Sequence record: NZ_CP024444.1
Direction: 5' to 3' (one strand)
Length of the DNA: 64,000 nucleotides
Source: a plasmid
Made by a program: the position numbers and the translations under genes. The first letter of the stretch is position 1; each line of letters begins with the position of its first letter. Below the pieces are notes generated by a model. That model was not told the origin of the DNA, made no database searches, and saw nothing but the letters and a program-made list of their open reading frames with translations. This document shows, piece after piece, positions 1 to 64,000 of this stretch.

Positions 1-767
1 AAATTGTCATTTGGTGACTGGGTTAAATTTAGACGTTCGGTAAGTTTACTTTTAATTTTTTCACGCAAATACAGCACACCTTTGTCAAAAGACAGCATGC
101 CAATCGGTTCTTTATTACCCGAAGAGATACTGACCACATCAACTGTTCTGCCACCGATATCAATAACCACGCAGCCATACTCGCTGACTGACTCGCTAAA
201 TTCGGTTTCTTGTAAGTCGTTGTCGTACATCAAGTCAGTTAAAATGCCATACCCTTCAGGGATAATTTTTACCGCCACCGCTTCAAGTCTAGGTAAATCT
301 TCCTCGCTTTCAGCATACGATTTTGCCAGCCTTTTTAAGCTATCAACCTTTTTTTGCACCAGCTCATGATTAATATGACCAATGTTCTTATCATAAAATT
401 GGTTGGCTGGCAGACCAGCGACAATTTTGAGCTGATTACTACCATTAAAAAAGGTTCTGACTTTGCGAAGTGCTTGATTAACCAAGGCTAAGTTAAGATT
501 GCTGTAAGGATAATCTTTGCTGCGCGTGTCGATGATGTCACGTTGATGATTTTCGCTAACCCAAAATTTCTCAACACCGCTTTCTGTTTCGATGACAATT
601 GTGGCGTCATCATTATTGTTATTGATTAGATTTAGATTGCGATTTTCACCGATTTTAGCCCGTGATAGCATCTGTATTTGAATAGGTTCATCGGTTACAT
701 TTAGGCCCAAAAAAACCTTAATGGATGAATGGCCGTCGTCAAGGCCAATATTGATTACTTCACTCAT
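1..767 (-). CDS. ParM/StbA-like actin-fold plasmid segregation ATPase (N-terminal part; gene continues beyond window start)
   Basis: Manual minus-strand translation from the ATG at 765-767 gives MSEVINIGLDDGHSSIKV...GCVVIDIGGRTVDVV. The actin-fold phosphate-1 motif (DDG) and the DIGGRTVD phosphate-2 motif are typical of ParM/StbA. It is absent from the ORF track only because it is truncated at the window edge. Confidence 0.6.
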   Translation of the reverse strand, partial: MSEVINIGLDDGHSSIKVFLGLNVTDEPIQIQMLSRAKIGENRNLNLINNNNDDATIVIETESGVEKFWVSENHQRDIIDTRSKDYPYSNLNLALVNQALRKVRTFFNGSNQLKIVAGLPANQFYDKNIGHINHELVQKKVDSLKRLAKSYAESEEDLPRLEAVAVKIIPEGYGILTDLMYDNDLQETEFSESVSEYGCVVIDIGGRTVDVVSISSGNKEPIGMLSFDKGVLYLREKIKSKLTERLNLTQSPNDN

Positions 768-832
768 GTTATACCTACCAGTTTATTCGCTAAAAATTAA
801 TATTTATCAACCTAAATATAGAATTAGGAAGA

Positions 833-1105
833 TTACAACTCGAAACGGTTATTGCGTACCCTTGTGTGCTTGGTGTTCCCAACAAGGAAACTTCTAATTA
901 AAGGCCATGTGTAGCGCATAGGCATCTTTAAAAACTTTTCAAAAATAATCACATATATCCAAACAGCCAATGTGAAGATAAACCACCACATACTATGATG
1001 AATATTAAATCCAATAATGCTTATAAAAAGCACCACAAACGGCCACGGACTAATAAATAAAATTTTGGGTTCGTGGCTAAATTGACTCCAGTGTTCGTTT
1101 GCCAT
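833..1105 (-). CDS. small integral membrane protein, possibly IcmT/TraK-like T4SS component
   Basis: 90 aa with two hydrophobic helices, immediately downstream of the T4SS ATPase in the same orientation. The assignment rests on size and context only. Confidence 0.3.
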   Translation of the reverse strand: MANEHWSQFSHEPKILFISPWPFVVLFISIIGFNIHHSMWWFIFTLAVWIYVIIFEKFLKMPMRYTWPLIRSFLVGNTKHTRVRNNRFEL

Positions 1106-1133
1106 AATTTCTTATCCTAGAACAATCATAAGT

Positions 1134-2453
1134 CTAAACACTCTCTAATTTTTCAAACGTTTCATTATCAAGTTCACTATCGTCTTCTACTAATCGACGA
1201 TAGCTAAGTTCATCAATGATGCCATCAGAGAGCAGTTTGTCCGCTTGTCTTTTAAAGTTGATACTGCCAGTAATTCCTTCATCCATAATCGCGTCAATTT
1301 TTCTTGCTAAAATATCAGGCTGTTTAGCAAACCGCAGTAGATATTTACGCAATCCTTCTTTTAAAACCAAAACTTCTCTAACAGCAAAACGCTTGCCGTT
1401 TACATCACGTATTAGTTTTTGTGCGACCAATACCCTTGCTGAGTCAATAATATCAAATGCTTTTTCACCCTGAATTTCTGCAGGGAAACGGCTTAATAAA
1501 CGTGGAATAATTGCTTTGATATTTGTGGCGTGCGTTGTTGCAAAAACAGGGTGACCAGTTTGGGAAAGCTCAATAGCCGCTTGCACCGTAGCACCATTTC
1601 GCAACTCACCTACTAAGACTAACGCTGGAAACCGTCGTAGTGCTGCTTGGTTGGCGATATCGAAACTCCGTATATGACCACCTAACCCGATTGCACTTTG
1701 AGATACTATAGAATGAGTAGACCGTATATTGTGATATGAAAACTCGATTGGCTCTTCATGTGTCACAATATTACCTTGGATGATGGTATTGTTTTCCAAA
1801 ATATAGCGTATCGTTGCCGCAAGCGTAGTCGTTTTACCTGAACCTGTAGAGCCAGCAATAATCACAAAACCCGAGTCAATAATACAACTTTTAATAAAAT
1901 CTTCAGGAATGTTCAGCGACTCATAATGTGGGGGTGTTACTGGTAGTGGGCGTAGCGTTAACTGAAAGCCATTAGGCTCAATAACGGTATCACATCCTGC
2001 CAGCTCATAACGAAAACGCTTTTGAAGTAATCGACCAAAAGTATCACGTTCCCCATCACTATTTAACTCATTGATCTTTGATAAGCCACTTAAAGGTTCG
2101 CCATCTTTAATCATTGAGATTGCAGACTCAATCCCAGTGATTAATTTAACCATATTTACACATTCACCCGTATCAATGGTGCGATGGGTAACAGCCATTA
2201 ATTTGCCGTTGACAATGGCTGCTACAGGAATACCAGGCATGATAAAGATATCAGAAACCTCGTGCGACATGATTTCGTTAAACAGCATGCGTATTTCACG
2301 CATATCACTAAAGCGTTCAGGGTCGGTATATTTCGTAACCCAATTTATAGCTGTTAATGAACTTGCTGAAATCTTAATAGTTTCTTGTTTTTCCTCGCCT
2401 CTATCATTAGTGCTTGCTTTTGCAAATACAGGCTGTGCCACTAAAGTCTTCAT
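1134..2453 (-). CDS. type IV secretion/conjugation ATPase, PilT/DotB/VirB11 (TraJ-like) family
   Basis: 439 aa with Walker A GSTGSGKTTTLAA and the overall PilT/GspE-like secretion NTPase layout. It is translationally coupled (ATGA overlap) to the upstream gene. Confidence 0.65.
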   Translation of the reverse strand: MKTLVAQPVFAKASTNDRGEEKQETIKISASSLTAINWVTKYTDPERFSDMREIRMLFNEIMSHEVSDIFIMPGIPVAAIVNGKLMAVTHRTIDTGECVNMVKLITGIESAISMIKDGEPLSGLSKINELNSDGERDTFGRLLQKRFRYELAGCDTVIEPNGFQLTLRPLPVTPPHYESLNIPEDFIKSCIIDSGFVIIAGSTGSGKTTTLAATIRYILENNTIIQGNIVTHEEPIEFSYHNIRSTHSIVSQSAIGLGGHIRSFDIANQAALRRFPALVLVGELRNGATVQAAIELSQTGHPVFATTHATNIKAIIPRLLSRFPAEIQGEKAFDIIDSARVLVAQKLIRDVNGKRFAVREVLVLKEGLRKYLLRFAKQPDILARKIDAIMDEGITGSINFKRQADKLLSDGIIDELSYRRLVEDDSELDNETFEKLESV

Positions 2454-3748
2454 TGGCCATGCGTCCTATTGTATTCATCAATTTCAGCTGGGGTCATGAC
2501 ATGAAGAGCTGGTTTAGAACTATTGGTGTAAGTGCTAACCGTTACGCCAGTATTGCCCGGCACCACTGCAACGGCAGCATTCCCTGGAACCACTGTCGTT
2601 GTTGTTGTGCTTACAACAGCATTGGTAGCATTGGTAGCATTGGTGGTAGTTGCCGCAGTATTACTGATACTAACAGGTCGCTGCTCAATAGTGTATTTGG
2701 TTTCCAAAGGATTTGGTGTTGTTACAATACCAGTGTTATTCAACCAAGGTTGTGCGCCATTTGCTTTTAAGTCATTATTGCGTACATTTTGCATATACTT
2801 CATTAGTGCTGGCGAAAAGGTTTCCTCGATTGGGGTTTGTGATACCACGCCTGATTTCCCATCATTTTTTAACGTCACAGCACCCAAGCCAACATATTTA
2901 GAATTGTTGTATCTAGGCTTAAACGGTTGCGTGATGAATGATGGTAACACTTCGATTTGCAATAACTGTTCATCAATTCTTAAGCGATCACCGTCATTAT
3001 TGTCATACAGATTATAGCTGTTAATAACAGGCGAGTTAATTTTGCCGTCTAACACAAACTCATGGAAACGTATCATCCCAATATAGTCACGGTTAAGGCG
3101 ATCCATAGCCTGTTGTAAAATACCATTAGCTTGAGCCAATCCTAAACGCCAACCCTCTTTGGTTGCATCCTCCCATAATTTACGCTCATGACTTGTTTTT
3201 GGATAAATCTCTTTGCTCACGAATGCATAATCAGGAAATGCATTAGACTCATAGCTAAAGTTTAAGTAATCACGCCAGTTTGGTGCTGTGGTGGAAAAAC
3301 GTGCCTGTTTAACAATATTATAAATTGCGCGTGAAAGGCGAATTTGCATGTGATTGTCTTGGTTATACAGATTGCGTGCTTCAGTGATAACAGGAGGGAC
3401 GACACGCTGTTGTATCATTAAGGGTTGGAAATTATATATGGCATCTAAATTTCGAGAGTTTGTTTGTACTGCCCATTGTATTTGTTTAAAACGCATGCTC
3501 ATGGCTGCACGAATAGCAGTCATTTTTGCATATTCCATCATGGCTTTATCACGCTCGGTACTTGCCATATCAATCATGGCATTTGTTGCACCGCCACGGA
3601 CTAACTGTTTTTGATAGCTTAAAAAATCTTCTGCATTAGTGATGTTTTCAGGGCTACCAGCGGCATGACTAGCCGCTGACAAACTTGTCAAAATCACACC
3701 AAATAATGCAGCTACTCTTTTGGATGAATTACCCATGGTTTGCCTCAT
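2450..3748 (-). CDS. secreted T4SS-associated protein (possibly DotC/TraI-like), Thr/Asn-rich C-terminus
   Basis: 432 aa with an N-terminal signal peptide and a low-complexity C-terminus (TTTNATNATNAVVSTTTTTVVPGN). Its position between the lipoprotein and the ATPase mirrors dotD-dotC-dotB / traH-traI-traJ order. Confidence 0.3.
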   Translation of the reverse strand: MRQTMGNSSKRVAALFGVILTSLSAASHAAGSPENITNAEDFLSYQKQLVRGGATNAMIDMASTERDKAMMEYAKMTAIRAAMSMRFKQIQWAVQTNSRNLDAIYNFQPLMIQQRVVPPVITEARNLYNQDNHMQIRLSRAIYNIVKQARFSTTAPNWRDYLNFSYESNAFPDYAFVSKEIYPKTSHERKLWEDATKEGWRLGLAQANGILQQAMDRLNRDYIGMIRFHEFVLDGKINSPVINSYNLYDNNDGDRLRIDEQLLQIEVLPSFITQPFKPRYNNSKYVGLGAVTLKNDGKSGVVSQTPIEETFSPALMKYMQNVRNNDLKANGAQPWLNNTGIVTTPNPLETKYTIEQRPVSISNTAATTTNATNATNAVVSTTTTTVVPGNAAVAVVPGNTGVTVSTYTNSSKPALHVMTPAEIDEYNRTHGQ

Positions 3749-4284
3749 TATCTGTAAATAAGTGTGATTACTTTATTGTTTTTATCTAAGCTGATAGTCG
3801 CTTCATTCCCTAATTGCGCTGAAATTACCATGACAGCATTTTCGGGCGTAGTCCAGTTATTTGTAAAATTAACCGTACCTAAATCTCTTGACTGACCAAC
3901 TTCTAAGAAACGGTAGCCATATCGAATAGCGATAGAAGTTAATAAAGGTTGTGGCTTACCAATATAGTCAATAGCTACTTGGTCTTCTTCAAAACTACGT
4001 TGACGTGATTCTAGCGTTGCTGAATATTGTTGACGGTACTTGACGAGCATCTTTTGAGCTTCAAGTGCGCGTTGGCTTTCTTGAGAGATAATTTCTAAAG
4101 CGTTTTCAGTTTGGGGATAAACACCGCTTTTAGAAAATAAGATGCCGTTGCTAGTTGCATTCGGTGTTGATGTATAATTATGTCCACTCCAACCAAGTTG
4201 CGTACAACCTGTAGCAGATAAGATGGCACCACAAAACAAAAGACTTGCTAAAGTCTTGTTAACTTTTTCGCTATAACTTTTCAT
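3748..4284 (-). CDS. lipoprotein, possibly DotD/TraH-like
   Basis: 178 aa with signal peptide and lipobox (LSATGC). It is the first gene of the co-oriented cluster and overlaps the next gene by 1 nt. Confidence 0.3.
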   Translation of the reverse strand: MKSYSEKVNKTLASLLFCGAILSATGCTQLGWSGHNYTSTPNATSNGILFSKSGVYPQTENALEIISQESQRALEAQKMLVKYRQQYSATLESRQRSFEEDQVAIDYIGKPQPLLTSIAIRYGYRFLEVGQSRDLGTVNFTNNWTTPENAVMVISAQLGNEATISLDKNNKVITLIYR

Positions 4285-4496
4285 AATCTTTCCTAAGAAG
4301 AAGATTTAAGATTAATGTTTTAAATGTCTACTATTACTACCCTGCAATACTGATTGGGTGATAAAAGCAAAGTTATTCTACAATAAACTTTCATACTGTG
4401 TCCTTGTTTTCAATTCCTAAAACCAAAGACTTTTGTTTGAAACCTCGCATCAATAAATTTTATTTCATTATAAACATATCAAATTATGAATTAAAT

Positions 4497-5478
4497 ACCC
4501 CACTCTCAACACTTTTAAGTGGGATTGAAACAAAGAAGGCATGAACTTAAACTTTAATCAATGACCAAAAAGATTAGAGGATAAGCCATGCCCATAGATG
4601 AATTTATCATTAAAATCTATCTAATGGTAGATGACTACTACAAAAAGATTGTAACAAACCGCCTAAGACAAGGCGGATATGCACCTAAACTGACCGACAG
4701 TGAAATCATCACCATGGAGTTAGTGGGTGAATTTTTACAGATGGACACCGATTCACAAATCCATCAGTATTTTAAACAGCATTGGCAAACATGGTTTCCT
4801 AATCTAGGCTCATACCCCAACTTTGCTAAGCAGTGCGTTAATTTGCTACAAGTAAAAACTTTGATACAACAGCATATCGTTAAACAGTATGGACAAGACA
4901 ACATTCATTTTATTGATGGCTTTCCAATCCCTGTGTGTCAATATGCCAGAGCCTATCGGCATAAAACCTTCAAGTACGAAGGTAGTTATAGTTACTGCGC
5001 CTCAAAGCAACAAAAATATTTCGGCTTTGAAGGGCATTTACTTATCAATCTATCGGGCATGATAACGAATTTTACCTTTGCCTCTGCCAGAATAGATGAA
5101 AGACTCGTTGCACCTGATATGCTTGATGATATTAAAGGTTTATTGGGGGCAGATATGGGTTATATTAGCCCTGATTTATCCGAGTATTGCTTCAAGCGAT
5201 GTGTTGATTTGCAAACACCGCTTAGAAAAAATATGTCCGATAAAAGACCAATCAGTGTCCTTAATCGTCTTAAAAATGCTCGTCGCAATATTGAGACAGT
5301 AATTGGTCAGTTGTCCGAGCGGTTTAATATGCAAAAGGTTAGAGCGAGAGATTTATGGCATTTATCCCACAGATTTATGCGTAAAATCTTGGCTCATAAC
5401 TTCTGCTTTGTAATTAATAAACAGTTAGGTAATCCGCCACTTCAGTTTGAACTGCTTATTTCAAGTTGAGAGTGGGGT
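4497..5478 (+). mobile_element. IS982-family insertion sequence, copy 1
   Basis: Terminal inverted repeats ACCCCACTCTCAAC at 4497-4510 and GTTGAGAGTGGGGT at 5465-5478 flank a 293-aa DDE transposase. The IS is about 982 bp. Confidence 0.75.
4588..5469 (+). CDS. IS982-family DDE transposase
   Basis: 293 aa, starting MPIDEFIIKIYLMVDDYY. It is about 95% identical to the copy at 21820-22701. Confidence 0.75.
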   Translation: MPIDEFIIKIYLMVDDYYKKIVTNRLRQGGYAPKLTDSEIITMELVGEFLQMDTDSQIHQYFKQHWQTWFPNLGSYPNFAKQCVNLLQVKTLIQQHIVKQYGQDNIHFIDGFPIPVCQYARAYRHKTFKYEGSYSYCASKQQKYFGFEGHLLINLSGMITNFTFASARIDERLVAPDMLDDIKGLLGADMGYISPDLSEYCFKRCVDLQTPLRKNMSDKRPISVLNRLKNARRNIETVIGQLSERFNMQKVRARDLWHLSHRFMRKILAHNFCFVINKQLGNPPLQFELLISS

Positions 5479-5479
5479 A

Positions 5480-8137
5480 TTAATAGGAACTTTTCAACTC
5501 ATTTGCTAAAAATGATGCAGTGCGACTATCAAGGTTCTGTGCTACCTGTTTTGGTGTTCCTGCCACAACAATATTCCCACCAGCATTTCCAGCACCTGGT
5601 CCCACATCAATCACCCAATCTGCTTGTGCAACGGCACGCATATCATGCTCAATCATAACCACGGTATTACCCGCATCGACTAATCGCTGCAATTGAACTA
5701 ACAATCGATCTACATCTGATGGATGCAAACCTGTAGTTGGCTCATCAAGTATATACAGTGTATTTCCACGCTGATTGCGTTGCAGCTCGGTCGCCAATTT
5801 AATACGTTGCGCTTCTCCACCAGATAGTTCAGTCGCTGGTTGCCCTAAACGTAAATAACCAAGACCAATTTCCTTTAATAATTGTAGTGAACGAGCAATC
5901 GAGACCTCTCCATCAAAAAAATCACGTGCTTCATTGACGGTCATTTCTAATACTTCAGCAATATTACGTCCATTCCAGCGAATTTTCAGAGTGTCATCAT
6001 TATATCGAGCACCATGACATGTCGGACAAGGGGCATATACACTTGGCATAAACAATAATTCTACACTGACAAAGCCTTCACCTTCACAAGTTTCACATCG
6101 CCCTTTAGCCACATTAAATGAAAAACGTCCAGCATCATAATGAGCTTGGAGAGCTTCAGGAGTCCCAGCAAATAACTTTCTAACATGATCAAATAAACCC
6201 GTATAAGTTGCCAGATTAGAACGTGGAGTACGGCCAATTGGTTTTTGATCAACCTGTACCAGACGCTTTATAGCCTCCACATCACCAGCTAGAGAACCTC
6301 GTGTAACCTCGGTAACCAACATTCCTTCATTTAAAGGATTATCTTCATTATTGTTTTCAGTTTCAGATTCATTGCCTAAATATGAAAGTACTAACTCAGG
6401 TAAAGCTTGAGAAACGAGACTAGATTTACCTGAACCTGAAATACCTGTAACTGCTGTAAGTACACCAAGAGGTATACGAGCATCAATATTATGCAGGTTA
6501 TGTCGGTAAATATTGTTAAGTTCAAGCCAACCAGAGGGTGTACGTCCATAACTTTGAGTAACTGGGATTTTATTAAATAAATAACTTGCAGTACGTGAAG
6601 CTGAAATCTCACTTAAACCCTGAGGTACCCCACTATATAAAATATTACCACCTTGCTCTCCTGCATCTGGTCCAACATCCACTAACCATTGAGCACGACG
6701 CATGAGCTCTAAATCATGCTCTACAACAAATACGGAGTTCCCAGCATCTCTTAATTTATCGAGGGAATCATATAATGACTGACTATCTGAAGGATGTAAT
6801 CCAGCAGACGGCTCATCCAGTACGTAAACTACACCAAATAGCATAGAACTTAATTGTGTTGCTAAACGCAAACGTTGTAACTCTCCAGCTGAAAGAGTCG
6901 GTGTGGCTCTATCTAATGTTAGATAACCAAGGCCTAACTGGCGTAATTGATTTAAACGCCCTACCACACCACTTGCTAAACGCTGGGCAGCAATTTTCTT
7001 TTCATCTGAAAGTGCTGAAGTACGTCTTACATCTGGAGATACAGAATGCACTGCTCTACCTGTTGTTGCTCGTTCAGATCTATCAAGTTGGGTTACTTTA
7101 TTATTAGTCTTTTCGCCAGCATCATGAGCGTCGAAATCGCCAAGAACAATGGGTTCAAGCAGGCAAGTTAATTTATCCAAAGAAAGTTGCATAAACTCAC
7201 CAATATCTACTCCTGCAAAGGTAATAGATAAGGCTTCTGGCTTAAGTCGTTTACCATGGCAGGAAGGGCATATTTTTCCTTCCATAAAACGTGAAACACG
7301 TTTTTTCATCAACGTACTTTGGGTATTAGCAAAAGTATGAAGGACATAGCGACGAGCACCAGTGAAAGTGCCCATATAGCTGGGTTCTAGTTTACGTTTA
7401 AGTGCAGATTGAGTCTCAGCGGGGCTTAAACCAGCATAGACAGGAACTGTTGGGGTTTCTTCAGTAAATAAAATCCAATCTCGATCCGATTGCGGTAAAT
7501 CTTTCCATGGTCGATCAACATCATACCCTAGGGTTACTAGGATATCGCGTAAGTTTTGCCCGTGCCAAGCAGGTGGCCATGATGCGATAGCTCTCTCACG
7601 AATACTGAGTGTCGGGTCAGGAACCATTGTCGATTCTGTAACTTCATAAATGTGACCTAAACCATGACAGGTAGGACAAGCACCTTGAGGAGTGTTCGGC
7701 GAAAAGTCCTCGGCATATAACATTGGCTGATCGGCAGGATATGCACCAGCACGCGAATAAATCATTCGAACGAGACTTGATAAAGTTGTTACACTTCCAA
7801 CAGAAGAACGGGTATTACTTGCACCACGTTGTTGTTGCAATGCGACTGCTGGTGGTAGACCATCAATAGCATCAACATCTGGTACTCCTGCCTGATCAAT
7901 TAAGCGTCTTGCATAAGGTGCAACAGATTCGAAATATCTTCTTTGTGCTTCAGCAAAAATAGTCCCAAAAGCAAGTGATGATTTTCCCGAACCCGATACA
8001 CCTGAGAAAACAACAAGTGCATTTCTTGGGATAGAAACATCTACATCCTTAAGGTTATGTTCACGCGCACCTCGAACTTCAATACAATTATTAGATAAAG
8101 TAATGTTATTGGGTTCACCAAAAGAATGTGTTTTCAT
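5480..8137 (-). CDS. uvrA: UvrA-like ABC ATPase (class II UvrA paralog, shorter than canonical UvrA)
   Basis: 885 aa with an N-terminus (EVRGAREHNLKDVDVSIPRNALVVFSGVSGSGKSSLAF) nearly colinear with UvrA. It has two ABC modules with Walker A motifs and CxxC zinc-finger pairs. The stop codon is supplied at the IS982 right inverted repeat. Confidence 0.8.
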   Translation of the reverse strand: MKTHSFGEPNNITLSNNCIEVRGAREHNLKDVDVSIPRNALVVFSGVSGSGKSSLAFGTIFAEAQRRYFESVAPYARRLIDQAGVPDVDAIDGLPPAVALQQQRGASNTRSSVGSVTTLSSLVRMIYSRAGAYPADQPMLYAEDFSPNTPQGACPTCHGLGHIYEVTESTMVPDPTLSIRERAIASWPPAWHGQNLRDILVTLGYDVDRPWKDLPQSDRDWILFTEETPTVPVYAGLSPAETQSALKRKLEPSYMGTFTGARRYVLHTFANTQSTLMKKRVSRFMEGKICPSCHGKRLKPEALSITFAGVDIGEFMQLSLDKLTCLLEPIVLGDFDAHDAGEKTNNKVTQLDRSERATTGRAVHSVSPDVRRTSALSDEKKIAAQRLASGVVGRLNQLRQLGLGYLTLDRATPTLSAGELQRLRLATQLSSMLFGVVYVLDEPSAGLHPSDSQSLYDSLDKLRDAGNSVFVVEHDLELMRRAQWLVDVGPDAGEQGGNILYSGVPQGLSEISASRTASYLFNKIPVTQSYGRTPSGWLELNNIYRHNLHNIDARIPLGVLTAVTGISGSGKSSLVSQALPELVLSYLGNESETENNNEDNPLNEGMLVTEVTRGSLAGDVEAIKRLVQVDQKPIGRTPRSNLATYTGLFDHVRKLFAGTPEALQAHYDAGRFSFNVAKGRCETCEGEGFVSVELLFMPSVYAPCPTCHGARYNDDTLKIRWNGRNIAEVLEMTVNEARDFFDGEVSIARSLQLLKEIGLGYLRLGQPATELSGGEAQRIKLATELQRNQRGNTLYILDEPTTGLHPSDVDRLLVQLQRLVDAGNTVVMIEHDMRAVAQADWVIDVGPGAGNAGGNIVVAGTPKQVAQNLDSRTASFLANELKSSY

Positions 8138-8219
8138 GTTTCTACCCTCTATCGCTTAAAAAGTCGTAAGCTAATAATTATTAAAATATTTTCTATTAAT
8201 TCCTAAAATTAAAGTTAGC

Positions 8220-9512
8220 TTAATTCTTAGGAATAGATTTACTAATATCTTCTTTTCTTACATTTGTGATAAGTCTTGAACCACGATAACCCACACTATG
8301 ATTCCACAACCAACTTAAGGCAACGTTTAAACGACTTTGCACACCAATCAAAAAGTAAATATGTATAAGTTTCCAAAACCACCAAGCGAGTACTCCTTGT
8401 AGTTGAAATTTACCCATATCAACAACTGCGCGACTACGTCCAATTGTTGCTAGATTACCTTGATGATGATATTTAAATGGCTCTTTTATATCTTTGCCTT
8501 TTAATCGATTATCAATGGTTTTCGCAACATATTTTCCTTGTTGTTTGGCGGCTGGTGCTATACCTGGTACTAACTTACCATCTTCCATAGTAACTGCCGC
8601 GGTATCACCAATGACGAAAATTTCAGGATGCCCTGTCACAGTTAGATTTGAATCAACCAACACACGCCCTGCACGATCAGATTCAACATTTAACCAACGA
8701 GCTGCTGGAGATGCTTGTACGCCAGCAGCCCAAATAATTGTTTTTGCAGGTAGCTGTTTTCCATCATAAACAACACCATCTTCTGAACAACTTGTCACTG
8801 GTGTTCCAAGTACAACCTCAACACCAAGTTGTTCAAGTGCCTGACGGGTATAGCTAGACAACTTTTCAGGGAAAACTGATAATAAACGTGGACCGGCTTC
8901 AATCAATACCACTCGAGATTCACGAGGATCTATCAAACGAAAATCTCGAGATAACGTATCTTTTGCCAGTTCTGCAATAGTTCCTGATAGCTCAACTCCC
9001 GTCGGACCACCTCCAATGATCACAAATGTTTGTAAAGCCTTTCTTAAGATTGGATCTTTGGTACGTTCAGCTTCTTCAAAGGCAGCCAGAATTCGTTCTC
9101 GAATATTTGTTGCATCCCCCAAGGTTTTTAAACCTGGTGCAAATCGCTCCCATTCATCATGACCAAAATAAGCATGAGTAGCACCTGTCGCAATAACTAA
9201 AGTGTCATAATGCAACTTTTCGCCATCATCAAGAACAACTAGTCGGCTACCCACTTCAATGCCCTGCACCTCTCCCATTAAGGTACGGACTTCAGGACGG
9301 TTTCGAAAAATATATCGAATAGGCCAAGCGATTTCAGATGTTGATAAAGATGAGCCTGCGACTTGATACAATAATGGTTGAAATAGATGGTGATTTCTTC
9401 TGTCGATAATAGTTATATCGACATTGACACCAGCGAGACTATTTGCAGCCTCTATCCCTCCAAAACCAGCTCCAATAATAACAACACGATGACGTCCTGT
9501 AGACTTTACCAT
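8220..9512 (-). CDS. ndh: type II NADH:quinone oxidoreductase (NDH-2)
   Basis: 430 aa with an N-terminal FAD Rossmann motif (VVIIGAGFGGIEAA), a second dinucleotide motif (VIIGGGPTGVE) and a C-terminal membrane anchor. Confidence 0.85.
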   Translation of the reverse strand: MVKSTGRHRVVIIGAGFGGIEAANSLAGVNVDITIIDRRNHHLFQPLLYQVAGSSLSTSEIAWPIRYIFRNRPEVRTLMGEVQGIEVGSRLVVLDDGEKLHYDTLVIATGATHAYFGHDEWERFAPGLKTLGDATNIRERILAAFEEAERTKDPILRKALQTFVIIGGGPTGVELSGTIAELAKDTLSRDFRLIDPRESRVVLIEAGPRLLSVFPEKLSSYTRQALEQLGVEVVLGTPVTSCSEDGVVYDGKQLPAKTIIWAAGVQASPAARWLNVESDRAGRVLVDSNLTVTGHPEIFVIGDTAAVTMEDGKLVPGIAPAAKQQGKYVAKTIDNRLKGKDIKEPFKYHHQGNLATIGRSRAVVDMGKFQLQGVLAWWFWKLIHIYFLIGVQSRLNVALSWLWNHSVGYRGSRLITNVRKEDISKSIPKN

Positions 9513-9531
9513 GAGTTTATCTCCCTATTTC

Positions 9532-10362
9532 CTAGCACTTAAGAGCTAAAGCATGATGCACAATATGTGCACGAATAAAGCTCGCAATGAAGTAATAACT
9601 ATGGTCGTAACCTTCTCTTAGGTTTAAAACTAAAGGGTGATCCATTTCAGTACATACTTTTCGTAGTCTTTCTGGTTGAAGTTGGCTATCAAGAAATTCA
9701 TCCCCTAAGCCTTGATCAACTAATAATGGAATTTTATGAATTGAATTCTTAACTAATTCAACAGTATCGTATTGTTTCCATGATTCCTGATCAGCTCCTA
9801 AATAAGCATTGAAAGCTTTTTGTCCCCAAGGAACTATGGATGGATTAACAATAGGCGAAAAAGCTGATACGCTCAGATATAATTCGGGATTACGTAAGGC
9901 AATCGTTAATGCCCCATGTCCTCCCATTGAATGACCACTAATACCGCGTTTTTGTGACGCAGGGAAATGAGCCTCAATTAGCGCTGGAAGTTCATGCACA
10001 ATATAATCATACATTTGAAAATGTGCAGCCCAAGGATCTTGAGTGGCATTCAGATAAAATCCAGCACCTTGACCGAGATCATATGCAGGATCGTCAGCTA
10101 CATTTTCTCCACGAGGGCTAGTATCTGGTGCAACAATAATAATTCCATGTTCAGCCGCATATTGTTGCGCTGCAGACTTCGTAATAAAATTTTGTTCTGT
10201 GCAGGTAAGACCACTGAGCCAGTACAGTACTGGTAATTTATCTTGATGCACCTGAGGAGGCAGATAAATAGCAAATTTCATCATGCATCCGAGTACTTCA
10301 GATTTATGTTGATAAACGTCTTGCCAACCACCAAACATTGCATGATGTTCAACACGATCCAT
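9532..10362 (-). CDS. fghA: S-formylglutathione hydrolase (esterase D family)
   Basis: 276 aa with the GHSMGGHGAL serine-hydrolase motif and esterase D/FrmB architecture. It lies next to frmA/gfa. Confidence 0.85.
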   Translation of the reverse strand: MDRVEHHAMFGGWQDVYQHKSEVLGCMMKFAIYLPPQVHQDKLPVLYWLSGLTCTEQNFITKSAAQQYAAEHGIIIVAPDTSPRGENVADDPAYDLGQGAGFYLNATQDPWAAHFQMYDYIVHELPALIEAHFPASQKRGISGHSMGGHGALTIALRNPELYLSVSAFSPIVNPSIVPWGQKAFNAYLGADQESWKQYDTVELVKNSIHKIPLLVDQGLGDEFLDSQLQPERLRKVCTEMDHPLVLNLREGYDHSYYFIASFIRAHIVHHALALKC

Positions 10363-10435
10363 ATCGTTTTCCTTATTACAAAAAAGTTGTGATCTCCCTT
10401 TATTTTTAGAGAGGTCTTGTTTGTCGTTAAAATGA

Positions 10436-11770
10436 TTATTTTTCTGGTATTACATCACTATGCTTTTGTCTAATCTTTCGCATTGTCCACCAAATAGAAA
10501 ACATCACTAACGGTACTAATATCGCAATTGTGAATTCAGGCGCTGCTATATCATGAACTGAAGGTATACCTTTCACTAAATATGCAAGTAAACTAACAAC
10601 ATAATAAGAAATCGCAGCAACGGATAAACCCTCTACCGTTTGTTGAAGGTGTAATTGTTGTCTAGCACGATTATTCATTGATGTGAGCAAATCTCGATTT
10701 TGACGCTCTAACTCAACATCGATCCATGAACGCAAAAGAGAAATAGCACGTGTTAATTTTTCAGAAAGAGTAGCTTGGCGTTCTTTAACAGATTGACATG
10801 TCCTCATCGCTGGAGCGATACGACGCTCAAGAAAGTCGTGCCATGTGCAATATCCAGATATAGACTTTTCTGAAAGTCTATTCAAACGTTCTTCAACGAG
10901 TTCATAATAAGCACGACTGGCGCCAAATCGGTAAAGATTCGCTGCCACATTGGCTTCTAGTTCAGTTGCAAGCGTCGTAAGTTCAAATAGCAGTACATCA
11001 TTATCACGTCTTAATTCTGTTCCTTTATTCATTTCATCAGTGATCGCGGCAAGCCGTAGCTCCATCTGACGTAGTTCAAAGGTCATTGTTCGAATTAATG
11101 GCAAAGCAAGTAATGCCAATGTTCGATATGTTTCAATCTCTAATAAACTTTGAGCAAGTGCGCCTGCACGAGCCTCTGTCAAACCACGATCAAGAATAAG
11201 AATCCGGGTCAGACCGTCATTATCTTGTCTGAAATCAGTCAAAATAGCTGCTGTTTCATTTTCTACTAGTGAATAGCACAAACTGACTGTATCAAAACGA
11301 TTTACCAATTTTTCAGATTCAGTAGCCCATGGCAATACTTGCAAGCAGATACCTGAGATAATTTCACCTGGTGGAACAAAGCCATTTTTAAATGGATCTT
11401 CACCTTTAGGCAATCCCGTTGGTACATCTAGTTCTGCACACCAAAGATATGTGGAAAATTCTGTGTGTTTTTCACAATGCAAATTTCCTTCATCCCAAGT
11501 CAAACCATGAAGTGGTGATTCTTCTTTTTGAGTTTTTTTCAAGCCAAAGCGATCTGATAGTTCATCCAGCGCAATTTGGTCCTTGCTTGGATCTCCCTCT
11601 GTCAAGAAAGCTAACTGCAATAAGTTTCGTGGAGCTTGTATTAATAAAGGTGGACGGGCATGTACCTCTCCCACAGCCCTCACTCGATCTGCATGTGCTG
11701 GCATACCATATACAAATGCAGTCGAGGAAGTTTGTGGGGTCGTTTTGATAGCGGGTTCTTCTTTCATCAC
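10436..11770 (-). CDS. hypothetical membrane-anchored protein embedded in the formaldehyde-detoxification cluster
   Basis: 444 aa with two C-terminal transmembrane helices. It sits between gfa and fghA on the same strand, and I recognise no family. Confidence 0.5.
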   Translation of the reverse strand: MMKEEPAIKTTPQTSSTAFVYGMPAHADRVRAVGEVHARPPLLIQAPRNLLQLAFLTEGDPSKDQIALDELSDRFGLKKTQKEESPLHGLTWDEGNLHCEKHTEFSTYLWCAELDVPTGLPKGEDPFKNGFVPPGEIISGICLQVLPWATESEKLVNRFDTVSLCYSLVENETAAILTDFRQDNDGLTRILILDRGLTEARAGALAQSLLEIETYRTLALLALPLIRTMTFELRQMELRLAAITDEMNKGTELRRDNDVLLFELTTLATELEANVAANLYRFGASRAYYELVEERLNRLSEKSISGYCTWHDFLERRIAPAMRTCQSVKERQATLSEKLTRAISLLRSWIDVELERQNRDLLTSMNNRARQQLHLQQTVEGLSVAAISYYVVSLLAYLVKGIPSVHDIAAPEFTIAILVPLVMFSIWWTMRKIRQKHSDVIPEK

Positions 11771-11801
11771 GACCTCAGTTTTTCAAGTTTAATAAAGAGA
11801 A

Positions 11802-12380
11802 TTAAGCTTCTTTATACGTTCCTTTCTGCTTAGCTGAATGTGTAGCTAAAGCATCCATTAAGCCCGGTGACAAACAATCATAAGGTTCAAGTTTAAGTTC
11901 ACGTAAACGATTGCGGATAGCATCCATATTTGATGGAGGAGTTCCACTTTCAATCACAGACGAAACAAAAGCTGCAAAACCAGGAGCAGACCATCCTTCT
12001 TGTGGAGAAAGCTCCGTATGAACAAAGTCTAAACCGTAGAATGCATGATCTTTATTTTCGATACGACCAAAAAGGTGCGCTCCACATTCACGACATGCGT
12101 GACGTTGAATTGCAGCATTCTCATCAACAATATGAAGCTTTTGTGGATTTGCTACAACGCTTACTTTGTCACGTGGTACAACTGCAATTACAGCGAACGT
12201 AGCACCTTCTGGTTTCCAGCATTTAGTACATCCACAAGCATGGTTATGCAATGTTTGAGCACCAACCTCAACTTGAACTTTATCCGTTGAGCATAGACAT
12301 TCTAAGATTCCACCGTCGAAGTTTTCTTGGCTTGGACGGATCCCATGATCAAGAGAAGGGTGTATATGAATTTCGCTCAT
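11802..12380 (-). CDS. gfa: glutathione-dependent formaldehyde-activating enzyme (S-hydroxymethylglutathione synthase)
   Basis: The Cys-rich Gfa fold (CLCS...CGCTKC...CRECG) is present. I moved the start to MSEIHIHP at 12380, which has an RBS. The ORF track extends it 15 codons further upstream. Confidence 0.8.
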
Positions 12381-12455
12381 TTTACTTTCCTTAAGATGAA
12401 TTGATCGACATGGTGTGAAATTCACACCATGGATTTTTAATATGAGATTAGTTAA

Positions 12456-13577
<1,122 letters not shown>

Positions 13578-13623
13578 TTAGACCAAATGTAGTTTTTGGC
13601 ACCGAACATCAAGTCGGTGCTGA

Positions 13624-13899
13624 TTAACGAAGATACGATCTAACGATAGAAATAGTTTCGTCAATTGACTTTCTTTGAGAGTTAGTTCTAGTTTCATTAT
13701 CTGGAAATTCTTCTCGCAAATAACTTTCTAGTACAACCGCCATTAAACCATTTACAGCCCCACGGACTGCGGCTAGCTGATGAAGAATTACACCACACTC
13801 AGTACCTTCATCAAGTGCCTGCTCAAGAGCAGCGACTTGTCCTTTGATACGTCTAACACGAGTAAGCGCTTGTTTCTTCTCACGATCATTGTATGGCAT
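13624..13899 (-). CDS. frmR: FrmR-type formaldehyde-responsive repressor (CsoR/RcnR family)
   Basis: 91 aa reading ...RVRRIKGQVAALEQALDEGTECGVILHQLAAVRGAVNGL, the CsoR/RcnR/FrmR helix bundle. It is the first gene of the operon. Confidence 0.85.
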   Translation of the reverse strand: MPYNDREKKQALTRVRRIKGQVAALEQALDEGTECGVILHQLAAVRGAVNGLMAVVLESYLREEFPDNETRTNSQRKSIDETISIVRSYLR

Positions 13900-14109
13900 A
13901 TATTCAACCTTCTCTCATTTAGATTTAGTCATCATACTATACTCTCTTATCGTTAAACTCATAATACTATACCCCCCCATGGTATAAAAGGGGTAAATTA
14001 AAAATAATTAATATTTTTTGAAGAAAATTATCTTTTAGTTATACTATTGCTTTGCATAATTAATTTAATATTATTAAAAATCAGTAATTTAGTAAAAAAA
14101 TATTAAAAA

Positions 14110-15359
14110 GAAACCTTTGCACGAATAAACACACAAAAGTTCATTAAATTGGTATAATACAATAAAATCAATCACCTAGCAAAAAACACGACTATGGCAT
14201 GGAAACAAACAGGGCAACTCTCCCTAGCAGACAGTCTCATTAACGCTCACAAAGCCATCGAAGAATTAGATGAACTACACAACCTAATTGACTGGCAAAC
14301 TATCGAGCAAACCTTACGCCACGTTCATAGCAGTGAGCGTGGGGAATCTGCCTTTCACCCTGTCATCATGTTTAAAGTATTACTCTTACAAAAACTCTAT
14401 AACCTATCGGATCCAGCCATGGAAAAACAACTGGCACGAGACTTACTATTTCGTCGCTTTGTTGGCCTATCATTAACGGATGATGTACCCGACCATAGCA
14501 CCATTTGGCGATACCACAAACACCTAGGTGAGCTTAGACTGATTGAACCATTGTTCAACCAAATCAATGAGCAACTAGCCCAACAAAACATTTTTATCAA
14601 AGCGGGCAGTGTCAGCATCATCGATGCCAGTATCGTTGAAGCTAAAAACAAACGACCTAAGAAAGGCAAACACACCGACAATACCCAAGATAACGAAGCC
14701 GCCTATGTCAGTAAAAAAGACAGTACAGGTAAAGTAAAAACCACCTACGGCTTTAAAATTCATCTCAACTGTGATGAAGACAGCTTTGTCAAAAAGGTTG
14801 AAACTACCCCTGCCAATGTCCATGATTCCCAATGTTTTACCACGCTGTTAACAGATGATGAATCAGCCGTGTATGCTGACAGTGCGTATAAAAGCCAAGC
14901 CCATGATGACTACCTTGCCGAGCATGAACCACCGATAAAAAATCATATTCATGATAGAGCATGGCGCAATACACCCTTAACCGAACAGCAAAAACGCAAT
15001 AATACCCAAAAGAGCCAAACTAGAAACACCGTTGAGCGGGTCTTTGGACATTTTAAACTGCATTATGGGATGAGCAAAGCTCGTCATTTAGGGTTAATGC
15101 AATTTCATACCAGCACTTTGCTTGCAAGCATGGTGCATAATTTAAAAACTGCCCTAAGCTTGAAACGAAAATACGGACTCGCCTAGGGTTATTGTGTCTG
15201 TTGGTTAGTAAGCTCAGCCAATAGACACAAATTTAACAACCATTTGGAGATTTTATCCATGATTTAGCCATTGTTTTGCTTATTTCATTGCCATTCTTTG
15301 TTTTTTTTCGGTTTGGTGGTATGCCTCGAGCAAAGGGGCTGTTTCGTGCAAAGGTCTCA
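14110..15359 (+). mobile_element. IS5-family insertion sequence
   Basis: Inverted repeats GAAACCTTTGCACGAA at 14110-14125 and TTCGTGCAAAGGTCTC at 15344-15359 match 15 of 16 positions. They enclose a 330-aa IS5-type DDE transposase. Confidence 0.7.
14194..15186 (+). CDS. IS5-family DDE transposase
   Basis: 330 aa reading MAWKQTGQLSLADSLINAHK...ESAFHPVIMFKVLLLQKLYNLSD, which is typical of IS5/IS1182-like transposases. Confidence 0.75.
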   Translation: MAWKQTGQLSLADSLINAHKAIEELDELHNLIDWQTIEQTLRHVHSSERGESAFHPVIMFKVLLLQKLYNLSDPAMEKQLARDLLFRRFVGLSLTDDVPDHSTIWRYHKHLGELRLIEPLFNQINEQLAQQNIFIKAGSVSIIDASIVEAKNKRPKKGKHTDNTQDNEAAYVSKKDSTGKVKTTYGFKIHLNCDEDSFVKKVETTPANVHDSQCFTTLLTDDESAVYADSAYKSQAHDDYLAEHEPPIKNHIHDRAWRNTPLTEQQKRNNTQKSQTRNTVERVFGHFKLHYGMSKARHLGLMQFHTSTLLASMVHNLKTALSLKRKYGLA

Positions 15360-15628
15360 AAAATATATTTTTTAAAAAAAAGAAAATTTATATTAAATAT
15401 TCTTATATTAACACTTCTGTATATCAAATTATCTTTTAGCAAAAACACGCTTAAAAAATAAATAAATTAAATCAATAATTTATGTTAAAGTAAAAAAAAC
15501 CTAGTAATCAAACCGATTGTTAGAAAAGAATATTTCAATTGTTTAAATTAAAATCAATTAAAATAAAACCATGATACAAATTAATCTATCGAATTTACTT
15601 AATCATTTTCTTTTTAACTAGTATGCAT

Positions 15629-17200
15629 TCAACTTGAATAATTCTTCATAAACAAATTAAAATCCATGACTTGCTGCTGCTCTAACACTTCTTGCTCAAG
15701 AAGAGACTTTTGTGCAACTGATTCAAAAAATTGTTTACGCTCATCCGTCAAAACCTGTTTCGAAAAGTTATTCAAATGTTGCTGGCATTGATGTAAAGCG
15801 AAGTCATTAAAACCTATATTATGTTGAAACATATATGTTAAGACCTTAGAGGATGGCGTTAAGAATGAATTCTCAATTTTAGCCTGTTGAGCATATATAG
15901 CTTCTTTATGTTTATTAATATCATTTGCATGATCGAGTAAATTAGCTAGAGGTCTAATATTAGCCAACAACTCTTGAGCCCAATCATACATAGCAATTGA
16001 ACTATCTCCATTTTGGAGTTCTAAATTTGGCTTTCGCCCCTTTTCAGCCACAAGGTGAAAGTTATTATTCGCCTGATTAAGGCTATCTTGACTTAATGAT
16101 GGGCTTTTATATAAAGCACAAAATAATAAAAATGCATCCAAAAAGTAAGCTTGCTCTAAATCAATTCCTAACGAAGAAAAAGGATTAATGTCCAAACAAC
16201 GTATCTCGACATACTGTACCCCACGTGCATTTAATGCATGAAGCACACGCTCACCAGAATATGGAACTCGTTTTGGTCTAATATTTGAATAATATTCATT
16301 TTCTATTTGCAAAATATTAGTATTAAGTTGCACCCATTCGTTATTTTTATGGGTACCAATATTCGTATACAAGGGGTAAGGTGTTTCTAAAGCCTCTTTT
16401 ATACTATGAATGTATGAATTGAGACTATCAAAACAAGGAGAGATAGTAGATTGTGCACTACTTTGATAACCAATCTTACTCATTCGAAGACTAGTCGCAT
16501 AAGGCAAGTAGTAAGTGTCATTATCAAATTTTTTAAATTGATCTAAGTTTTTTTTTAAAAAATTTGAATTAACCGCTGGGGATGCTCCGAATAGATAAAT
16601 CAATAGCCAACTATAACGGTGAAAATTTCGTATCATATCCATATAAATTGATGACCGATCTTTATTTTCGAAAGTAGTTATATTATCTAGTTGGTATAAA
16701 AGCTGAATTAATTGCTCAGGTAATGAAAAATTATAGTGAATACCTGCTATACATTGCATGGCCCTACCATATCGAAGAGCTAATCCTTTTCGATAAACGT
16801 GTTTAAACTTACCAATATTTGAATTGCCATACTCAGCTATAGGAATCCTTTCTTCTTCTGGCAAAAGAGAAGGCATTGATGAACTCCAAAGGTATTCATT
16901 ATTTAGTTTTGTATAAACAAAACGATGAATATCATTAAGTTCTGCAAGGACCTCTGAAGCACTCAAACAAGGTGGCGTAACAAATTCCATTAATGATTCG
17001 GAATAGTCTGTAGTAATAAACTCATTTGTCAAAGCTGATCCTAGTGTTTTTGGATGCGGTGTAAGCACCAAATTCCCATTCTTCGTTACACGCAAACATT
17101 CACGTTCTATCCCTCGCAAACACATAGTCAATAAAGGTAAATTTTCACCTAGAATATTTAGACGATGAGTATAGTGTTCATCAAATATTAATTTATCCAT
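15629..17200 (-). CDS. gshA: glutamate--cysteine ligase (proteobacterial GshA type)
   Basis: 523 aa. The motif ERECLRV...HPKTLGSALTNEFITTDYSESLMEFVTPP matches the GshA N-terminus. It sits in an AT-rich island with atypical codon usage. Confidence 0.85.
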   Translation of the reverse strand: MDKLIFDEHYTHRLNILGENLPLLTMCLRGIERECLRVTKNGNLVLTPHPKTLGSALTNEFITTDYSESLMEFVTPPCLSASEVLAELNDIHRFVYTKLNNEYLWSSSMPSLLPEEERIPIAEYGNSNIGKFKHVYRKGLALRYGRAMQCIAGIHYNFSLPEQLIQLLYQLDNITTFENKDRSSIYMDMIRNFHRYSWLLIYLFGASPAVNSNFLKKNLDQFKKFDNDTYYLPYATSLRMSKIGYQSSAQSTISPCFDSLNSYIHSIKEALETPYPLYTNIGTHKNNEWVQLNTNILQIENEYYSNIRPKRVPYSGERVLHALNARGVQYVEIRCLDINPFSSLGIDLEQAYFLDAFLLFCALYKSPSLSQDSLNQANNNFHLVAEKGRKPNLELQNGDSSIAMYDWAQELLANIRPLANLLDHANDINKHKEAIYAQQAKIENSFLTPSSKVLTYMFQHNIGFNDFALHQCQQHLNNFSKQVLTDERKQFFESVAQKSLLEQEVLEQQQVMDFNLFMKNYSS

Positions 17201-17222
17201 ATATCAAACCTTACATTCAAAG

Positions 17223-17993
17223 TTAATGTGCACCATGAACTACCCTATTAATTAAAGTTACTATAAGAATTCCTATAAAAAGCCAAAGAATTTGGATAAT
17301 GGTATCTTTAGTTGTCCAACGCTGTTGTAATTGAGGAATTAGATCTGATAAAGACACATAAATAAAACTACTACTAGCCAAAATCATAAGGAAAGGTTGC
17401 CATTGCTGTAATCCGGCCAGTAGAAAATATCCACTTAATCCACCTAAAGCTGTCATTGCACCAGCCATAGTAAGCTTTAGTACAGCAGCACTACGATGAT
17501 TTTTCTGCCTAAGAACTACCAAATCACCCATATGATGAGGTACTTCATGTACAAGAACCGAAGCAGCTGCAATCAGCCCAAGATGTATGTCAACAATGAA
17601 AATTGAAGCAATCAAAATACCATCACCAAAACAATGGACTCCATCACCCAATAATAGTGACCAACCATTAGTTGTATGTGGCTCATGTGAATGATTATGC
17701 TCATGTCCGTGATGCCACAATTCAGCTTTATTAAGTAGAAAAAAGAAAACTAAACCAATTAGAAGTGCTAAAAAAAGTTGATGTGTATCTATATTGCTTT
17801 CAAAAGCCTCTGGTAACAAATGTGTAAAACTTGTTGCTAATAACGCACCAGCTGCTAGACCTAAAAAGCCTTGTTGTACATAACTATCTTGATTGTTAAT
17901 AGCTGCCCCAGCTCTCGTTACCAATAAGTCTGCGATCAAAACGCTACCTATTCCTACGACCAGAGTGACTAGGGTAATAATGAAAAGTGACAT
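17223..17993 (-). CDS. zupT: ZIP-family divalent metal transporter (ZupT-like)
   Basis: 256 aa and polytopic, with a His-rich loop (HGHEHNHSHEPH) and the ZIP signature HEVPHHMGD. Confidence 0.7.
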   Translation of the reverse strand: MSLFIITLVTLVVGIGSVLIADLLVTRAGAAINNQDSYVQQGFLGLAAGALLATSFTHLLPEAFESNIDTHQLFLALLIGLVFFFLLNKAELWHHGHEHNHSHEPHTTNGWSLLLGDGVHCFGDGILIASIFIVDIHLGLIAAASVLVHEVPHHMGDLVVLRQKNHRSAAVLKLTMAGAMTALGGLSGYFLLAGLQQWQPFLMILASSSFIYVSLSDLIPQLQQRWTTKDTIIQILWLFIGILIVTLINRVVHGAH

Positions 17994-18308
17994 AGATTTA
18001 ATACATACCTAGTAGACAATCATTTTTAACTAATCGCATATACAAGCCGAAATTCGTTCGATACAACATCAAATTTGTAGATGTTGTATTAAGCAATCTA
18101 ATATACTATACCCACCTATAGTATAAAAGGGATTTTATAAAAAAGTTTAAGCCACTCAACAATTAATAGGAAATTATTTTAAATTCAATTAAATAGATAC
18201 AAAAATCATGACATTCTTAATCAAATCTAGTCTATTGAGAAATTTTTATTTTTTACATTATACAAAAGAGCCTAAACAAAGGCCCTTTCATCACTATTCT
18301 CTGAGCTC

Positions 18309-18416
18309 TTAGTATGCTAATTGAATTAAGAATCTAAAAATTCCTGCAATAACCGCTAATGTAACTACACCAATTACCCAAAGTAAGATAAACCATCCTG
18401 TCTGTGAAAGTTTCAT
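18309..18416 (-). CDS. cydX: cytochrome bd oxidase small subunit CydX-like peptide (35 aa)
   Basis: This ORF is not in the track. ATG at 18414-18416, stop at 18309-18311, peptide MKLSQTGWFILLWVIGVVTLAVIAGIFRFLIQLAY with a single transmembrane helix. It lies 8 nt downstream of cydB on the same strand. Confidence 0.5.
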   Translation of the reverse strand: MKLSQTGWFILLWVIGVVTLAVIAGIFRFLIQLAY

Positions 18417-18424
18417 ACAAACTC

Positions 18425-19429
18425 CTAATGATAACCAGCATCACCAACACGAACTTTACCTTTAAAAATCCAATATGAAAAAATGGTATAAGTCAGAATA
18501 ATAGGAATGAGCAACAGTGCACCAATCAAAGCAAAAAGTTGACTATTCGCTGGGGCTGCAGCCTGCCAGATCGTTACTGAAGGTGGAATAATATAAGGCC
18601 ACAAACTAATTAAAAAACCTGTATAAGCAAGGAAGACTAAGCCTAACGTATAAATAAAAGGACTAAGTTCTTTCTTTTGTTTACATGCCCGTAAAGCCAT
18701 TCCCGTAAAAATAAGTACTAATACAGGAATTGGACTAAAGTACATTAACTGAGGCTGACTAAACCAGCGTTCAGCAATTTGCGGTTGTGAAAGTGGTGTA
18801 TAGATAGTAACTAATCCAAAAATAATAAATACTGAAATGATCAGTTTAGGCATCATTGAAAACATTTTTTCTTGAATTTCAGCATCAGTTTTATAAATTA
18901 ACCATCCACATCCTAAAGTTGCATACAGAACGACTACACCAATACCAGTAAACACAGAGAAAGGTGTCAACCAGTCCAACTGCCCACCAGCATAAACACC
19001 ATTTAAGGTTTTAATACCCTGAATATATGCACCTAGAACTACACCTTGAAGAAAACCTGCAAATACTGAACCACTAATAAAAGCTTTATCCCACAGATGC
19101 TTAGTACGGTTTGCTTTAAATCGGAATTCAAAAGCAACTCCACGAAATATTAATGCGATCACCATCAAAATAATCGGCATATAAAGTGCAGAAAGAACTG
19201 TTGAATAAACTAGCGGAAAGGCAGCAAAAAGCCCCGCCCCACCAAGCACCATCCAAGTTTCATTACCATCCCAGACCGGAGCAACGGTATTCATTAGCAC
19301 ATCTCGCTCATTGGAACCTTTAATGAAAGGAAATAAAATTCCGATACCTAAGTCAAACCCATCTAGAATGACATAAATCAATACACCAATTCCAATAATG
19401 ACAATCCAAATAAGAGATAAATCAATCAT
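18425..19429 (-). CDS. cydB: cytochrome bd ubiquinol oxidase subunit II
   Basis: 334 aa and polytopic, with CydB/CioB-type sequence. It overlaps the cydA remnant by 8 nt. Confidence 0.85.
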   Translation of the reverse strand: MIDLSLIWIVIIGIGVLIYVILDGFDLGIGILFPFIKGSNERDVLMNTVAPVWDGNETWMVLGGAGLFAAFPLVYSTVLSALYMPIILMVIALIFRGVAFEFRFKANRTKHLWDKAFISGSVFAGFLQGVVLGAYIQGIKTLNGVYAGGQLDWLTPFSVFTGIGVVVLYATLGCGWLIYKTDAEIQEKMFSMMPKLIISVFIIFGLVTIYTPLSQPQIAERWFSQPQLMYFSPIPVLVLIFTGMALRACKQKKELSPFIYTLGLVFLAYTGFLISLWPYIIPPSVTIWQAAAPANSQLFALIGALLLIPIILTYTIFSYWIFKGKVRVGDAGYH

Positions 19430-19898
19430 GGCGATTCTCCCGTATTGATTCTAGTTTATCTAAGCTTCCTTCAACCGCACTCATTGGTCGCATCGGTGTT
19501 TGACCAACATCAGCATGTTCGCCTGAATGTACACTTAAGAATTGCGGGCCTTTATGCATTAGCTTTAACATGTAATAAATGCCAATACCGAAAACTACAA
19601 AATAAACCAGAACAAAAATAATTAGAGTTATTCCAACTTGCGATGCGGATACGGGTGACAACGCATCTTTAGTACGAAGTACATTGTAAACAACCCAAGG
19701 TTGACGACCGACCTCTGTTGTAAACCAACCAGCTAGAAGAGCGATAAAACCTGACGGACCCATATATAATGCAAAACGTTGAAACCATTTACTTTCATAT
19801 AAACGGTCAGAACGACGCAGCCATAAGCCTAAGACGGCTAATAGCAGCATTAACATTCCCATACCAACCATGACACGGAAACTCCAAAAGATGATCAA
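19422..19898 (-). pseudogene. cydA: cytochrome bd oxidase subunit I, C-terminal fragment only (truncated by IS3-family insertion)
   Basis: The 158-aa ORF matches only the C-terminal helices of CydA. The N-terminal roughly 350 codons are missing, and an IS3-family left inverted repeat begins 20 bp upstream. Confidence 0.7.
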
Positions 19899-20011
19899 AG
19901 AATTCGGCCGATCTTCTGAACCGTCCTAGTTTTATCAGAGACAGGTTTACTTGAGTCAGGCAGCATAGCCTGACGGAATTAATGAACAATAGTACATATT
20001 TTCTGCATCTA

Positions 20012-21007
20012 CTACGAGCATAGCTCTCCGTCTTGCACTCGGGCGAAGCAGTGCTTCGCTAATCCTCGTTCAGGCGATACATATCCATTGGTAGAATGCA
20101 ATCGTTCATAGTTGTACCAGTGTACCCAATCAAGGGTTGCTAGCGCAACATCATTTACGCCATCCCATTCCTGTTTCAAATAATCAATCACCTCCGCTTT
20201 ATATAGCCCATTCACGCTTTCAGCTAGGGCATTATCTGAGCGAGGAAATAGCGAAGCACTGCTTCGCCCGGGTGCAAGACGTAGGGCTATGCCCGAAGTG
20301 GAGTCACCAGTTGTACCAACCGATGCAGCAAGCCCCGATTGTTTAAGCCGTTCACCGTACTTAATCGATAGATACTGACTACCTTTATCAGAATGATGAA
20401 TTACCCCGCTTGGTCTACCTCTAGCGTCTAAGGCTTGATTTAGGGCATCTAAGACCAGCTGAGTGTCCATATGATTCGATACTTTCCAACCCACAATAAC
20501 TCGCTTAAATACGTCAATCACAAAGGCAGTATAGACCCAACCTGATTTAGTTTTAATGTAGGTAAAATCAGCGACCTGAGGAGCACTGCTCCGCAAGAGT
20601 CTTTTCTTGTTTGGGGCATCGGCAGTAAAGTTGCGTTTAACAAGGTCATTCGGCTTGTCTTGGTCGTCTCTCTGCTTCGTGGTGATTTTGCCTTTGCCTC
20701 GCCATACGCCTTGTATGCCAAGCTGTTTCATTAAGCGTTCAACGGTGCAACGAGCAAGCTTTGGCAAACCCTCTTGTTTGAGCTTGTGCCAAACTTTACG
20801 AATGCCATAGCGACAGCCACTGGCTTGCCAAATCTGTTTGATTTGTGCCATGAGGTGTTTGTCGCTTTGTTTGCGTCGACTTTGCTTTTCTGGGTTGTCT
20901 TGTTCATCTTTGATGCGATAGTAGGTGGATGGGGCAATTGGCAGGATTTTGCAAATCGGCTCGACCCCATATTTTTCTTTTTCATCATCAATGAATTTGA
21001 CCATCAC
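20012..21007 (-). CDS. IS3-family transposase OrfB (DDE integrase core), possibly disrupted
   Basis: 331 aa with a DDE/rve core (HSDKGSQY...). The C-terminal region carries two inverted copies of a 30-bp palindrome-containing element at 20028-20058 and 20249-20280, which lengthen and alter the conserved end. Confidence 0.6.
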   Translation of the reverse strand: MMVKFIDDEKEKYGVEPICKILPIAPSTYYRIKDEQDNPEKQSRRKQSDKHLMAQIKQIWQASGCRYGIRKVWHKLKQEGLPKLARCTVERLMKQLGIQGVWRGKGKITTKQRDDQDKPNDLVKRNFTADAPNKKRLLRSSAPQVADFTYIKTKSGWVYTAFVIDVFKRVIVGWKVSNHMDTQLVLDALNQALDARGRPSGVIHHSDKGSQYLSIKYGERLKQSGLAASVGTTGDSTSGIALRLAPGRSSASLFPRSDNALAESVNGLYKAEVIDYLKQEWDGVNDVALATLDWVHWYNYERLHSTNGYVSPERGLAKHCFARVQDGELCS

Positions 21008-21321
21008 TTGGGTTTGCGGTCGAGCTCCGCCTGGGCTTCAATACCGGCTGCCTTGCGAATGATTTCGTTCGCTTGTTTGAGTTCTCTGATTTCTCGCTCA
21101 AGCTCAGCGATACGAGCCGCTTGGCTTTCAGTGCTTATAGTCACAGGATTTTGCTTAGCTAGGTGCTTTTGATGCCATGAGCGTAGGGTTTCAGGGGTAC
21201 ACCCGAATTTGGGGGCGATGGCTTGGATGGCCGCCCACAGTGAGGGATAATCTTTTTGTGATTCAATCAGTAATTCGACGGCTCTACTCTTAACTTCTGT
21301 TGGGTATTGTTTGCTTTTCAT
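21004..21321 (-). CDS. IS3-family transposase OrfA (HTH)
   Basis: 105 aa with an HTH domain and a leucine-zipper-like C-terminus, overlapping orfB. Confidence 0.7.
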   Translation of the reverse strand: MKSKQYPTEVKSRAVELLIESQKDYPSLWAAIQAIAPKFGCTPETLRSWHQKHLAKQNPVTISTESQAARIAELEREIRELKQANEIIRKAAGIEAQAELDRKPK

Positions 21322-21728
21322 AAGGGTATTGTCTCAGAGTTTTAGGTCTCCGACAATCCCGGGACGGTTCACTTTTGGTCGTCAAGTTTTAAAAGACTTA
21401 GTTTGTAAAAGCTCATTATTAGGAGATTTAGCTCTAAAGAAGAAAGTACATGAACACTTATTTAAGTTTTTAGAAAATACTATTAATTCTCTTTATAATC
21501 CAGATGCATATAAAGATAGTAGAATCGATATGGTATTTAAGGAAAAAGGCTTTACAATACGTAACAATATTTTAAGTTCAGATGTAAGACAAGATTTTAA
21601 TAAAAAAAATTTTTCTGACCCAATTCACAAAATTTTTAAAGATATTGGAATTTTTTAAAGTTATAGATGCAACTCTAACCTTATAACTTTAATTGTATAA
21701 GGTTAGTAGATAGCGCATTATATATTTA

Positions 21729-22710
21729 ACCCCACTCTCAACACTTTTAGAGGGGGTTGAAACAAAAAAGGCATGAACTTAAACTTTAATCAATGACCAA
21801 AAAGATTAGAGGATAAGCCATGCCCATTGATGAATTTATCATTAAAATCTATCTAATGGTAGATGACTACTACAAAAAGATTGTAACAAACCGGCTAAGA
21901 CAAGGCGGATATGCACCAAAGCTAACCGACAGTGAAATTATCACCATGGAGATAGTGGGTGAGTTTTTACAGATGGACACCGATTCACAAATCCATCAGT
22001 ATTTTAAACAGCATTGGCAAACATGGTTTCCACAAATAGGCTCATATCCCAACTTTGCCAAGCAGTGCGTCAATTTGTTACAGGTAAAAACTTTGATACA
22101 ACAGCATATCGTTAAACAGCATGGGCAAGACAACATTCATTTTATTGATGGCTTTCCCATTCCGGTGTGTCAATATGCCAGAGCCTATCGGCATAAAACC
22201 TTCGAATATGAAGGTAGCTATAGTTACTGTGCCTCAAAGCAACAAAAATATTTTGGCTTTGAAGGACATTTACTCATTAATCTATCGGGCATGATAACCA
22301 ATTTTACCTTTGCCTCTGCTAAGATAGATGAAAGGCTTGTTGCACCTGATATGCTTGATAATATCAAAGGCTTGTTAGGTGCAGATATGGGCTATATTAG
22401 CCCTGATTTATCTGAGTATTGCTTTAAGCGATGTGTTGATTTGCAAACACCGCTTAGAAAAAATATGCCCGATAAACGACCAATCAGTGTACTTAATCGT
22501 CTTAAAAATTCTCGTCGCAATATTGAGACGGTGATTGGTCAGTTATCACAGCGGTTTAATATGCAAAAGGTGAGAGCGAGAGATTTATGGCATTTATCCC
22601 ACAGATTTATGCGTAAAATCTTGGCTCATAACGTTTGCTTTGTGATCAATAAACAGTTAGGTAATCCCCCACTTCAGTTTGAGTTGCTTATTTCAAGTTG
22701 AGAGTGGGGT
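21729..22710 (+). mobile_element. IS982-family insertion sequence, copy 2 (direct orientation relative to copy 1)
   Basis: It has the same inverted repeats (ACCCCACTCTCAAC ... GTTGAGAGTGGGGT) and transposase as copy 1. Confidence 0.75.
21820..22701 (+). CDS. IS982-family DDE transposase
   Basis: 293 aa and near-identical to the transposase at 4588-5469. Confidence 0.75.
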   Translation: MPIDEFIIKIYLMVDDYYKKIVTNRLRQGGYAPKLTDSEIITMEIVGEFLQMDTDSQIHQYFKQHWQTWFPQIGSYPNFAKQCVNLLQVKTLIQQHIVKQHGQDNIHFIDGFPIPVCQYARAYRHKTFEYEGSYSYCASKQQKYFGFEGHLLINLSGMITNFTFASAKIDERLVAPDMLDNIKGLLGADMGYISPDLSEYCFKRCVDLQTPLRKNMPDKRPISVLNRLKNSRRNIETVIGQLSQRFNMQKVRARDLWHLSHRFMRKILAHNVCFVINKQLGNPPLQFELLISS

Positions 22711-22906
22711 ATTAAATAGAAAAAATAAAGAAACTCTAAAATATTGGTAAAATTAAAAACCTAAACCTAGTCTTTCATCTTTATTACCAAAACAACCCAC
22801 ATCTAATTATTATCCAAACCCCATATATCACGTCATGCAATCGCTAAAATTTGGTTTGGTCTAATGGCTAATGTGATTAATTTATAGAGGCTTTTTTAAA
22901 TTTATT

Positions 22907-23550
22907 TACGCTCAAATCGGTTTTTATACGTTATTTGCCATTTTCTTACGCTCAAATCGGTTTTTATACGTTATTTGCCATTTTCTTACGCTCAAATCGG
23001 TTTTTATACGTTATTTGCCATTTTCTTACGCTCAAACCCATTTTTATACGTTATTTGCCGTTTTCTTACGCTCAAACCCATTTTTATACGTTATTTGCCG
23101 TTTTCTTACGCTCAAACCCATTTTTATACGTTATTTACCATTTTCTTACGCTCAAACCCATTTTTATACGTTATTTACCATTTTCTTACGCTCAAACCCA
23201 TTTTTATACGTTATTTGCCATTTTCTTACGCTCAAACCCATTTTTATACGTTATTTACCATTTTCTTACGCTCAAACCCATTTTTATACGTTATTTGCCA
23301 TTTTCTTACGCTCAAACCCATTTTTATACGTTATTTACCATTTTCTTACGCTCAAACCCATTTTTATACGTTATTTGCCATTTTCTTACGCTCAAACCCA
23401 TTTTTATACGTTATTTGCCGTTTTCTTACGCTCAAACCCATTTTTATACGTTATTTGCCATTTTCTTACGCTCAAATCGGTTTTTATACGTTATTTACCG
23501 TTTTCTTACGCTCAAACCCATTTTTATACGTTATTTGCCGTTTTCTTACG
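22907..23550. repeat. tandem array of about 16 copies of a 40-bp repeat (TTACGCTCAAAYCSRTTTTTATACGTTATTTRCCRTTTTC)
   Basis: Direct reading shows perfect head-to-tail 40-bp periodicity with a few variant positions (ATCGG/ACCCA, GCCA/GCCG/ACCA) and no intervening unique sequence. The three long ORFs in the track here are artefacts of translating the repeat. Confidence 0.9.
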
Positions 23551-24021
23551 TTCTTGAAGGACTTAATCATATCTCTATATTTTCATCCAAGTTTTCATGT
23601 ATCTTGGCGTTGAATTCGCTTAAAGGAAGTTTTCTGTTTCTAGCTTATGAAGTTCTCGCCTTTCTTACCAAAACATACTGAATTTTTTTATTAATAGCTA
23701 ATGTCAGATGCGCTCTAAGCTCGATGGTTGGGCAATCTTCACTTGAAATGTCATTAATGCTTTTTAAAATTTCAGTTTTTTAAAAATAGGTTCTGACAAT
23801 AACTGCTTCATCCCAAAAATTTAATAAGAATTTCTTGAGTAACGGGAGATAGACAATTTTTTATCACGGTTTGCGCCGCTTCTGCCCTATATGTAATGCC
23901 CTATATTTAACTTTTGAAATAGCGATAGCTTGATTTAGGTTTTGTCCAGCCAAAAACCGCAGGACTTTTATTCTGTCGCCTTATGGCGACAACGATTCGG
24001 GTTTTTGGGCTGTTGGGCTAA

Positions 24022-24333
24022 TTAAGGTTTATTGCTTTCCTTATTTTTCACTTTTTCGCGATTGGCTTTTATCCTATCAACCGATTTTTTAGTTTCATTA
24101 TCAAGTTGTGGTGCGGTGTTACCAACGGTTTGTAAATCAACTTTTAGTCGAATATTTTGGATATGTCGCTCTCGATTTTGGTTTTGTACATCGGCTTGAT
24201 GAAAAAATGCTTGGATAAAAAGCAAGGTCAAGCTAAAGACAAAAGCAAAAAGAAAGATACCGTTACGGACTTCTTTTAGTGTGCCTTTGGCTTTGTCGCC
24301 AATTTCTAACTTAAAGTTATTTGATAGTTTCAT
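24022..24333 (-). CDS. small single-TM membrane protein (last unit of the array)
   Basis: 103 aa, preceded by a degenerate copy of the conserved promoter/leader module at 24340-24480. Confidence 0.5.
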   Translation of the reverse strand: MKLSNNFKLEIGDKAKGTLKEVRNGIFLFAFVFSLTLLFIQAFFHQADVQNQNRERHIQNIRLKVDLQTVGNTAPQLDNETKKSVDRIKANREKVKNKESNKP

Positions 24334-24731
24334 AATGTTTTACCTTTTTGGAAGTAGAAATGTGATTGAGCCTATCTCGAAATCACCTGCTTATAATAAC
24401 GGTTTTAGCGTGTATTGTCAAGCGGTTTAACCGTTTTTTTCATGTAAAGAAAAGTAACCAAACATAGGCTGTGCCTAGCTTTTAGCCTATTTTGACTACC
24501 AAAAAATGCGTTACAATTTTCCCCATATTTAAGGTTTTTCTAAACCCATTTCACCCTGTATGTAATGGCTTTTCAAACCACTGTTCACCCTATAATTAAA
24601 GGCTTTTCTTGAATTAGCGATAGCTTGATTTAGATTTATCCGCACCCAAAAAAATGCCCAAGCAATCGCAAGGGCAAAGTTGACATTCGGGGAATGGGTA
24701 GGCAATCACGCCTACCGTTTTCATTTGGGGG

Positions 24732-25049
24732 TTACTGGTAGTAATTGTAGCAATCGCCAAGCAGTTTCATAAAGTCGTCACGACGGTTTTCCATTTCGGT
24801 TTCCACATCGTCAAATTTACCATCTTCGTTACATTCTTCATCCACGTAAAGGCTCACATCATCATCTAACATCAGGTAGCGTAAACCCTCAATGACAATG
24901 AAGTTACCTATGGCACGTACTGGGTAGCCATAGTGTACCCATGATGCAGTGAATTGTTCGGTGTCGCTGTCAAAACTGATATTTGGGCTAACCTTAAGAA
25001 TATCGTTAACAACTTCTTGGGCTTTGGTGTTATTGGTAGTGGTAGTCAT
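24732..25049 (-). CDS. small acidic hypothetical protein
   Basis: 105 aa and highly acidic (D/E-rich). The conserved module lies upstream at 25050-25200. Confidence 0.5.
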   Translation of the reverse strand: MTTTTNNTKAQEVVNDILKVSPNISFDSDTEQFTASWVHYGYPVRAIGNFIVIEGLRYLMLDDDVSLYVDEECNEDGKFDDVETEMENRRDDFMKLLGDCYNYYQ

Positions 25050-25210
25050 AATTTCGTTCCTTGTGGTTGGTATGGTTTCGAGCCTTTCTCGTTTCCATGT
25101 GCTTATTATGACGGTTTAACCGTTTATAGTCAAGCGGTTTAACCGTGTTTTACCCATTTTCCGACGAACGGTAAAACCGTTTTCGACCACATTTCAGACA
25201 TTTATCCCTC

Positions 25211-25500
25211 TATTTAAAAAACCATGACCACGGCTTTTGGTGGTAATGGTTGCAATCTTTTCAGGCAATCATTCCCACGGCTTTTGGTGGGTATGAGGCC
25301 CTCTTGTCTTAGCTCGGATAGTCAAGGCTGGCAAGTATGAAATGCAGGCAATCGCCTACGGATCATGCGGCTTGATGACTTATCGCGTTAGCAGGAAGTC
25401 AGTAAGACCATGAAGCCGTCAGCGAGTGACAAGAGTAATACTGCCAAGACTGACGTTGCTGGCGTCTTTTTGCCAGCAATCCGCCAAAGTCTTTATCAGT
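25211..25500. repeat. 290-bp GC-rich repeated element, copy 1 (candidate structured ssDNA/RNA element)
   Basis: It is about 97% identical to 27968-28258, non-coding, and contains internal direct repeats (CACCAAAAGCCGTGG twice) and the hairpin GCTGGCgtctttttGCCAGC. Confidence 0.6.
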
Positions 25501-25524
25501 TAAAAAACTAACCTTTGCGCAAAT

Positions 25525-26001
25525 TTATGAATTATCTAAAGTAGCTTTATTGGCTAATAACCGAATTAAATCTTTTAACTCATAATCTTTGTGAGCAATA
25601 GCACCAACCTTAATTAACCCATTCTCAATATGGTATAAATCATAAACAATAGCGTCTGATACCAAAACGGGTTGTTCATCAGGTACATTAATATCAATTA
25701 ATCGGATAACAGGTTCGCTATCATCATCCACGCCAGCCGAACCAAAACGTTCTGCACTCACAATAAAAGAAACATCGAAACCATCTAGCCAAAGTTCAAA
25801 TAAAAGACTTGCCGGGATATCACGACTACCTTTTTCATAATTGGCATACGTGGATTGGGCAATCGCTAATCGCTCATAAACAGATTTAGCCGTATAACCT
25901 AACCTTAACCGTTCTTGCTTTAATCGCTCACCGATAAACTTGAACGGATATTTTTTAAATTCAGCATCAATCTTTGCCATAAGTTGTTCTTGGGGGTTCA
26001 T
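25525..26001 (-). CDS. XRE-family (Cro/CI-type HTH) transcriptional regulator
   Basis: 158 aa with an N-terminal HTH (IGERLKQERLRLGYTAKSVYERLAIAQSTYANYEKG). Its own upstream region lacks the conserved promoter module but keeps the TAGCGATAGCTTGATATAG motif. Confidence 0.65.
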   Translation of the reverse strand: MNPQEQLMAKIDAEFKKYPFKFIGERLKQERLRLGYTAKSVYERLAIAQSTYANYEKGSRDIPASLLFELWLDGFDVSFIVSAERFGSAGVDDDSEPVIRLIDINVPDEQPVLVSDAIVYDLYHIENGLIKVGAIAHKDYELKDLIRLLANKATLDNS

Positions 26002-26153
26002 GAGTAAATCCTATGTACCAGTATAAGTATAGTCATATAAAATGCATTAAATATAGCCATTTGACCACATGTTGTCTATCACAACGATAGCATCCATAAG
26101 TAACATTTGTATTAGCGATAGCTTGATATAGTCCATCACGCCAAATTTTTGGA

Positions 26154-26193
26154 AAAAAACCCAACCAATTTTTTGGCTGGGCGTTGGGTTTGA
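26154..26193 (-). terminator. rho-independent terminator after unit 26247-26609
   Basis: On the minus strand a GC stem (CCCAACGCCCAGCC...GGTTGGG) is followed by a T7 run. Confidence 0.5.
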
Positions 26194-26246
26194 CTGGGTG
26201 ACTGGACGACCAACCTTACCGCATTGGGTAAGGTGGTTTTGCGTGA

Positions 26247-26609
26247 TTATAAAGCAAAGTCTTCGTCTTTGTTTTCGTCTTCAGTGTCTTCCGAGCGATA
26301 GGCTAGACGTAACTGCTGGAAGTAGTTAACCGTATCATAGCCCATACTATCGCGTGACTCACCAAGTACGATGACTTCCATGTAAGCGTCGTGAGCGTCT
26401 TTTGGCAGCTCTTCTTTGATGGTATCAGCTAACCAAAACAGCATAGCGTTATGGTAGCAACCTTCACATACCAAACCTAGACAGTGTGAGCCATACATGC
26501 CACGTCCTGAATACGTGCGAATACGGATATCACCAAAGTCTGACTCAAAGCGTTCTTTGCGTTTTACTAGGGCATCAAATAGTTGGTTGGTTAATTCTTC
26601 AGTAATCAT
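26247..26609 (-). CDS. hypothetical protein (Cys-containing, acidic C-terminus)
   Basis: 120 aa with the conserved module upstream (26620-26760) and a terminator downstream. Confidence 0.5.
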   Translation of the reverse strand: MITEELTNQLFDALVKRKERFESDFGDIRIRTYSGRGMYGSHCLGLVCEGCYHNAMLFWLADTIKEELPKDAHDAYMEVIVLGESRDSMGYDTVNYFQQLRLAYRSEDTEDENKDEDFAL

Positions 26610-26902
26610 AATCTCGTTCCTTTTGGTTGGGTGATGGTAGCGAGCCTATCTCGTTTCCATGTGCTTATAATAACGCTTTAACCGTGTATAATCAAGCGGT
26701 TTTAGCGTTTATTTAAGGGTTTTCCGACGAACGGTAAAACCGTTTATTTCGCAGTTTGCCGGGCGAACACCCCTATAATTGATGGCTTTTCATCTTTGTA
26801 TTAGCGATAACTTGATATAGTGCATCACGCCCACCCAACCGATGGCGATGCATGGACGAAAAAACCTAGTCACTTCTGACTAGGCTTTATGCATCCGGCT
26901 TG

Positions 26903-27799
26903 TTAAGCGGCTATGGGTTGTTTCTTCTGCGACCAATTTTCTAAGATGTAATTAACTGCTTTTTGGGCGTCCGCTGAAGCTTTGAAGATGGCGCGTTTGT
27001 CAGCTTTTAGCACTTGTAACCATGATTTTAAATAGCTTGCATGGTTGGTTAGTGTGGTTTCTAAGCATCCCATTTCAGCGCATAAAAAGCTTGCGCCTAG
27101 TTCTGCTACAAGTTCCTCCCGAGCGTATGCGGTATCACCGAATTTTTTACCGTATTGGCGGTTTAATCGTTTTTCTGCACCCGTGCTGTGGACTAGCTCA
27201 TGTCCAAGCGTCGCAAACTGTTCATCTAGGTTTACAAAGTCGCTTGCATTCGGCATGCATATCGTATCGATGTAGGGTTTATAACAAGCTGAATTGTAAC
27301 CGTATTCAATTTTTACGTCGGTATTTGCAAAGATGGTTTTTGCGGTTTCATTCTCTGCAATGGGTGTTAACGTTTCGTCTTCATCAGGGGTGATTGCGCT
27401 AATATCGCCATCCATTTGGCTAATGTTAAACACACAAAAACTATTTAAAAATGGGATGGTTTCGATGTCACCCTCTTTGTTTTCTTTCTCAATGACATTG
27501 TAATATGCTAGGCGTACCGATTTTGCACCTTTTTTAACCTGTAAGTTTTTGGCTTGGGCTTGCTTGTAGGTCATCCATACATTGTATTTATAATCGCTGT
27601 TAATCATGGCTTTGGCTAAGATTAGACGATTAACGCCTTTGTAGAGTTCACCTGTTGAGCCATTGACGCCACCGAAAATGTTGGTAACCGGACGGGTTTT
27701 CCAGCCTTTTTTCCATTGTGGTAAATCAGTTTCAAGAAGTTCAATCATTGCATTGGTTACTTCTTGGTACATATCGATTTTAGTAGCTGATTTTGTCAT
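26903..27799 (-). CDS. ardC: ArdC-like antirestriction protein (N-terminal ssDNA-binding domain plus zincin-like metalloprotease domain)
   Basis: N-terminus MTKSATKIDMYQEVTNAMIELLETDLPQWKKGW and the HExxH motif (LGHELVHSTGAE) match ArdC. The true start is the ATG at 27797-27799, which follows an AAAAGGA RBS. The ORF track extends upstream through the leader. Confidence 0.8.
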   Translation of the reverse strand: MTKSATKIDMYQEVTNAMIELLETDLPQWKKGWKTRPVTNIFGGVNGSTGELYKGVNRLILAKAMINSDYKYNVWMTYKQAQAKNLQVKKGAKSVRLAYYNVIEKENKEGDIETIPFLNSFCVFNISQMDGDISAITPDEDETLTPIAENETAKTIFANTDVKIEYGYNSACYKPYIDTICMPNASDFVNLDEQFATLGHELVHSTGAEKRLNRQYGKKFGDTAYAREELVAELGASFLCAEMGCLETTLTNHASYLKSWLQVLKADKRAIFKASADAQKAVNYILENWSQKKQPIAA

Positions 27800-27967
27800 G
27801 ATGTCGTTTCCTTTTGGTTGGGTGTTGGAATTGAGCCTATCTCGTTTCCATGTGTTTATAATAACGGTTTTAGCGTGTATAGTCAAGCGGTTTAACCGTG
27901 TATTTTATGCATTTTCCGACGAACGGTAAAACCGTGTATCTTCAGATGCCGGACACACAACCCAATA

Positions 27968-28258
27968 ATTAACAACCATGACCACGGCTTTTGGTGGTGA
28001 TGGTTGCAAGCTTTTCAGGCAATCATTCCCACGGCTTTTGGTGGGTATGAGGCCCTCTTGTCTTAGCTCGGATAGTCAAGGCTGGCAAGTATGAAACGCA
28101 GGCAATCGCCTACGGATCATGCGGCTTGATGACTTATCGCGTTAGCAGGAAGTCAGCAAGACCATGAAGCCGTCAGCGAGTGACAAGAGTAATACTGCCA
28201 AGACTGACGTTGCTGGCGTCTTTTTGCCAGCAATCCGCCAAAGTCTTTATCAGTTTAA
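27968..28258. repeat. 290-bp GC-rich repeated element, copy 2
   Basis: Near-identical to 25211-25500. It is followed by about 700 bp without a convincing ORF (28260-28945). Confidence 0.6.
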
Positions 28259-28901
28259 TCACCACGGCTTACCAACTAACCAATAACACCAACTAACCTA
28301 ACATCTTGCCCATCCATAAAATCCACATCAGCCTAAAACACCACAATAGACACCACCATGGCAAAACCTTATGCTAGAACCATAATAGCCTCTACTGCAT
28401 TAAGTATATATGCACTAACAAAGGTGACTTACCGGGTAACCACTTATGGCTAGTACATCACGCCAATATCAACCTATCATCGATACCAAACTCACCAAGC
28501 TTGGGCTAAAAAGTCAGGTAAACCAGTTCATTAAACTAACTGCCATAATCATGGTAATGCCAACAGTGATAGCAAATTATCTCGTCACACTGCTAACTAT
28601 TCATAAAAAAGCGAATCGATTAAGACTGCAGGCGCAATTGCCGATACCGACGTTAAAGCAGGCTTATCTTCTGCTTATCAAAGCAAACGACGTGTAAACC
28701 TGACAAGGTCTTAACCGTACTATAAAAGCACCTAAATAGCCTACCTGACTAAAGCCGTTGTATGGGGGTATCTATAAGTAACGGCTACGAGCAATAGATT
28801 ATCCAATCAATGCCTAAGCCAGTTAACTTCCACTTTGTTTTAGCGATAACTTGATGTAGGCTGCCAAACCACACGCCAGTCTTGCCATTAACCGCTGCCC
28901 A

Positions 28902-28928
28902 TAAAAAACCCTAGTGCGATGACTAGGG
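28902..28928 (-). terminator. rho-independent terminator after unit 28948-29334
   Basis: On the minus strand CCCTAGTCATCGCACTAGGG is followed by TTTTTT. Confidence 0.55.
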
Positions 28929-28947
28929 CTATTGGGTGGTAAGTGGG

Positions 28948-29334
28948 TTAACCTGTAAAGTTAAAGTAGTGAAAGCTTGCGCGTGTACCGTTACCTGTTA
29001 AGCCATCAGATAAGATACCATACAAACGGTATAGCACATCATGCACTGCATCCGAGCCACAGCTGCGTATCACTAGGTTACCGTTTCTATTCATACGCTC
29101 ACCAAGCACCTTATGAAGAATTGGCGTGATGTTCATAAATTTATTGTCTTTGACCAAACCAAAGCGGATTTGGTGGGTGTAACCGCTTGCTGATACATGG
29201 GCTTCATTAGCAACCACATCGACGGTGTGGCGGTTATTCCACATGTATTCAAGCACTTCGCCCATGTCGTTATCGACAGATGGGTTATCTTGCATCAGGG
29301 TAATGATATTTGGGTTTTGAATAGATGTTGTCAT
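28948..29334 (-). CDS. hypothetical protein
   Basis: 128 aa with the module upstream (29340-29470). Confidence 0.5.
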   Translation of the reverse strand: MTTSIQNPNIITLMQDNPSVDNDMGEVLEYMWNNRHTVDVVANEAHVSASGYTHQIRFGLVKDNKFMNITPILHKVLGERMNRNGNLVIRSCGSDAVHDVLYRLYGILSDGLTGNGTRASFHYFNFTG

Positions 29335-29624
29335 ACGTGTTTATCCTTTTGGTTGGGGTTGGTTGCGAGCCTATCTCGTTTCCATGTGCTAATAATAACG
29401 CTTTTAGCGTGTTTAATCAAGCGGTTTAACCGTGTTTATTGGTATTTTCAGATGAACGGTAACCGAAAAATGCCGACCCTACCCACCCATAAGTACGACC
29501 CATTTGCACTAGCCATCACTTGAAAATAGCACCAATCATGCCTGCCAGCTGTGCCCATCAACCACGCCAGTCAACAATAAAAAAACCTGTCGTCTGACAG
29601 GTCTTAGTAAGTGTGGGGGTGGCA

Positions 29625-30557
29625 TTAGGCGCGTGAGAGTAAAGCTGGTGTGTTTTGCTCAAATGGCGTCACGATGTAGCTAACGTTGCCATTAAAATCA
29701 GCACTACCAATGCATGATAACGGCTTACCAATGAAATTGTCTTTAATCGGTCTGCCTTTGGCGTCACTGGTAACCGCCTGTACCAATAAGATGGTATCAA
29801 AGTTTTCGCTATTCATGCCAAGCTTGACCACTTGGTAGAACAGTTTGGCATCGGGTTTGCTAGTTGAGCTTGCCTGTAAAAAATCACCGACCTTTAATTG
29901 CTCGTTGTATTGGTTTTCTACCATATCCAAGCTTAGGGTGAGCTGCTTGTAAACTTCAATCAAGGCTTCAAACAAGTCAGCCGGGTTATCAAAATGGCAA
30001 GCACTGCTTTGGTTAAATACGGCAATACCGATAGGGCGTTTACCGTCATAAGCCACAATCATCATGATACTAGCGTTCAAGTAGCTTAAAATTACATCGG
30101 TCCAGGTGGCGTTGAATTTTTCTTTGACCAGTGCGCGACGTCCCTGTACCAATTGATTGCTTTCAAAGTTGTTGCGTGACTCGTTATCGTCGACGACAAG
30201 TTTACCCTTTGGGCTTAATTGGTTGTAGGCAACTTGGGCTTGCTTGATGGTAAATTGGTCAATGTATTTGACATACTGACTAATTTCTTCAATGGTGGTT
30301 ATCATGTCAGGATAAAACAAGGTATTTAGGTTTTTAAGCGGCTGCCCGGTGGGTACGTGCATCTTAGACTGGTTGTCGTGCGTTCTAATCACAGTAAAAG
30401 GTGGGGTCAGTAGTGTGCCTTTGCTGTGGATTTTGCCGTCATCATTGACCAGCGCATTGTGCCCAGCTTTGCTTTCAGCCATCCAGCTGCCCAGCATCAG
30501 CTTATGATTTTTACTGTATTTGAAGTTATCAATAATAGCGATTAGGGTGTTTTTCAT
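29625..30557 (-). CDS. family B paralog (unknown function; motifs GTLLTPPFT, IMxxFA, QVGD, IRCIAxD)
   Basis: 310 aa. It shares conserved blocks with 31896-32939, 33051-34037, 36738-37736, 38502-39515 and 44536-45495. Confidence 0.55.
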   Translation of the reverse strand: MKNTLIAIIDNFKYSKNHKLMLGSWMAESKAGHNALVNDDGKIHSKGTLLTPPFTVIRTHDNQSKMHVPTGQPLKNLNTLFYPDMITTIEEISQYVKYIDQFTIKQAQVAYNQLSPKGKLVVDDNESRNNFESNQLVQGRRALVKEKFNATWTDVILSYLNASIMMIVAYDGKRPIGIAVFNQSSACHFDNPADLFEALIEVYKQLTLSLDMVENQYNEQLKVGDFLQASSTSKPDAKLFYQVVKLGMNSENFDTILLVQAVTSDAKGRPIKDNFIGKPLSCIGSADFNGNVSYIVTPFEQNTPALLSRA

Positions 30558-30848
30558 GATGGTTATCCTTTTGGTTGGGGTTATGGTGTCGAGCCTATCT
30601 CGTTTCCATGTACTTATAATAACGCTTTAACCGTGTATAGTCAAGCGGTTTAACCGTTTATATACAAGCTATTCGACGGATGGCTGGCGCAGGCGCGATG
30701 TGTGTTAACCCACACTCCCCCATACATAAGCTCTTATAGCACTAGCTATCGCTTGAATTAGATCAGCTCGCCTGTCCAATACCCACCGATGCGATGGGCA
30801 TAAAAAAACTTGCTAGGGTTAACTAGCAAGTCTGTTGTTTGGGTGGGC

Positions 30849-31607
30849 TTATGCTAAGGGACGTTTTTTGCTCTTGGATTTATCATTTTTACGGCATTCA
30901 TTTAATGCCACAAAACTTTTAGCAAGGGTTAGGATGCCTTCTTTATATACTTTCCAAAAATCTAAGGCATCGAATTCCATTCGGGCTATCTCGCTACTGC
31001 TAAAATTTTCCCATTCTTCGATGGTGTGGCATTTACAGCCGATACGGATTTTGTCATTCATCAAGCTGATAAACCACTGATAATCATATAAACACAATAC
31101 CGGATAAGGTAGCTTGGCGAAGGTGATATTTGCACCACGAAAAATGGCTTGTTCAATGTCGCATTGGGTGAAGTCGGTTTGTTTCAATGATGCGTTGGTA
31201 AAGTTGGTATTAATGGTATTGGCATTGGTAAAAATTGAGCAATCAAGGTTACAGCCATCAAGATGGGTTAATTCTAGGTTGCTATCCGTAAAGTTACAAT
31301 TGCTAAGGTTGGCTTGATAAAAATAAGCTTGGCGTAAATCTGCGTTGGTAAAATTTACCCGACGTCCTTTTACATTGGTCATGTTGGTTTGGCATAAGTT
31401 AGCATTTTCAAAATTGGCATTGCTGATATCGCAGTTAATAAGGCTTGCACCGAATAAATTTGCACCGCTTAGGTTTGCACCTGTTAAATCAAACCCTTTT
31501 AAGTCCATGTCTTTTAAGTCGATGTTGCGTAAGTCGGCTTTAACTAGGGTGTCTAAATCAAGTGTGATAGTCGATTTGTTGTATACATGCTTGATGGTGA
31601 TAGCCAT
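30849..31607 (-). CDS. pentapeptide-repeat protein with conserved C-terminal RIGCxCH domain
   Basis: 252 aa with tandem A(D/N)LxX pentapeptides (ANLSGANLFGASLINCDISNANFENANL...) and the C-terminus ...WFISLMNDKIRIGCKCHTIEEW. Confidence 0.75.
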   Translation of the reverse strand: MAITIKHVYNKSTITLDLDTLVKADLRNIDLKDMDLKGFDLTGANLSGANLFGASLINCDISNANFENANLCQTNMTNVKGRRVNFTNADLRQAYFYQANLSNCNFTDSNLELTHLDGCNLDCSIFTNANTINTNFTNASLKQTDFTQCDIEQAIFRGANITFAKLPYPVLCLYDYQWFISLMNDKIRIGCKCHTIEEWENFSSSEIARMEFDALDFWKVYKEGILTLAKSFVALNECRKNDKSKSKKRPLA

Positions 31608-31654
31608 GAGAGTATTCCTTTTGGTTGGGTGATGGTAGCGAGCCTATCTCGTTT

Positions 31655-31700
31655 CCATGTGCTTATAATAACGCTTTAACCGTGTATAATCAAGCGGTTT
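31655..31700 (-). promoter_or_regulatory. representative copy of the conserved sigma70-type promoter of the array (-35 TTGATT, 17-nt spacer, -10 TATTAT) bracketed by CGGTTAAACCG-like sites
   Basis: On the minus strand the sequence reads CGGTTAAACCGCTTGATTATACACGGTTAAAGCGTTATTATAAGCACATGG. The -10 is at 31663-31668 and the -35 at 31686-31691. The same block recurs upstream of about 35 genes with at most a few substitutions. Confidence 0.55.
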
Positions 31701-31895
31701 AACCGTGTTTTTACCCATTTTCCGATAAACGGTAAAAGCGTTTTTCGGGTCGGCTGACACGTTTCCCTCCAGGTAAGAATGTTTTTTTGATATAGCGATC
31801 GTTTGATATAGGCCATCACGCACGCCCAAACAGCGAGCCAAAAAAAACGCCTTACTATCAAGTAAAGCGTTGGGTGGGTGGGTCAAGGCTTATCG

Positions 31896-32939
31896 CTAAA
31901 TACCGTATTTGGACTTAAAAGTTTCAGTCGGAAAGTTGGTCATGACCTTGTCATGTTTGGCAGTCACCATGATTTGTGTATTAACGACAGTCACAAAACA
32001 TTCAATCGGTGGTGTGATGTATGCGCCTTGTTTTGGCATAGTGGTCGCTAACATGGGGTTGTCGGCATCTTCAACAAAACCACTAATACCACGGATGATT
32101 AACGTTTGACCACCATAAAAATCATCGTTGACCACATCAATCACTTCATAGTTTTGACATAAGCCCATTAATAGCCATTTTGAATAAGCACTGCTATAAC
32201 AAATGATATCACCCACCTGAAGTGACGGGTTTGATTGGGTGTTAAGTGATGGCTTGATAGCATGACCAAGTTCGACATATAAATCTGCCATTAATTTTAA
32301 AATCAAGTTTTGACCTTTGTATTCAATTACGCCACGATGGGTAAACAACACAAGCCCACGATGGGTACTAGCGGTGTTATAGGCAAATACCATAAACTCA
32401 CCATCACGGTAGACGCTTAACAATTCGCTATCAGCATAGTCAAGGTCGGTACAGATGTAGTTTTGGCGAGCAAGGTACAATGGGTCGTTTAAAAATGCGT
32501 TGGGGTCTTGGGGGTGTTGGGCAATATCAAGCACCGCTTTGTCAGTGGCTTTGTAGGCATCATGGAATGAATTGAGCATATTTTGGTCAAGGGTTTGGAC
32601 GTATTGTTCCATCTTAGTTTTGCAATCATATACCACATGGTAACTGCTCACCCATTCACCTTTATAAAAGGATGGATATTTACCACTATTGGGGTTTTCC
32701 ATCACCCAAATGGCGGTTTCTTTGCTGTATTTAATCTCGCTATTGGGTAAAAACATCGCTTTGGTTACGATAAAGCCGTTAGTGCCGTTTTGTCTGATTA
32801 ATGGCTTGATGCTATCAATGCGGTCTTGGATTTCATCAATCAGTTGGGCGTGGTCATGGCTTGTAATCACGCGCTTAGTAAGGTCGTAAAAACGTGGGAT
32901 TGATGTGTTTTGTGGTTTGAGTAAAACGATATCGCTCAT
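31896..32939 (-). CDS. family B paralog
   Basis: 347 aa with the shared motifs (LPNSE..., MVFAYN, QVGDII, IIRGISG). Confidence 0.55.
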   Translation of the reverse strand: MSDIVLLKPQNTSIPRFYDLTKRVITSHDHAQLIDEIQDRIDSIKPLIRQNGTNGFIVTKAMFLPNSEIKYSKETAIWVMENPNSGKYPSFYKGEWVSSYHVVYDCKTKMEQYVQTLDQNMLNSFHDAYKATDKAVLDIAQHPQDPNAFLNDPLYLARQNYICTDLDYADSELLSVYRDGEFMVFAYNTASTHRGLVLFTHRGVIEYKGQNLILKLMADLYVELGHAIKPSLNTQSNPSLQVGDIICYSSAYSKWLLMGLCQNYEVIDVVNDDFYGGQTLIIRGISGFVEDADNPMLATTMPKQGAYITPPIECFVTVVNTQIMVTAKHDKVMTNFPTETFKSKYGI

Positions 32940-33050
32940 GGGGTTATCCTTTTGGTTGGGGTCGGATGCGAGCCTATCTCGCTGTCCATGAGAGTATTAT
33001 AACGGTTTTACCGTGTATAATCAAGCGGTAAAACCGTTTTTTATGGTTAA

Positions 33051-34037
33051 TTAAGCCACTGCCGGATGATGGTTTGGGTGGGTACCATAAACATCAAGCA
33101 CATTTAAGGCGTGTCTTGTCCCTGCCAGTCCATTAAATATCACCACACCATCCGCGCCTGTGTACAAGCAGATATCAAGGGGTGCGCCAATATACTTACC
33201 GCGAATAGGTTGGAACTTTTTATCAAACATAATCGCTTGCATCTTGCCTGTCTGCATCTGCCCACTATTTGGCGTATCAAGGTGGGTGACTTCATAAAAA
33301 TGGGTATGAGAGCATTCGTCCATGGCATTGGCTAAAATCGTACCTATCTCAATTGGCTTGCTGTCATTGGCGTGGCTTAATGCCTTTTGGGTATCGACGT
33401 GGTCTTCAATCGCATCATATAGGTGCGCCATGACCAATAGAATACTATTCCACCCGTGATAAAAATAGGTGGCATGGGGCAAGCACAAGGCATAGCCTTT
33501 TTTGTGTTCTTCGGTGGTGGCAAACAATAAAATATCATCATCAAGCCAACTGCCAATTAACTCAACATAGCGAGCATTAAAATAGCTTTTTACGCCCTCT
33601 AAGCGATTGCTATACAATGGGTGCAAGTGGCTGTGGATGTGGTAGCCTTGCTTTTGGACAATGGCTTTGGTCTGTTCGCTTGCATCCTTGAGCCTTTCTT
33701 CAAAGTCAGTGATTTGCTGACGGTCACGCTCAAGCACGAATTGACGAGCCGACCACAACTCCCCAAAAAAGTAACTAGGCGTGGTGTATTCAGCATCAAG
33801 TAACGGGCAATCATTGCGTGACGTGAGCACATAACGCCCATTGTTATTGACCGATAGCAAACAAGGCGGCTGAAATAGCGTACCATCACAAAAATAGACG
33901 CCATCTTGAACGTGGCTTTTTTTGGTGACCCGTTGAAAAGGTTGTGAGCAAGTTTTGCTTAGTCCGCGCATTTCTTCGCATAGGGCTAGATGGTCGGTGC
34001 TGTGTACGATACTTTTCATCAAAACATATAAATTCAT
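33051..34037 (-). CDS. family B paralog (second gene of a two-gene unit)
   Basis: 328 aa. It has no full module of its own; the module lies upstream of the preceding 38-aa peptide gene. Confidence 0.5.
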   Translation of the reverse strand: MNLYVLMKSIVHSTDHLALCEEMRGLSKTCSQPFQRVTKKSHVQDGVYFCDGTLFQPPCLLSVNNNGRYVLTSRNDCPLLDAEYTTPSYFFGELWSARQFVLERDRQQITDFEERLKDASEQTKAIVQKQGYHIHSHLHPLYSNRLEGVKSYFNARYVELIGSWLDDDILLFATTEEHKKGYALCLPHATYFYHGWNSILLVMAHLYDAIEDHVDTQKALSHANDSKPIEIGTILANAMDECSHTHFYEVTHLDTPNSGQMQTGKMQAIMFDKKFQPIRGKYIGAPLDICLYTGADGVVIFNGLAGTRHALNVLDVYGTHPNHHPAVA

Positions 34038-34113
34038 GGCAATTATCCTATTGGTTTTAAGTGGTGGGTGGGCGGTAAGTGAGCCTTTCTCAACTAACCG
34101 TTAATCAGCATTA

Positions 34114-34230
34114 TTATTTTTTAAGCACGCGTTTAACACTGGGGGCGACTTTGCGTTGAGCCGTTCCCAAATAGCGATACATCATTAAAGACAATGGGTA
34201 AATAAAAGCACTGATTTGTAAAAAATTCAT
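34114..34230 (-). CDS. 38-aa hydrophobic peptide (MNFLQISAFIYPLSLMMYRYLGTAQRKVAPSVKRVLKK)
   Basis: Not in the ORF track. An ATG follows the conserved module and AAAAGGA RBS, and the peptide has a single transmembrane-like segment. Confidence 0.4.
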   Translation of the reverse strand: MNFLQISAFIYPLSLMMYRYLGTAQRKVAPSVKRVLKK

Positions 34231-34519
34231 GGCCGTTCCTTTTGGTTGGGTGATGGTAGCAAGCCTATCTCGCTGTCCATGTAGTTATAATAACGCTTTA
34301 ACCGTGTATAATCAAGCGGTTTAACCGTGTTTTTACCCATTTTCCGATAAACGGTAAAAGCGTTTTTCGGGTCGGCTGACACGTTTCCCTACAATTTACT
34401 ATCCTTGTACTAGCTATGGCTTGATGTAGATCAGCTCGCCTGCCTAACGCCTGCCAAAATCGGTACAAAAAAAGCCACAATACGATGATTGTAGCTTTGG
34501 GTGGGTGGGCGTGATGCGA

Positions 34520-35266
34520 CTAGGCGACTTGCTTTTTAGATGGCGTGATTTTTTTAAGCTGTTGCTCACTAAACGCGGTAGCGATGGCTAAAATTTCCTC
34601 TTTGAATTCTTCCCAAAACTCAATGGCGTAGTCATCCATATCAATGATTTCGTTACCATCAAAATTACGCCATTCTTCAATGCTATAACATTTACAGCCA
34701 ATGCGTAGCATATCGTCACATACGCTGATAAACCACTCATAGTTATACAGGCAAAGCAATTTTTTGGGTAATACGGTGCAATCTAACACGGTATAGTCAA
34801 AAACCGTTCGACGAATATCCGACTTCATCAAATTAGCTTCAGTTAAATTGGCACAGGTAAATTGCGTGGTGTCCAAATTGGTGTTGTTAAAGACCACCCA
34901 TTGAAAATTTGAACGGTATAAATTGGATTTGCTTAAATTCACATTGTCAAAAATTGCATGTTTAAAGTCGGCATTGGAAGCCACCACCATTGCCATATTC
35001 GCATTACTAAAGTCGGCATTGCCTGCCCTTGAGCCATTTAAATTGGCGTGAGTCATGTTGGCATGACTAAAATTAGCTTCAAACAGTTCGCAGTCGGTCA
35101 TAATAGCCCGTGATAAATTGGCACCGCTAAAATTTGCCTTGGATAAATCAACACTGGTAAAAATAGCACCAGCTAAGTTTTGACCGCTAAAGTCATAGCC
35201 TTGCAGGGTATCAGCATCGATAACTAGGTCGTCTTTCTTGCCAAAAAATTTAATGGTAATACTCAT
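34520..35266 (-). CDS. pentapeptide-repeat protein with conserved C-terminal RIGCxCY domain
   Basis: 248 aa with pentapeptide tandems and the C-terminus YEWFISVCDDMLRIGCKCYSIEEW. Confidence 0.75.
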   Translation of the reverse strand: MSITIKFFGKKDDLVIDADTLQGYDFSGQNLAGAIFTSVDLSKANFSGANLSRAIMTDCELFEANFSHANMTHANLNGSRAGNADFSNANMAMVVASNADFKHAIFDNVNLSKSNLYRSNFQWVVFNNTNLDTTQFTCANLTEANLMKSDIRRTVFDYTVLDCTVLPKKLLCLYNYEWFISVCDDMLRIGCKCYSIEEWRNFDGNEIIDMDDYAIEFWEEFKEEILAIATAFSEQQLKKITPSKKQVA

Positions 35267-35604
35267 GGGTGTGTCCTTTTGGTTGGGGGTCGGAATTGAG
35301 CCTATCTCGTTTCCATGATGCTATTATAACGGTTTTAGCGTGTTTAATATAACGGTTTTAGCGTTTATTTATCGATTTTCCGATAAACGGTTTTAACGTT
35401 CACCACGCCCACCACCCACCTACCCCGACCCTTAGTCATGCTTGCCTTAGAGTTCGCTTGCGCTAGGTGCATCCTTGCTACCGGATAAAACCATCGCCAA
35501 AAAAAATGCTATACAGGTGTATAGCATTGACTGGTGTGACTAAGCTTCATTAGACTAGACGGCATCAGGCATGTCATGACTGCCGTATGGGTTGGCATAG
35601 TCAG

Positions 35605-36432
35605 TTAGCTGACTTGTTTTTGTCCCTGAAAGATGCTCACGCCCATACCGACATCGTCATGTTTTTGTTGATATAAGCCGTCTTTAAATTGGTAGTCTTT
35701 TTCATACGAATGGTAGAAAGCACAGGCGATTTCGAGTATTTCATATTTATGCCAACGCCAAAACGATAAGGCTTCATCGCCCATATTCTCAATTTGCTCT
35801 GCGTTAAAGTCTTTCCATTGTTTGATGGTATGACACTGGCATCCAATACGGATGGTATCGGCACAAATAAAAATTGGCCAGTTGTAATGATACAAAAACA
35901 TCACCTTAAAAGGAAATAAGGCGGTCATGATGTTTGTTCCCCAAAAAATAGCGTAGCGGATGTCTGCTTGCTGAAAGTCGGCACAGCTAATAGTGGCGTT
36001 AAAAAAATTGGTTGCTAGTAAATCTGCCTTATCAAAACTTGCTTGCACAAGACTTGCGCCCGTGAATTGGGCATACTGACAGTTGGCATCATGAAAATTA
36101 CTAAAATTAAAATTGGCATGACTGGCATGAATGCTTTTGAGATTGGCGTGTTTAAAGCGTCCCTTCAGTAGCGTTGCGCTAGTAAAATTAGCCCCTTGTA
36201 AATCAGCGTTTTCAAAATTGACATGATTTAACGTCGCCTTATCAAAACGCGCATACTGTAAATTGCATCCGCTAAAATTGGCATTGGTTAAGTCCATGCC
36301 GATAAAGTCAGCACCTTGTAAATTGGCACCGCTAAAATCATGCCCCACAAGACTGTCGCCCTCGATGGTTGCAAGGATGGCTTTTGATTTGAAGGAATTA
36401 TGCGTAAGGTAGCTTTGAATTTCGATGGTCAT
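35605..36432 (-). CDS. pentapeptide-repeat protein with conserved C-terminal RIGCQCH domain
   Basis: 275 aa with pentapeptide tandems and the C-terminus ICADTIRIGCQCHTIKQW. Confidence 0.75.
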   Translation of the reverse strand: MTIEIQSYLTHNSFKSKAILATIEGDSLVGHDFSGANLQGADFIGMDLTNANFSGCNLQYARFDKATLNHVNFENADLQGANFTSATLLKGRFKHANLKSIHASHANFNFSNFHDANCQYAQFTGASLVQASFDKADLLATNFFNATISCADFQQADIRYAIFWGTNIMTALFPFKVMFLYHYNWPIFICADTIRIGCQCHTIKQWKDFNAEQIENMGDEALSFWRWHKYEILEIACAFYHSYEKDYQFKDGLYQQKHDDVGMGVSIFQGQKQVS

Positions 36433-36737
36433 ACTTTTATCCTTTTGGTTGGGTGTTGGAATTGAGCCTTTCTCGTTTCCATGATGCTATTATAACGGTT
36501 TTAGCGTGTTTAATATAGCTGTTTAACCGTGTTTTTACTCATTTTCCGACGAACGGTAAAACCGTTTTTAGGTTGGCTGGCACGTTTCCCCGTACTTAAT
36601 GACCCTTGTACTAGCCATATCTTGAGATATGTACTAGCCATATCTTGAGATAGCCGATCGGCACCGACTGCCGTTTGTTAGCCATCAGCCACAAAAAAGC
36701 ATGGTGTGGTTACCATGCTTGGGCATATCAAGTCATC

Positions 36738-37736
36738 TTAGCGTGGGACGGCTTCAACTACCCTTAATCGGGCATTGTACAGCAAAAGCGACTGCTGACT
36801 ATCTACTTTTAAATAACCGTTGACGTGTTTGGCAATACAAGCAATCTCACTGCCTAAAAATGCATTGGTGATTGGATTGTTTAGGCTGTCATAGGCAATA
36901 CAGCGCAGTTTAATGGCGTTGCCTTGTTTGCTGATGTTCTCGCCTACTTGGGTGATTTGGTAGTATTGGCTCGGGTTGGTGTTGTTAAACCGTTCAAGTC
37001 TTACAATACTACCGACACCGATATCTAGCATATTTTCCGGTTGTTGGTTGTTGTAAAGAAATAATTTGGCGGTTTCACAAAAACCATAGAGTTTGCTCAT
37101 GACGTCTAAAATGCTATTAAGTCCATAGCTTAAATACATACTGTTGTCGCCATACAGCGCATAGCCTTGTGAATAGCTTTCTTTGGTGGGCGTGGTGCAA
37201 GCAAATAGCATGATGGTATCATTGGCATAACTGCCGATAAGTTCAGCTTGCGTATTTTGAAAATACTGCTTGGTGAATGCTAAACGTGGGGCATGCAGTG
37301 GGTGAGCTTGGCTTTGCTCGCTCACCTGGTTGTTTTGTGCCAAGTTGCGCACGTCTTTACTGGCGTTTTCATACGCAAATTGAAAGCATCCGATTGCGCT
37401 TAAATCATCACATTTGATACGCAACAGGGCAATTTCTTCGCTCAAAAAGCGGTGATTTTTTTGTAGCTCGGTACAATCGATTAAATACTCGCCATTGATG
37501 GGTTGTACGGTGTAAAAATCTTCTTCCCCCACGACATTACTACGCTCAAGGGTTGTGATAGGCTGTAACAAGGTGGGCGTGGTGACAAAACCGGATGCAG
37601 TTTTTTCGATGGTGGCACGGTGCTGTTTCTCAAGCTTGAATAACTGCTTAATGAGTGCCGAATGATTATCGCTTGCCATGACAAGACGCATGACTTGTTC
37701 AGGGGTGATAGGGGCTTGGGTGCTATGGCTTGGCAT
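36738..37736 (-). CDS. family B paralog
   Basis: Start reassigned to MPSHSTQAPI (ATG at 37734-37736, after AAAAGGA). The ORF track extends 95 codons upstream through the module. Confidence 0.55.
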   Translation of the reverse strand: MPSHSTQAPITPEQVMRLVMASDNHSALIKQLFKLEKQHRATIEKTASGFVTTPTLLQPITTLERSNVVGEEDFYTVQPINGEYLIDCTELQKNHRFLSEEIALLRIKCDDLSAIGCFQFAYENASKDVRNLAQNNQVSEQSQAHPLHAPRLAFTKQYFQNTQAELIGSYANDTIMLFACTTPTKESYSQGYALYGDNSMYLSYGLNSILDVMSKLYGFCETAKLFLYNNQQPENMLDIGVGSIVRLERFNNTNPSQYYQITQVGENISKQGNAIKLRCIAYDSLNNPITNAFLGSEIACIAKHVNGYLKVDSQQSLLLYNARLRVVEAVPR

Positions 37737-38045
37737 AATCTTTTTCCTTTTGGTTGGGGTCGGATGTGAGCCTATCTCACAATCCATGTGCTTATAATAA
37801 CGCTTTAACCGTGTATAATAAAGCGGTATTAGCGTTTTTCTACCCATTTTCCGATGAACGGTAAAAGCGTTTTTAAAGTCGGCTGGCACGTTTCCCTGTA
37901 CTTTAGGGGGTTTACCTGATTTAGTGATAGCTTGGGCTAATACTGGGTTAGTAGGCTTGGTCGCAGCGGTATGCCAATCGGCATTAAAAGCTTGGGCAAC
38001 AAAAAACCCATGCACTGGCACGGGTTTGTTTGGGTGGGCGTGGGG

Positions 38046-38165
38046 TTACATTCTGGCACAGCGAAACACATAATAAATCACGGCAATGAATAATACCAAA
38101 ACAACGTTGCTGTCAAATAAAGACATAATGGCATTAAAGGCTTCGAGTTGTGATGAATATTGCAT
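38046..38165 (-). CDS. 39-aa hydrophobic peptide (MQYSSQLEAFNAIMSLFDSNVVLVLFIAVIYYVFRCARM)
   Basis: Not in the ORF track. It has its own full conserved module (38170-38300) and one predicted transmembrane helix. Confidence 0.4.
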   Translation of the reverse strand: MQYSSQLEAFNAIMSLFDSNVVLVLFIAVIYYVFRCARM

Positions 38166-38501
38166 ATTTTTTCCTTTTGGGTTGGGTGTAGGAATTGAGC
38201 CTTTCTCGTTTCCATGATGCTATTATAACGGTTTAACCGTGTATAATCAAGCGGTATTAGCGTGTATCTATGGTTTTCCGACGAACGGTAAAACCGTTTT
38301 ATCGGGCAAATCCTAGCCCGACCGCCCTAAAATTCATGTTATTTACTTGCGTTAGTGATAGTTTGACTTAGGGTGCACCAGCCACAGATGCACTAGCCGC
38401 GCCTGTTGCCCAGCTTGCCAGCAAAAAAACCACCAACCGATTTGGCGGTCAGTGGTCGGGCAGAATTTACTAGCTTGGATAGCCGCTAAAATTGCCTGTG
38501 C

Positions 38502-39515
38502 TTAGTGTGCGTTAGGCTCATACTTGGCAAGTTCAGTAATGCCACCAAGCGTACTGCCAGCAAATGGCATTAGGTAGCAAGCAATATAGCCTTCACGATA
38601 TAGGTGGACATACGCATTCATTTTGGGCGAAATCATACTATTTTTAACAGGCAGGGATTTGTCGTCATGCAAGATAGCGCGTAGGGTTATCATAACGGCT
38701 TGTTTGTTTAATGTGGGACTTACCTCTACCACCCGGTAGTAACGATAACAGCGGATGTTGAGATTGCGAAAATCTTCAAAAATATCACCCACCTGTACCA
38801 GCTTTTGAAATGGCGCATTTTCAATAATCACCGCAGCTGCGATGACTTGGTACAATCGGCACATGACGGTAAAACAATGTTGCAACCCACTAAAAAACTC
38901 GATGCCATCAGCATGGCATAGGGTGAAACCAGGGTAATCATGATTGGCGGTCATAAATACCATAATCGATCCATCCAAATAGCTACCCACCAAATTGGTA
39001 ACATTCATATTTTGCGCTGAAAAATAACGTTCAGCAATTTTTAGTCGTCCATCATGCAAGGTATCTAGCACCGACGTCACTTCGCTGGCATGATTGTTCT
39101 GAATTGCCATTATGGTTGCATCATACGCCTTGTTATACGCATCTTTAAACTCTTGGATGGCGTTATGGTCGGTTTCTTTCACATATTTTTTAGCCTGTGC
39201 CAACGACTCAAAGTAACGATACGGTTTAGAGTCGATGCGACTTATTGAGTACATATACGCTCGCCAGTCCGTCTTGCCCATCCATTGTTTTTTAATGTTG
39301 TCACGGTTTAGGGTGAATGGTGGCAGTAATAACGTACCGCTACAGACATAATCACTCCCCTGTTTGGTAAGATTGTAATCATACGCTTGGGTGGCACTTT
39401 GCAAGTCTTCAATCAATTCATCATGGTTGCGACTGGAAAATAAAGCGACACACAGGTCAACTAAGGTAGCAAAACCTTTGGTGGTTGCCGCGGCTTGGGC
39501 AATGGCAGTAGACAT
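38502..39515 (-). CDS. family B paralog
   Basis: Start reassigned to MSTAIAQ (ATG at 39513-39515). Shared motifs are GTLLLPPFT, IMVFMTA and QVGDIFED. Confidence 0.55.
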   Translation of the reverse strand: MSTAIAQAAATTKGFATLVDLCVALFSSRNHDELIEDLQSATQAYDYNLTKQGSDYVCSGTLLLPPFTLNRDNIKKQWMGKTDWRAYMYSISRIDSKPYRYFESLAQAKKYVKETDHNAIQEFKDAYNKAYDATIMAIQNNHASEVTSVLDTLHDGRLKIAERYFSAQNMNVTNLVGSYLDGSIMVFMTANHDYPGFTLCHADGIEFFSGLQHCFTVMCRLYQVIAAAVIIENAPFQKLVQVGDIFEDFRNLNIRCYRYYRVVEVSPTLNKQAVMITLRAILHDDKSLPVKNSMISPKMNAYVHLYREGYIACYLMPFAGSTLGGITELAKYEPNAH

Positions 39516-39879
39516 AATTTTTATCCTTTTGGTCGGGGTCGGACGCAAGCCTATCTCGCTATCCATATAGCTATAATAACGGTTTAACCGTGTATAATCA
39601 AGCGGTTTAACCGTGTTTTTACCCGTTTTCCGATAAACGGTAAAACCGTTTTTCGGGTCGGCTGACACGTTCCCCCGTACTTTAGGATGCTTTTTTTGAT
39701 GTAGTAATAACTTGGTTTAGATCGGTTCACTCGCCCATCGACGACAACTTGCCAGCAACAGGCAATAAAAAACCCACTGTCATGTGACAGTGGGGGGATT
39801 TTCCCAACCACGAGAAAACTAGAAAATTCGGTAATATTTAGCTTGCCAGCATCGCCAGCTGTGGACTTATCGCTTCAAT

Positions 39880-40269
39880 TTAGTTAAACGCTTGGGCAAT
39901 CTTAGTGCCACGGGTGTTAATTTCTTGTTCGATGTCGCTAACTATCTTGGTAATTGATACATTGCCACCGTTATTAAAGACACGCAGATTGTCTTTTAAC
40001 TCGTCGAAACTACTTTCAATATAAAATTTGCCATCTTGCCAAGCGATGTCAATGTTGAACGCTTTATTGCCAACAATCACCAAAACGTGCGATTTATAAC
40101 GCCCTGTACGTGTCTTAACCGTTTTTCGCTCAATTTTAAATACGACGTTCACATAACTGCCGTTTGGCAAACACACGGTAGAGTCAACCAGGTTTGGGTT
40201 ATCAATGAGTTTACCCTTCACTTTGATTTTGCGTAGGCTGTCGATACTAAAAACTGGAATAGTTGACAT
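39880..40269 (-). CDS. hypothetical protein
   Basis: The true start MSTIPVFS follows the RBS. The track's upstream 28 codons are leader translation. Confidence 0.45.
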   Translation of the reverse strand: MSTIPVFSIDSLRKIKVKGKLIDNPNLVDSTVCLPNGSYVNVVFKIERKTVKTRTGRYKSHVLVIVGNKAFNIDIAWQDGKFYIESSFDELKDNLRVFNNGGNVSITKIVSDIEQEINTRGTKIAQAFN

Positions 40270-40525
40270 ACATTTTCCTGTGGGTTGGGTGCCGGAATTG
40301 AGCCTATCTCGTTTCCATGATGTTATTATAACGGTTTTAGCGTGTAAATGCAAGCGGTTTAACCGTTTATTTAATAATATTTAGTACGCCAGCTCATTGA
40401 CGTATCAAGCATGGATTGATAACACCCGTATTTACTAGGTCAGTATGATAATTAATTGCGTTACCACCATGCCAAAAATTAAAAGGACTGCAATAGCAGT
40501 CCTAGTGTTTGATTAGATGCGATGA

Positions 40526-41044
40526 CTATAACGACATGCCGAGTGCATCATGTACGCTGTTAGTGATGATTTTCATCATGTCGGGGTTTTTGCTAATTTC
40601 TCTTAGGATGTTGCTAACCATGGTTTCCTGTAAATCGATTTCAGGATGCTCACCATCATATAAGATAAATTGCAAATCGGCATCATTTTGCAAGGCTTCA
40701 GGGATTTCAAAACGGATGATATTGTCTTCGTTTAACTCCACCATAGAAGTACCCACTGGAACATAGCTCAATTCATTGACGTCACGTAACATATCGTCGA
40801 TTAGCGAATTGGTAAGGTCTATGAATGGGATAAAATCAGGAAGGGCTTGTACACACGCCACAAAATGAATCTCTATACCTGACTCGGTGACAAGGTTTAA
40901 CTCCATAATACGACGGGCAATGACATGGTCAAAACCATACGGGCGTGCTTCAGGAATGATACCTTTAAAGCGAGTGTAGCTGTCAATTGACGTCACAGTC
41001 AGTTTGGCGTTGCTTAAATTGTCGATGATGTCTTGGATAGTCAT
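40526..41044 (-). CDS. family C paralog (unknown function)
   Basis: 172 aa, colinear with 49150-49680 (...LTVTSID...HPEIDLQE...). Confidence 0.5.
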   Translation of the reverse strand: MTIQDIIDNLSNAKLTVTSIDSYTRFKGIIPEARPYGFDHVIARRIMELNLVTESGIEIHFVACVQALPDFIPFIDLTNSLIDDMLRDVNELSYVPVGTSMVELNEDNIIRFEIPEALQNDADLQFILYDGEHPEIDLQETMVSNILREISKNPDMMKIITNSVHDALGMSL

Positions 41045-41344
41045 ATTTTTTCCTTTTGGTTGGGTGTAGGAATTGAGCCTTTCTCGTTTCCATGTAGTTA
41101 TAATAACGGTTTAACCGTGCATAGTCAAGCGGTTTAACCGTGTTTTTACCCATTTTCCGACGAACGGTAAAAGCGTTTTTCGGGTCGGCTGGCACGTTTC
41201 CCCATACGTTACGATGCTTTTTTTGCATTAGTGATAACTTGATATAGGATGTTGCCGAGCGTACCCATAAGGCATGCCAAACCTACCTGTCAAAGCAAAA
41301 AACCCTAGTCTTTGGCTAGGGTCTTAATTGTGGGGTTTAAGTGC

Positions 41345-41719
41345 TTAGGCGGCATTTAGGTAGGTTGCATAGATTTGGCTTAAGGTGGTTGGCTTAAAGT
41401 CTAAGTCAAGTTTCATGCTGTCGATTTCACAAAGTTCAACCAAGCTAATATAACCAAGCTCGCTAGGCCAATTGTGCAAACGCACTAAACCGAATGCTTG
41501 ATATTGTGGCTCTTCCATGTCTTTTTCAGTGATGAACCAATGGCAAGTATAACCGTTTGGTGTTTCAACCATGTAATGCAAGTGTGCCACCGCTTCATCG
41601 CCTAGCCCGTCTTGCTCATAGGTTTTTGGCATGGTGTCAAAGATTTCGTCAATTTTGGCTTTTTGCTCTTCAGTCAGTGCGTTTAATTGGCGTGGTGGTA
41701 CATAAGCTGAATTTTTCAT
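41345..41719 (-). CDS. hypothetical protein
   Basis: About 124 aa from MKNSAYVPP. The module lies upstream. Confidence 0.45.
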   Translation of the reverse strand: MKNSAYVPPRQLNALTEEQKAKIDEIFDTMPKTYEQDGLGDEAVAHLHYMVETPNGYTCHWFITEKDMEEPQYQAFGLVRLHNWPSELGYISLVELCEIDSMKLDLDFKPTTLSQIYATYLNAA

Positions 41720-42009
41720 AATCTTTTCCTTTTGGGTTGGGTTTAGGAATTGAGCCTTTCTCGTTTCCATGTGCTTATAATAACGGTTTTAGCGTGTATA
41801 ATCAAGCGGTTTTAGCGTTTATTTGATGATTTCCCGACGAACGGTAAAAGCGTTTTTTGGGAATGACTGACCTGTTCGCCCCATATGTCAGGGTGTTTTT
41901 TTTGCATTAGTGATGGCTTGATTTAGACCAGCTGGCTTACCGCCAAACGTTGGCGACAAAAAAACCTTGCAAGCTGTGCAAGCAAGGTCTTAATAATTTC
42001 ACTGGCTGG

Positions 42010-42717
42010 CTAGAATGTTGACATTTTAGCAAAGGCAATCATGCGCTTTTTGTAGTCGTGCCAAAAATCCAGCGCGTCACTGCTCATTTTATCAATGTCT
42101 TCATCGCTAAAGTTTTCCCATGTTTCGACAAGGTGGCATTGGCAACCAATTCTTAACATGCCATGGCGTGCGCTGACAAACCATTGATAGCCATATAGCA
42201 TCATCACATCACCATCGATATGAGCATACTCTAGTCGTGAGCCGTTGAAGATGGTTGTATCAATATTGGTATTGTCCAATTTGGCATGTTTAAGCTCACA
42301 ATCTGCCAAGCTAGTATGATGCAAATTTGCAAAGTCAAAATTAGCGATGCGTAGGTCGCAGTCGGTTATCAGGGCTTTGGTAAGGTTTGCTTGAAAGAAA
42401 TTGGTTTCCATCAATTCGGCATGATGGGCGGATGCATGCAATAAATTGGCTTTGCTAAAGTCGGCATTACTGGCTTTGGCGTTGGTTAATGATGCGCCCA
42501 CCAAGTTTGCATTGCTAAAGTTTGCCCACTCGATACAACTATCATTGAACTGTGCGCCTGTTAAGTTTGCACCGCTAAAATTGGTCTTGCTTAAGTGCAA
42601 GTTACTTAAATTGGCATTTTGTAAGTCCAAGTTGCTTAAGTCTGCGCCTGCAAGCGTATCAAGCTCTAACGTGATAATTGGGTTGCCTGTGTTTTTATGC
42701 TCGATAGTAATCGCCAT
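42010..42717 (-). CDS. pentapeptide-repeat protein with conserved C-terminal RIGCQCH domain
   Basis: The true start is MAITIEHKNTG. It has pentapeptide tandems and the C-terminus WFVSARHGMLRIGCQCHLVETW. Confidence 0.75.
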   Translation of the reverse strand: MAITIEHKNTGNPIITLELDTLAGADLSNLDLQNANLSNLHLSKTNFSGANLTGAQFNDSCIEWANFSNANLVGASLTNAKASNADFSKANLLHASAHHAELMETNFFQANLTKALITDCDLRIANFDFANLHHTSLADCELKHAKLDNTNIDTTIFNGSRLEYAHIDGDVMMLYGYQWFVSARHGMLRIGCQCHLVETWENFSDEDIDKMSSDALDFWHDYKKRMIAFAKMSTF

Positions 42718-43011
42718 GATTTTTTTCCTTTTGGTTGGGTGTTGGAATTGAGCCTTTCTCGTTTCCATGTGCTTATAATAACGCTTTAACCGTGTATAAT
42801 CAAGCGGTTTTAGCGTTTATTTGGGGGTTTTCCGACGAACGGTAAAACCGTTTTTAGACTCGGCTGGCATGTTTCCCCGTACCTAAGGGGGTTTATCTGA
42901 TTTAGTGATAACTTGATGTAGTCCATCACGCTCGCCTGTCGACGACAACTTGCCAGCAGGCAATAAAAAACCCACCTAATGACAAGGTGGGTATTATCCG
43001 GTAGTAATCAA

Positions 43012-43626
43012 TTATTTGGCTTGGGTGGCTGCCACATAAAAATATGCGCCCTCTTTGCCGATATGGTGTCGAAACTGCTCACCAAAGCGTTTAACCGTGC
43101 TTTCGGTAATCGGGAATGCTTTGCCACGATGACTAAATGTTATGATTTTCTCGTCGATGTGTTGCGGTAGGTTTAATTCAGGGGCATCACTTAGCACAAA
43201 TAGCATGCGTTCACGTTCAGCGGTGACGTGTTGTTTGGCTTGGTTGTATGACGCTTTTTTATCGGCATGGGCTTGCTTGTTTTTGGCGTTGCTGTCAATG
43301 AGTGTTTGTATTTGCTCACAGCTCACAGCACCGTTGTTGGTCGCAAGTTGGATAGCCGTGTTAATGGTCTTGGTATCAAACCAACCTTTTTGGATATGTT
43401 CATTCGCCCATTTAAAATAGTCTTGGGTGCGCTTGGTGTTGTTCATGTTATAGCGATTGCGATTGGCGATTTCTTTGTCGCGCATTCGAGAAATCACATT
43501 ATTGGGCGCACCACTACCACGAAAATTTTCAATGAGCGCAGACACGTCACTACCAAAACGCCCATTATTCAATAGGTTGTTAATTTGAGTTTCCGACTCA
43601 AGGATATCTGATACAAAAGTATTCAT
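43012..43626 (-). CDS. hypothetical protein (probably co-transcribed with ssb; upstream module truncated)
   Basis: 204 aa. The spacer to ssb is only 87 bp and carries a degenerate module. Confidence 0.45.
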   Translation of the reverse strand: MNTFVSDILESETQINNLLNNGRFGSDVSALIENFRGSGAPNNVISRMRDKEIANRNRYNMNNTKRTQDYFKWANEHIQKGWFDTKTINTAIQLATNNGAVSCEQIQTLIDSNAKNKQAHADKKASYNQAKQHVTAERERMLFVLSDAPELNLPQHIDEKIITFSHRGKAFPITESTVKRFGEQFRHHIGKEGAYFYVAATQAK

Positions 43627-43713
43627 AAAAACGTTCCTTTTGGTTGGGGTTGGTTGCGAGCCTATCTCGTTTCCATAATGAAATTATAGCGGTTTAAGGG
43701 ATTAAGTGCTTAC

Positions 43714-44208
43714 TTAAACTTTGGCTTTTGCCTTAACTAAAAAGGCTTCAGGGATGCCATCATCTTGTTGTACCATTGGTTGCTGATTAGCTTGTACCAT
43801 TGGTTGGCTATTGGCAACAGGTTGGCTTGCATACTCATCTTGGTCAGGGAATGGGATATTGGGTCGTCCACCACCGCTACTGCCTAGCATTTGCAAAGAG
43901 TCGCCATAGATTTCAGTCACATAGCGTTCAATGTTGTTGCTGTCCGTGTATTTGCGGTTGCGTAGTTCACCCTCAATAAAAACGCCAGCACCTTTTTTTA
44001 GGTAATTTTGGGCGATTTCTGCGAGTCGGTTGAACAACACCACGCGATGCCATTCGGTACGCTCTTTTTTCTCTTGGGTAGTCTTGTCTGTCCAAGTTTT
44101 CGTAGTAGCCATTGAAATGGTTGCGCACACGCCACCACTTGGCAATTGACGTACATCAGGGTCAGCACCTAAGTTGCCGATTAAAATTACTTTGTTTACA
44201 CCTTTCAT
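43714..44208 (-). CDS. ssb: single-stranded DNA-binding protein
   Basis: The OB-fold N-terminus (MKGVNKVILIGNLGADPDVRQLPSGG...WHRVVLFNRLAEIA) and a Gln/Pro-rich tail ending DDGIPEAF are present. The start is the ATG at 44206-44208. Confidence 0.85.
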   Translation of the reverse strand: MKGVNKVILIGNLGADPDVRQLPSGGVCATISMATTKTWTDKTTQEKKERTEWHRVVLFNRLAEIAQNYLKKGAGVFIEGELRNRKYTDSNNIERYVTEIYGDSLQMLGSSGGGRPNIPFPDQDEYASQPVANSQPMVQANQQPMVQQDDGIPEAFLVKAKAKV

Positions 44209-44535
44209 AACCTTATCCTTTTTAAAGAGTGTTCTAAACCAAGTGAGCCTATCTCGTCTTGATGATTTCATTATAACGGTTTAACCGTGTATAATCAAGC
44301 GGTTTAACCGTTTTTTATGATTTACCGATAAACGGTAATAGCGCGGATAAACGGTTTTCAAGGGTTTGGACACGCGGCCCTACAGTTAATCGCTTTTTGC
44401 TTTTCACCTTTGCATTAGCGACCACTTGATATAGGTTGTTCCTGCCAGCGGTAGCCAAGCAACGGGGTGCTAAAAATGGCAATAAAAAAACCCTAGTAAG
44501 CGTTAACTAGGGTTATTTCGTTATCCGGTGGTGGT

Positions 44536-45495
44536 TTAAGCTGCCAATTTGTCATCAATTGATGGTGATTGAGTCCGTAATACCGCATATCTTAGATTAT
44601 TATTGACCGTAGCATGGGCTTCATAGCGTTTGTCTTCGCTGTTATAAGTCACAAAGCAAGGAATATCGCCTGTTAAGTATTTACCACGGATTGGCGTGCC
44701 GTGGGCGTCAAAAGCAATACAGCGGATAGTAATTTCACCGCCTAGCTTGGTTGATAGCATATTAAGTTGGGTCACTTCAAAATAACGACGTGGTCTATCG
44801 CTATCATACTTAACGTTTTCAAAAATAGTGCCCAGCTCGATAGCATGAATTGGCTTGTCAACCTTGCGCAAATTATCAGATACCGCATAATAAATAAATC
44901 GCATAGCTCGAAGAATTTTATTTAGCCCACTAAAAAACTCCATGCCGTTTTGGTGAAATACTACTAGCCCTGTCTTGCCCTGTTCATAGCAGGCAAACAA
45001 CATGATATCACCGCCCATGTAGCAAGCCTCAAGCTCAACCTGTTGCGATTTCATGTGCTGACAAGCGAATTCATAACGGGCTTGGTAAAGTGGAAGATTT
45101 TTGCTGTTGGCATCGATTTGGTTATGCTCGGCAATGGCTCTGACGTTTTCGTGACTAATCACATCATAGCCCAGTGAAAAAATCTGCATGTTATTCCCAT
45201 TCTTGATGAATTTTTTACAGTCTGCTAGTTTCCGCATACGCACTTTATAAGTGGGGTGATCAATTTGCGGTAAGCATAACGATGGGTCATCACAAGTAAT
45301 TTGCCATTCGCCATCATTATTTTTATGTATGGTGACCGCAGGGGTTAACAGGGTTGCGGCACAAGTGTACCCAACACCATCTTTTTTATTTTTAAAGACG
45401 TTGGGGTGTTTTTCACTTAGCGAATTTAACTGCTCATGTAGGTCATGATGGTTGGTGCTGGTAACCACTAATTTAACAATGTCTGAAAGTTGCAT
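44536..45495 (-). CDS. family B paralog
   Basis: 319 aa with motifs CAATLLTPAVT, IMLFACY and IRCIAFDAHGTPIRGKY. Confidence 0.55.
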   Translation of the reverse strand: MQLSDIVKLVVTSTNHHDLHEQLNSLSEKHPNVFKNKKDGVGYTCAATLLTPAVTIHKNNDGEWQITCDDPSLCLPQIDHPTYKVRMRKLADCKKFIKNGNNMQIFSLGYDVISHENVRAIAEHNQIDANSKNLPLYQARYEFACQHMKSQQVELEACYMGGDIMLFACYEQGKTGLVVFHQNGMEFFSGLNKILRAMRFIYYAVSDNLRKVDKPIHAIELGTIFENVKYDSDRPRRYFEVTQLNMLSTKLGGEITIRCIAFDAHGTPIRGKYLTGDIPCFVTYNSEDKRYEAHATVNNNLRYAVLRTQSPSIDDKLAA

Positions 45496-45777
45496 CGGGT
45501 TTTATCCTTTTAGGTTGGGTGTAGGAATTGAGCCTATCTCGTTTCCATGTGCTCATTATAACGGTTTAACCGTGTATAATAAAGCGGTTTAACCGTTTAT
45601 TTGTCAATTTTCAGACAAACGGTTTTAGCGTCTAATTCGGATTTTTGACTACACTCCCCTACAAGTTAAGGTTTTTGCCTTAGTGTTCGCTTGAACTAGC
45701 GAATGTGCTTTGTTGACCACTCGCCAGCCAAGCCAAAAAAAACCAGTCATCGACTGGTCTTTTTTTTGGCTGGGTCA

Positions 45778-46512
45778 TTAGCAAAATAGCATACTTACCT
45801 GTTTGGCATCCAAGACGATGTCAAAATAACCATCTGCCCAAAAATCCGATACATCAAACTTAAAGCGTACAATAAACTGCATTTTTAGCTGTCCATCGCC
45901 AAACGGTTTAACATCGATGATAAACTCACAAGCATCTGTCCATTTAAAATACAAGCCACGGTTGCGTGATGGCTCATTACAGTCTTCAAGCATTACATTG
46001 TAATCTTCTTCACTATCAATCACATCAAAACCTGTATCAATATCCGCTTTGATGCTATTAAATTGATAAAGCTTGCTTTGGCAATACGCTAATGTCGCTT
46101 GCTCGTATGCCAATAAGCCTTGTGCATCATGCACGCCTACCATCGCAAGCATCTTAATAATGCCATGTTTCAATTGCTCGGTATGGTGACGGTTTACCAT
46201 AATAAGCATGTCGTTTGGCAAGCTTTCATCCACCAACTCCCATAGATTGGTATGTAAAATAACAGCACCCCGTCTGTCCGATTGCCAATCATTCGCCAAG
46301 TAAATTAAATTTGGGTCGGTGTCTAGCTGTAAATACAATTCACTCACATTCACCGAGTCTTGTATCAATTCAGGACTGTGGTTTAGATAGCTAGGTTGCA
46401 TCGCATACACATAGAAATTTGCTTTATTTTTCATGGTATCAATCAACTGACTACCAATTTTTACCATGTCACAGGTTAAGATTAAGTCACGGTCAAAAAC
46501 GTCATGTAGCAT
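45778..46512 (-). CDS. hypothetical protein
   Basis: 244 aa with the module upstream. Confidence 0.45.
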   Translation of the reverse strand: MLHDVFDRDLILTCDMVKIGSQLIDTMKNKANFYVYAMQPSYLNHSPELIQDSVNVSELYLQLDTDPNLIYLANDWQSDRRGAVILHTNLWELVDESLPNDMLIMVNRHHTEQLKHGIIKMLAMVGVHDAQGLLAYEQATLAYCQSKLYQFNSIKADIDTGFDVIDSEEDYNVMLEDCNEPSRNRGLYFKWTDACEFIIDVKPFGDGQLKMQFIVRFKFDVSDFWADGYFDIVLDAKQVSMLFC

Positions 46513-46824
46513 TGGAATTTTCCTTTTGGTCGGGGTCGGAATTGAGCCTATCTCGTTTCCATGTGTCTATAATAACGCTTTAACCGTGTATAATCAAGCG
46601 GTTTAACCGTGTTTTTACCCATTTTCCGACGAACGGTAAAAGCGTGTTTTACATCGGCTGGCGCGGTTTGCCCATATTTTAGGTTTTTATGATATAGCGA
46701 TGTCTTGGGTTAGCGTCCTCTCGCCTGCCAATTTACAAGCAAAAATAAACCCACTGTCATTTGACAGTGGGGGGTTTTTCCCAACCACGAGAAAGCTGTT
46801 TGATGCGTTTAGGTAGGCAGCATC

Positions 46825-47085
46825 TTATGAGCCTGTTTGTGCCAATGACGGCATGGCGGACAACTTAAATGCGCTGGTGACCACGGCTGTCGGTCTTGGT
46901 GGCTGTGGGTATGCACCCATCGGATAAATGCCATTCCAGTATTCACCATCAAAATCAGCAATCGCACTTTGACCGCTATCAAATTTAATTAAATAATCAC
47001 ACTTGGTTTCGATAGGCTGGGCTAAGGAGTCAACCTGAATATCACTGCCTTTAACTTTTATTTTGACTGAATGAAGCTGTAGCAT
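46825..47085 (-). CDS. small hypothetical protein
   Basis: 86 aa with a truncated module upstream. Confidence 0.4.
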   Translation of the reverse strand: MLQLHSVKIKVKGSDIQVDSLAQPIETKCDYLIKFDSGQSAIADFDGEYWNGIYPMGAYPQPPRPTAVVTSAFKLSAMPSLAQTGS

Positions 47086-47197
47086 TTTTTCGTCCTTTTT
47101 GTGTGTTTTTGGATTTGAGCCTATCTCGTTTCCATGGGTGTATTATAACGCTAAAACCGTTTAAATGCAAGCGGTATTAGCGTTTTTTTATAAAAAG

Positions 47198-47875
47198 CTA
47201 GGCATTACACGGATTTTTTTTGCGTGCATTGCATTGTTCAACTAGGTCGGTGGCAATGGTTTCCATCTCATAGTCGTATACGCCCCATTGAGATTCCAAA
47301 GAACCAAATTTATCGCTTACTTGGATGCCGTAAACATAGCCATTTGACCATTTCTCAAAGTCTTTAATCTCACGGCTTAACTGCTCATAAGTTTGAGCCA
47401 ATACGCCATCACTCATAGCTTTAACATTATATTCAGCAAAAACTTGCTCATAGGTGGCATAAATAAAGCCAAACAAATCATCTTCAATTCGCCAATCCTG
47501 CGGTTTAATACATCGGTAAGCAATGTCATCAATTAGGTAATCAGCTTTCGTATGATAGCCAAATAAGCAACCCAATGATTTGCTCGACTCGGCACGTCTA
47601 AAAAAGTGAATTGGCATCCAAACGACACGCGACATATCCAAGCCGTGATAACGACAAAAATTTGCCATAGCTTCATTAATATCGGGGCTAACTGCGATAT
47701 CATTGGGGTAGCATACATCGCAATACACGGTGCCACCACCCACTAATGTACCTAGATTGCCTTCGATTTTACGCGGATTTACGGCATTATCATCAAAATA
47801 CGTCTGTAAGGTTAAGCCTTTGGTTTGGGCTTTTTGTATTAGGGTATCGCTTAAGTTTAAGTTGACGGCATACAT
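47198..47875 (-). CDS. family A paralog (unknown function; WxPIxxxxxxxxxxxYRC motif)
   Basis: 225 aa, colinear with 48186-48842 and 60004-60612. Confidence 0.5.
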   Translation of the reverse strand: MYAVNLNLSDTLIQKAQTKGLTLQTYFDDNAVNPRKIEGNLGTLVGGGTVYCDVCYPNDIAVSPDINEAMANFCRYHGLDMSRVVWMPIHFFRRAESSKSLGCLFGYHTKADYLIDDIAYRCIKPQDWRIEDDLFGFIYATYEQVFAEYNVKAMSDGVLAQTYEQLSREIKDFEKWSNGYVYGIQVSDKFGSLESQWGVYDYEMETIATDLVEQCNARKKNPCNA

Positions 47876-48185
47876 GATTTTTTATCCTTGTGGTTGGCAT
47901 GGGTTCGAGCCTATCTCGCTGTCCATATAGCTATAATAACGGTTTAACCGTGTATAATCAAGCGGTTTTAGCGTTTATTTAGGGGTTTTCCGATAAACGG
48001 TAAAACCGTTTTTCGGGTCGGCTGGCACGTTTCCCCGTACCTTAGGTGTTTACCTGATTTAGTGATAGCTTGGTATAGTGCGGCTGGCATGCCATTCATT
48101 GGTGATAGCTGGGTAATAGTTGGGTAATAAAAGACTAGGCAAAAAAAGCCCACTGGTTACCAGTGGGCGGTAGGACTTGGACTGA

Positions 48186-48842
48186 TTAGGCAGTTTTCAC
48201 AAAACGGTTTTTAAGGTTTTCGGCTTTGGCTGGCTCATATTCTTGGTTTAAATACGCATCACATTCAGCAAGCATATCCATTGCCACTTCGTCTAAGTCA
48301 CTTCCAAAAATACCCCATGTTGACTCAACATTAGTTACTGGATTGTCAATGGTGATGCCATATACTTCACCATTACACCATTGCTCAAAAATACTCACTT
48401 CGCCTTTAAAACAGTTATGCACACGTTCCAAAATGTCTTTGGTGACACGTTTTACACCATAACACTCACGGATTTTTTCCTTGGTGGCATAGATAAAGCC
48501 ATAGACGCCACCGTCAAAACGACACTCATACGGCGCAGTGCAGCGGTAGGCAACATTGCCATGCGTATAGCTGTAAATTGGTAACCATACCACACTATCA
48601 AGCGGTATTTTATGATGTTTAAAAAAGTTGGTGGCGGTATCAAAAATATCATTACCGATATCTACATCTGACGGGTAAACTTCATCACAGTAGTTGCGAC
48701 CACGGCTAACGAGCGTGCCTAGATTATCCCATTCTTTGCGTGGGTTAAATGGGTCAGAATCATAATACGCATTGATAGTTAAGCCTTTGAGTTGGGCGAC
48801 TTTTTTGACTTCATCACTTAATAATTCGGTAGCTGAATACAT
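48186..48842 (-). CDS. family A paralog
   Basis: The true start is MYSATELL (ATG at 48840-48842). Confidence 0.5.
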   Translation of the reverse strand: MYSATELLSDEVKKVAQLKGLTINAYYDSDPFNPRKEWDNLGTLVSRGRNYCDEVYPSDVDIGNDIFDTATNFFKHHKIPLDSVVWLPIYSYTHGNVAYRCTAPYECRFDGGVYGFIYATKEKIRECYGVKRVTKDILERVHNCFKGEVSIFEQWCNGEVYGITIDNPVTNVESTWGIFGSDLDEVAMDMLAECDAYLNQEYEPAKAENLKNRFVKTA

Positions 48843-49149
48843 AATTTTTATCCTTTTGGTTGGGTGTTGGAATTGAGCCTTTCTCGTTTCCATGTGCTTA
48901 TAATAACGCTTTAACCGTGTATAATCAAGCGGTTTTAGCGTTTATTTAGGGGTTTTCCGACGAACGGTAAAAGCGTTTTTAGCAACCTTACTGAAGCTGC
49001 CGACCTTATTTCCCTTCACTTAATGGCTGTTATTGTATCTAGCCATCGCTTGAAATAGCCCGTGACCAGCTCGCCTACTAAACCAATATAGCCAAACCAG
49101 GCGAAAAAAAGACTGCCAATTGTGCAGTCTTTTAGTCTTCAGTTTAGGG

Positions 49150-49680
49150 TTAACTTACCACGCCTTGCTTTGGCTCGCCTTTGTCAAAACTTTCTTGGAT
49201 GACTTGATTAACAATTGCCATAATCGCATCATCCTTTTTCATGCTACCGACGACATCCCTCACCCAAACTTCTTGCAAGTCGATTTCGGGGTGTCGGTTG
49301 TCATATAAGTAATAATAAAAGTCTTCATCTTCTTCTTGCTCTGCGGTTAAATCAAAGGCAATGATATTGTCTTCATGCAAAAATGCCATCGCTTCAGCAA
49401 TTGATACCGGGGTAAACTCCCCTTGTTTTTTCAAAATATCATCCAATATGCCAAACTTATTAAATGATAAGCTTTCAAGATAAACACGCACGCTTGCATT
49501 AAAGCTAAAGCTAATACCTGTTTCAGTGGTTACCTTCACATCTACAAATCGCCAAGCGGTCAATTCATCAATGCCTGTTAAGTCAGCCTCGGTCACGCCA
49601 TGTATTCGGGTGGCGGTATCAACGTGGGTAACGGTAACGCTGGCATTGGTAAGATTACTAATGAGATTTTGTAAAAGCAT
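49150..49680 (-). CDS. family C paralog
   Basis: 176 aa, see 40526-41044. Confidence 0.5.
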   Translation of the reverse strand: MLLQNLISNLTNASVTVTHVDTATRIHGVTEADLTGIDELTAWRFVDVKVTTETGISFSFNASVRVYLESLSFNKFGILDDILKKQGEFTPVSIAEAMAFLHEDNIIAFDLTAEQEEDEDFYYYLYDNRHPEIDLQEVWVRDVVGSMKKDDAIMAIVNQVIQESFDKGEPKQGVVS

Positions 49681-49836
49681 TTTTTATTCCTTTTGGCTGG
49701 GGTCGGATGCAAGCCTATCTCGCTGTCCATGATACTATTATAACGCTTTAACCGTGTATAATCAAGCGGTTTAACCGTTTTTCTAATAAAAAAGCCTGCT
49801 ATGTTAAGCAGGCTTTTTAAAAAACTAGAGAAGGGC

Positions 49837-50034
49837 TTAGTCGTCTTCGTCGACGTCATCACGATAAGCCTTGATTTCATAATCATGATTAACATCACCG
49901 TCCGAGGCATCCAAGAGAATGTCTTGATTGCGGTACTTGTCATTCACAAGACGCACAGCATCACTTTCACTGTCGGCTTCAACGGTCACAATTTTACTGG
50001 CGGTTTCGATAATTTCGATATCATAGCTTGGCAT
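49837..50034 (-). CDS. small acidic protein (65 aa), operonic with 50111-50533
   Basis: MPSYDIEIIETASKIVTVEADSESDAVRLV...DDVDEDD. It has an RBS but no promoter module, only a 76-bp spacer to the upstream gene. Confidence 0.45.
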   Translation of the reverse strand: MPSYDIEIIETASKIVTVEADSESDAVRLVNDKYRNQDILLDASDGDVNHDYEIKAYRDDVDEDD

Positions 50035-50110
50035 AGTGGTTTTCCTTGTTGTTTGGTTGGGCGCAAGCCTATCTTGCACCCGGATGGTTAATGAGTAAGT
50101 GGGTAAAGAG

Positions 50111-50533
50111 TTAGTGCCATTCAGTGTAGTAACATTCATCAATTTTGCCGTTTTCCGAATCGTCATAGATTTGAGCAAAGTTTTCGTAATTTTTTCCTAG
50201 TTGCTCATTTACATACGCTACCGCTTGGGCTTCATGGTCTTTTGAAAAATAGACGACGCCACCAAAGATGCAATAACCCTCGCTCATAAAACGCTTGGTT
50301 ACATGGTCGATGCGGATACAGTCTTCCATCACCTCAAAAACGCTCATAGATGGGTTTTCGTTTTGTATCTTTAAGAATAAATCTAAGTCGTCATCATTGA
50401 CAGCATAGTCAGGCGGCAACTCGGTGTCTATGCCGATGTACTGTTTAACAATGCTAGTTAAGGTTTGTTTAAATGCTTCACGTAAGTCAATGCCGTTATT
50501 GACGCCTACTTCGGTTTTAACTTGGGTTTCCAT
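50111..50533 (-). CDS. hypothetical protein
   Basis: The true start is METQVKTEV (ATG at 50531-50533). The module lies upstream. Confidence 0.45.
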   Translation of the reverse strand: METQVKTEVGVNNGIDLREAFKQTLTSIVKQYIGIDTELPPDYAVNDDDLDLFLKIQNENPSMSVFEVMEDCIRIDHVTKRFMSEGYCIFGGVVYFSKDHEAQAVAYVNEQLGKNYENFAQIYDDSENGKIDECYYTEWH

Positions 50534-50774
50534 GATGTTTTCCTTTTGGGTTGGGTGTTGGAATTGAGCCTTTCTCGTTTCCATGTAGGTATAATAACGG
50601 TTTTAGCGTGTATAATCAAGCGGTTTTAGCGTTTATTTTATGATTTCCCGACGAACGGTAAAAGCGTTTTTTTGGGAATGACTGACCTGTTCGCCCCATA
50701 CGTCAGGGTGTTTTTTTGCATTAGTGATGGCTTGGTATAGAACCTCACACCTATATCACGTCAAAGCATATCTG

Positions 50775-51383
50775 TTAACTGGCATGGTCATAGACATGTA
50801 GACGTGCTGAAACGGTAACCGCTGTGACAACTTGATATTGGTTTTCGCTTTCAAACAAAATACAGATTTCCGTTGCATGTTCTTTGCCAATCATTCTAGC
50901 CAAAGGCAATGCCTTATCGATTTTATCAAACACAATAGCGGTGGATGGCTCGCTCACATATTGGTAATGATGATGAAATAGCATGTCACAAGCGATATGG
51001 TGATGTGTCGTTGTGATACTTGCTTTTGATAAAAAACCATTTAGTTCAGCAACATGGATGATATAGCCTTTTACCCAACAATCAGCTGGTATATCATTCA
51101 CCTGATAAAATTCCTCCATACCGACGGTTTTCAAACCCATATTTGCATATTTGCGTTCTTCCGCAGCCGCAATTCGCTGTTGTTGATTGCCGCGAAGTTT
51201 AGCTTGACCCATTCCTGCCCTCCATAAGAATTTAATTAACAAAAATACCGTAATTTTGCCTAGATTGAAATACCAATATGACAAATATGTGACAGTTAAC
51301 GTATAGTCACCAAACCAACATCCCCATAGGTTCACTGTGGGATGCTGGTTAATGTTAGGCTCTACTTGGGGATTTAGTCCCAA
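50775..51383 (-). CDS. hypothetical protein (start uncertain; likely the internal Met near 51212)
   Basis: The ORF overlaps the upstream gene by 10 nt. An alternative start at MGQAKLRGNQQQ gives about 145 aa. Confidence 0.4.
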   Translation of the reverse strand: MGLNPQVEPNINQHPTVNLWGCWFGDYTLTVTYLSYWYFNLGKITVFLLIKFLWRAGMGQAKLRGNQQQRIAAAEERKYANMGLKTVGMEEFYQVNDIPADCWVKGYIIHVAELNGFLSKASITTTHHHIACDMLFHHHYQYVSEPSTAIVFDKIDKALPLARMIGKEHATEICILFESENQYQVVTAVTVSARLHVYDHAS

Positions 51384-52003
51384 GTATCATAAAACAACAC
51401 GCTGTCGGTAATGTCTTGCCCACCTTTGATGGGTTTAACGACGGTATAGTAAATTGGTTGGTCATACCAAGTGCCGACATGGGTATAATTTTCGGTAGAC
51501 GCATCGAATTGGTAATCGCCACCGCCCTTACGTTCTTTTGACAACCGTGTCAACATAGCCAGTGGGCTTATGAGGCTTTGACGGGCATTTTTCGCTTGAG
51601 TAATCTTGCTTAAATCGATGTAGTTTTCGGTTTCAGGGCTAACAAGATAACCCACTAAGTGGGCATCGTAAGTTTCCGCCTCTGTCTCAAATCGTTTCAT
51701 AAACTGCTTGATTGCTCGTTTACTCCCAATCACATCATAACTATGACCCTCTGCTACGCTGTCGTCATAATTACAAATGGTTGTCACTCGCGCAGGCTTA
51801 TCAACGTCGGTTTCTTCGGCTAATAATTGGTAGATGGCATGATGTTCATATACGCCAAAATAAAAGCTTTCAAGAAATTTCAACATGCTATGCGCTACGG
51901 TTAATTGCACATTATTTGAAAAGGTTGGTAATTTGATGGCGCAGTTTTCATCTTTATTAAAACTAAACTCACCGACTAGACTGGTTTTAAAATAAGCACC
52001 CAT
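51374..52003 (-). CDS. hypothetical protein
   Basis: 209 aa with the module upstream (52010-52150). It is the first gene of a two-gene unit. Confidence 0.45.
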   Translation of the reverse strand: MGAYFKTSLVGEFSFNKDENCAIKLPTFSNNVQLTVAHSMLKFLESFYFGVYEHHAIYQLLAEETDVDKPARVTTICNYDDSVAEGHSYDVIGSKRAIKQFMKRFETEAETYDAHLVGYLVSPETENYIDLSKITQAKNARQSLISPLAMLTRLSKERKGGGDYQFDASTENYTHVGTWYDQPIYYTVVKPIKGGQDITDSVLFYDTWD

Positions 52004-52258
52004 GATATTTTATCCTGTTGGTTGGGGTCGGACGCGAGCCTATCTCGTTTCCATGTGCTTATAATAACGCTTTAACCGTGTATAATCAAGCGGTTTAACC
52101 GTGTTTTTACCCATTTTCCGATAAACGGTAAAAGCGTTTTTAAAGTCGGCTGGCACGTTTCCCTACAGGTAAGAATGCTTTTTTGATATAGCGATAATTT
52201 GATATAGTACATCACGCCCATCGGTGTCACCAAACTGTTTGGGTGACACTAACCCACT

Positions 52259-53326
52259 CTAGCCATTCACAAAAATTGGGGCGATCCATTTTAACGTGTA
52301 ATGCTTATCTTGACCTGTGCCCATCCAATAGCCATGATAATGCGCACTACGGATATGAGGTCGTCTGCTTGTCGATGTACGTTTGGCCGATGCCAGTTTA
52401 TCATTTGCCTGTTTAATCTCACCACCCATACGCCTGCCAATCTCATACAAAAATGGCTTGGATGGTGGGATAAAGGTGCCTGTGCGTTTATTCACAGTGT
52501 ACTTAGGTTTGGATAAATCAATTTTTGGGATGGGTTCGCCTTGTATGTTGCTAATATCAGGTTCTTCAGGGCATATCATTAGTAGTATTGATAATAGTTT
52601 ATTGATTAGCTGGTAATCAGCACGGCTTTGCTGCTGGGCAATCAAGATATCTTTATCGGGCGCAAAAGACTCGTGTATCATCCTAGCGTGTTTTTCCATT
52701 GATTGCTTAATGGTTAAGCCATCTTCAAGCAACAGTTGCAATGGCTGCATGTTGTTAAATACGTTGTCAATGCTCGACTCTATGTTTAAGTGAAAATTGA
52801 GCACCTTAACTTGCAGTTCATGGTTATTTTTATAAACCGCCTGCATATCAGCCAATACCCAAAACCCATAAATAAAGCATTGATGATTAAGGTAATCATC
52901 GTCTTTAAAATTAATTGGGATTGCCTGGTTGTCGGGGAATGCCACATAAATACACCATTCCGGCAACCGATCAAATATCTCACAAGGGGTATCATCGGGA
53001 ATGTTGGTATTCACTAAAGTATCAAATAGGTTATCATTGATTTCATAGATACCTAATGTATTGCGCCACGCACCAAATACCGATAGTCCCCAAAATAAAT
53101 TAAGATACCCTTTTTCTTGTTGGGTCATCGTTGTAAAGTCTTTATTTAGCTTGCCGCTACTAAGTAACTGCGCCAATGATGGCGACAATGTATACAACTC
53201 CCCTGACGGGACAAAGATGCCATGTTTGGGCTTATTGGCAATATGCCATGCCTGCATTTTTTTAAATACGTCTTTGCTTTCGGGGAATTGTTTAATAAAC
53301 GATTGGTATTTCTCAAAAGGCTGCAT
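52259..53326 (-). CDS. hypothetical protein with non-canonical (module-less, AT-rich) upstream region
   Basis: 355 aa. The 170-bp upstream region is unlike the conserved module. Confidence 0.45.
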   Translation of the reverse strand: MQPFEKYQSFIKQFPESKDVFKKMQAWHIANKPKHGIFVPSGELYTLSPSLAQLLSSGKLNKDFTTMTQQEKGYLNLFWGLSVFGAWRNTLGIYEINDNLFDTLVNTNIPDDTPCEIFDRLPEWCIYVAFPDNQAIPINFKDDDYLNHQCFIYGFWVLADMQAVYKNNHELQVKVLNFHLNIESSIDNVFNNMQPLQLLLEDGLTIKQSMEKHARMIHESFAPDKDILIAQQQSRADYQLINKLLSILLMICPEEPDISNIQGEPIPKIDLSKPKYTVNKRTGTFIPPSKPFLYEIGRRMGGEIKQANDKLASAKRTSTSRRPHIRSAHYHGYWMGTGQDKHYTLKWIAPIFVNG

Positions 53327-53498
53327 TTAGATTCCTCATTTTTAACCTTTCAAACATTGTGATAGATTCAAGTTGTTTATAACACGTTTTTTTATGCCAA
53401 TAATATTAACATGATTTGAATTTACTCATCGCTAAACTGCCAAAAGCCATAGCTAACCAATTGGGCTAACTAGGGCTTGTGTCTATTAGCTCGCCTCC

Positions 53499-54047
53499 TT
53501 AGGCTTCAACACGATTTGCACCCACAAATTGCGTCCAATCATAGCGAAAACGCATATCTTTTTGTACATTTACCGCAACCACCGTGCTTTTAGATGGTTT
53601 TTTGCGCGGATTTGGCCAGTAAAATGCTTCAAAACGCACCAAGATATCATCTTTGAGTTTAACCAAGTCGCCATATTTAAGACTATTCATAAACGCCAAT
53701 GCGGTTTTTTTCTCATTGCGTTTGTCTAGGCATTTCCTGCGCCATTCTTCAGCATAGGCCTCTTTACAAGTCGATTGTTTAAGAAATTTCACCGGGCAGT
53801 CATAACAACAAGGGCCTGCTGACTCGCTCATGGTTTTCCAAAGAAACTCGCCATCAGAACGTTGCGTCAGGGTAACTGAAATAAATTTGTCGTTCGGGTC
53901 TGTTTTGTTTTCTACCAATGAATAAACCGTTGTACCGACAATACTGTGGCCTACATACCGCCATTTATCGTTGTAATTTGTGCCAAGTTCGTCTTCAACA
54001 AACTCTTTTACACTGTCAAATTCACGCCAAGAACCTGTCCATCCCAT
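53499..54047 (-). CDS. hypothetical protein
   Basis: 182 aa with the module upstream. Confidence 0.45.
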   Translation of the reverse strand: MGWTGSWREFDSVKEFVEDELGTNYNDKWRYVGHSIVGTTVYSLVENKTDPNDKFISVTLTQRSDGEFLWKTMSESAGPCCYDCPVKFLKQSTCKEAYAEEWRRKCLDKRNEKKTALAFMNSLKYGDLVKLKDDILVRFEAFYWPNPRKKPSKSTVVAVNVQKDMRFRYDWTQFVGANRVEA

Positions 54048-54338
54048 GATATATTTCCTCTTTTGGTTGATTGGGTATCAAACGAGCCTTTCTCGTTTCC
54101 ATGTAAGTATAATAACGGTTTTAGCGTGTATAATCAAGCGGTTTAACCGTTTTTTTAACCATTTTCCGATAAACGGTAAAAGCGTTTTTTAGGGGTTTTT
54201 GGCGATGACCAACCACTTTTCCCCACTTTTAAGGCTTTTTTGAATTAGCGATCGCTTGAAATAGGTCAACCACGCCAGCGCATTTTTGCCCAAAAAAAAC
54301 CAACTTGGGCAAGTTGGTTTTTTATCGCTTCGGGCTCA

Positions 54339-54713
54339 TTAGTTATAGCTACAATAATAATCAGGTTTATAACTACCATTATCTTCAGGCTGTTTTAAGG
54401 CTGCCAATGAAAAAGCATCCAATCTCACCCGAACATTTACCTTATCCCCGTTTTGGTAAATACTGGCGCGTGTATCGAATTCTTCACCGATAAAATCATC
54501 TTTGCTTGGCACTTTTCTGCCTGCGCCATAGCCGATACTTTCCACCACTTTTGCGCCAATTTCACGCAAAGTCAGGGTGGATTTATCTTTGATGCCGACC
54601 ACCTGGTAGTAGTCAATGTTGGTTTGCTCATAGCCCCAGCTGCTCACAAAGACGTCGCCTGCTTTTACCGATGGTATTAATTGTTGGGTGCTGGTTGTAA
54701 TCGCTGTAGTCAT
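54339..54713 (-). CDS. family D protein (short form)
   Basis: 124 aa, about 75% identical to the C-terminal half of 55015-55740. An identical terminator lies downstream. Confidence 0.5.
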   Translation of the reverse strand: MTTAITTSTQQLIPSVKAGDVFVSSWGYEQTNIDYYQVVGIKDKSTLTLREIGAKVVESIGYGAGRKVPSKDDFIGEEFDTRASIYQNGDKVNVRVRLDAFSLAALKQPEDNGSYKPDYYCSYN

Positions 54714-55014
54714 AATCTTTATCTCTTTGGATGTTTTTGAACTTGAGCCTATCTCGTAATCACCTGTTTACAATAACGGTTTTAGCGTTTTCTGTCAAGC
54801 GGTTAAACCGTTAATAAACAATTGCCATTAGTTGTTTTGGGCGTTTCTATCGATGACGGATTTGCTTGCAAATGCTTATGGTTCGCCCATCTTCTTCCCT
54901 ACTTTTAATGGCTTTTTGGTATTAGCCATCGCTTGAAATAGGTCAACCACGCCAGCGCATTTTTGCCCAAAAAAACCAACTTGGGCAAGTTGGTTTTTTA
55001 TCGCTTGGGACTGA

Positions 55015-55740
55015 TTAATAGTAGCTTGAGAAATAATCAGATTTGTAACTACCATCTGCTTCAGGTTGTTTTAAACTTGCCGATGAAAAACTATTTAACG
55101 ACACGCGCACGTTCACATTGTTTCCGATTTTGTAAATATTGGCGCGTTTATCGAATGCCTCACCGATAAAATTATCCTTGCTTGGCACTTTTCTGCCTGC
55201 ATCATAATGTGTGCTTTCTACCACTTCTGCGCTAATCTCACGCAAGGTAAGCGTTGATTTGCCTTTGATGCCGACTACTTGATAGTAATCAATGTTAGTT
55301 TGCTCATAGCCCCAGCTGCTCACAAAGACATCGCCCACTTTAACAAACTTTTCAATCTCATTTTGTAGGGCTTTTTGCTCTTCTTTGCGCTGTGCCTTGT
55401 TCTGTGCCGAGAGTAAATTTCTTTGTGCCCATGTGCGGATAAAATCTATCATTTTGCTTTCACTGCTAAATAGATAGTTAAAAACTGGTTTGACTGTACG
55501 ACCCACAAAACCCATTGCCACGAAATCATTAGAACCTTTGGCAATATAGACCATACCGTTAAAACCTTCAAAGAAAAAGGCTAACTTTTTGCCATAAGCG
55601 TTACTTTCACGCTGTTCTATGATTGCTTGGTTGGTTTTGAATTTCTTACCGTCCAAACCCTTTTGAAAGTCGTTTAAAGCCTGTTGCGCATCGGCTAACA
55701 TGGCTTGGTTTACGCTTGTTTCGATTGCTGAAGTCGTCAT
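55015..55740 (-). CDS. family D protein (long form with extra N-terminal domain)
   Basis: The true start is MTTSAIETS. Its C-terminal 110 aa are paralogous to 54339-54713. Confidence 0.5.
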   Translation of the reverse strand: MTTSAIETSVNQAMLADAQQALNDFQKGLDGKKFKTNQAIIEQRESNAYGKKLAFFFEGFNGMVYIAKGSNDFVAMGFVGRTVKPVFNYLFSSESKMIDFIRTWAQRNLLSAQNKAQRKEEQKALQNEIEKFVKVGDVFVSSWGYEQTNIDYYQVVGIKGKSTLTLREISAEVVESTHYDAGRKVPSKDNFIGEAFDKRANIYKIGNNVNVRVSLNSFSSASLKQPEADGSYKSDYFSSYY

Positions 55741-56072
55741 GATGTTATTCCTTTTGGTTGGGTGTTGGAATTGAGCCTTTCTCGTTTCCATGTGCTTATA
55801 ATAACGCTTTAACCGTTTATACTCAAGCGGTTTTAGCGTTTATTTGATGATTTTCCGACGAACGGTAAAACCGTTTTTTTGCTTTTTGGCTGGCACGTTT
55901 CCCTAAAATTGATGGTTTTTTATTTGATATAGCGATAACTTGATATAGTGCACCACGCCCACCCGTGCCAACCAAGCTGGCTTGTTGACACCAAGCGTTA
56001 AAAATACTGGACAATAAAAAACCCACTGTCATGTGACAGTGGGGGGGATTTTCCCAACCACGAGAAAATTGT

Positions 56073-56624
56073 TTAAGCGGCTATTGGCTCTATTTGGGGT
56101 ATGTCTTTGGCTTCAGGGACAAACGTTTTCATGATGTCATTGTGAATACAGAAAAAAAAGGCAAATGCTTCAGTTTCAATACTGATTGCCAACGGGATAA
56201 CACAGCAAACTTGGGCAATCGGTTCGTTATCATCCACCTCATAAGTTTTGCCCTGCTCGCCAAACACAATACAGCTATAAGGCGTGTTGCCACCCATCAC
56301 TGCATCGCCTTTGACCACCACTTTGGTCAACTCGCCTGCACCAAAAAACTCATGGGCAATACGTGCGAAACTGGGCAAATTTAGTAGGGTGTCAGCTTCA
56401 CGCTGGGTATCGTCATTATCAGGGTAGCCTAGCGTTAATATCGGTTTACCATCAAGTGCAATGGCTAACAATTGAGTTTGGCGCATGGCGTGTGATGTAT
56501 AGTAGCTACCAATAGCAAGTGCTGATTGGTTGTATAAATCATCGGTGATATGACGGTTTAGCGGCTCGGTTTTGCATCTAGGATGGCGACTTCTTGCTAA
56601 TAGGGCGTTGACAACATTATTCAT
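56073..56624 (-). CDS. hypothetical protein
   Basis: The true start is MNNVVNALL (ATG at 56622-56624). Confidence 0.45.
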   Translation of the reverse strand: MNNVVNALLARSRHPRCKTEPLNRHITDDLYNQSALAIGSYYTSHAMRQTQLLAIALDGKPILTLGYPDNDDTQREADTLLNLPSFARIAHEFFGAGELTKVVVKGDAVMGGNTPYSCIVFGEQGKTYEVDDNEPIAQVCCVIPLAISIETEAFAFFFCIHNDIMKTFVPEAKDIPQIEPIAA

Positions 56625-56744
56625 GATTTTTTTATCCTTTTGGTTGGGGTTATGGTGTCGAGCCTTTCTCGTTTCCATGTGTTCATTATAACGGTTTAAC
56701 CGTGTATATGCAAGCGGTAAAACCGTTTTTTTTAACGATTTTTA

Positions 56745-57155
56745 TTAACTGACCATTGGCTGGGTAAAGTCTTTGGCGTAGCTATGCTCGGCAAGTCCAT
56801 CACTCCCATACAAGTGGTGTCGATAGATGCGAATGCTAAACACATCATTATCAATACCGCAAAGGGCACTCCGATAGTAAAAGCAGTAAAAGTCTTTTAG
56901 GGTGTTGTCGTTGGCATCGATGGCGTCTTCGCACTCGGTAATAAAGCGTAAAAATTCATCATGTTTTAGGCGATAAATTGGGTCGGTTTCTAGGTGTTTA
57001 TCCGCTAGGTGATTTTCCACGTAGCCTGAAAAGATGTCATTGCGAATAAAACTTTTTAGGGTTGCCAGGTTTTGGTTATTGTCCAAACTACAATACACGG
57101 GCGCAACTTGGGCGATTTCATCATTCATTGAAAATTCAACATGAAAAATTTGCAT
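56745..57155 (-). CDS. family E protein (short)
   Basis: 136 aa. Its N-terminus QIFHVEFSMNDE and the HHLYGSDGL motif are paralogous to the 57452-58099 N-terminal domain. Confidence 0.45.
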   Translation of the reverse strand: MQIFHVEFSMNDEIAQVAPVYCSLDNNQNLATLKSFIRNDIFSGYVENHLADKHLETDPIYRLKHDEFLRFITECEDAIDANDNTLKDFYCFYYRSALCGIDNDVFSIRIYRHHLYGSDGLAEHSYAKDFTQPMVS

Positions 57156-57451
57156 GTTAACTATCCTTTTATCCTATTGGTTGGGTCAGATATGAGCCTA
57201 TCTCACTATCTTAAGTTAATTATAACGGTTTAACCGTTGATATTCAATTAATATTTACACGCTTTTACCGTTAAACGACAATGCGTAAGGCGGTTAAAAA
57301 CCAAACCACCCATCCCCATACGTGACTTTTTGCTATAGTCATCACTTGAATTAGTGTATCACGCCCATTGTGACTAACTGGTAGTCACACAGTTGACTGG
57401 GCTTAAAAAAACCCACGCGAACGTGGGTCAAAATTACTTTGGAACGTGGAT

Positions 57452-58099
57452 TTATGGGGTGGTGGCATCAAGTTTAGCAATCGTTTTATCGGCAATGACG
57501 ACGGCAGTATGAGCAATCGCATCTGCATTAACAAAACTTCTGTCTTTAAGCGCGATACTAGCGGCTAACAGGGCATGCATGGCAAACTGGTCGCGTCTAG
57601 TGAGTGGTTGTGCCACATCGTTTAAAGGTAGTAAGTCAAGCTTGGTAGTATCGCTTTCATTGACAGTGGCTTGATTGTCAGCCGTAACCGCGACATCCGT
57701 GTTTGGCTTACTGTCTGACCCAAAAAGCGCATGGGAGGTGATGTATAGCTCAAAAACAGTATCGCAGGCATTTCCCGACGTAAAGCGTAGGCGCATAAAA
57801 TAACGCTCTTGCTCAAGCGTGTTTGTGTTTTCAATCATTTGATTGGCTTGCTCAATGAAATTTTTCAAATGCAATTTTTGATTGGCTTGGTCTTCGGTTT
57901 CATCCAAGTCGGCATCATCATCGCAGTTATTAATTTCATTGTAACGGTAGTCGTCTGTGATGTTCTTTAGCATGGCAATAAGATTTTTCTTATTGGTGGC
58001 ATCGTCGGCACTTTTGAATACAGGGTAGCATCCATCCAGCTCACCGTTTACGGTAAATTGAATATCAAAAACTTGGATTTGATTTTGTTGGGTACTCAT
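57452..58099 (-). CDS. family E protein (long)
   Basis: 215 aa, reading QVFDIQFTVNGE ... HALFGSDSK. Confidence 0.45.
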   Translation of the reverse strand: MSTQQNQIQVFDIQFTVNGELDGCYPVFKSADDATNKKNLIAMLKNITDDYRYNEINNCDDDADLDETEDQANQKLHLKNFIEQANQMIENTNTLEQERYFMRLRFTSGNACDTVFELYITSHALFGSDSKPNTDVAVTADNQATVNESDTTKLDLLPLNDVAQPLTRRDQFAMHALLAASIALKDRSFVNADAIAHTAVVIADKTIAKLDATTP

Positions 58100-58373
58100 G
58101 ATTTTATCCTTTTGGTTGGGTGTAGGAATTGAGCCTTTCTCGTTTCCATGTAGGTATAATAACGGTTTAACCGTGTATAGTCAAGCGGTATTAGCGTTTA
58201 TTTGGGGTTTTCCGATGAACGGTAAAACCGTTTTTTAGGTCGGTTGGCAAGATGTCAGCCCGGTTTCCCCACAGGTCATGATTTTTTGATATAGCCATCG
58301 CTTGTTTTAGCCAGTGCGCCTGCGGTTTAAATGACTGGTAGTTTTAACTACCAGTCGCCTGTATTGCCCTACC

Positions 58374-59108
58374 CTATGCCACCTTATTCAAGCCTGTCAC
58401 CTCATTGGTGGTCAGTGGTGATACCGTACCATCACGATTAACCTTGCCAAGTTGAAGTGCGCCTGCGATGTAACGACAGGCATTGTCCAGTACAGCAATG
58501 TCGTTTTGACTGGCGGTACTGATAATGGTTTCAATATCTTGATAGCTTAAGCCTTCGTATTTATAAGCATCGGCTATGGCAGTTTCTTGGTCGTCACCAT
58601 TTTCGATGTTTTCATTGACCAAGCTGACAAGTCGCTCATTCATGCTGTCTAGCTTTGCTTTAAATGCTGGGGCAAGGTCTGTTAGAAAATGACAATCATA
58701 GCGGTTAAGACGCTCTGCTATATGGCTGGCAATTTTGCCATGTAAACTTGGCTGTTCGTCTTTGATATCCCCAAGTACGCTATCTGACAAATACTGTACC
58801 GCTTCATGATAAAATGCCCGTGTTTCTGAAACTAGAAAGTCAAAGTCACCATAAAACTTACAACAATCAGGGGTTTTACTGGCAAGCATAAAGCCATTGG
58901 GGTGGGTCGATACTACAGTTAGCTGTGTGGCAAAGCGTGAACGGTTATCATTAAAATGCTTTACCATCGCCTGCGCCTTTTGGCGCAAATTATCCAACGT
59001 TTGCGTGGGGCAGTAATCGCTTGGGTTTTGCTGGCAAATAAAATACAAGTTAGTGCCAAAATCGGTGCTGATACGCGATTGCTGTAGAAATTCGATTGCT
59101 TGGGGCAT
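58374..59108 (-). CDS. hypothetical protein
   Basis: 244 aa with the module upstream. Confidence 0.45.
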   Translation of the reverse strand: MPQAIEFLQQSRISTDFGTNLYFICQQNPSDYCPTQTLDNLRQKAQAMVKHFNDNRSRFATQLTVVSTHPNGFMLASKTPDCCKFYGDFDFLVSETRAFYHEAVQYLSDSVLGDIKDEQPSLHGKIASHIAERLNRYDCHFLTDLAPAFKAKLDSMNERLVSLVNENIENGDDQETAIADAYKYEGLSYQDIETIISTASQNDIAVLDNACRYIAGALQLGKVNRDGTVSPLTTNEVTGLNKVA

Positions 59109-59398
59109 GATGCATATCCTTTTGGTTGAGTGTCGGATGCGAGCCTATCTCGTCGTCCATAATGCTATTATAACGGTTTTAGCGTGTTTAATATAGCGGT
59201 TTAACCGTGTTTTAACCATTTTCCGATAAACGGTAAAAGCGTTTTTCGGGTCGGCTGGCACGTTTCCCCTAGCTTAATGCACTTTGTTTTAGCGATGGTT
59301 TGATTTAGTTCAGCTCGCACGCCCAAGCGTGCAATGAAATGCCAAAAAAGGTGCAAGCTATACGCTCACACCTTACCCATCCGTTAAACTATAAAGCG

Positions 59399-59914
59399 TT
59401 ACGCTTGGTTGCCGTGCAGAATTTGGGTAATAAAAGGCTTTTTACGTTGAATGTGACGCACCCGACGCTTTAATTTGAAGCTTTCTTTTAAATAGTGCAT
59501 TTTACGCAGGAATGGGTTTGTAATCGGAGGTCGCTCGGCAAGTTCATCCATTTTGGCAATATACCCTAACTTTCCTTCAATACCGTACATAATGTCAACC
59601 ACACGCAGTCTATGTGGGTCTATGGGTGCTTTTACAAGGTATCGCCAGCCTTCGGCACAATTTACCGCATTGTCTAACAATGCACCCAAGTTATGAGGTG
59701 GCGTATTAATCACATCCCCATCCCACGCCATTACCAGCATTGCCCCGTGACGCAGTGCTTGTCCTCCGTACTTAGGATGGGTGTAATTTGGCTCACAATT
59801 AATACCAAAGTCGCTTTCATCGGTTGGGTTTTTCGGATCACGAAAAGCGATAAATGTACCGCTTTCACTGATTGCCAGTGCGCTTTCAATGTCGGTTTCG
59901 TGGTATAAAATCAT
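59399..59914 (-). CDS. hypothetical protein
   Basis: 171 aa with a basic C-terminus. Confidence 0.45.
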   Translation of the reverse strand: MILYHETDIESALAISESGTFIAFRDPKNPTDESDFGINCEPNYTHPKYGGQALRHGAMLVMAWDGDVINTPPHNLGALLDNAVNCAEGWRYLVKAPIDPHRLRVVDIMYGIEGKLGYIAKMDELAERPPITNPFLRKMHYLKESFKLKRRVRHIQRKKPFITQILHGNQA

Positions 59915-60003
59915 TATGGTAAATCCTCCAAAATTTTTAATTAGGTAGGGCGCACCTTGTCATACCCAGTCACAAAATGCGTCACAAGATGCGCTGTTGG
60001 GTG

Positions 60004-60612
60004 TTATGCGCAGGCAATCTCTTTTTGTCTTTTTAGTAGCTTAGTAACCTTGCTATCGATTTCATCAGGGTAGACACTATCCATACCATCAATCCACTGG
60101 CCTTTTTTCAAGATGTTCACTTGGAACACTTGACCATTTAGGTAATCTTTAATCATGCCGATATAGCGAATGTAGTGTTGGTTGGTTTTATACTTCACGC
60201 TACTATCCACCTTTTTGATGCCAAAGTGTTCACGCACTTTGTCTTTACTGCTATAGATGATGCCCACAAAACCATCCCACCAGTGAGCGTTAAAGTCATA
60301 ATGCACCACGTTATAGCCATCACGTCCGCTATTACTGGCATAAATTGGTAGCCATAACTGGTCATTAAAATTTAGCCCTTTTTGTTTAAAAAATGCCTTT
60401 ACCGCATCATCGAGTGTGCCTGACTGACTGTATTGAGCATCCAACAATTCTGCTTCACAGTCAAGTGAATTGTCTAACAAGGCAACATGACTAAAAGCAC
60501 GACGGCTAATAGGGTCAACTGGGTCGCTTTCATGGTAGATTTGAACGGTTGTGCCCGTTTTTTCGGTCAAGATTTTGTTGATTGGGGTTAATGGAAATTC
60601 AGGCGATGCCAT
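60004..60612 (-). CDS. family A paralog
   Basis: 202 aa with the motifs LWLPIYASNSG and GFVGIIYSSKDKV. Confidence 0.5.
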   Translation of the reverse strand: MASPEFPLTPINKILTEKTGTTVQIYHESDPVDPISRRAFSHVALLDNSLDCEAELLDAQYSQSGTLDDAVKAFFKQKGLNFNDQLWLPIYASNSGRDGYNVVHYDFNAHWWDGFVGIIYSSKDKVREHFGIKKVDSSVKYKTNQHYIRYIGMIKDYLNGQVFQVNILKKGQWIDGMDSVYPDEIDSKVTKLLKRQKEIACA

Positions 60613-60973
60613 AATTTTTTATCCTTTTGGTTGGGTGATGGTAGCGAGCCTATCTCGTTTCCATGTGCTTATAATAACGCTTTAACCGTGTACAATCAAG
60701 CGGTTTTAGCGTTTATTTAAGGGTTTTCCGATAAACGGTAAAAGCGTTTTTTAACAAGCTGCCGCATGCCAAACCACTTCCCCCATAGATAATGTCCACT
60801 GTCTTAGCCATCGCTTGCTCTAGTACATCACGCTAGTTACTTAACCGATTTAGTTATGTTTTGACGTTAATTTAGTTCTAAATCAAATCCAATATAGTTT
60901 TAATAAGGTGACTGCTAAAAATTTAGGCAAAAAAAACCAGCGAATTTACGCTGGTTGTCAAACAGGATGGGGC

Positions 60974-61735
60974 TTAATGAATGATGGGTGTATCAAACAT
61001 AAAGCCAAGCTCTTTAAGTGGCAAAAAGATATCAATATAGGATTTGCCCACAAAATCCCTTGCCTCGATAGCTAGTCGCACTTCTAGCTTACTTGCAAAG
61101 TTAAAGTCATAACGAATAGCACCTAGACCAAACCAACGAAAATCGATGATACCGTAACGGTCGTTACAATCAGGGTTACTCACCACGTTAAAAGGTAGGG
61201 CAAAGTCAGCTGACACACGCATATCACGGTAATTAAAATCAGAGACGGCTTCAATCCGTGCTTGCCGTGCTAACAATTCATCGAGTGAATTCACATTCAT
61301 GACGTCGTTTAGAAAACTGCGCATTTTTGTTTTAAGGTACTTCATTTCATCCACTGATAGACTAATTAAAGCATCTGACGGCATCACCATGCCAAGTTCA
61401 TCGTCTTGGTTATCATAAAGCCCACATACGCCTAGTCCAATATCGTTGCCTTGTTCCTTTTGCAATGCATGGGTTTTACCGATGACACCGATTTGGGTGC
61501 TCATGTTGCTATCAATCTGATTAATATCAATGCACCCACGTTCTGTGGTCTCACCATCATTCATTAAACTGTCGTTTAAACCGAGCACATAAAATGCCTG
61601 CTCATTTTTTAAATGTTGTAACAGTTGTTCGCTGATTTTGTATTCGTCAGTGCACAACACCAAGCCATCGGCAAATGATAGGTCAATGTTGGTTTGGCTA
61701 TCGCCTTTTGTACTGGTTGGGTTAGCGGTGGTCAT
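60974..61735 (-). CDS. hypothetical protein (first unit of the array)
   Basis: 253 aa with a full module upstream (61745-61960). Confidence 0.45.
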   Translation of the reverse strand: MTTANPTSTKGDSQTNIDLSFADGLVLCTDEYKISEQLLQHLKNEQAFYVLGLNDSLMNDGETTERGCIDINQIDSNMSTQIGVIGKTHALQKEQGNDIGLGVCGLYDNQDDELGMVMPSDALISLSVDEMKYLKTKMRSFLNDVMNVNSLDELLARQARIEAVSDFNYRDMRVSADFALPFNVVSNPDCNDRYGIIDFRWFGLGAIRYDFNFASKLEVRLAIEARDFVGKSYIDIFLPLKELGFMFDTPIIH

Positions 61736-61999
61736 AATTTTATCCTTTTAGGTTGGGTGTTGGAATTGAGCCTTTCTCGTTTCCATGTAGGTATAATAAC
61801 GGTTTAACCGTGTATAGTCAAGCGGTTTTAGCGTTTATTTAGCGATTTTCCGATGAACAGTAATAGCGTCATAATTCGATTTTCCACTGCATTATCCCCA
61901 AAATTAAGTCTTGTAATTGTATTAGTGATAGTTTGAAATAGGGGTATTATTGCTGACGTTGTAAGGCCAACTTAAGTGGACTACACGGCTAATTGCTGG

Positions 62000-63340
62000 C
62001 AAGGTGTCATCTTGCCAGCTTCACATTGATTGAAGCAATCGCAGATTAATTAGATATAATGGCTTGCACTATATCAATACGTTTTCCGATCTAAATTTCT
62101 TCTTTAACTAACATATATTCTCTTGACTCCCCCCCCCCCTTGCTAAAGCAAGGGGATTCCTTCCACAAGACGGTCAAGCCCGACCGCAAGAATGTTTTTA
62201 CTGGCATTGATATCTCTATCATGCCATGTGCCACACGAAGCACAAGTCCATTCCCTTATTCCAAGCGATTTTCTACCTTTCGGACTATTGTCGGTGATTT
62301 CACCACAACACGAACATCGCTGGGTCGTGTATCGTTCATTCACGATTTCAAAACGGCAACCTGCGTTCTCGCATTTGTAGGCCAGTTGTTGTTTCATTTC
62401 AAACCAACCTGCATCGTAAACCGATTTGGCTAGTTTGCCTTTTTTACTGTTAAATTGATTGGTTTTAACGTCACCAACTACAATTAGGGCATTGTCTTTA
62501 ACTAGTCGTGTGGTGAATTTGTGAATTAGGTCTTGCCGTGTATGTTTGATTTTGGCATGGATTGCCTTGACACGCTGTTTGTTTTTGGCACGTTGGGCGG
62601 TAGCTAACGCTTTGGCATATTTAAGCGTTTGCTTGATTTGTAGCTTGTCACCGTTTGAGGTGGTGGCACTTTCCTTTAAGCCTAAGTCTATGCCAACACT
62701 ACCAGTACCACATGATTGTTTGGGATAGTCTTTGACGGTGACACAGGCATACCAACGATTACGGCTGTCTTGCACGACCTCAAGGGTGTTGATTTGGTAA
62801 AGCGATAGGTTGTAGCTGTCCCATAGGTCGATGATTAGCTTTTGTCCTTTGGCTAGGCTTAGTTGTAGTGTTGATTTTAAGCCCTTTTTACCAGTTTGGT
62901 GCGTGGCAATATGCTTAATGGCAGATTGTTTAAATGGTAGCCAACCCAAGCTTTTACGCTTAGAGTTTGGGTTGTTGGTTCGCCATGATAACTTAGCTTT
63001 TTTGAATTGCTTACGGCTTTTGGCGTGGGTTTCGTTGATGGCTTGGATGGTCTGACTGTGTAAGCCAAGTAGTTCACCGCTACCTTTGGTGTAGTCGTTT
63101 AGGTCATAAGCACTAAAGAACTTGCCAGTTTTTTGTAGGTGTCTGTAACTCAAATCATTGACATAATTCCACACGAAATTGACTGAACCGCTTAGGCGGT
63201 TTAATTGGTCTGCGTGTTTATCTCGTATGCGTAACTTGAGTGTTTTCATGGGTTTATTTTAACACATTTAGCAAAATTTTGTGCGTAAGCATGGTTACGG
63301 AGTTGCCTTATATCCACCGCCTGAAGTCGGTGGTTTTACG
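62000..63340 (-). mobile_element. IS200/IS605-family element of the tnpB-only (IS1341-like) type; ends approximate
   Basis: The 5' side of tnpB has the hairpin CCACCGcctgaagtCGGTGG at about 63308-63327 (LE-like). The 3' end overlaps a strong hairpin CCCCTTGCtaaaGCAAGGGG at about 62140-62160 and is followed by about 140 bp of non-coding sequence (RE/omega-RNA region). Confidence 0.5.
62143..63249 (-). CDS. tnpB: TnpB (IS605 OrfB family RNA-guided endonuclease)
   Basis: 368 aa with a RuvC-like split domain and a C-terminal zinc finger (CSCCG...CASCG), typical of OrfB/TnpB. Confidence 0.8.
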   Translation of the reverse strand: MKTLKLRIRDKHADQLNRLSGSVNFVWNYVNDLSYRHLQKTGKFFSAYDLNDYTKGSGELLGLHSQTIQAINETHAKSRKQFKKAKLSWRTNNPNSKRKSLGWLPFKQSAIKHIATHQTGKKGLKSTLQLSLAKGQKLIIDLWDSYNLSLYQINTLEVVQDSRNRWYACVTVKDYPKQSCGTGSVGIDLGLKESATTSNGDKLQIKQTLKYAKALATAQRAKNKQRVKAIHAKIKHTRQDLIHKFTTRLVKDNALIVVGDVKTNQFNSKKGKLAKSVYDAGWFEMKQQLAYKCENAGCRFEIVNERYTTQRCSCCGEITDNSPKGRKSLGIREWTCASCGTWHDRDINASKNILAVGLDRLVEGIPLL

Positions 63341-63378
63341 ACAACGGAGGATAAAAATTTATATACAGCTGGTCGATC

Positions 63379-63610
63379 CAAAAACTTGCGTTAACGCAAA
63401 CTTTTTACTCGCATCCAAAATTTGGCCACACTCAAAAAAACTTGCGTTAACGCAAACTTTTCAAACACAGCTGGTCGATCCAAAAACTTGCGTTAACGCA
63501 AACTTTTTACTTCTACACCCAAAACTTGGCTACATCAAAAAACTTGCGTTAACGCAAACTTTTCAAACACAGCTGGTCGATCCAAAAACTTGCGTTAACG
63601 CAAACTTTGT
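63379..63610. promoter_or_regulatory. cluster of five copies of the 14-bp perfect palindrome TTGCGTTAACGCAA (candidate operators or centromere-like site)
   Basis: Copies sit at about 63384, 63443, 63487, 63541 and 63590. Three are preceded by CAGCTGGTCGATCC, and they alternate with CCAAAAYTTGGCYACA, giving roughly 103-bp periodicity. The cluster lies 170 bp upstream of a KorA-like HTH gene. Confidence 0.6.
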
Positions 63611-63775
63611 AAATTGGTCATAGAGTAGGAAATAATTAATGACTGTTTAATAAAAAAGGAGTTAGATAAGTCTGAGCCTACTATTAAACGTTTAAATAAT
63701 ATTAAAAAAAGATTGTTAATTCTTTTCAAGTAAGATATTATTACCTTGCATGCAATAAGTCTTAAGGCGGTAATA

Positions 63776-64000
63776 ATGGTTAAAACCAATGAAATAAAGG
63801 GTACGGTTACCGAACAACAATTTGAGTCGGCGATTAGCAAAACCAAGATAAAGCAAAAAGGTAAGGATATTGCTTACAAAGTTTTGGTGCTGGGTTCAGA
63901 TATTAATGAAGTTGCCGCATCAAACAACATGAGTTACCAAAGGGTAAAAAAAATTTGTGAGCGCGTTCATAGCGAAGTAGGTAATGACAAAATGATGGAA
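63776..64000 (+). CDS. KorA/TrfB-like HTH transcriptional repressor (5' part; runs off the window)
   Basis: MVKTNEIKGTVTEQQFESAISKTKIKQKGKDIAYKVLVLGSDINEVAASNNMSYQRVKKICERVHSEV has no stop before 64000. The pattern TExQFxxAI...IAxxVLVxG...EVA...QxVxK...RV resembles IncP KorA. Confidence 0.45.
   Translation, partial: MVKTNEIKGTVTEQQFESAISKTKIKQKGKDIAYKVLVLGSDINEVAASNNMSYQRVKKICERVHSEVGNDKMME

Follow-up and report, generated by a model that had tools for sequence, protein, structure and literature searches.

Plasmid promoters that are strong and tightly repressed overshoot once the plasmid has been transferred, and repression followed by a post-transfer burst has precedents in R388, pKM101 (ArdK) and RP4. 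In R388, ArdK represses five promoters, including PardC and Pssb, via repeats at the -35, and the CUP elements of IncN plasmids are ArdK sites. The KorA site of IncP-1 plasmids is located at the -10. IncP-1 control relies on two proteins, KorA and KorB, and two palindromes, OA (GTTTAGCTAAAC, 12 bp) and OB (TTTAGCSGCTAAA, 13 bp), the latter upstream of the -35 or distant. Lambdoid and 434-type operators are spaced ~23 bp centre to centre and combine conserved outer bases with a tolerant A/T-rich centre, as do the boxes described here.

We analysed 64,000 nt of a rare Moraxella osloensis megaplasmid related to pMOXF1; this whole stretch is hereafter called the window. The plasmid has Dot/Icm-like transfer genes and carries, on the minus strand at 24400-61833, an array of 36 promoter modules that each precede one gene, occasionally two. 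A first-pass annotation had proposed that near-palindromic sites in about 35 promoters let one DNA-binding protein gate the whole array. The promoter count was nearly exact, with 36 modules plus a decayed one before the gene at 43012-43626. On balance, we think it probable that the sites are operators of one sequence-specific dimeric repressor controlling a plasmid establishment regulon.

A repeated dyad in an array of promoter modules

The 11-bp dyad CGSTWWWASCG occurred 95 times in the window, against 0.39 +/- 0.60 expected from dinucleotide-preserving shuffles (n = 100, none of which reached 95). All 95 copies fell within the array, in 36 clusters in the minus-strand promoter modules, and one-mismatch sites outside the array were at chance level (5 seen, ~3 expected). 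These boxes are a genuine repeated dyad-symmetric element. They had been described as imperfect palindromes, which applies to the variants CGCTAAAACCG, CGGTTAAAGCG and CGSTTTTACCG; CGGTTAAACCG is a perfect 5-1-5 palindrome.

Promoters in the array were strong, near-identical and of the sigma-70 type (TTGAYT-17-TATWAT) and matched 9-11 of the 12 consensus positions, with an array-wide -35 consensus of TTGAYT and a -10 that read TATTAT in the example module below and TATAAT in others. Every module (36/36) had the spacer box (box 3) at nt 6-16 of its 17-bp spacer. Its first bases on the minus strand are at 24410, 25122, 26684, 27875, 29409, 30633, 31682, 33013, 34304, 35340, 36506, 37811, 38239, 39590, 40342, 41117, 41794, 42792, 44287, 45572, 46586, 47159, 47950, 48917, 49754, 50608, 52078, 54126, 54787, 55815, 56702, 57236, 58173, 59184, 60688 and 61810. 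In 35/36 modules box 2 ended 1 nt short of the -35, with an exact motif in 34 and one mismatch in the other, and the start-to-start distance from box 2 to box 3 was 23 bp, likewise in 35/36. Module 57236 instead had a box 34 bp upstream of the spacer box, in another register relative to the -35. Box 1 is an auxiliary upstream site, exact in 24/36 modules, degenerate in 3 more (27) and absent from 9, and where present it started 33-36 bp, mostly 35 bp, from the start of box 2. The claim of three boxes in every module was therefore borne out for box 3 and nearly so for box 2, and failed for box 1. Box centres 23 and 35 bp apart correspond to 2.2 and 3.3 helical turns, out of phase for simple face-to-face cooperativity.

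The example module (31640-31740, minus strand) contained the three sites where they had been reported. Box 1 (CGCTTTTACCG, 31730-31740) is centred near -77 from the inferred start site, and box 2 (CGGTTAAACCG, 31695-31705) is centred near -42 and separated by a single C from the -35, TTGATT (31688-31693). Box 3 (CGGTTAAAGCG, 31672-31682) lies at nt 6-16 of the 17-nt spacer and is followed by one T and the -10, TATTAT (31665-31670). The annotated positions directly upstream of TTGATT and between the two hexamers were thus correct. The upstream box had been placed about 25 bp from the -35; its 3' end is actually 36 bp upstream of the -35 and 24 bp upstream of box 2.

Downstream of the promoter, a 5' mRNA stem-loop (31632-31658, minus strand) forms part of the module and lies outside the claimed operator. 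Its apex, GAG-AWAGG-CUC, was invariant, and the outer helix covaried when sequences were folded individually; RNAalifold, run on the leaders aligned with MAFFT, recovered the 3-bp apex only. A C/A-rich tract and the Shine-Dalgarno sequence AAAGGA follow. The gene driven by the example module (30849-31607, minus strand) encodes a 252-aa pentapeptide-repeat protein (Pentapeptide_4, 3.5e-35), and its counterpart is likewise annotated as pentapeptide-repeat in pMOXF1. The upstream cassette ends in an intrinsic terminator with an 11-bp stem and a T-run (31846-31871, minus strand), so the example module is an independent transcription unit. Most array genes end in similar intrinsic terminators, and the cassette unit consists of a sigma-70 promoter, a 5' stem-loop, a C/A-rich leader with Shine-Dalgarno sequence, one gene and an intrinsic terminator. 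Further conserved junction repeats were present in the array. Rfam had no family for the modules or for a 288-nt structured element. We rejected the latter as an antisense partner of the leaders, with which it shared no complementarity of >=7 nt, and found no decayed XRE copy beside the second 288-nt element.

The decayed 37th module (43627-43710, minus strand), downstream of ssb, keeps a partial box (CCCTTAAACCG), the -10 TATAAT, the hairpin and the Shine-Dalgarno sequence and has lost box 2 and the -35. The corresponding site in pMOXF1 has one box, which is intact (CGGTAAAACCG) and followed by CTATAAT.

Genes in the array encode full-length ArdC (26903-27799), SSB (43714-44208), four pentapeptide-repeat proteins and many acidic proteins of no known type, with net charges of -9 to -19. 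The array adjoins DotD, TraI(DotC-like) and DotB-like genes, and pMOXF1 carries a coupling protein. This gene content fits a conjugative-plasmid establishment region. Among the par and transfer promoters that could be examined, none belonged to the box regulon.

Conservation and distribution of the modules

Across the 35 in-register modules, boxes 2 and 3 never varied at positions C1, G2, T4, A8 and G11, and C10 was kept in 69/70 of these boxes, so that the conserved box positions varied less than the -35 hexamer. Variation within the boxes was nearly all G<->C or A<->T (76/77 minority cells, with 0 transitions), swaps that preserve the dyad pattern; transitions and other kinds of transversion did occur in the columns flanking the boxes. 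The array has its collinear counterpart in pMOXF1 at 203436-246443. Between orthologous modules of the two plasmids, box 3 had 0 differences at its eight conserved positions and 10 differences, all at the three degenerate positions. Box 2 had one difference, at conserved position 10, and the six bases 3' of the -10 had 20. The differences between orthologous modules were swaps of variants that already existed (GGTT<->GCTA, and C<->G at position 9), which points to gene conversion and hence to few independent substitutions behind the flip-only pattern.

The modules are paralogous and homogenised, a caveat on any reading of box conservation against a neutral expectation. The entire ~75-bp module core (about -30 to +45) is highly conserved, beyond the boxes alone, so part of the box conservation appears to be shared ancestry. 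An explanation with no dedicated regulator builds on these observations. The boxes would be kept by recent module amplification and homogenisation, with gene conversion shuffling module variants and inter-module recombination gaining and losing cassettes, or by recognition by the polymerase itself. Box 2 overlaps the position of a proximal UP subsite, with an A/T-rich centre upstream of the -35 that resembles one. The CG at the 3' end of box 3 supplies a G at -14, two bases before the -10, which amounts to a partial extended -10. No regulator could be assigned, which also speaks for this view. We nevertheless consider it rather improbable. The dyad recurs up to three times per module, including at ~-77, where the polymerase makes no sequence-specific contact, and two or three 11-mers of the same family at fixed distances are not sufficiently explained by copying of whole modules. 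Spacers normally vary freely, but here the spacer was the most conserved part and did not change at the conserved box 3 positions between plasmids. Some 36 unrepressed consensus promoters per plasmid would also be a heavy burden.

The boxes have moreover persisted through rearrangement, as in module 57236. Outside the array, pMOXF1 has three further box promoters; the genes under them are a HEAT-repeat gene in one case, a small gene together with a DNA methyltransferase in another, and a cluster belonging to a second ssb/pentapeptide region in the third. At 41301/41331, a pMOXF1 promoter (TTTACA-17-TAGAAT) has one spacer box, a second box at ~+4 to +14, downstream of the -10, and degenerate copies upstream, and at pMOXF1 223001 the spacer box alone was retained. 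In these diverged pMOXF1 promoters the position of box 3 next to the -10 was unchanged. Together with the array, these findings support the view that the boxes mark one regulon of 36 array promoters and three more in pMOXF1.

A blastn search at distant sensitivity against 72,556 plasmids found the module in pMOXF1 only and in none of the 72,555 others, and it was also absent from 50,697 phage records. The two-box pattern had 0 matches in 185,579 species-representative genomes and 0 in IMG/VR. In JGI metagenomes it matched two near-identical short contigs and one chance tandem repeat. Looking up exact proteins gave at least 10 metagenome contigs, each of them near-identical to the window, and the TraI-like backbone protein had no relatives in the genome collection. 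Judging from these searches, the module is restricted to one plasmid lineage, comprising pMOXF1, the window and the near-identical metagenome contigs.

The window lacks one cassette that pMOXF1 has, and the junction falls within a module. This indel, the cassette-like array and the further conserved junction repeats would suit recombinase sites for cassette assembly or shuffling, integron-like or dif-module-like, and XerC/D-dependent dif modules are known in Moraxellaceae plasmids. We give this explanation very little weight. The indel junction is accounted for by homologous recombination between 160-bp repeats. The boxes form two 11-bp dyads 12 bp apart with the -35 between them, whereas tyrosine-recombinase cores have central regions of 6-8 bp, and they resemble neither attC nor dif. 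No integrase lies beside the array; in the array and its flanks no integrase domain scored above threshold, and the only match was a sub-threshold Phage_int_SAM_5.

Because palindromic boxes are mutually complementary, they could also act as nucleic-acid structure, either as an Frpo/ssi-type ssDNA promoter before complementary-strand synthesis or as an insulating hairpin between boxes 2 and 3 in read-through RNA. Box-box inverted repeats of 13-21 nt, the U-rich run UUAUUAU 3' of box 3 and the frequency of Frpo-type promoters in leading regions all lend themselves to this idea, but we think it highly improbable. Compensatory variation was absent, and position 3 of box 2 set against position 9 of box 3 gave counts of 14/7/7/7, as expected of independence. 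The inverted repeats were box-box pairs only, and the best-pairing boxes differed between modules. The ssDNA folded weakly and inconsistently (z -1.7 to -2.7); its minimum-energy structures had low probability and left the -35 and -10 outside the duplex. At blastn sensitivity there was no likeness to other plasmids, including F-type, and real terminators already stand 3' of each gene.

Putative operators and candidate regulators

A repressor operator regulon is the explanation we prefer. A box in the spacer and another against the -35 would set a bound protein in competition with RNA polymerase. We propose box 3, the universal and position-invariant site, as the putative primary operator, fixed to the nucleotide beside the -10. 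With the spacer and -35-proximal boxes occupied, the polymerase would be shut out, and the extra boxes may add cooperativity and raise the local repressor concentration. In an established host the repressor would hold ~36-40 strong promoters low. In a repressor-free recipient, once the DNA is double-stranded after transfer, all cassettes would fire together, until accumulating repressor filled the ~100 sites on each copy of the plasmid.

Sequence does not reveal the sign of regulation, and the boxes could instead bind an activator or anti-silencer that turns on the array; a class II-type factor at ~-42 would be one example. The centre of box 2 is at this classical class II position, and the A/T-rich flanks are a possible target of silencing proteins. 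We hold this to be distinctly unlikely. Near-consensus hexamers with the optimal 17-bp spacing make an activator unnecessary, and the universal box is inside the spacer, a position from which bound proteins normally block the polymerase. MerR-type activation requires 19-20-bp spacers, against 17 bp here, and in the comparable R388 network all regulators found are repressors.

The suggestion that one protein gates the array is supported in part: the boxes mark one regulon and sit where a bound protein would have to hinder the polymerase. No binding protein could be assigned to them. Both genes put forward as candidates exist. The first (25525-26001, minus strand) encodes a 158-aa XRE-type HTH protein (Pfam HTH_3, 3.4e-6) and lies inside the array without a module. 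Its promoter, TAGACA-17-TATATT at 26050-26078, is preceded by a terminator (26159-26182) and has a different dyad, GTTGTgatagACAAC, over the -35 and no CGSTWWWASCG box. The XRE protein has one paralogue in pMOXF1 (99224-99643) and almost no homologues elsewhere.

The second candidate begins at 63776 on the plus strand, and its 5' part runs to the window end at 64000; the full-length protein in pMOXF1 has 106 aa. It belongs to the KorA family (PF16509 KORA, E 4e-8; 33.7 bits against a cut-off of 26.7), and its best solved relatives, recovered at weak E-values, were the 'KORA domain-containing protein' entries 7bca/7bbq together with the TrfB repressor. The gene heads a korA-parA-parB(KorB-domain) operon (in pMOXF1, ParA 101-895 and ParB 897-1985). 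The CGSTWWWASCG box was absent from its upstream region. Lack of a box at the own promoter, in the XRE and the KorA-family gene alike, is atypical for autoregulated repressors of the KorA/ArdK type. KorA-like homologues with 30-39% identity occur in small MOBF Moraxella plasmids, which have only 2-copy upstream repeats, unrelated palindromes.

A GTTAAC core had been thought to link the boxes to operators of the KorA-like gene, a resemblance that proved superficial. The 14-bp palindrome TTGCGTTAACGCAA forms one cluster of five copies at 63386-63603, with spacing alternating between 56 and 46 bp. The cluster lies upstream of korA-parAB in both plasmids and recurs nowhere else in the window or in the whole of pMOXF1. 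Its even 7+7 geometry differs from that of the 5-1-5 box, and on distribution and geometry we ruled it out as a relative of the boxes. The cluster is probably a partition site or a ParB(KorB-type) operator cluster.

We regard the KorA-family protein as a possible, though not a likely, regulator of the boxes, and the XRE protein as an unlikely one. Our preference leans slightly towards some other protein, of the plasmid or of the host. Under module control we found no small basic DNA-binding protein, and the module-driven and module-less small proteins had no DNA-binding match in Pfam, PHROGs or the PDB.

A more elaborate reading joins these elements into a 38-kb bank of ~37 self-contained, operator-gated cassettes, and we doubt that it holds in all its parts. 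Each cassette would comprise an operator-gated promoter, a 5' mRNA stem-loop, a C/A-rich leader, a gene, a terminator and a junction repeat. Titration of a single repressor by the ~100 identical operators of each plasmid copy would time an all-or-none burst, after cell entry, of dozens of anti-defence proteins, mostly of no known type and acidic (DNA-mimic-like). The invariant GAG-AWAGG-CUC hairpin would add a second, post-transcriptional layer, and the modules would double as homology tracts for cassette gain, loss and reshuffling.

If one repressor does control ~36-40 strong promoters, this would be the largest known single-operator establishment regulon and a clean natural system for the way conjugative plasmids time a post-transfer anti-defence burst. 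The ~30 uncharacterised proteins, most of them acidic, that share their regulation with ArdC, SSB and the pentapeptide-repeat proteins would be candidate anti-restriction or anti-defence factors. With an operator so short, well defined and highly repeated, DNA pull-down should readily isolate the regulator, and for Moraxellaceae the module could become a portable expression part that can be switched tightly.

Comparison with known systems

Several known arrangements share features with the array. Like Frpo/ssi elements, the modules lie upstream of ssb and anti-defence genes, in the same orientation, on a conjugative plasmid. Unlike them, they have no long hairpin pairing the -35 and -10, no inverted promoter copy, no covariation and no sequence similarity; the modules are ordinary double-strand promoters. 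In contrast to integron arrays, there is no adjacent integrase and each cassette has its own promoter and terminator.

Lambdoid OR1-3 and 434-type operators also place several similar dyads over one promoter, and an XRE/Cro-type HTH gene is nearby here too. The sites here are 11 bp rather than 14-17 bp, and they serve ~36 separate promoters rather than one switch. There is also no divergent promoter pair, and the XRE gene is a candidate only.

The likeness to IncP-1 plasmids (RK2/RP4) includes the korA-parA(incC)-parB(korB) operon and the reuse of short palindromic operators at many promoters, on the -10 side and directly 5' of the -35; RP4 is also a documented case of zygotic induction. Here, however, a single motif occupies both positions, and the box differs from OA and OB in sequence and length.

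The ArdK/CUP systems of IncN (pKM101/R46) and IncW (R388) plasmids likewise set a repeated promoter element before establishment genes including ardC and ssb. Their repressor site is at or next to the -35, with tight repression in established cells and a burst after transfer, and a KorA/ArdK-family gene is found on the present plasmid too. The module has no sequence similarity to CUP (blastn), and ArdK represses its own promoter, whereas the KorA-family gene here is outside the regulon. The ArdK/CUP systems have 5-6 promoters against 36-40 here, and TTGACA-type direct repeats in place of the inverted 5-1-5 dyads (CGSTWWWASCG), of which each promoter here has two or three, the universal one in the spacer. 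The array is best read as a repressor operator set that would be functionally like the ArdK/CUP and KorA/KorB regulons, much larger than these and built on a new motif.

Promoter modules and their repeated box

On the minus strand, the module at 31640-31740 reads CGCTTTTACCG, 24 nt, then CGGTTAAACCG-C-TTGATT-ATACA-CGGTTAAAGCG-T-TATTAT. It holds three copies of an 11-bp 5-1-5 dyad, CGSTWWWASCG, which we call boxes 1, 2, and 3 from the upstream end. A search anchored on box 2 plus the -35 showed that the same arrangement recurs throughout 24.4-61.8 kb. The dyad had 95 matches in the window versus 0.39 ± 0.60 in shuffled sequences, and all 95 grouped into the 36 clusters (24400-61833) that constitute the array. 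Exact boxes were absent from the rest of the 64-kb window, and a scan of the window recovered one-mismatch boxes outside the array at chance level only. Box 3 occupied spacer nucleotides 6-16, 1 nt before the -10, in 36/36 modules. Box 2 lay 23 bp from box 3 and ended 1 nt before the -35 in 35/36 (34 exact, one with one mismatch), while box 1, 33-36 bp upstream of box 2, was exact in 24 modules, degenerate in 3, and absent from 9. The first-pass annotation had three sites bracketing the -35 in every module. That pattern is real and far beyond chance, but its third site, box 1, is not universal, and the distance of this upstream site from the -35, given as about 25 bp, measured 36 bp.

Several observations favour the boxes being functional sites rather than passengers. 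One dyad is repeated inside each module at fixed distances, which favours function because amplification of the module as a unit cannot account for the repetition. In the 35 in-register modules, box 2 and box 3 always had C1, G2, T4, A8, and G11, and C10 was present in 69/70 boxes, a stronger conservation than that of the -35 hexamer. The region around the boxes is 97% identical to pMOXF1 (CP040258.1), a 248-kb Moraxella osloensis plasmid in which 203436-246443 is collinear with the array, and 26 orthologous modules could be aligned. Box 3 had 10 differing cells, all at the three degenerate positions and 0 at the eight conserved ones; box 2 differed in one cell, at position 10, one of its conserved ones; 20 differences fell in the six bases that follow the -10. 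Of 77 minority cells inside boxes, 76 were G<->C or A<->T and none was a transition, which preserves the dyad pattern; columns neighbouring the boxes carried 17 transitions and 25 other transversions. Boxes were also retained where promoters had diverged. In module 57236 one lay 34 bp upstream of the spacer box, with the register relative to the -35 altered. The pMOXF1 promoter 41301/41331, TTTACA-17-TAGAAT, had a spacer box, a second box at ~+4 to +14, and degenerate copies upstream. At pMOXF1 223001, the counterpart of the decayed module at 43627-43710, the sole box retained was the one next to the -10. Elsewhere in pMOXF1, boxes occurred at just three promoters: that of a HEAT-repeat gene next to par/rep, that of a small gene and a DNA methyltransferase, and that of a cluster within a second ssb/pentapeptide region, which would extend the regulon past the array.

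This evidence carries caveats. Differences between orthologous modules were swaps among existing variants (e.g., GGTT<->GCTA), which identifies the modules as patch-exchanging paralogues; few independent mutational events therefore lie behind the box variation. Searches of plasmids, phages, genomes, and metagenomes returned no independent lineage for footprinting. pMOXF1 contained one extra cassette (module plus 158-aa gene; window 52007-52164 vs pMOXF1 235675-236605) with its junction inside a module, and its array also held an IS5-adhP-IS5 insertion (224006-228246). The modules are thus used as substrates by recombination and gene conversion.

Because the palindromic boxes are mutually complementary, we examined two hairpin models, a single-strand promoter resembling Frpo and a hairpin in RNA that would act as an insulator. 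Box 2 position 3 and box 3 position 9 varied independently (14/7/7/7). Folding both strands of two modules as single-stranded DNA gave z values of -1.7 to -2.7, and the structures were low-probability and mutually inconsistent, leaving the hexamers unpaired. Inverted repeats consisted of box-box pairs only, and the best-pairing boxes changed from module to module. The modules had no match in Rfam. Given the absence of covariation, the weak and inconsistent folds, and the shifting pairs, neither model is supported.

The best-supported reading, which we consider reasonably probable, is that the boxes are a shared repressor operator. We infer protein binding and every later step of the mechanism from sequence. 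A dimeric DNA-binding protein would read the outer CGST/ASCG quartets across the A/T-rich centre. With a primary site in the spacer and a second against the -35 occupied, RNA polymerase would be kept off a promoter that is otherwise strong. The third site, in two thirds of modules, would make binding more cooperative or raise the local concentration. Each plasmid copy has ~100 sites, so shut-off would require a large build-up of the repressor; since those sites must first be filled, all cassettes would fire together in a repressor-free recipient and later be silenced. The model for this fire-then-silence step is the "overshoot" logic demonstrated for R388.

Cassette anatomy and products

The module promoter was TTGAYT-17-TATWAT. 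From the inferred start, all 36 leaders carried a bipartite stem-loop at the mRNA 5' end (e.g., 31632-31658, minus strand) with an invariant apex, GAG-AWAGG-CUC. Its outer helix kept pairing while changing sequence, with at least seven pairs in the window (AUGG/CCAU, UGGAA/UUCCA, GGAU/AUCC, GUGAUU/AAUCAC, AUCAAG/CUUGGU, AGAUA/UAUCU, and AAACGAG/CUCGUUU) and three more variants in pMOXF1 leaders. The stem-loop matched no Rfam family; it suggests a second, post-transcriptional layer that would work via a protein-binding site or the stability of the mRNA. Ahead of the start codon came a C/A-rich tract and AAAGGA. A strong intrinsic terminator closed most array genes and each cassette has its own promoter, so the cassettes are independent transcription units. 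A second intergenic repeat, CTAWATCAAGNNATCGCTA(WWWCAAA), followed the terminator of most cassettes in ~27 copies (e.g., 31793-31811, 26113-26131, and 23920-23938, minus strand), including the last, which has no module behind it. "Long" modules had a GGGGAAACGTGCCAGCCGACC block between this repeat and box 1.

A 288-nt element occurred in two 98% identical copies (25217-25504 and 27971-28258, minus strand), each directly upstream of a module, one beginning 21 nt past the stop codon of the XRE gene. As RNA it folded at -101.8 kcal/mol (z = -5.7) with a terminator-like hairpin at its end, had no Rfam match, and among plasmids was found only in pMOXF1. A structured 3' UTR is one possible identity, a non-coding RNA another. 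An ALIL pseudoknot (RF01497, 81.7 bits; 20930-21046, minus strand) sat at the frameshift site of an IS3-family transposase (20012-21321), which is ordinary.

Among the array proteins (24022-61735, minus strand), those identified were SSB, four pentapeptide-repeat proteins, and an ArdC of full length, combining ArdcN and metallopeptidase. The other ~30 belonged to no Pfam family; most were markedly acidic (net charge -9 to -19), and those at 49150-49680 and 40526-41044 were mutual paralogues. The predicted gene profile is that of a plasmid establishment or anti-defence region, and the array proteins are candidate DNA mimics or anti-defence proteins. Two modules had nothing but tiny ORFs, of 39 and 38 aa, behind them (38046-38165 and 34114-34230, minus strand), one of them hydrophobic; these are either small peptides or decayed cassettes. 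The gene that comes next (33051-34037) kept only a hairpin remnant.

Replicon and candidate regulators

Downstream of the array on the same strand were genes for DotD-like, T4SS_TraI (DotC-like), and T2SSE/DotB-like (ATPase) proteins (833-4284, minus strand). In pMOXF1 these genes follow the array immediately; in the window, an IS-flanked stretch of ~19 kb of accessory DNA, shared with Acinetobacter plasmids and including UvrA-like and glutathione/formaldehyde genes, comes between them and the array. Because Dot-type genes lie downstream of the array and pMOXF1 has a gene for a type IV coupling protein as well, the replicon is probably conjugative with a Dot/Icm-like (IncI-type) apparatus. No relaxase was found for the replicon, and PLSDB typing was non-mobilizable. 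At least ten ENA metagenome contigs (L012-L021) from different samples, including wastewater, carried the same cassettes, so the plasmid lineage is present in the environment though rare in genome collections; the box variants of the contigs matched the window, not pMOXF1.

Upstream of the array were an IS605-family TnpB (62143-63249), five TTGCGTTAACGCAA palindromes (63386-63603) with spacing alternating between 56 and 46 bp, and a KorA-family gene (from 63776, plus strand), followed in pMOXF1 (1-1985) by ParA and a ParB with a KorB domain. With palindromes ahead of a korA-like, parA, parB(KorB-domain) operon, this Moraxella megaplasmid has its central control laid out in IncP-like fashion. 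The first-pass annotation took the TTGCGTTAACGCAA sites as the KorA-like gene's own operators, linked to the box. Their distribution did not support such a link: in both plasmids they formed only one 5-copy cluster, before korA-parA-parB, best read as a putative partition site or ParB(KorB-type) binding array.

Two regulators had been proposed. The KorA-family protein matched PF16509 at 33.7 bits, and its family contains ArdK, repressor of PardC, Pssb, and other R388 promoters and of IncN CUP elements. Operators bound by the KorA/ArdK family are compact, a point in its favour. The gene's own upstream region had no box, and the palindrome cluster and TnpB part it from the array. The XRE gene (25525-26001, minus strand) was the only DNA-binding gene inside the array, and having a promoter of its own downstream of a terminator would fit a repressor supplied without regulation. 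That promoter had no box and instead a different 15-bp dyad, and the protein had almost no homologues. None of the module-controlled proteins resembled a DNA binder. In the korA-like upstream region (~63650-63700, minus strand), TTAAACGTTTAATAGTAGGCTCAG resembled the box 3, -10, and hairpin apex of a module in decay, and TTAAACGTTTAA within it was a perfect 12-bp palindrome; the stretch could be what is left of a module or, alternatively, an operator of the KorA type.

Comparison with known systems

Integrons were rejected as a model, as there was no integrase and each cassette had its own promoter; dif-module arrays and Frpo-like systems were also rejected. Small MOBF/F-type conjugative plasmids of M. 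catarrhalis and M. ovis encoded KorA-like homologues (35-39% identity) and had two copies of a ~137-bp upstream repeat, before an antirestriction gene and a hypothetical gene (4160-4295 and 6515-6650 in plasmid record L010; 1793-1930 and 4815-4952 in L011). The M. ovis repeats contained A/T-rich palindromes. This arrangement is the array theme in miniature.

Functionally, the ArdK/CUP regulon is closest to the array, with a looser likeness to IncP-1 KorA/KorB control. The array's putative operator sets it apart from both: its sequence is unrelated, its symmetry is that of an inverted 5-1-5 dyad, and each promoter has two or three copies, of which the one in the spacer is universal. A plasmid search found no sequence relative of the module outside this plasmid lineage. 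We therefore consider the array a member of neither system. Its interest lies mainly in three features: a conserved hairpin in the mRNA as well, many uncharacterised proteins predicted to be co-regulated, and its scale, which at 36-40 promoters versus the 5-6 described is several-fold larger.

Follow-up and report, generated by a model that had tools for sequence, protein, structure and literature searches.

The right-hand end of the 64,000-nucleotide stretch of plasmid DNA analysed here (the window) carries a cluster of short palindromes upstream of a gene for a small KorA-like protein, which raises the question of which protein binds the palindromes and what the cluster does for the plasmid. 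The last 751 bases of the window were 99.7% identical to the end of the Moraxella osloensis plasmid pMOXF1 (CP040258.1, 248,441 bp, circular), with 2 substitutions in this stretch and indels further upstream, and the end of the window coincides with the end of the CP040258.1 record, of which the window is either a very near relative or a different version. The korA-like gene is cut by the window end (63776–64000, plus strand, the first 75 of 106 codons) and was completed across the record origin with CP040258.1, from which the C-terminal 31 amino acids were taken. A literature search found no description of these site sequences or of the pMOXF1 partition locus.

Anatomy of the palindrome array

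Five exact copies of the perfect 14-bp palindrome TTGCGTTAACGCAA were found, as the preliminary description of the locus had reported, starting at positions 63386, 63442, 63488, 63544 and 63590, and a count this high never arose in 100 dinucleotide shuffles (mean 0.49 matches). With up to two mismatches allowed, no further copy was present in the 64-kb window or anywhere else across the 248-kb plasmid, and the 14-mer had no match in ~0.9 Mb of unrelated ParB loci used as a negative control. These control loci were generic chromosomal ParBs (Bacteroidota and similar) from a ParB-alignment scan of genome contigs, which found no close relatives, the pattern NIQREDL being too common. Since the site is confined to a single cluster in the entire plasmid, we read the palindrome as a local cis element and not as the operator of a regulon. 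The conserved box around each palindrome exceeds 14 bp, extending over ~26 nt as AAAAACTTGCGTTAACGCAAACTTT(T/G). In a 16-bp frame, CTTGCGTTAACGCAAA, the proposed ParB/KorB-type sites, whose half-sites recur in relatives, lie at 63385–63400 (14-bp core 63386–63399), 63441–63456, 63487–63502, 63543–63558 and 63589–63604, all five having the same sequence. The centre-to-centre spacing alternates (56, 46, 56 and 46 bp), giving a compound period of 102 bp rather than the 103 bp first described, and TRF returned the same period with 2.4 copies and 94% matches. This compound repeat array (63365–63608), unique in the plasmid, is a candidate centromere or ParB loading region. A gap of 109 bp separates its last site from the −35 hexamer of the predicted operon promoter, so that the five palindromes lie 110–330 bp upstream of that hexamer, and the distance from the array to the start of the korA-parA-parB operon downstream is 173 bp.

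The two other short repeats said to alternate with the palindromes are also present, CAGCTGGTCGATCC in three copies (63366, 63468 and 63570) and CCAAAAYTTGGCYACA in two (63415 and 63519), and a search of the plasmid gave no copy of either outside the array. An open reading frame of 127 codons that crosses the repeats (63240–63623) was rejected as a gene, being a mechanical product of the translated repeats. A phage collection searched for the locus yielded no match.

The feature had been taken to start at 63341, a position that still belongs to the left end of an IS200/IS605 element (63250–63356, minus strand, with a hairpin at 63316–63335); the array proper begins at 63365. Similarity of the element to other Moraxella plasmids stops at ~63355, so the left end borders on the array without belonging to it, and the array was rejected as an IS component on these grounds. 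The element carries only tnpB (62143–63249) and, as a whole (62143–63356), is separated by 8 nt from the array's first repeat, its position being taken up by a thermonuclease gene in two relatives described below, L010 and L104. Truncation of the array by the IS is without support, as no array remnant was found elsewhere in the plasmid.

The preliminary description had further proposed that one regulator family controls both the korA locus and a 47-gene array in the same window, an idea that we consider unsupported by the sequences of the two kinds of site. The module site of the 47-gene array (CGGTTAAACCG, also given as ACGGTTAAACCGT) is a 13-bp odd palindrome, ACGGTT-A-AACCGT, which differs from the 14-mer in its arms and in the spacing of its half-sites. 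The module site was absent from 63250–64000, including the korA promoter, and from all contigs of relatives with a close KorA homologue (9–18 kb of each covered), and the 14-mer was absent from the modules of the 47-gene array. Between 24400 and 61800 of the window, the minus strand holds ~28 near-identical promoter modules that read, on the coding strand, ACGGTTAAACCG-C-TTGAYT-ATACACGGTTAAACCG-TTATTAT and continue into a conserved leader, CATGGAAACGAGATAGGCTC; in these modules the −35 hexamer directly adjoins one copy of the operator, and the spacer is occupied by another. A 40-bp unit, TTACGCTCAAACCCATTTTTATACGTTATTTGCCATTTTC, is repeated 16 times in tandem at 22906–23550 with 96% matches and looks iteron-like.

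The korA-parA-parB operon and its predicted promoter

In CP040258.1 the operon encodes a 106-aa KorA-like protein, followed after a 5-nt gap by a 264-aa ParA and then by a 362-aa ParB. Comparison of the complete gene product with known repressors bore out the earlier suggestion that the partial gene encodes a KorA/TrfB-type helix-turn-helix (HTH) protein. The full 106-aa sequence matched the Pfam family KORA (PF16509) at 33.7 bits against a gathering threshold of 26.7 (E 4.1e-8, model positions 2–82 of 84), its homologues P0001–P0003 likewise carry PF16509, and a profile of seven family members retrieved the structure 7BBQ, which is ArdK of R388 (PMC9723621), at E 1.8e-7 and RP4 KorA (2W7N/5CM3) at E 0.03. 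An AlphaFold2 single-sequence model of homologue P0001 reached a pLDDT of only 40, too low to be usable. Tyr84 of RK2 KorA is the residue that contacts KorB (PMC2680271), and its counterpart in the Moraxella protein was ambiguous in a by-eye alignment.

The pMOXF1 ParB contains the domains ParB_N (PF02195, E 2.9e-17), KorB (PF08535, 46.5 bits, cut-off 22.3) and HTH_ParB, and its top match in the PDB was RK2 KorB (8QA8/8QA9, E 4.7e-35), with chromosomal ParBs at ~1e-23. The motifs GHRRFRA (GxRRxRA) and NIQREDL (ENxQRxxL) are present and invariant in the alignment. The KorB_C domain (PF06613) was not detected by Pfam in this protein and is weakly present in a distant relative (P0017, encoded on L111). 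ParA, a Walker-type protein, belongs to the short class that lacks a DNA-binding domain at the N terminus, so autoregulation of the operon would have to come from the KorA-like protein, from ParB, or from both. The system is of the KorA-IncC-KorB kind, as in RK2 and RA3, with an unusual cluster of five sites upstream.

The predicted sigma-70 promoter of the operon, TTGTTA-N17-TATTAT (63713–63741, plus strand), is the sole promoter of good quality on the plus strand in the interval from the array to the korA-like gene, and its hexamers are conserved in L010 and L018/L104. On its downstream side the −10 box is separated by 4 nt from a perfect 10-bp palindrome, TTGCATGCAA (63746–63755), which covers the position where transcription should start, occurs once in the plasmid and recurs with the same sequence and position in L010–L016; the equivalent in L104/L018 is TGCGAGCA, in which the arms are kept. 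The outer arms of TTGCATGCAA, TTGC..GCAA, are those of the 14-mer minus its four central base pairs. Operators of the KorA family are inverted repeats adjoining the −10, or direct repeats at the −35, of the repressors' own promoters (PMC9723621), and the KorA of RA3 is an autorepressor of korAp only (PMC7414963). Because of these two precedents, TTGCATGCAA was assigned to the KorA-like protein as its putative autorepressor operator.

Other repeats and maintenance genes lie elsewhere in the megaplasmid. Downstream of parB and two small open reading frames, six dispersed 27-nt repeats, AAAAACGAAA-N13-AWTCGT, occupy positions 3023–3670 of CP040258.1 within a strongly A/C-rich, strand-asymmetric stretch of 700 bp; these repeats, which are not conserved in L010 or L104, are a possible second cis site. 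Further on, at 5778–6830, a 21-bp iteron, TGAAAGGTGTACAAATATTTT, is repeated at least 14 times ahead of a Rep gene (7086–8492), and these iterons likely mark an origin beside the partition operon. A ParM/StbA family gene is annotated at 197469–198548 of CP040258.1 (11469–12548 of contig L114), matching the early part of the window, and the megaplasmid may therefore carry a second, actin-type partition system. It also contains several Rep genes, which suggests a cointegrate.

Proposed binding of the palindromes and its alternatives

Homologues of the KorA-like protein are rare, forming 3 clusters among 5.8 billion proteins, and those of ParB form 16; within these clusters neither a ParB without korA nor a korA without ParB was found. 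Half-sites of the form TTTGCGY..RCGCAAA accompany the ParB clade of pMOXF1 in eight related systems. Among these are metagenomic contigs (L010–L016) with a KorA 73% and a ParB 49–53% identical to those of pMOXF1, in which three AAACTTTCGTTAACGCAAACTTT boxes lie upstream of korA, ~117 bp apart. A common M. osloensis element (L104–L107; KorA 52% and ParB 47% identical) has two perfect AAGTTTGCGTCGACGCAAACTT palindromes upstream of korA, 117 bp apart. The spacers of the arrays in pMOXF1, L010–L016 and L104–L107 are wholly different from one another, and CAGCTGGTCGATCC and CCAAAAYTTGGCYACA are absent from the relatives' arrays; not being conserved there, these accessory motifs are probably passengers of the duplication that the pMOXF1 repeats reflect. 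Contig L010 also has a unit, TTACCTTTT, repeated seven times in tandem at 9786–9847, between parB and Rep3 iterons.

The korA-parA-parB triad was also found in three Moraxella conjugative plasmids of the MOBF type, whose ParBs are 39–44% identical to that of pMOXF1 overall and 44–55% over the N-terminal and DNA-binding parts. Here the sites are dispersed, with seven TTTGCGYCGRCGCAAA 16-mers in M. ovis pMOV1 (L020), eight in the M. catarrhalis plasmid (L021) and 14 in that of M. bovoculi (L022), against an estimated chance expectation of ~0.02. Thirteen of these 29 sites are intragenic, and positions are conserved between plasmids (traW +39 to +48, dsbC +63 to +66, parA +195 to +210), several sites lying 39–66 bp inside traW, dsbC, traN and traH. 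The same half-sites are dispersed in L109 and L113 as well. The pattern in the three MOBF plasmids suggests that F-type conjugative plasmids of Moraxella have a KorB-like network extending over the whole plasmid. The M. bovoculi plasmid additionally has a perfect 26-bp palindrome, CACCCACTCAATTTATTGAGTGGGTG, in three copies (42914, 45141 and 46216), two of them 38 bp after a GGTTTTTGCGTCGGCGCAAAT site in promoter regions of small genes, where it could be a paired second operator. In L111, a distant relative with a different HTH, the site is GTTTAGCGTGCTAAAC, which we take to be close to the OB sequence of RK2.

Given these comparisons, we consider it probable (about 0.65) that the five palindromes of pMOXF1 are parS/OB-type binding sites of the plasmid's own KorB-family ParB. 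They adjoin parAB and co-occur with the ParB clade across replicons, and they were assigned to ParB because the site family tracks that clade and not the KorA recognition helix. Between L104 and the M. ovis and M. catarrhalis plasmids, the 16-mer is identical and the ParB HTH near-invariant (GKSETWVSRHLGL vs GKSDSWVSRHLGL), as is the GKIKSxEAA segment that follows it, whereas 8 of the 13 positions in the KorA recognition helix are different (MSYQRVKNICVRV vs VSEQWVLNLCNRI). The dispersed, partly intragenic and position-conserved sites of the MOBF plasmids likewise point to ParB/KorB-type sites rather than promoter operators. As korA and parB were present together in every relative found, the two candidate binders are never separated, and the assignment to ParB depends on this helix covariation and on where the sites lie. 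The central base pairs of the site (TA vs CG) vary with no obvious parallel change in the ParB HTH, which counts against binding by ParB. The specificity of RK2 KorB is reported to depend on residues outside the HTH, making HTH conservation an imperfect proxy.

The same evidence bears on the reading in which the palindromes are operators of the KorA-like repressor, forming a multi-operator autoregulatory region with ParB binding elsewhere. The array does lie directly upstream of the korA-like gene, RP4 KorA binds palindromes (PMC9723621), korA always accompanies the site family, and the three closest KorA homologues, with a near-identical recognition helix, have very similar sites. We nevertheless find this unlikely, as the sites stand well upstream of the −35 hexamer and not at the −10 or −35, the canonical position of a KorA operator is already taken by the conserved TTGCATGCAA, an identical 16-mer is kept where the KorA recognition helix is largely changed, and almost half of the sites in the MOBF plasmids are inside genes. 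The two functions first offered for the locus, a multi-operator control region or a centromere, thus fared differently, with the comparative evidence favouring a centromere or ParB site and not a set of repressor operators.

A related question is whether binding of ParB to the array would make it the centromere. ParB might bind there only for loading or silencing, as at a class II OB of RK2, with partition left to the downstream repeats or to ParM/StbA. The downstream repeats occupy the same place as the parS of RA3 and type Ia plasmids (PMC7414963), downstream of the operon and unlike the upstream array here, a ParM/StbA gene is present, and the KorB sites of RK2 serve both regulation and partition (PMC11790492). 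However, it is the upstream palindromes and not the downstream repeats that are conserved in L010 and L104, the downstream repeats are unlike any KorB-type palindrome, and a partition complex would be expected to form wherever ParB sites are clustered, so a role confined to loading and silencing seems quite unlikely. Because of the second, downstream repeat array and the ParM/StbA gene, the pMOXF1 array may still be one partition site among several, or not the principal one, and its role may be chiefly regulatory.

We regard it as very improbable that the array is a composite site at which a third factor (a host IHF-like protein, or the product of a small open reading frame after parB) acts on CAGCTGGTCGATCC and CCAAAAYTTGGCYACA, or that it is without function, as a recent tandem duplication, a set of weak terminators or IS-associated sequence. 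The accessory motifs do repeat two or three times, an IS end abuts the array, and two of the palindromes score as weak terminator-like hairpins, but the motifs are missing from the relatives' arrays, where the spacers also differ, and the palindromes are kept across elements whose ParBs are only 47–53% identical. IS homology ends at ~63355, and an Rfam search of the locus gave no family match, only miRNA-hairpin noise below threshold, to which the palindromes gave rise. The terminator interpretation was rejected in view of the 5-bp stems, the five copies and the dispersed intragenic copies in other plasmids.

If the palindromes are ParB sites, ParB dimers would nucleate on each 16-bp site, and closure of the CTP-binding N-terminal domain would then let clamps accumulate around the array, by analogy with ParB and KorB; it is from this analogy (PMC11790492) and the conserved ParB motifs that we infer CTP binding, clamp closure and sliding. 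The clamps would build the partition complex for the short Walker-type ParA, with the array serving as centromere. Because the array is situated ~110 bp upstream of the promoter, ParB loaded there may also help to silence the operon. The KorA-like protein, bound to TTGCATGCAA at −10/+1, would act as a local autorepressor and may in addition hold ParB clamps at the promoter, in the way that RK2 KorA does with KorB (PMC11790492).

Comparison with known systems and significance

The locus resembles korA-incC-korB of the IncP-1 plasmids RK2/RP4, with which it shares the gene order (a small KorA-family HTH protein, ParA and a KorB-family ParB) and whose KorB is the best solved homologue of the pMOXF1 ParB. 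Two kinds of palindrome are present at the operon promoter in both, a short one at the −10 (compare OA) and a longer one of the TTT...AAA type upstream (compare OB), and the outer arms TTGC..GCAA common to the short and long palindromes of pMOXF1 recall the OA/OB pair. The OA and OB of RK2 share TTTAG. In RK2, CTP-loaded KorB clamps held by KorA silence promoters at long range (PMC11790492), and in view of the similar gene order, KorB homology and palindrome pair, this is a plausible model, by analogy, for the pMOXF1 locus. Unlike RK2, pMOXF1 has a site of different sequence and of 14–16 bp instead of 13 bp, its korA does not overlap parA, and its ParB has no detected KorB_C domain. The five sites stand in tandem in one cluster with no dispersed copies, and no global regulon of the RK2 type is visible in pMOXF1, where both the 14-mer and TTGCATGCAA are found only at this locus. 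The KorA-like protein is also nearer to ArdK than to RP4 KorA by the E values given above (1.8e-7 vs 0.03).

[quoted passage not shown] RA3 KorB binds a 16-bp perfect palindrome, TTTCGTACGTACGAAA, which is the IR-SnaBI element and parS (PMC4175270), and the pMOXF1 site has this same format; only 4 of the 8 half-site positions agree, and the likeness is therefore taken as an analogy of format. As in RA3, the single copy of TTGCATGCAA suggests an autorepressor-only role for the KorA-like protein. RA3 differs in having one parS downstream of the operon and three OB sites elsewhere, where pMOXF1 has five sites upstream and none elsewhere. The sopC centromere of F, which comprises 12 units of 43 bp, is similarly built of tandem units, each with a single short inverted repeat to which an HTH-type ParB binds, but it lies downstream of sopAB, the operon is autoregulated by SopA and not by a KorA-like protein, and SopB is outside the KorB lineage. 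Finally, the ArdK/KorA repressors of IncW and IncN plasmids (R388 ArdK, 7BBQ/7BCA/7BCB) include the best solved sequence match of the KorA-like family and are small dimeric HTH repressors that regulate their own synthesis (PMC9723621). ArdK, in contrast, binds direct TTGACA repeats overlapping the −35, while the pMOXF1 promoter has an inverted repeat at the −10, and ArdK is not linked to parAB.

The locus reveals no new kind of system, and the feature, while real, is fairly ordinary. What it would provide is a likely centromere and an autoregulatory map for a 248-kb M. osloensis resistance megaplasmid carrying msr(E)/mph(E), together with a previously unreported ParB/KorB site family, TTTGCGYYRRCGCAAA, common to several Moraxella plasmids and of use in the annotation of partition loci and of potential determinants of incompatibility. 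We tentatively propose, as a possibility that we would not yet rate as even, a distinct Moraxella lineage of KorB-type ParBs recognising TTTGCGY-YR-RCGCAAA, which would span a range from the compact five-site array of pMOXF1, with a KorA-guarded promoter 110 bp away, to a plasmid-wide network of 7–14 sites in the MOBF plasmids, with sites 40–66 bp inside tra genes. With its five sites, 110-bp gap and KorA-type operator, pMOXF1 offers a convenient natural test bed for the model of a KorB clamp locked by KorA developed for RK2. Should ParB clamps and the KorA-like protein work together as their RK2 counterparts do, the system would be the first example of KorA/KorB-style long-range silencing outside IncP, in a natural minimal version that would be easy to dissect.
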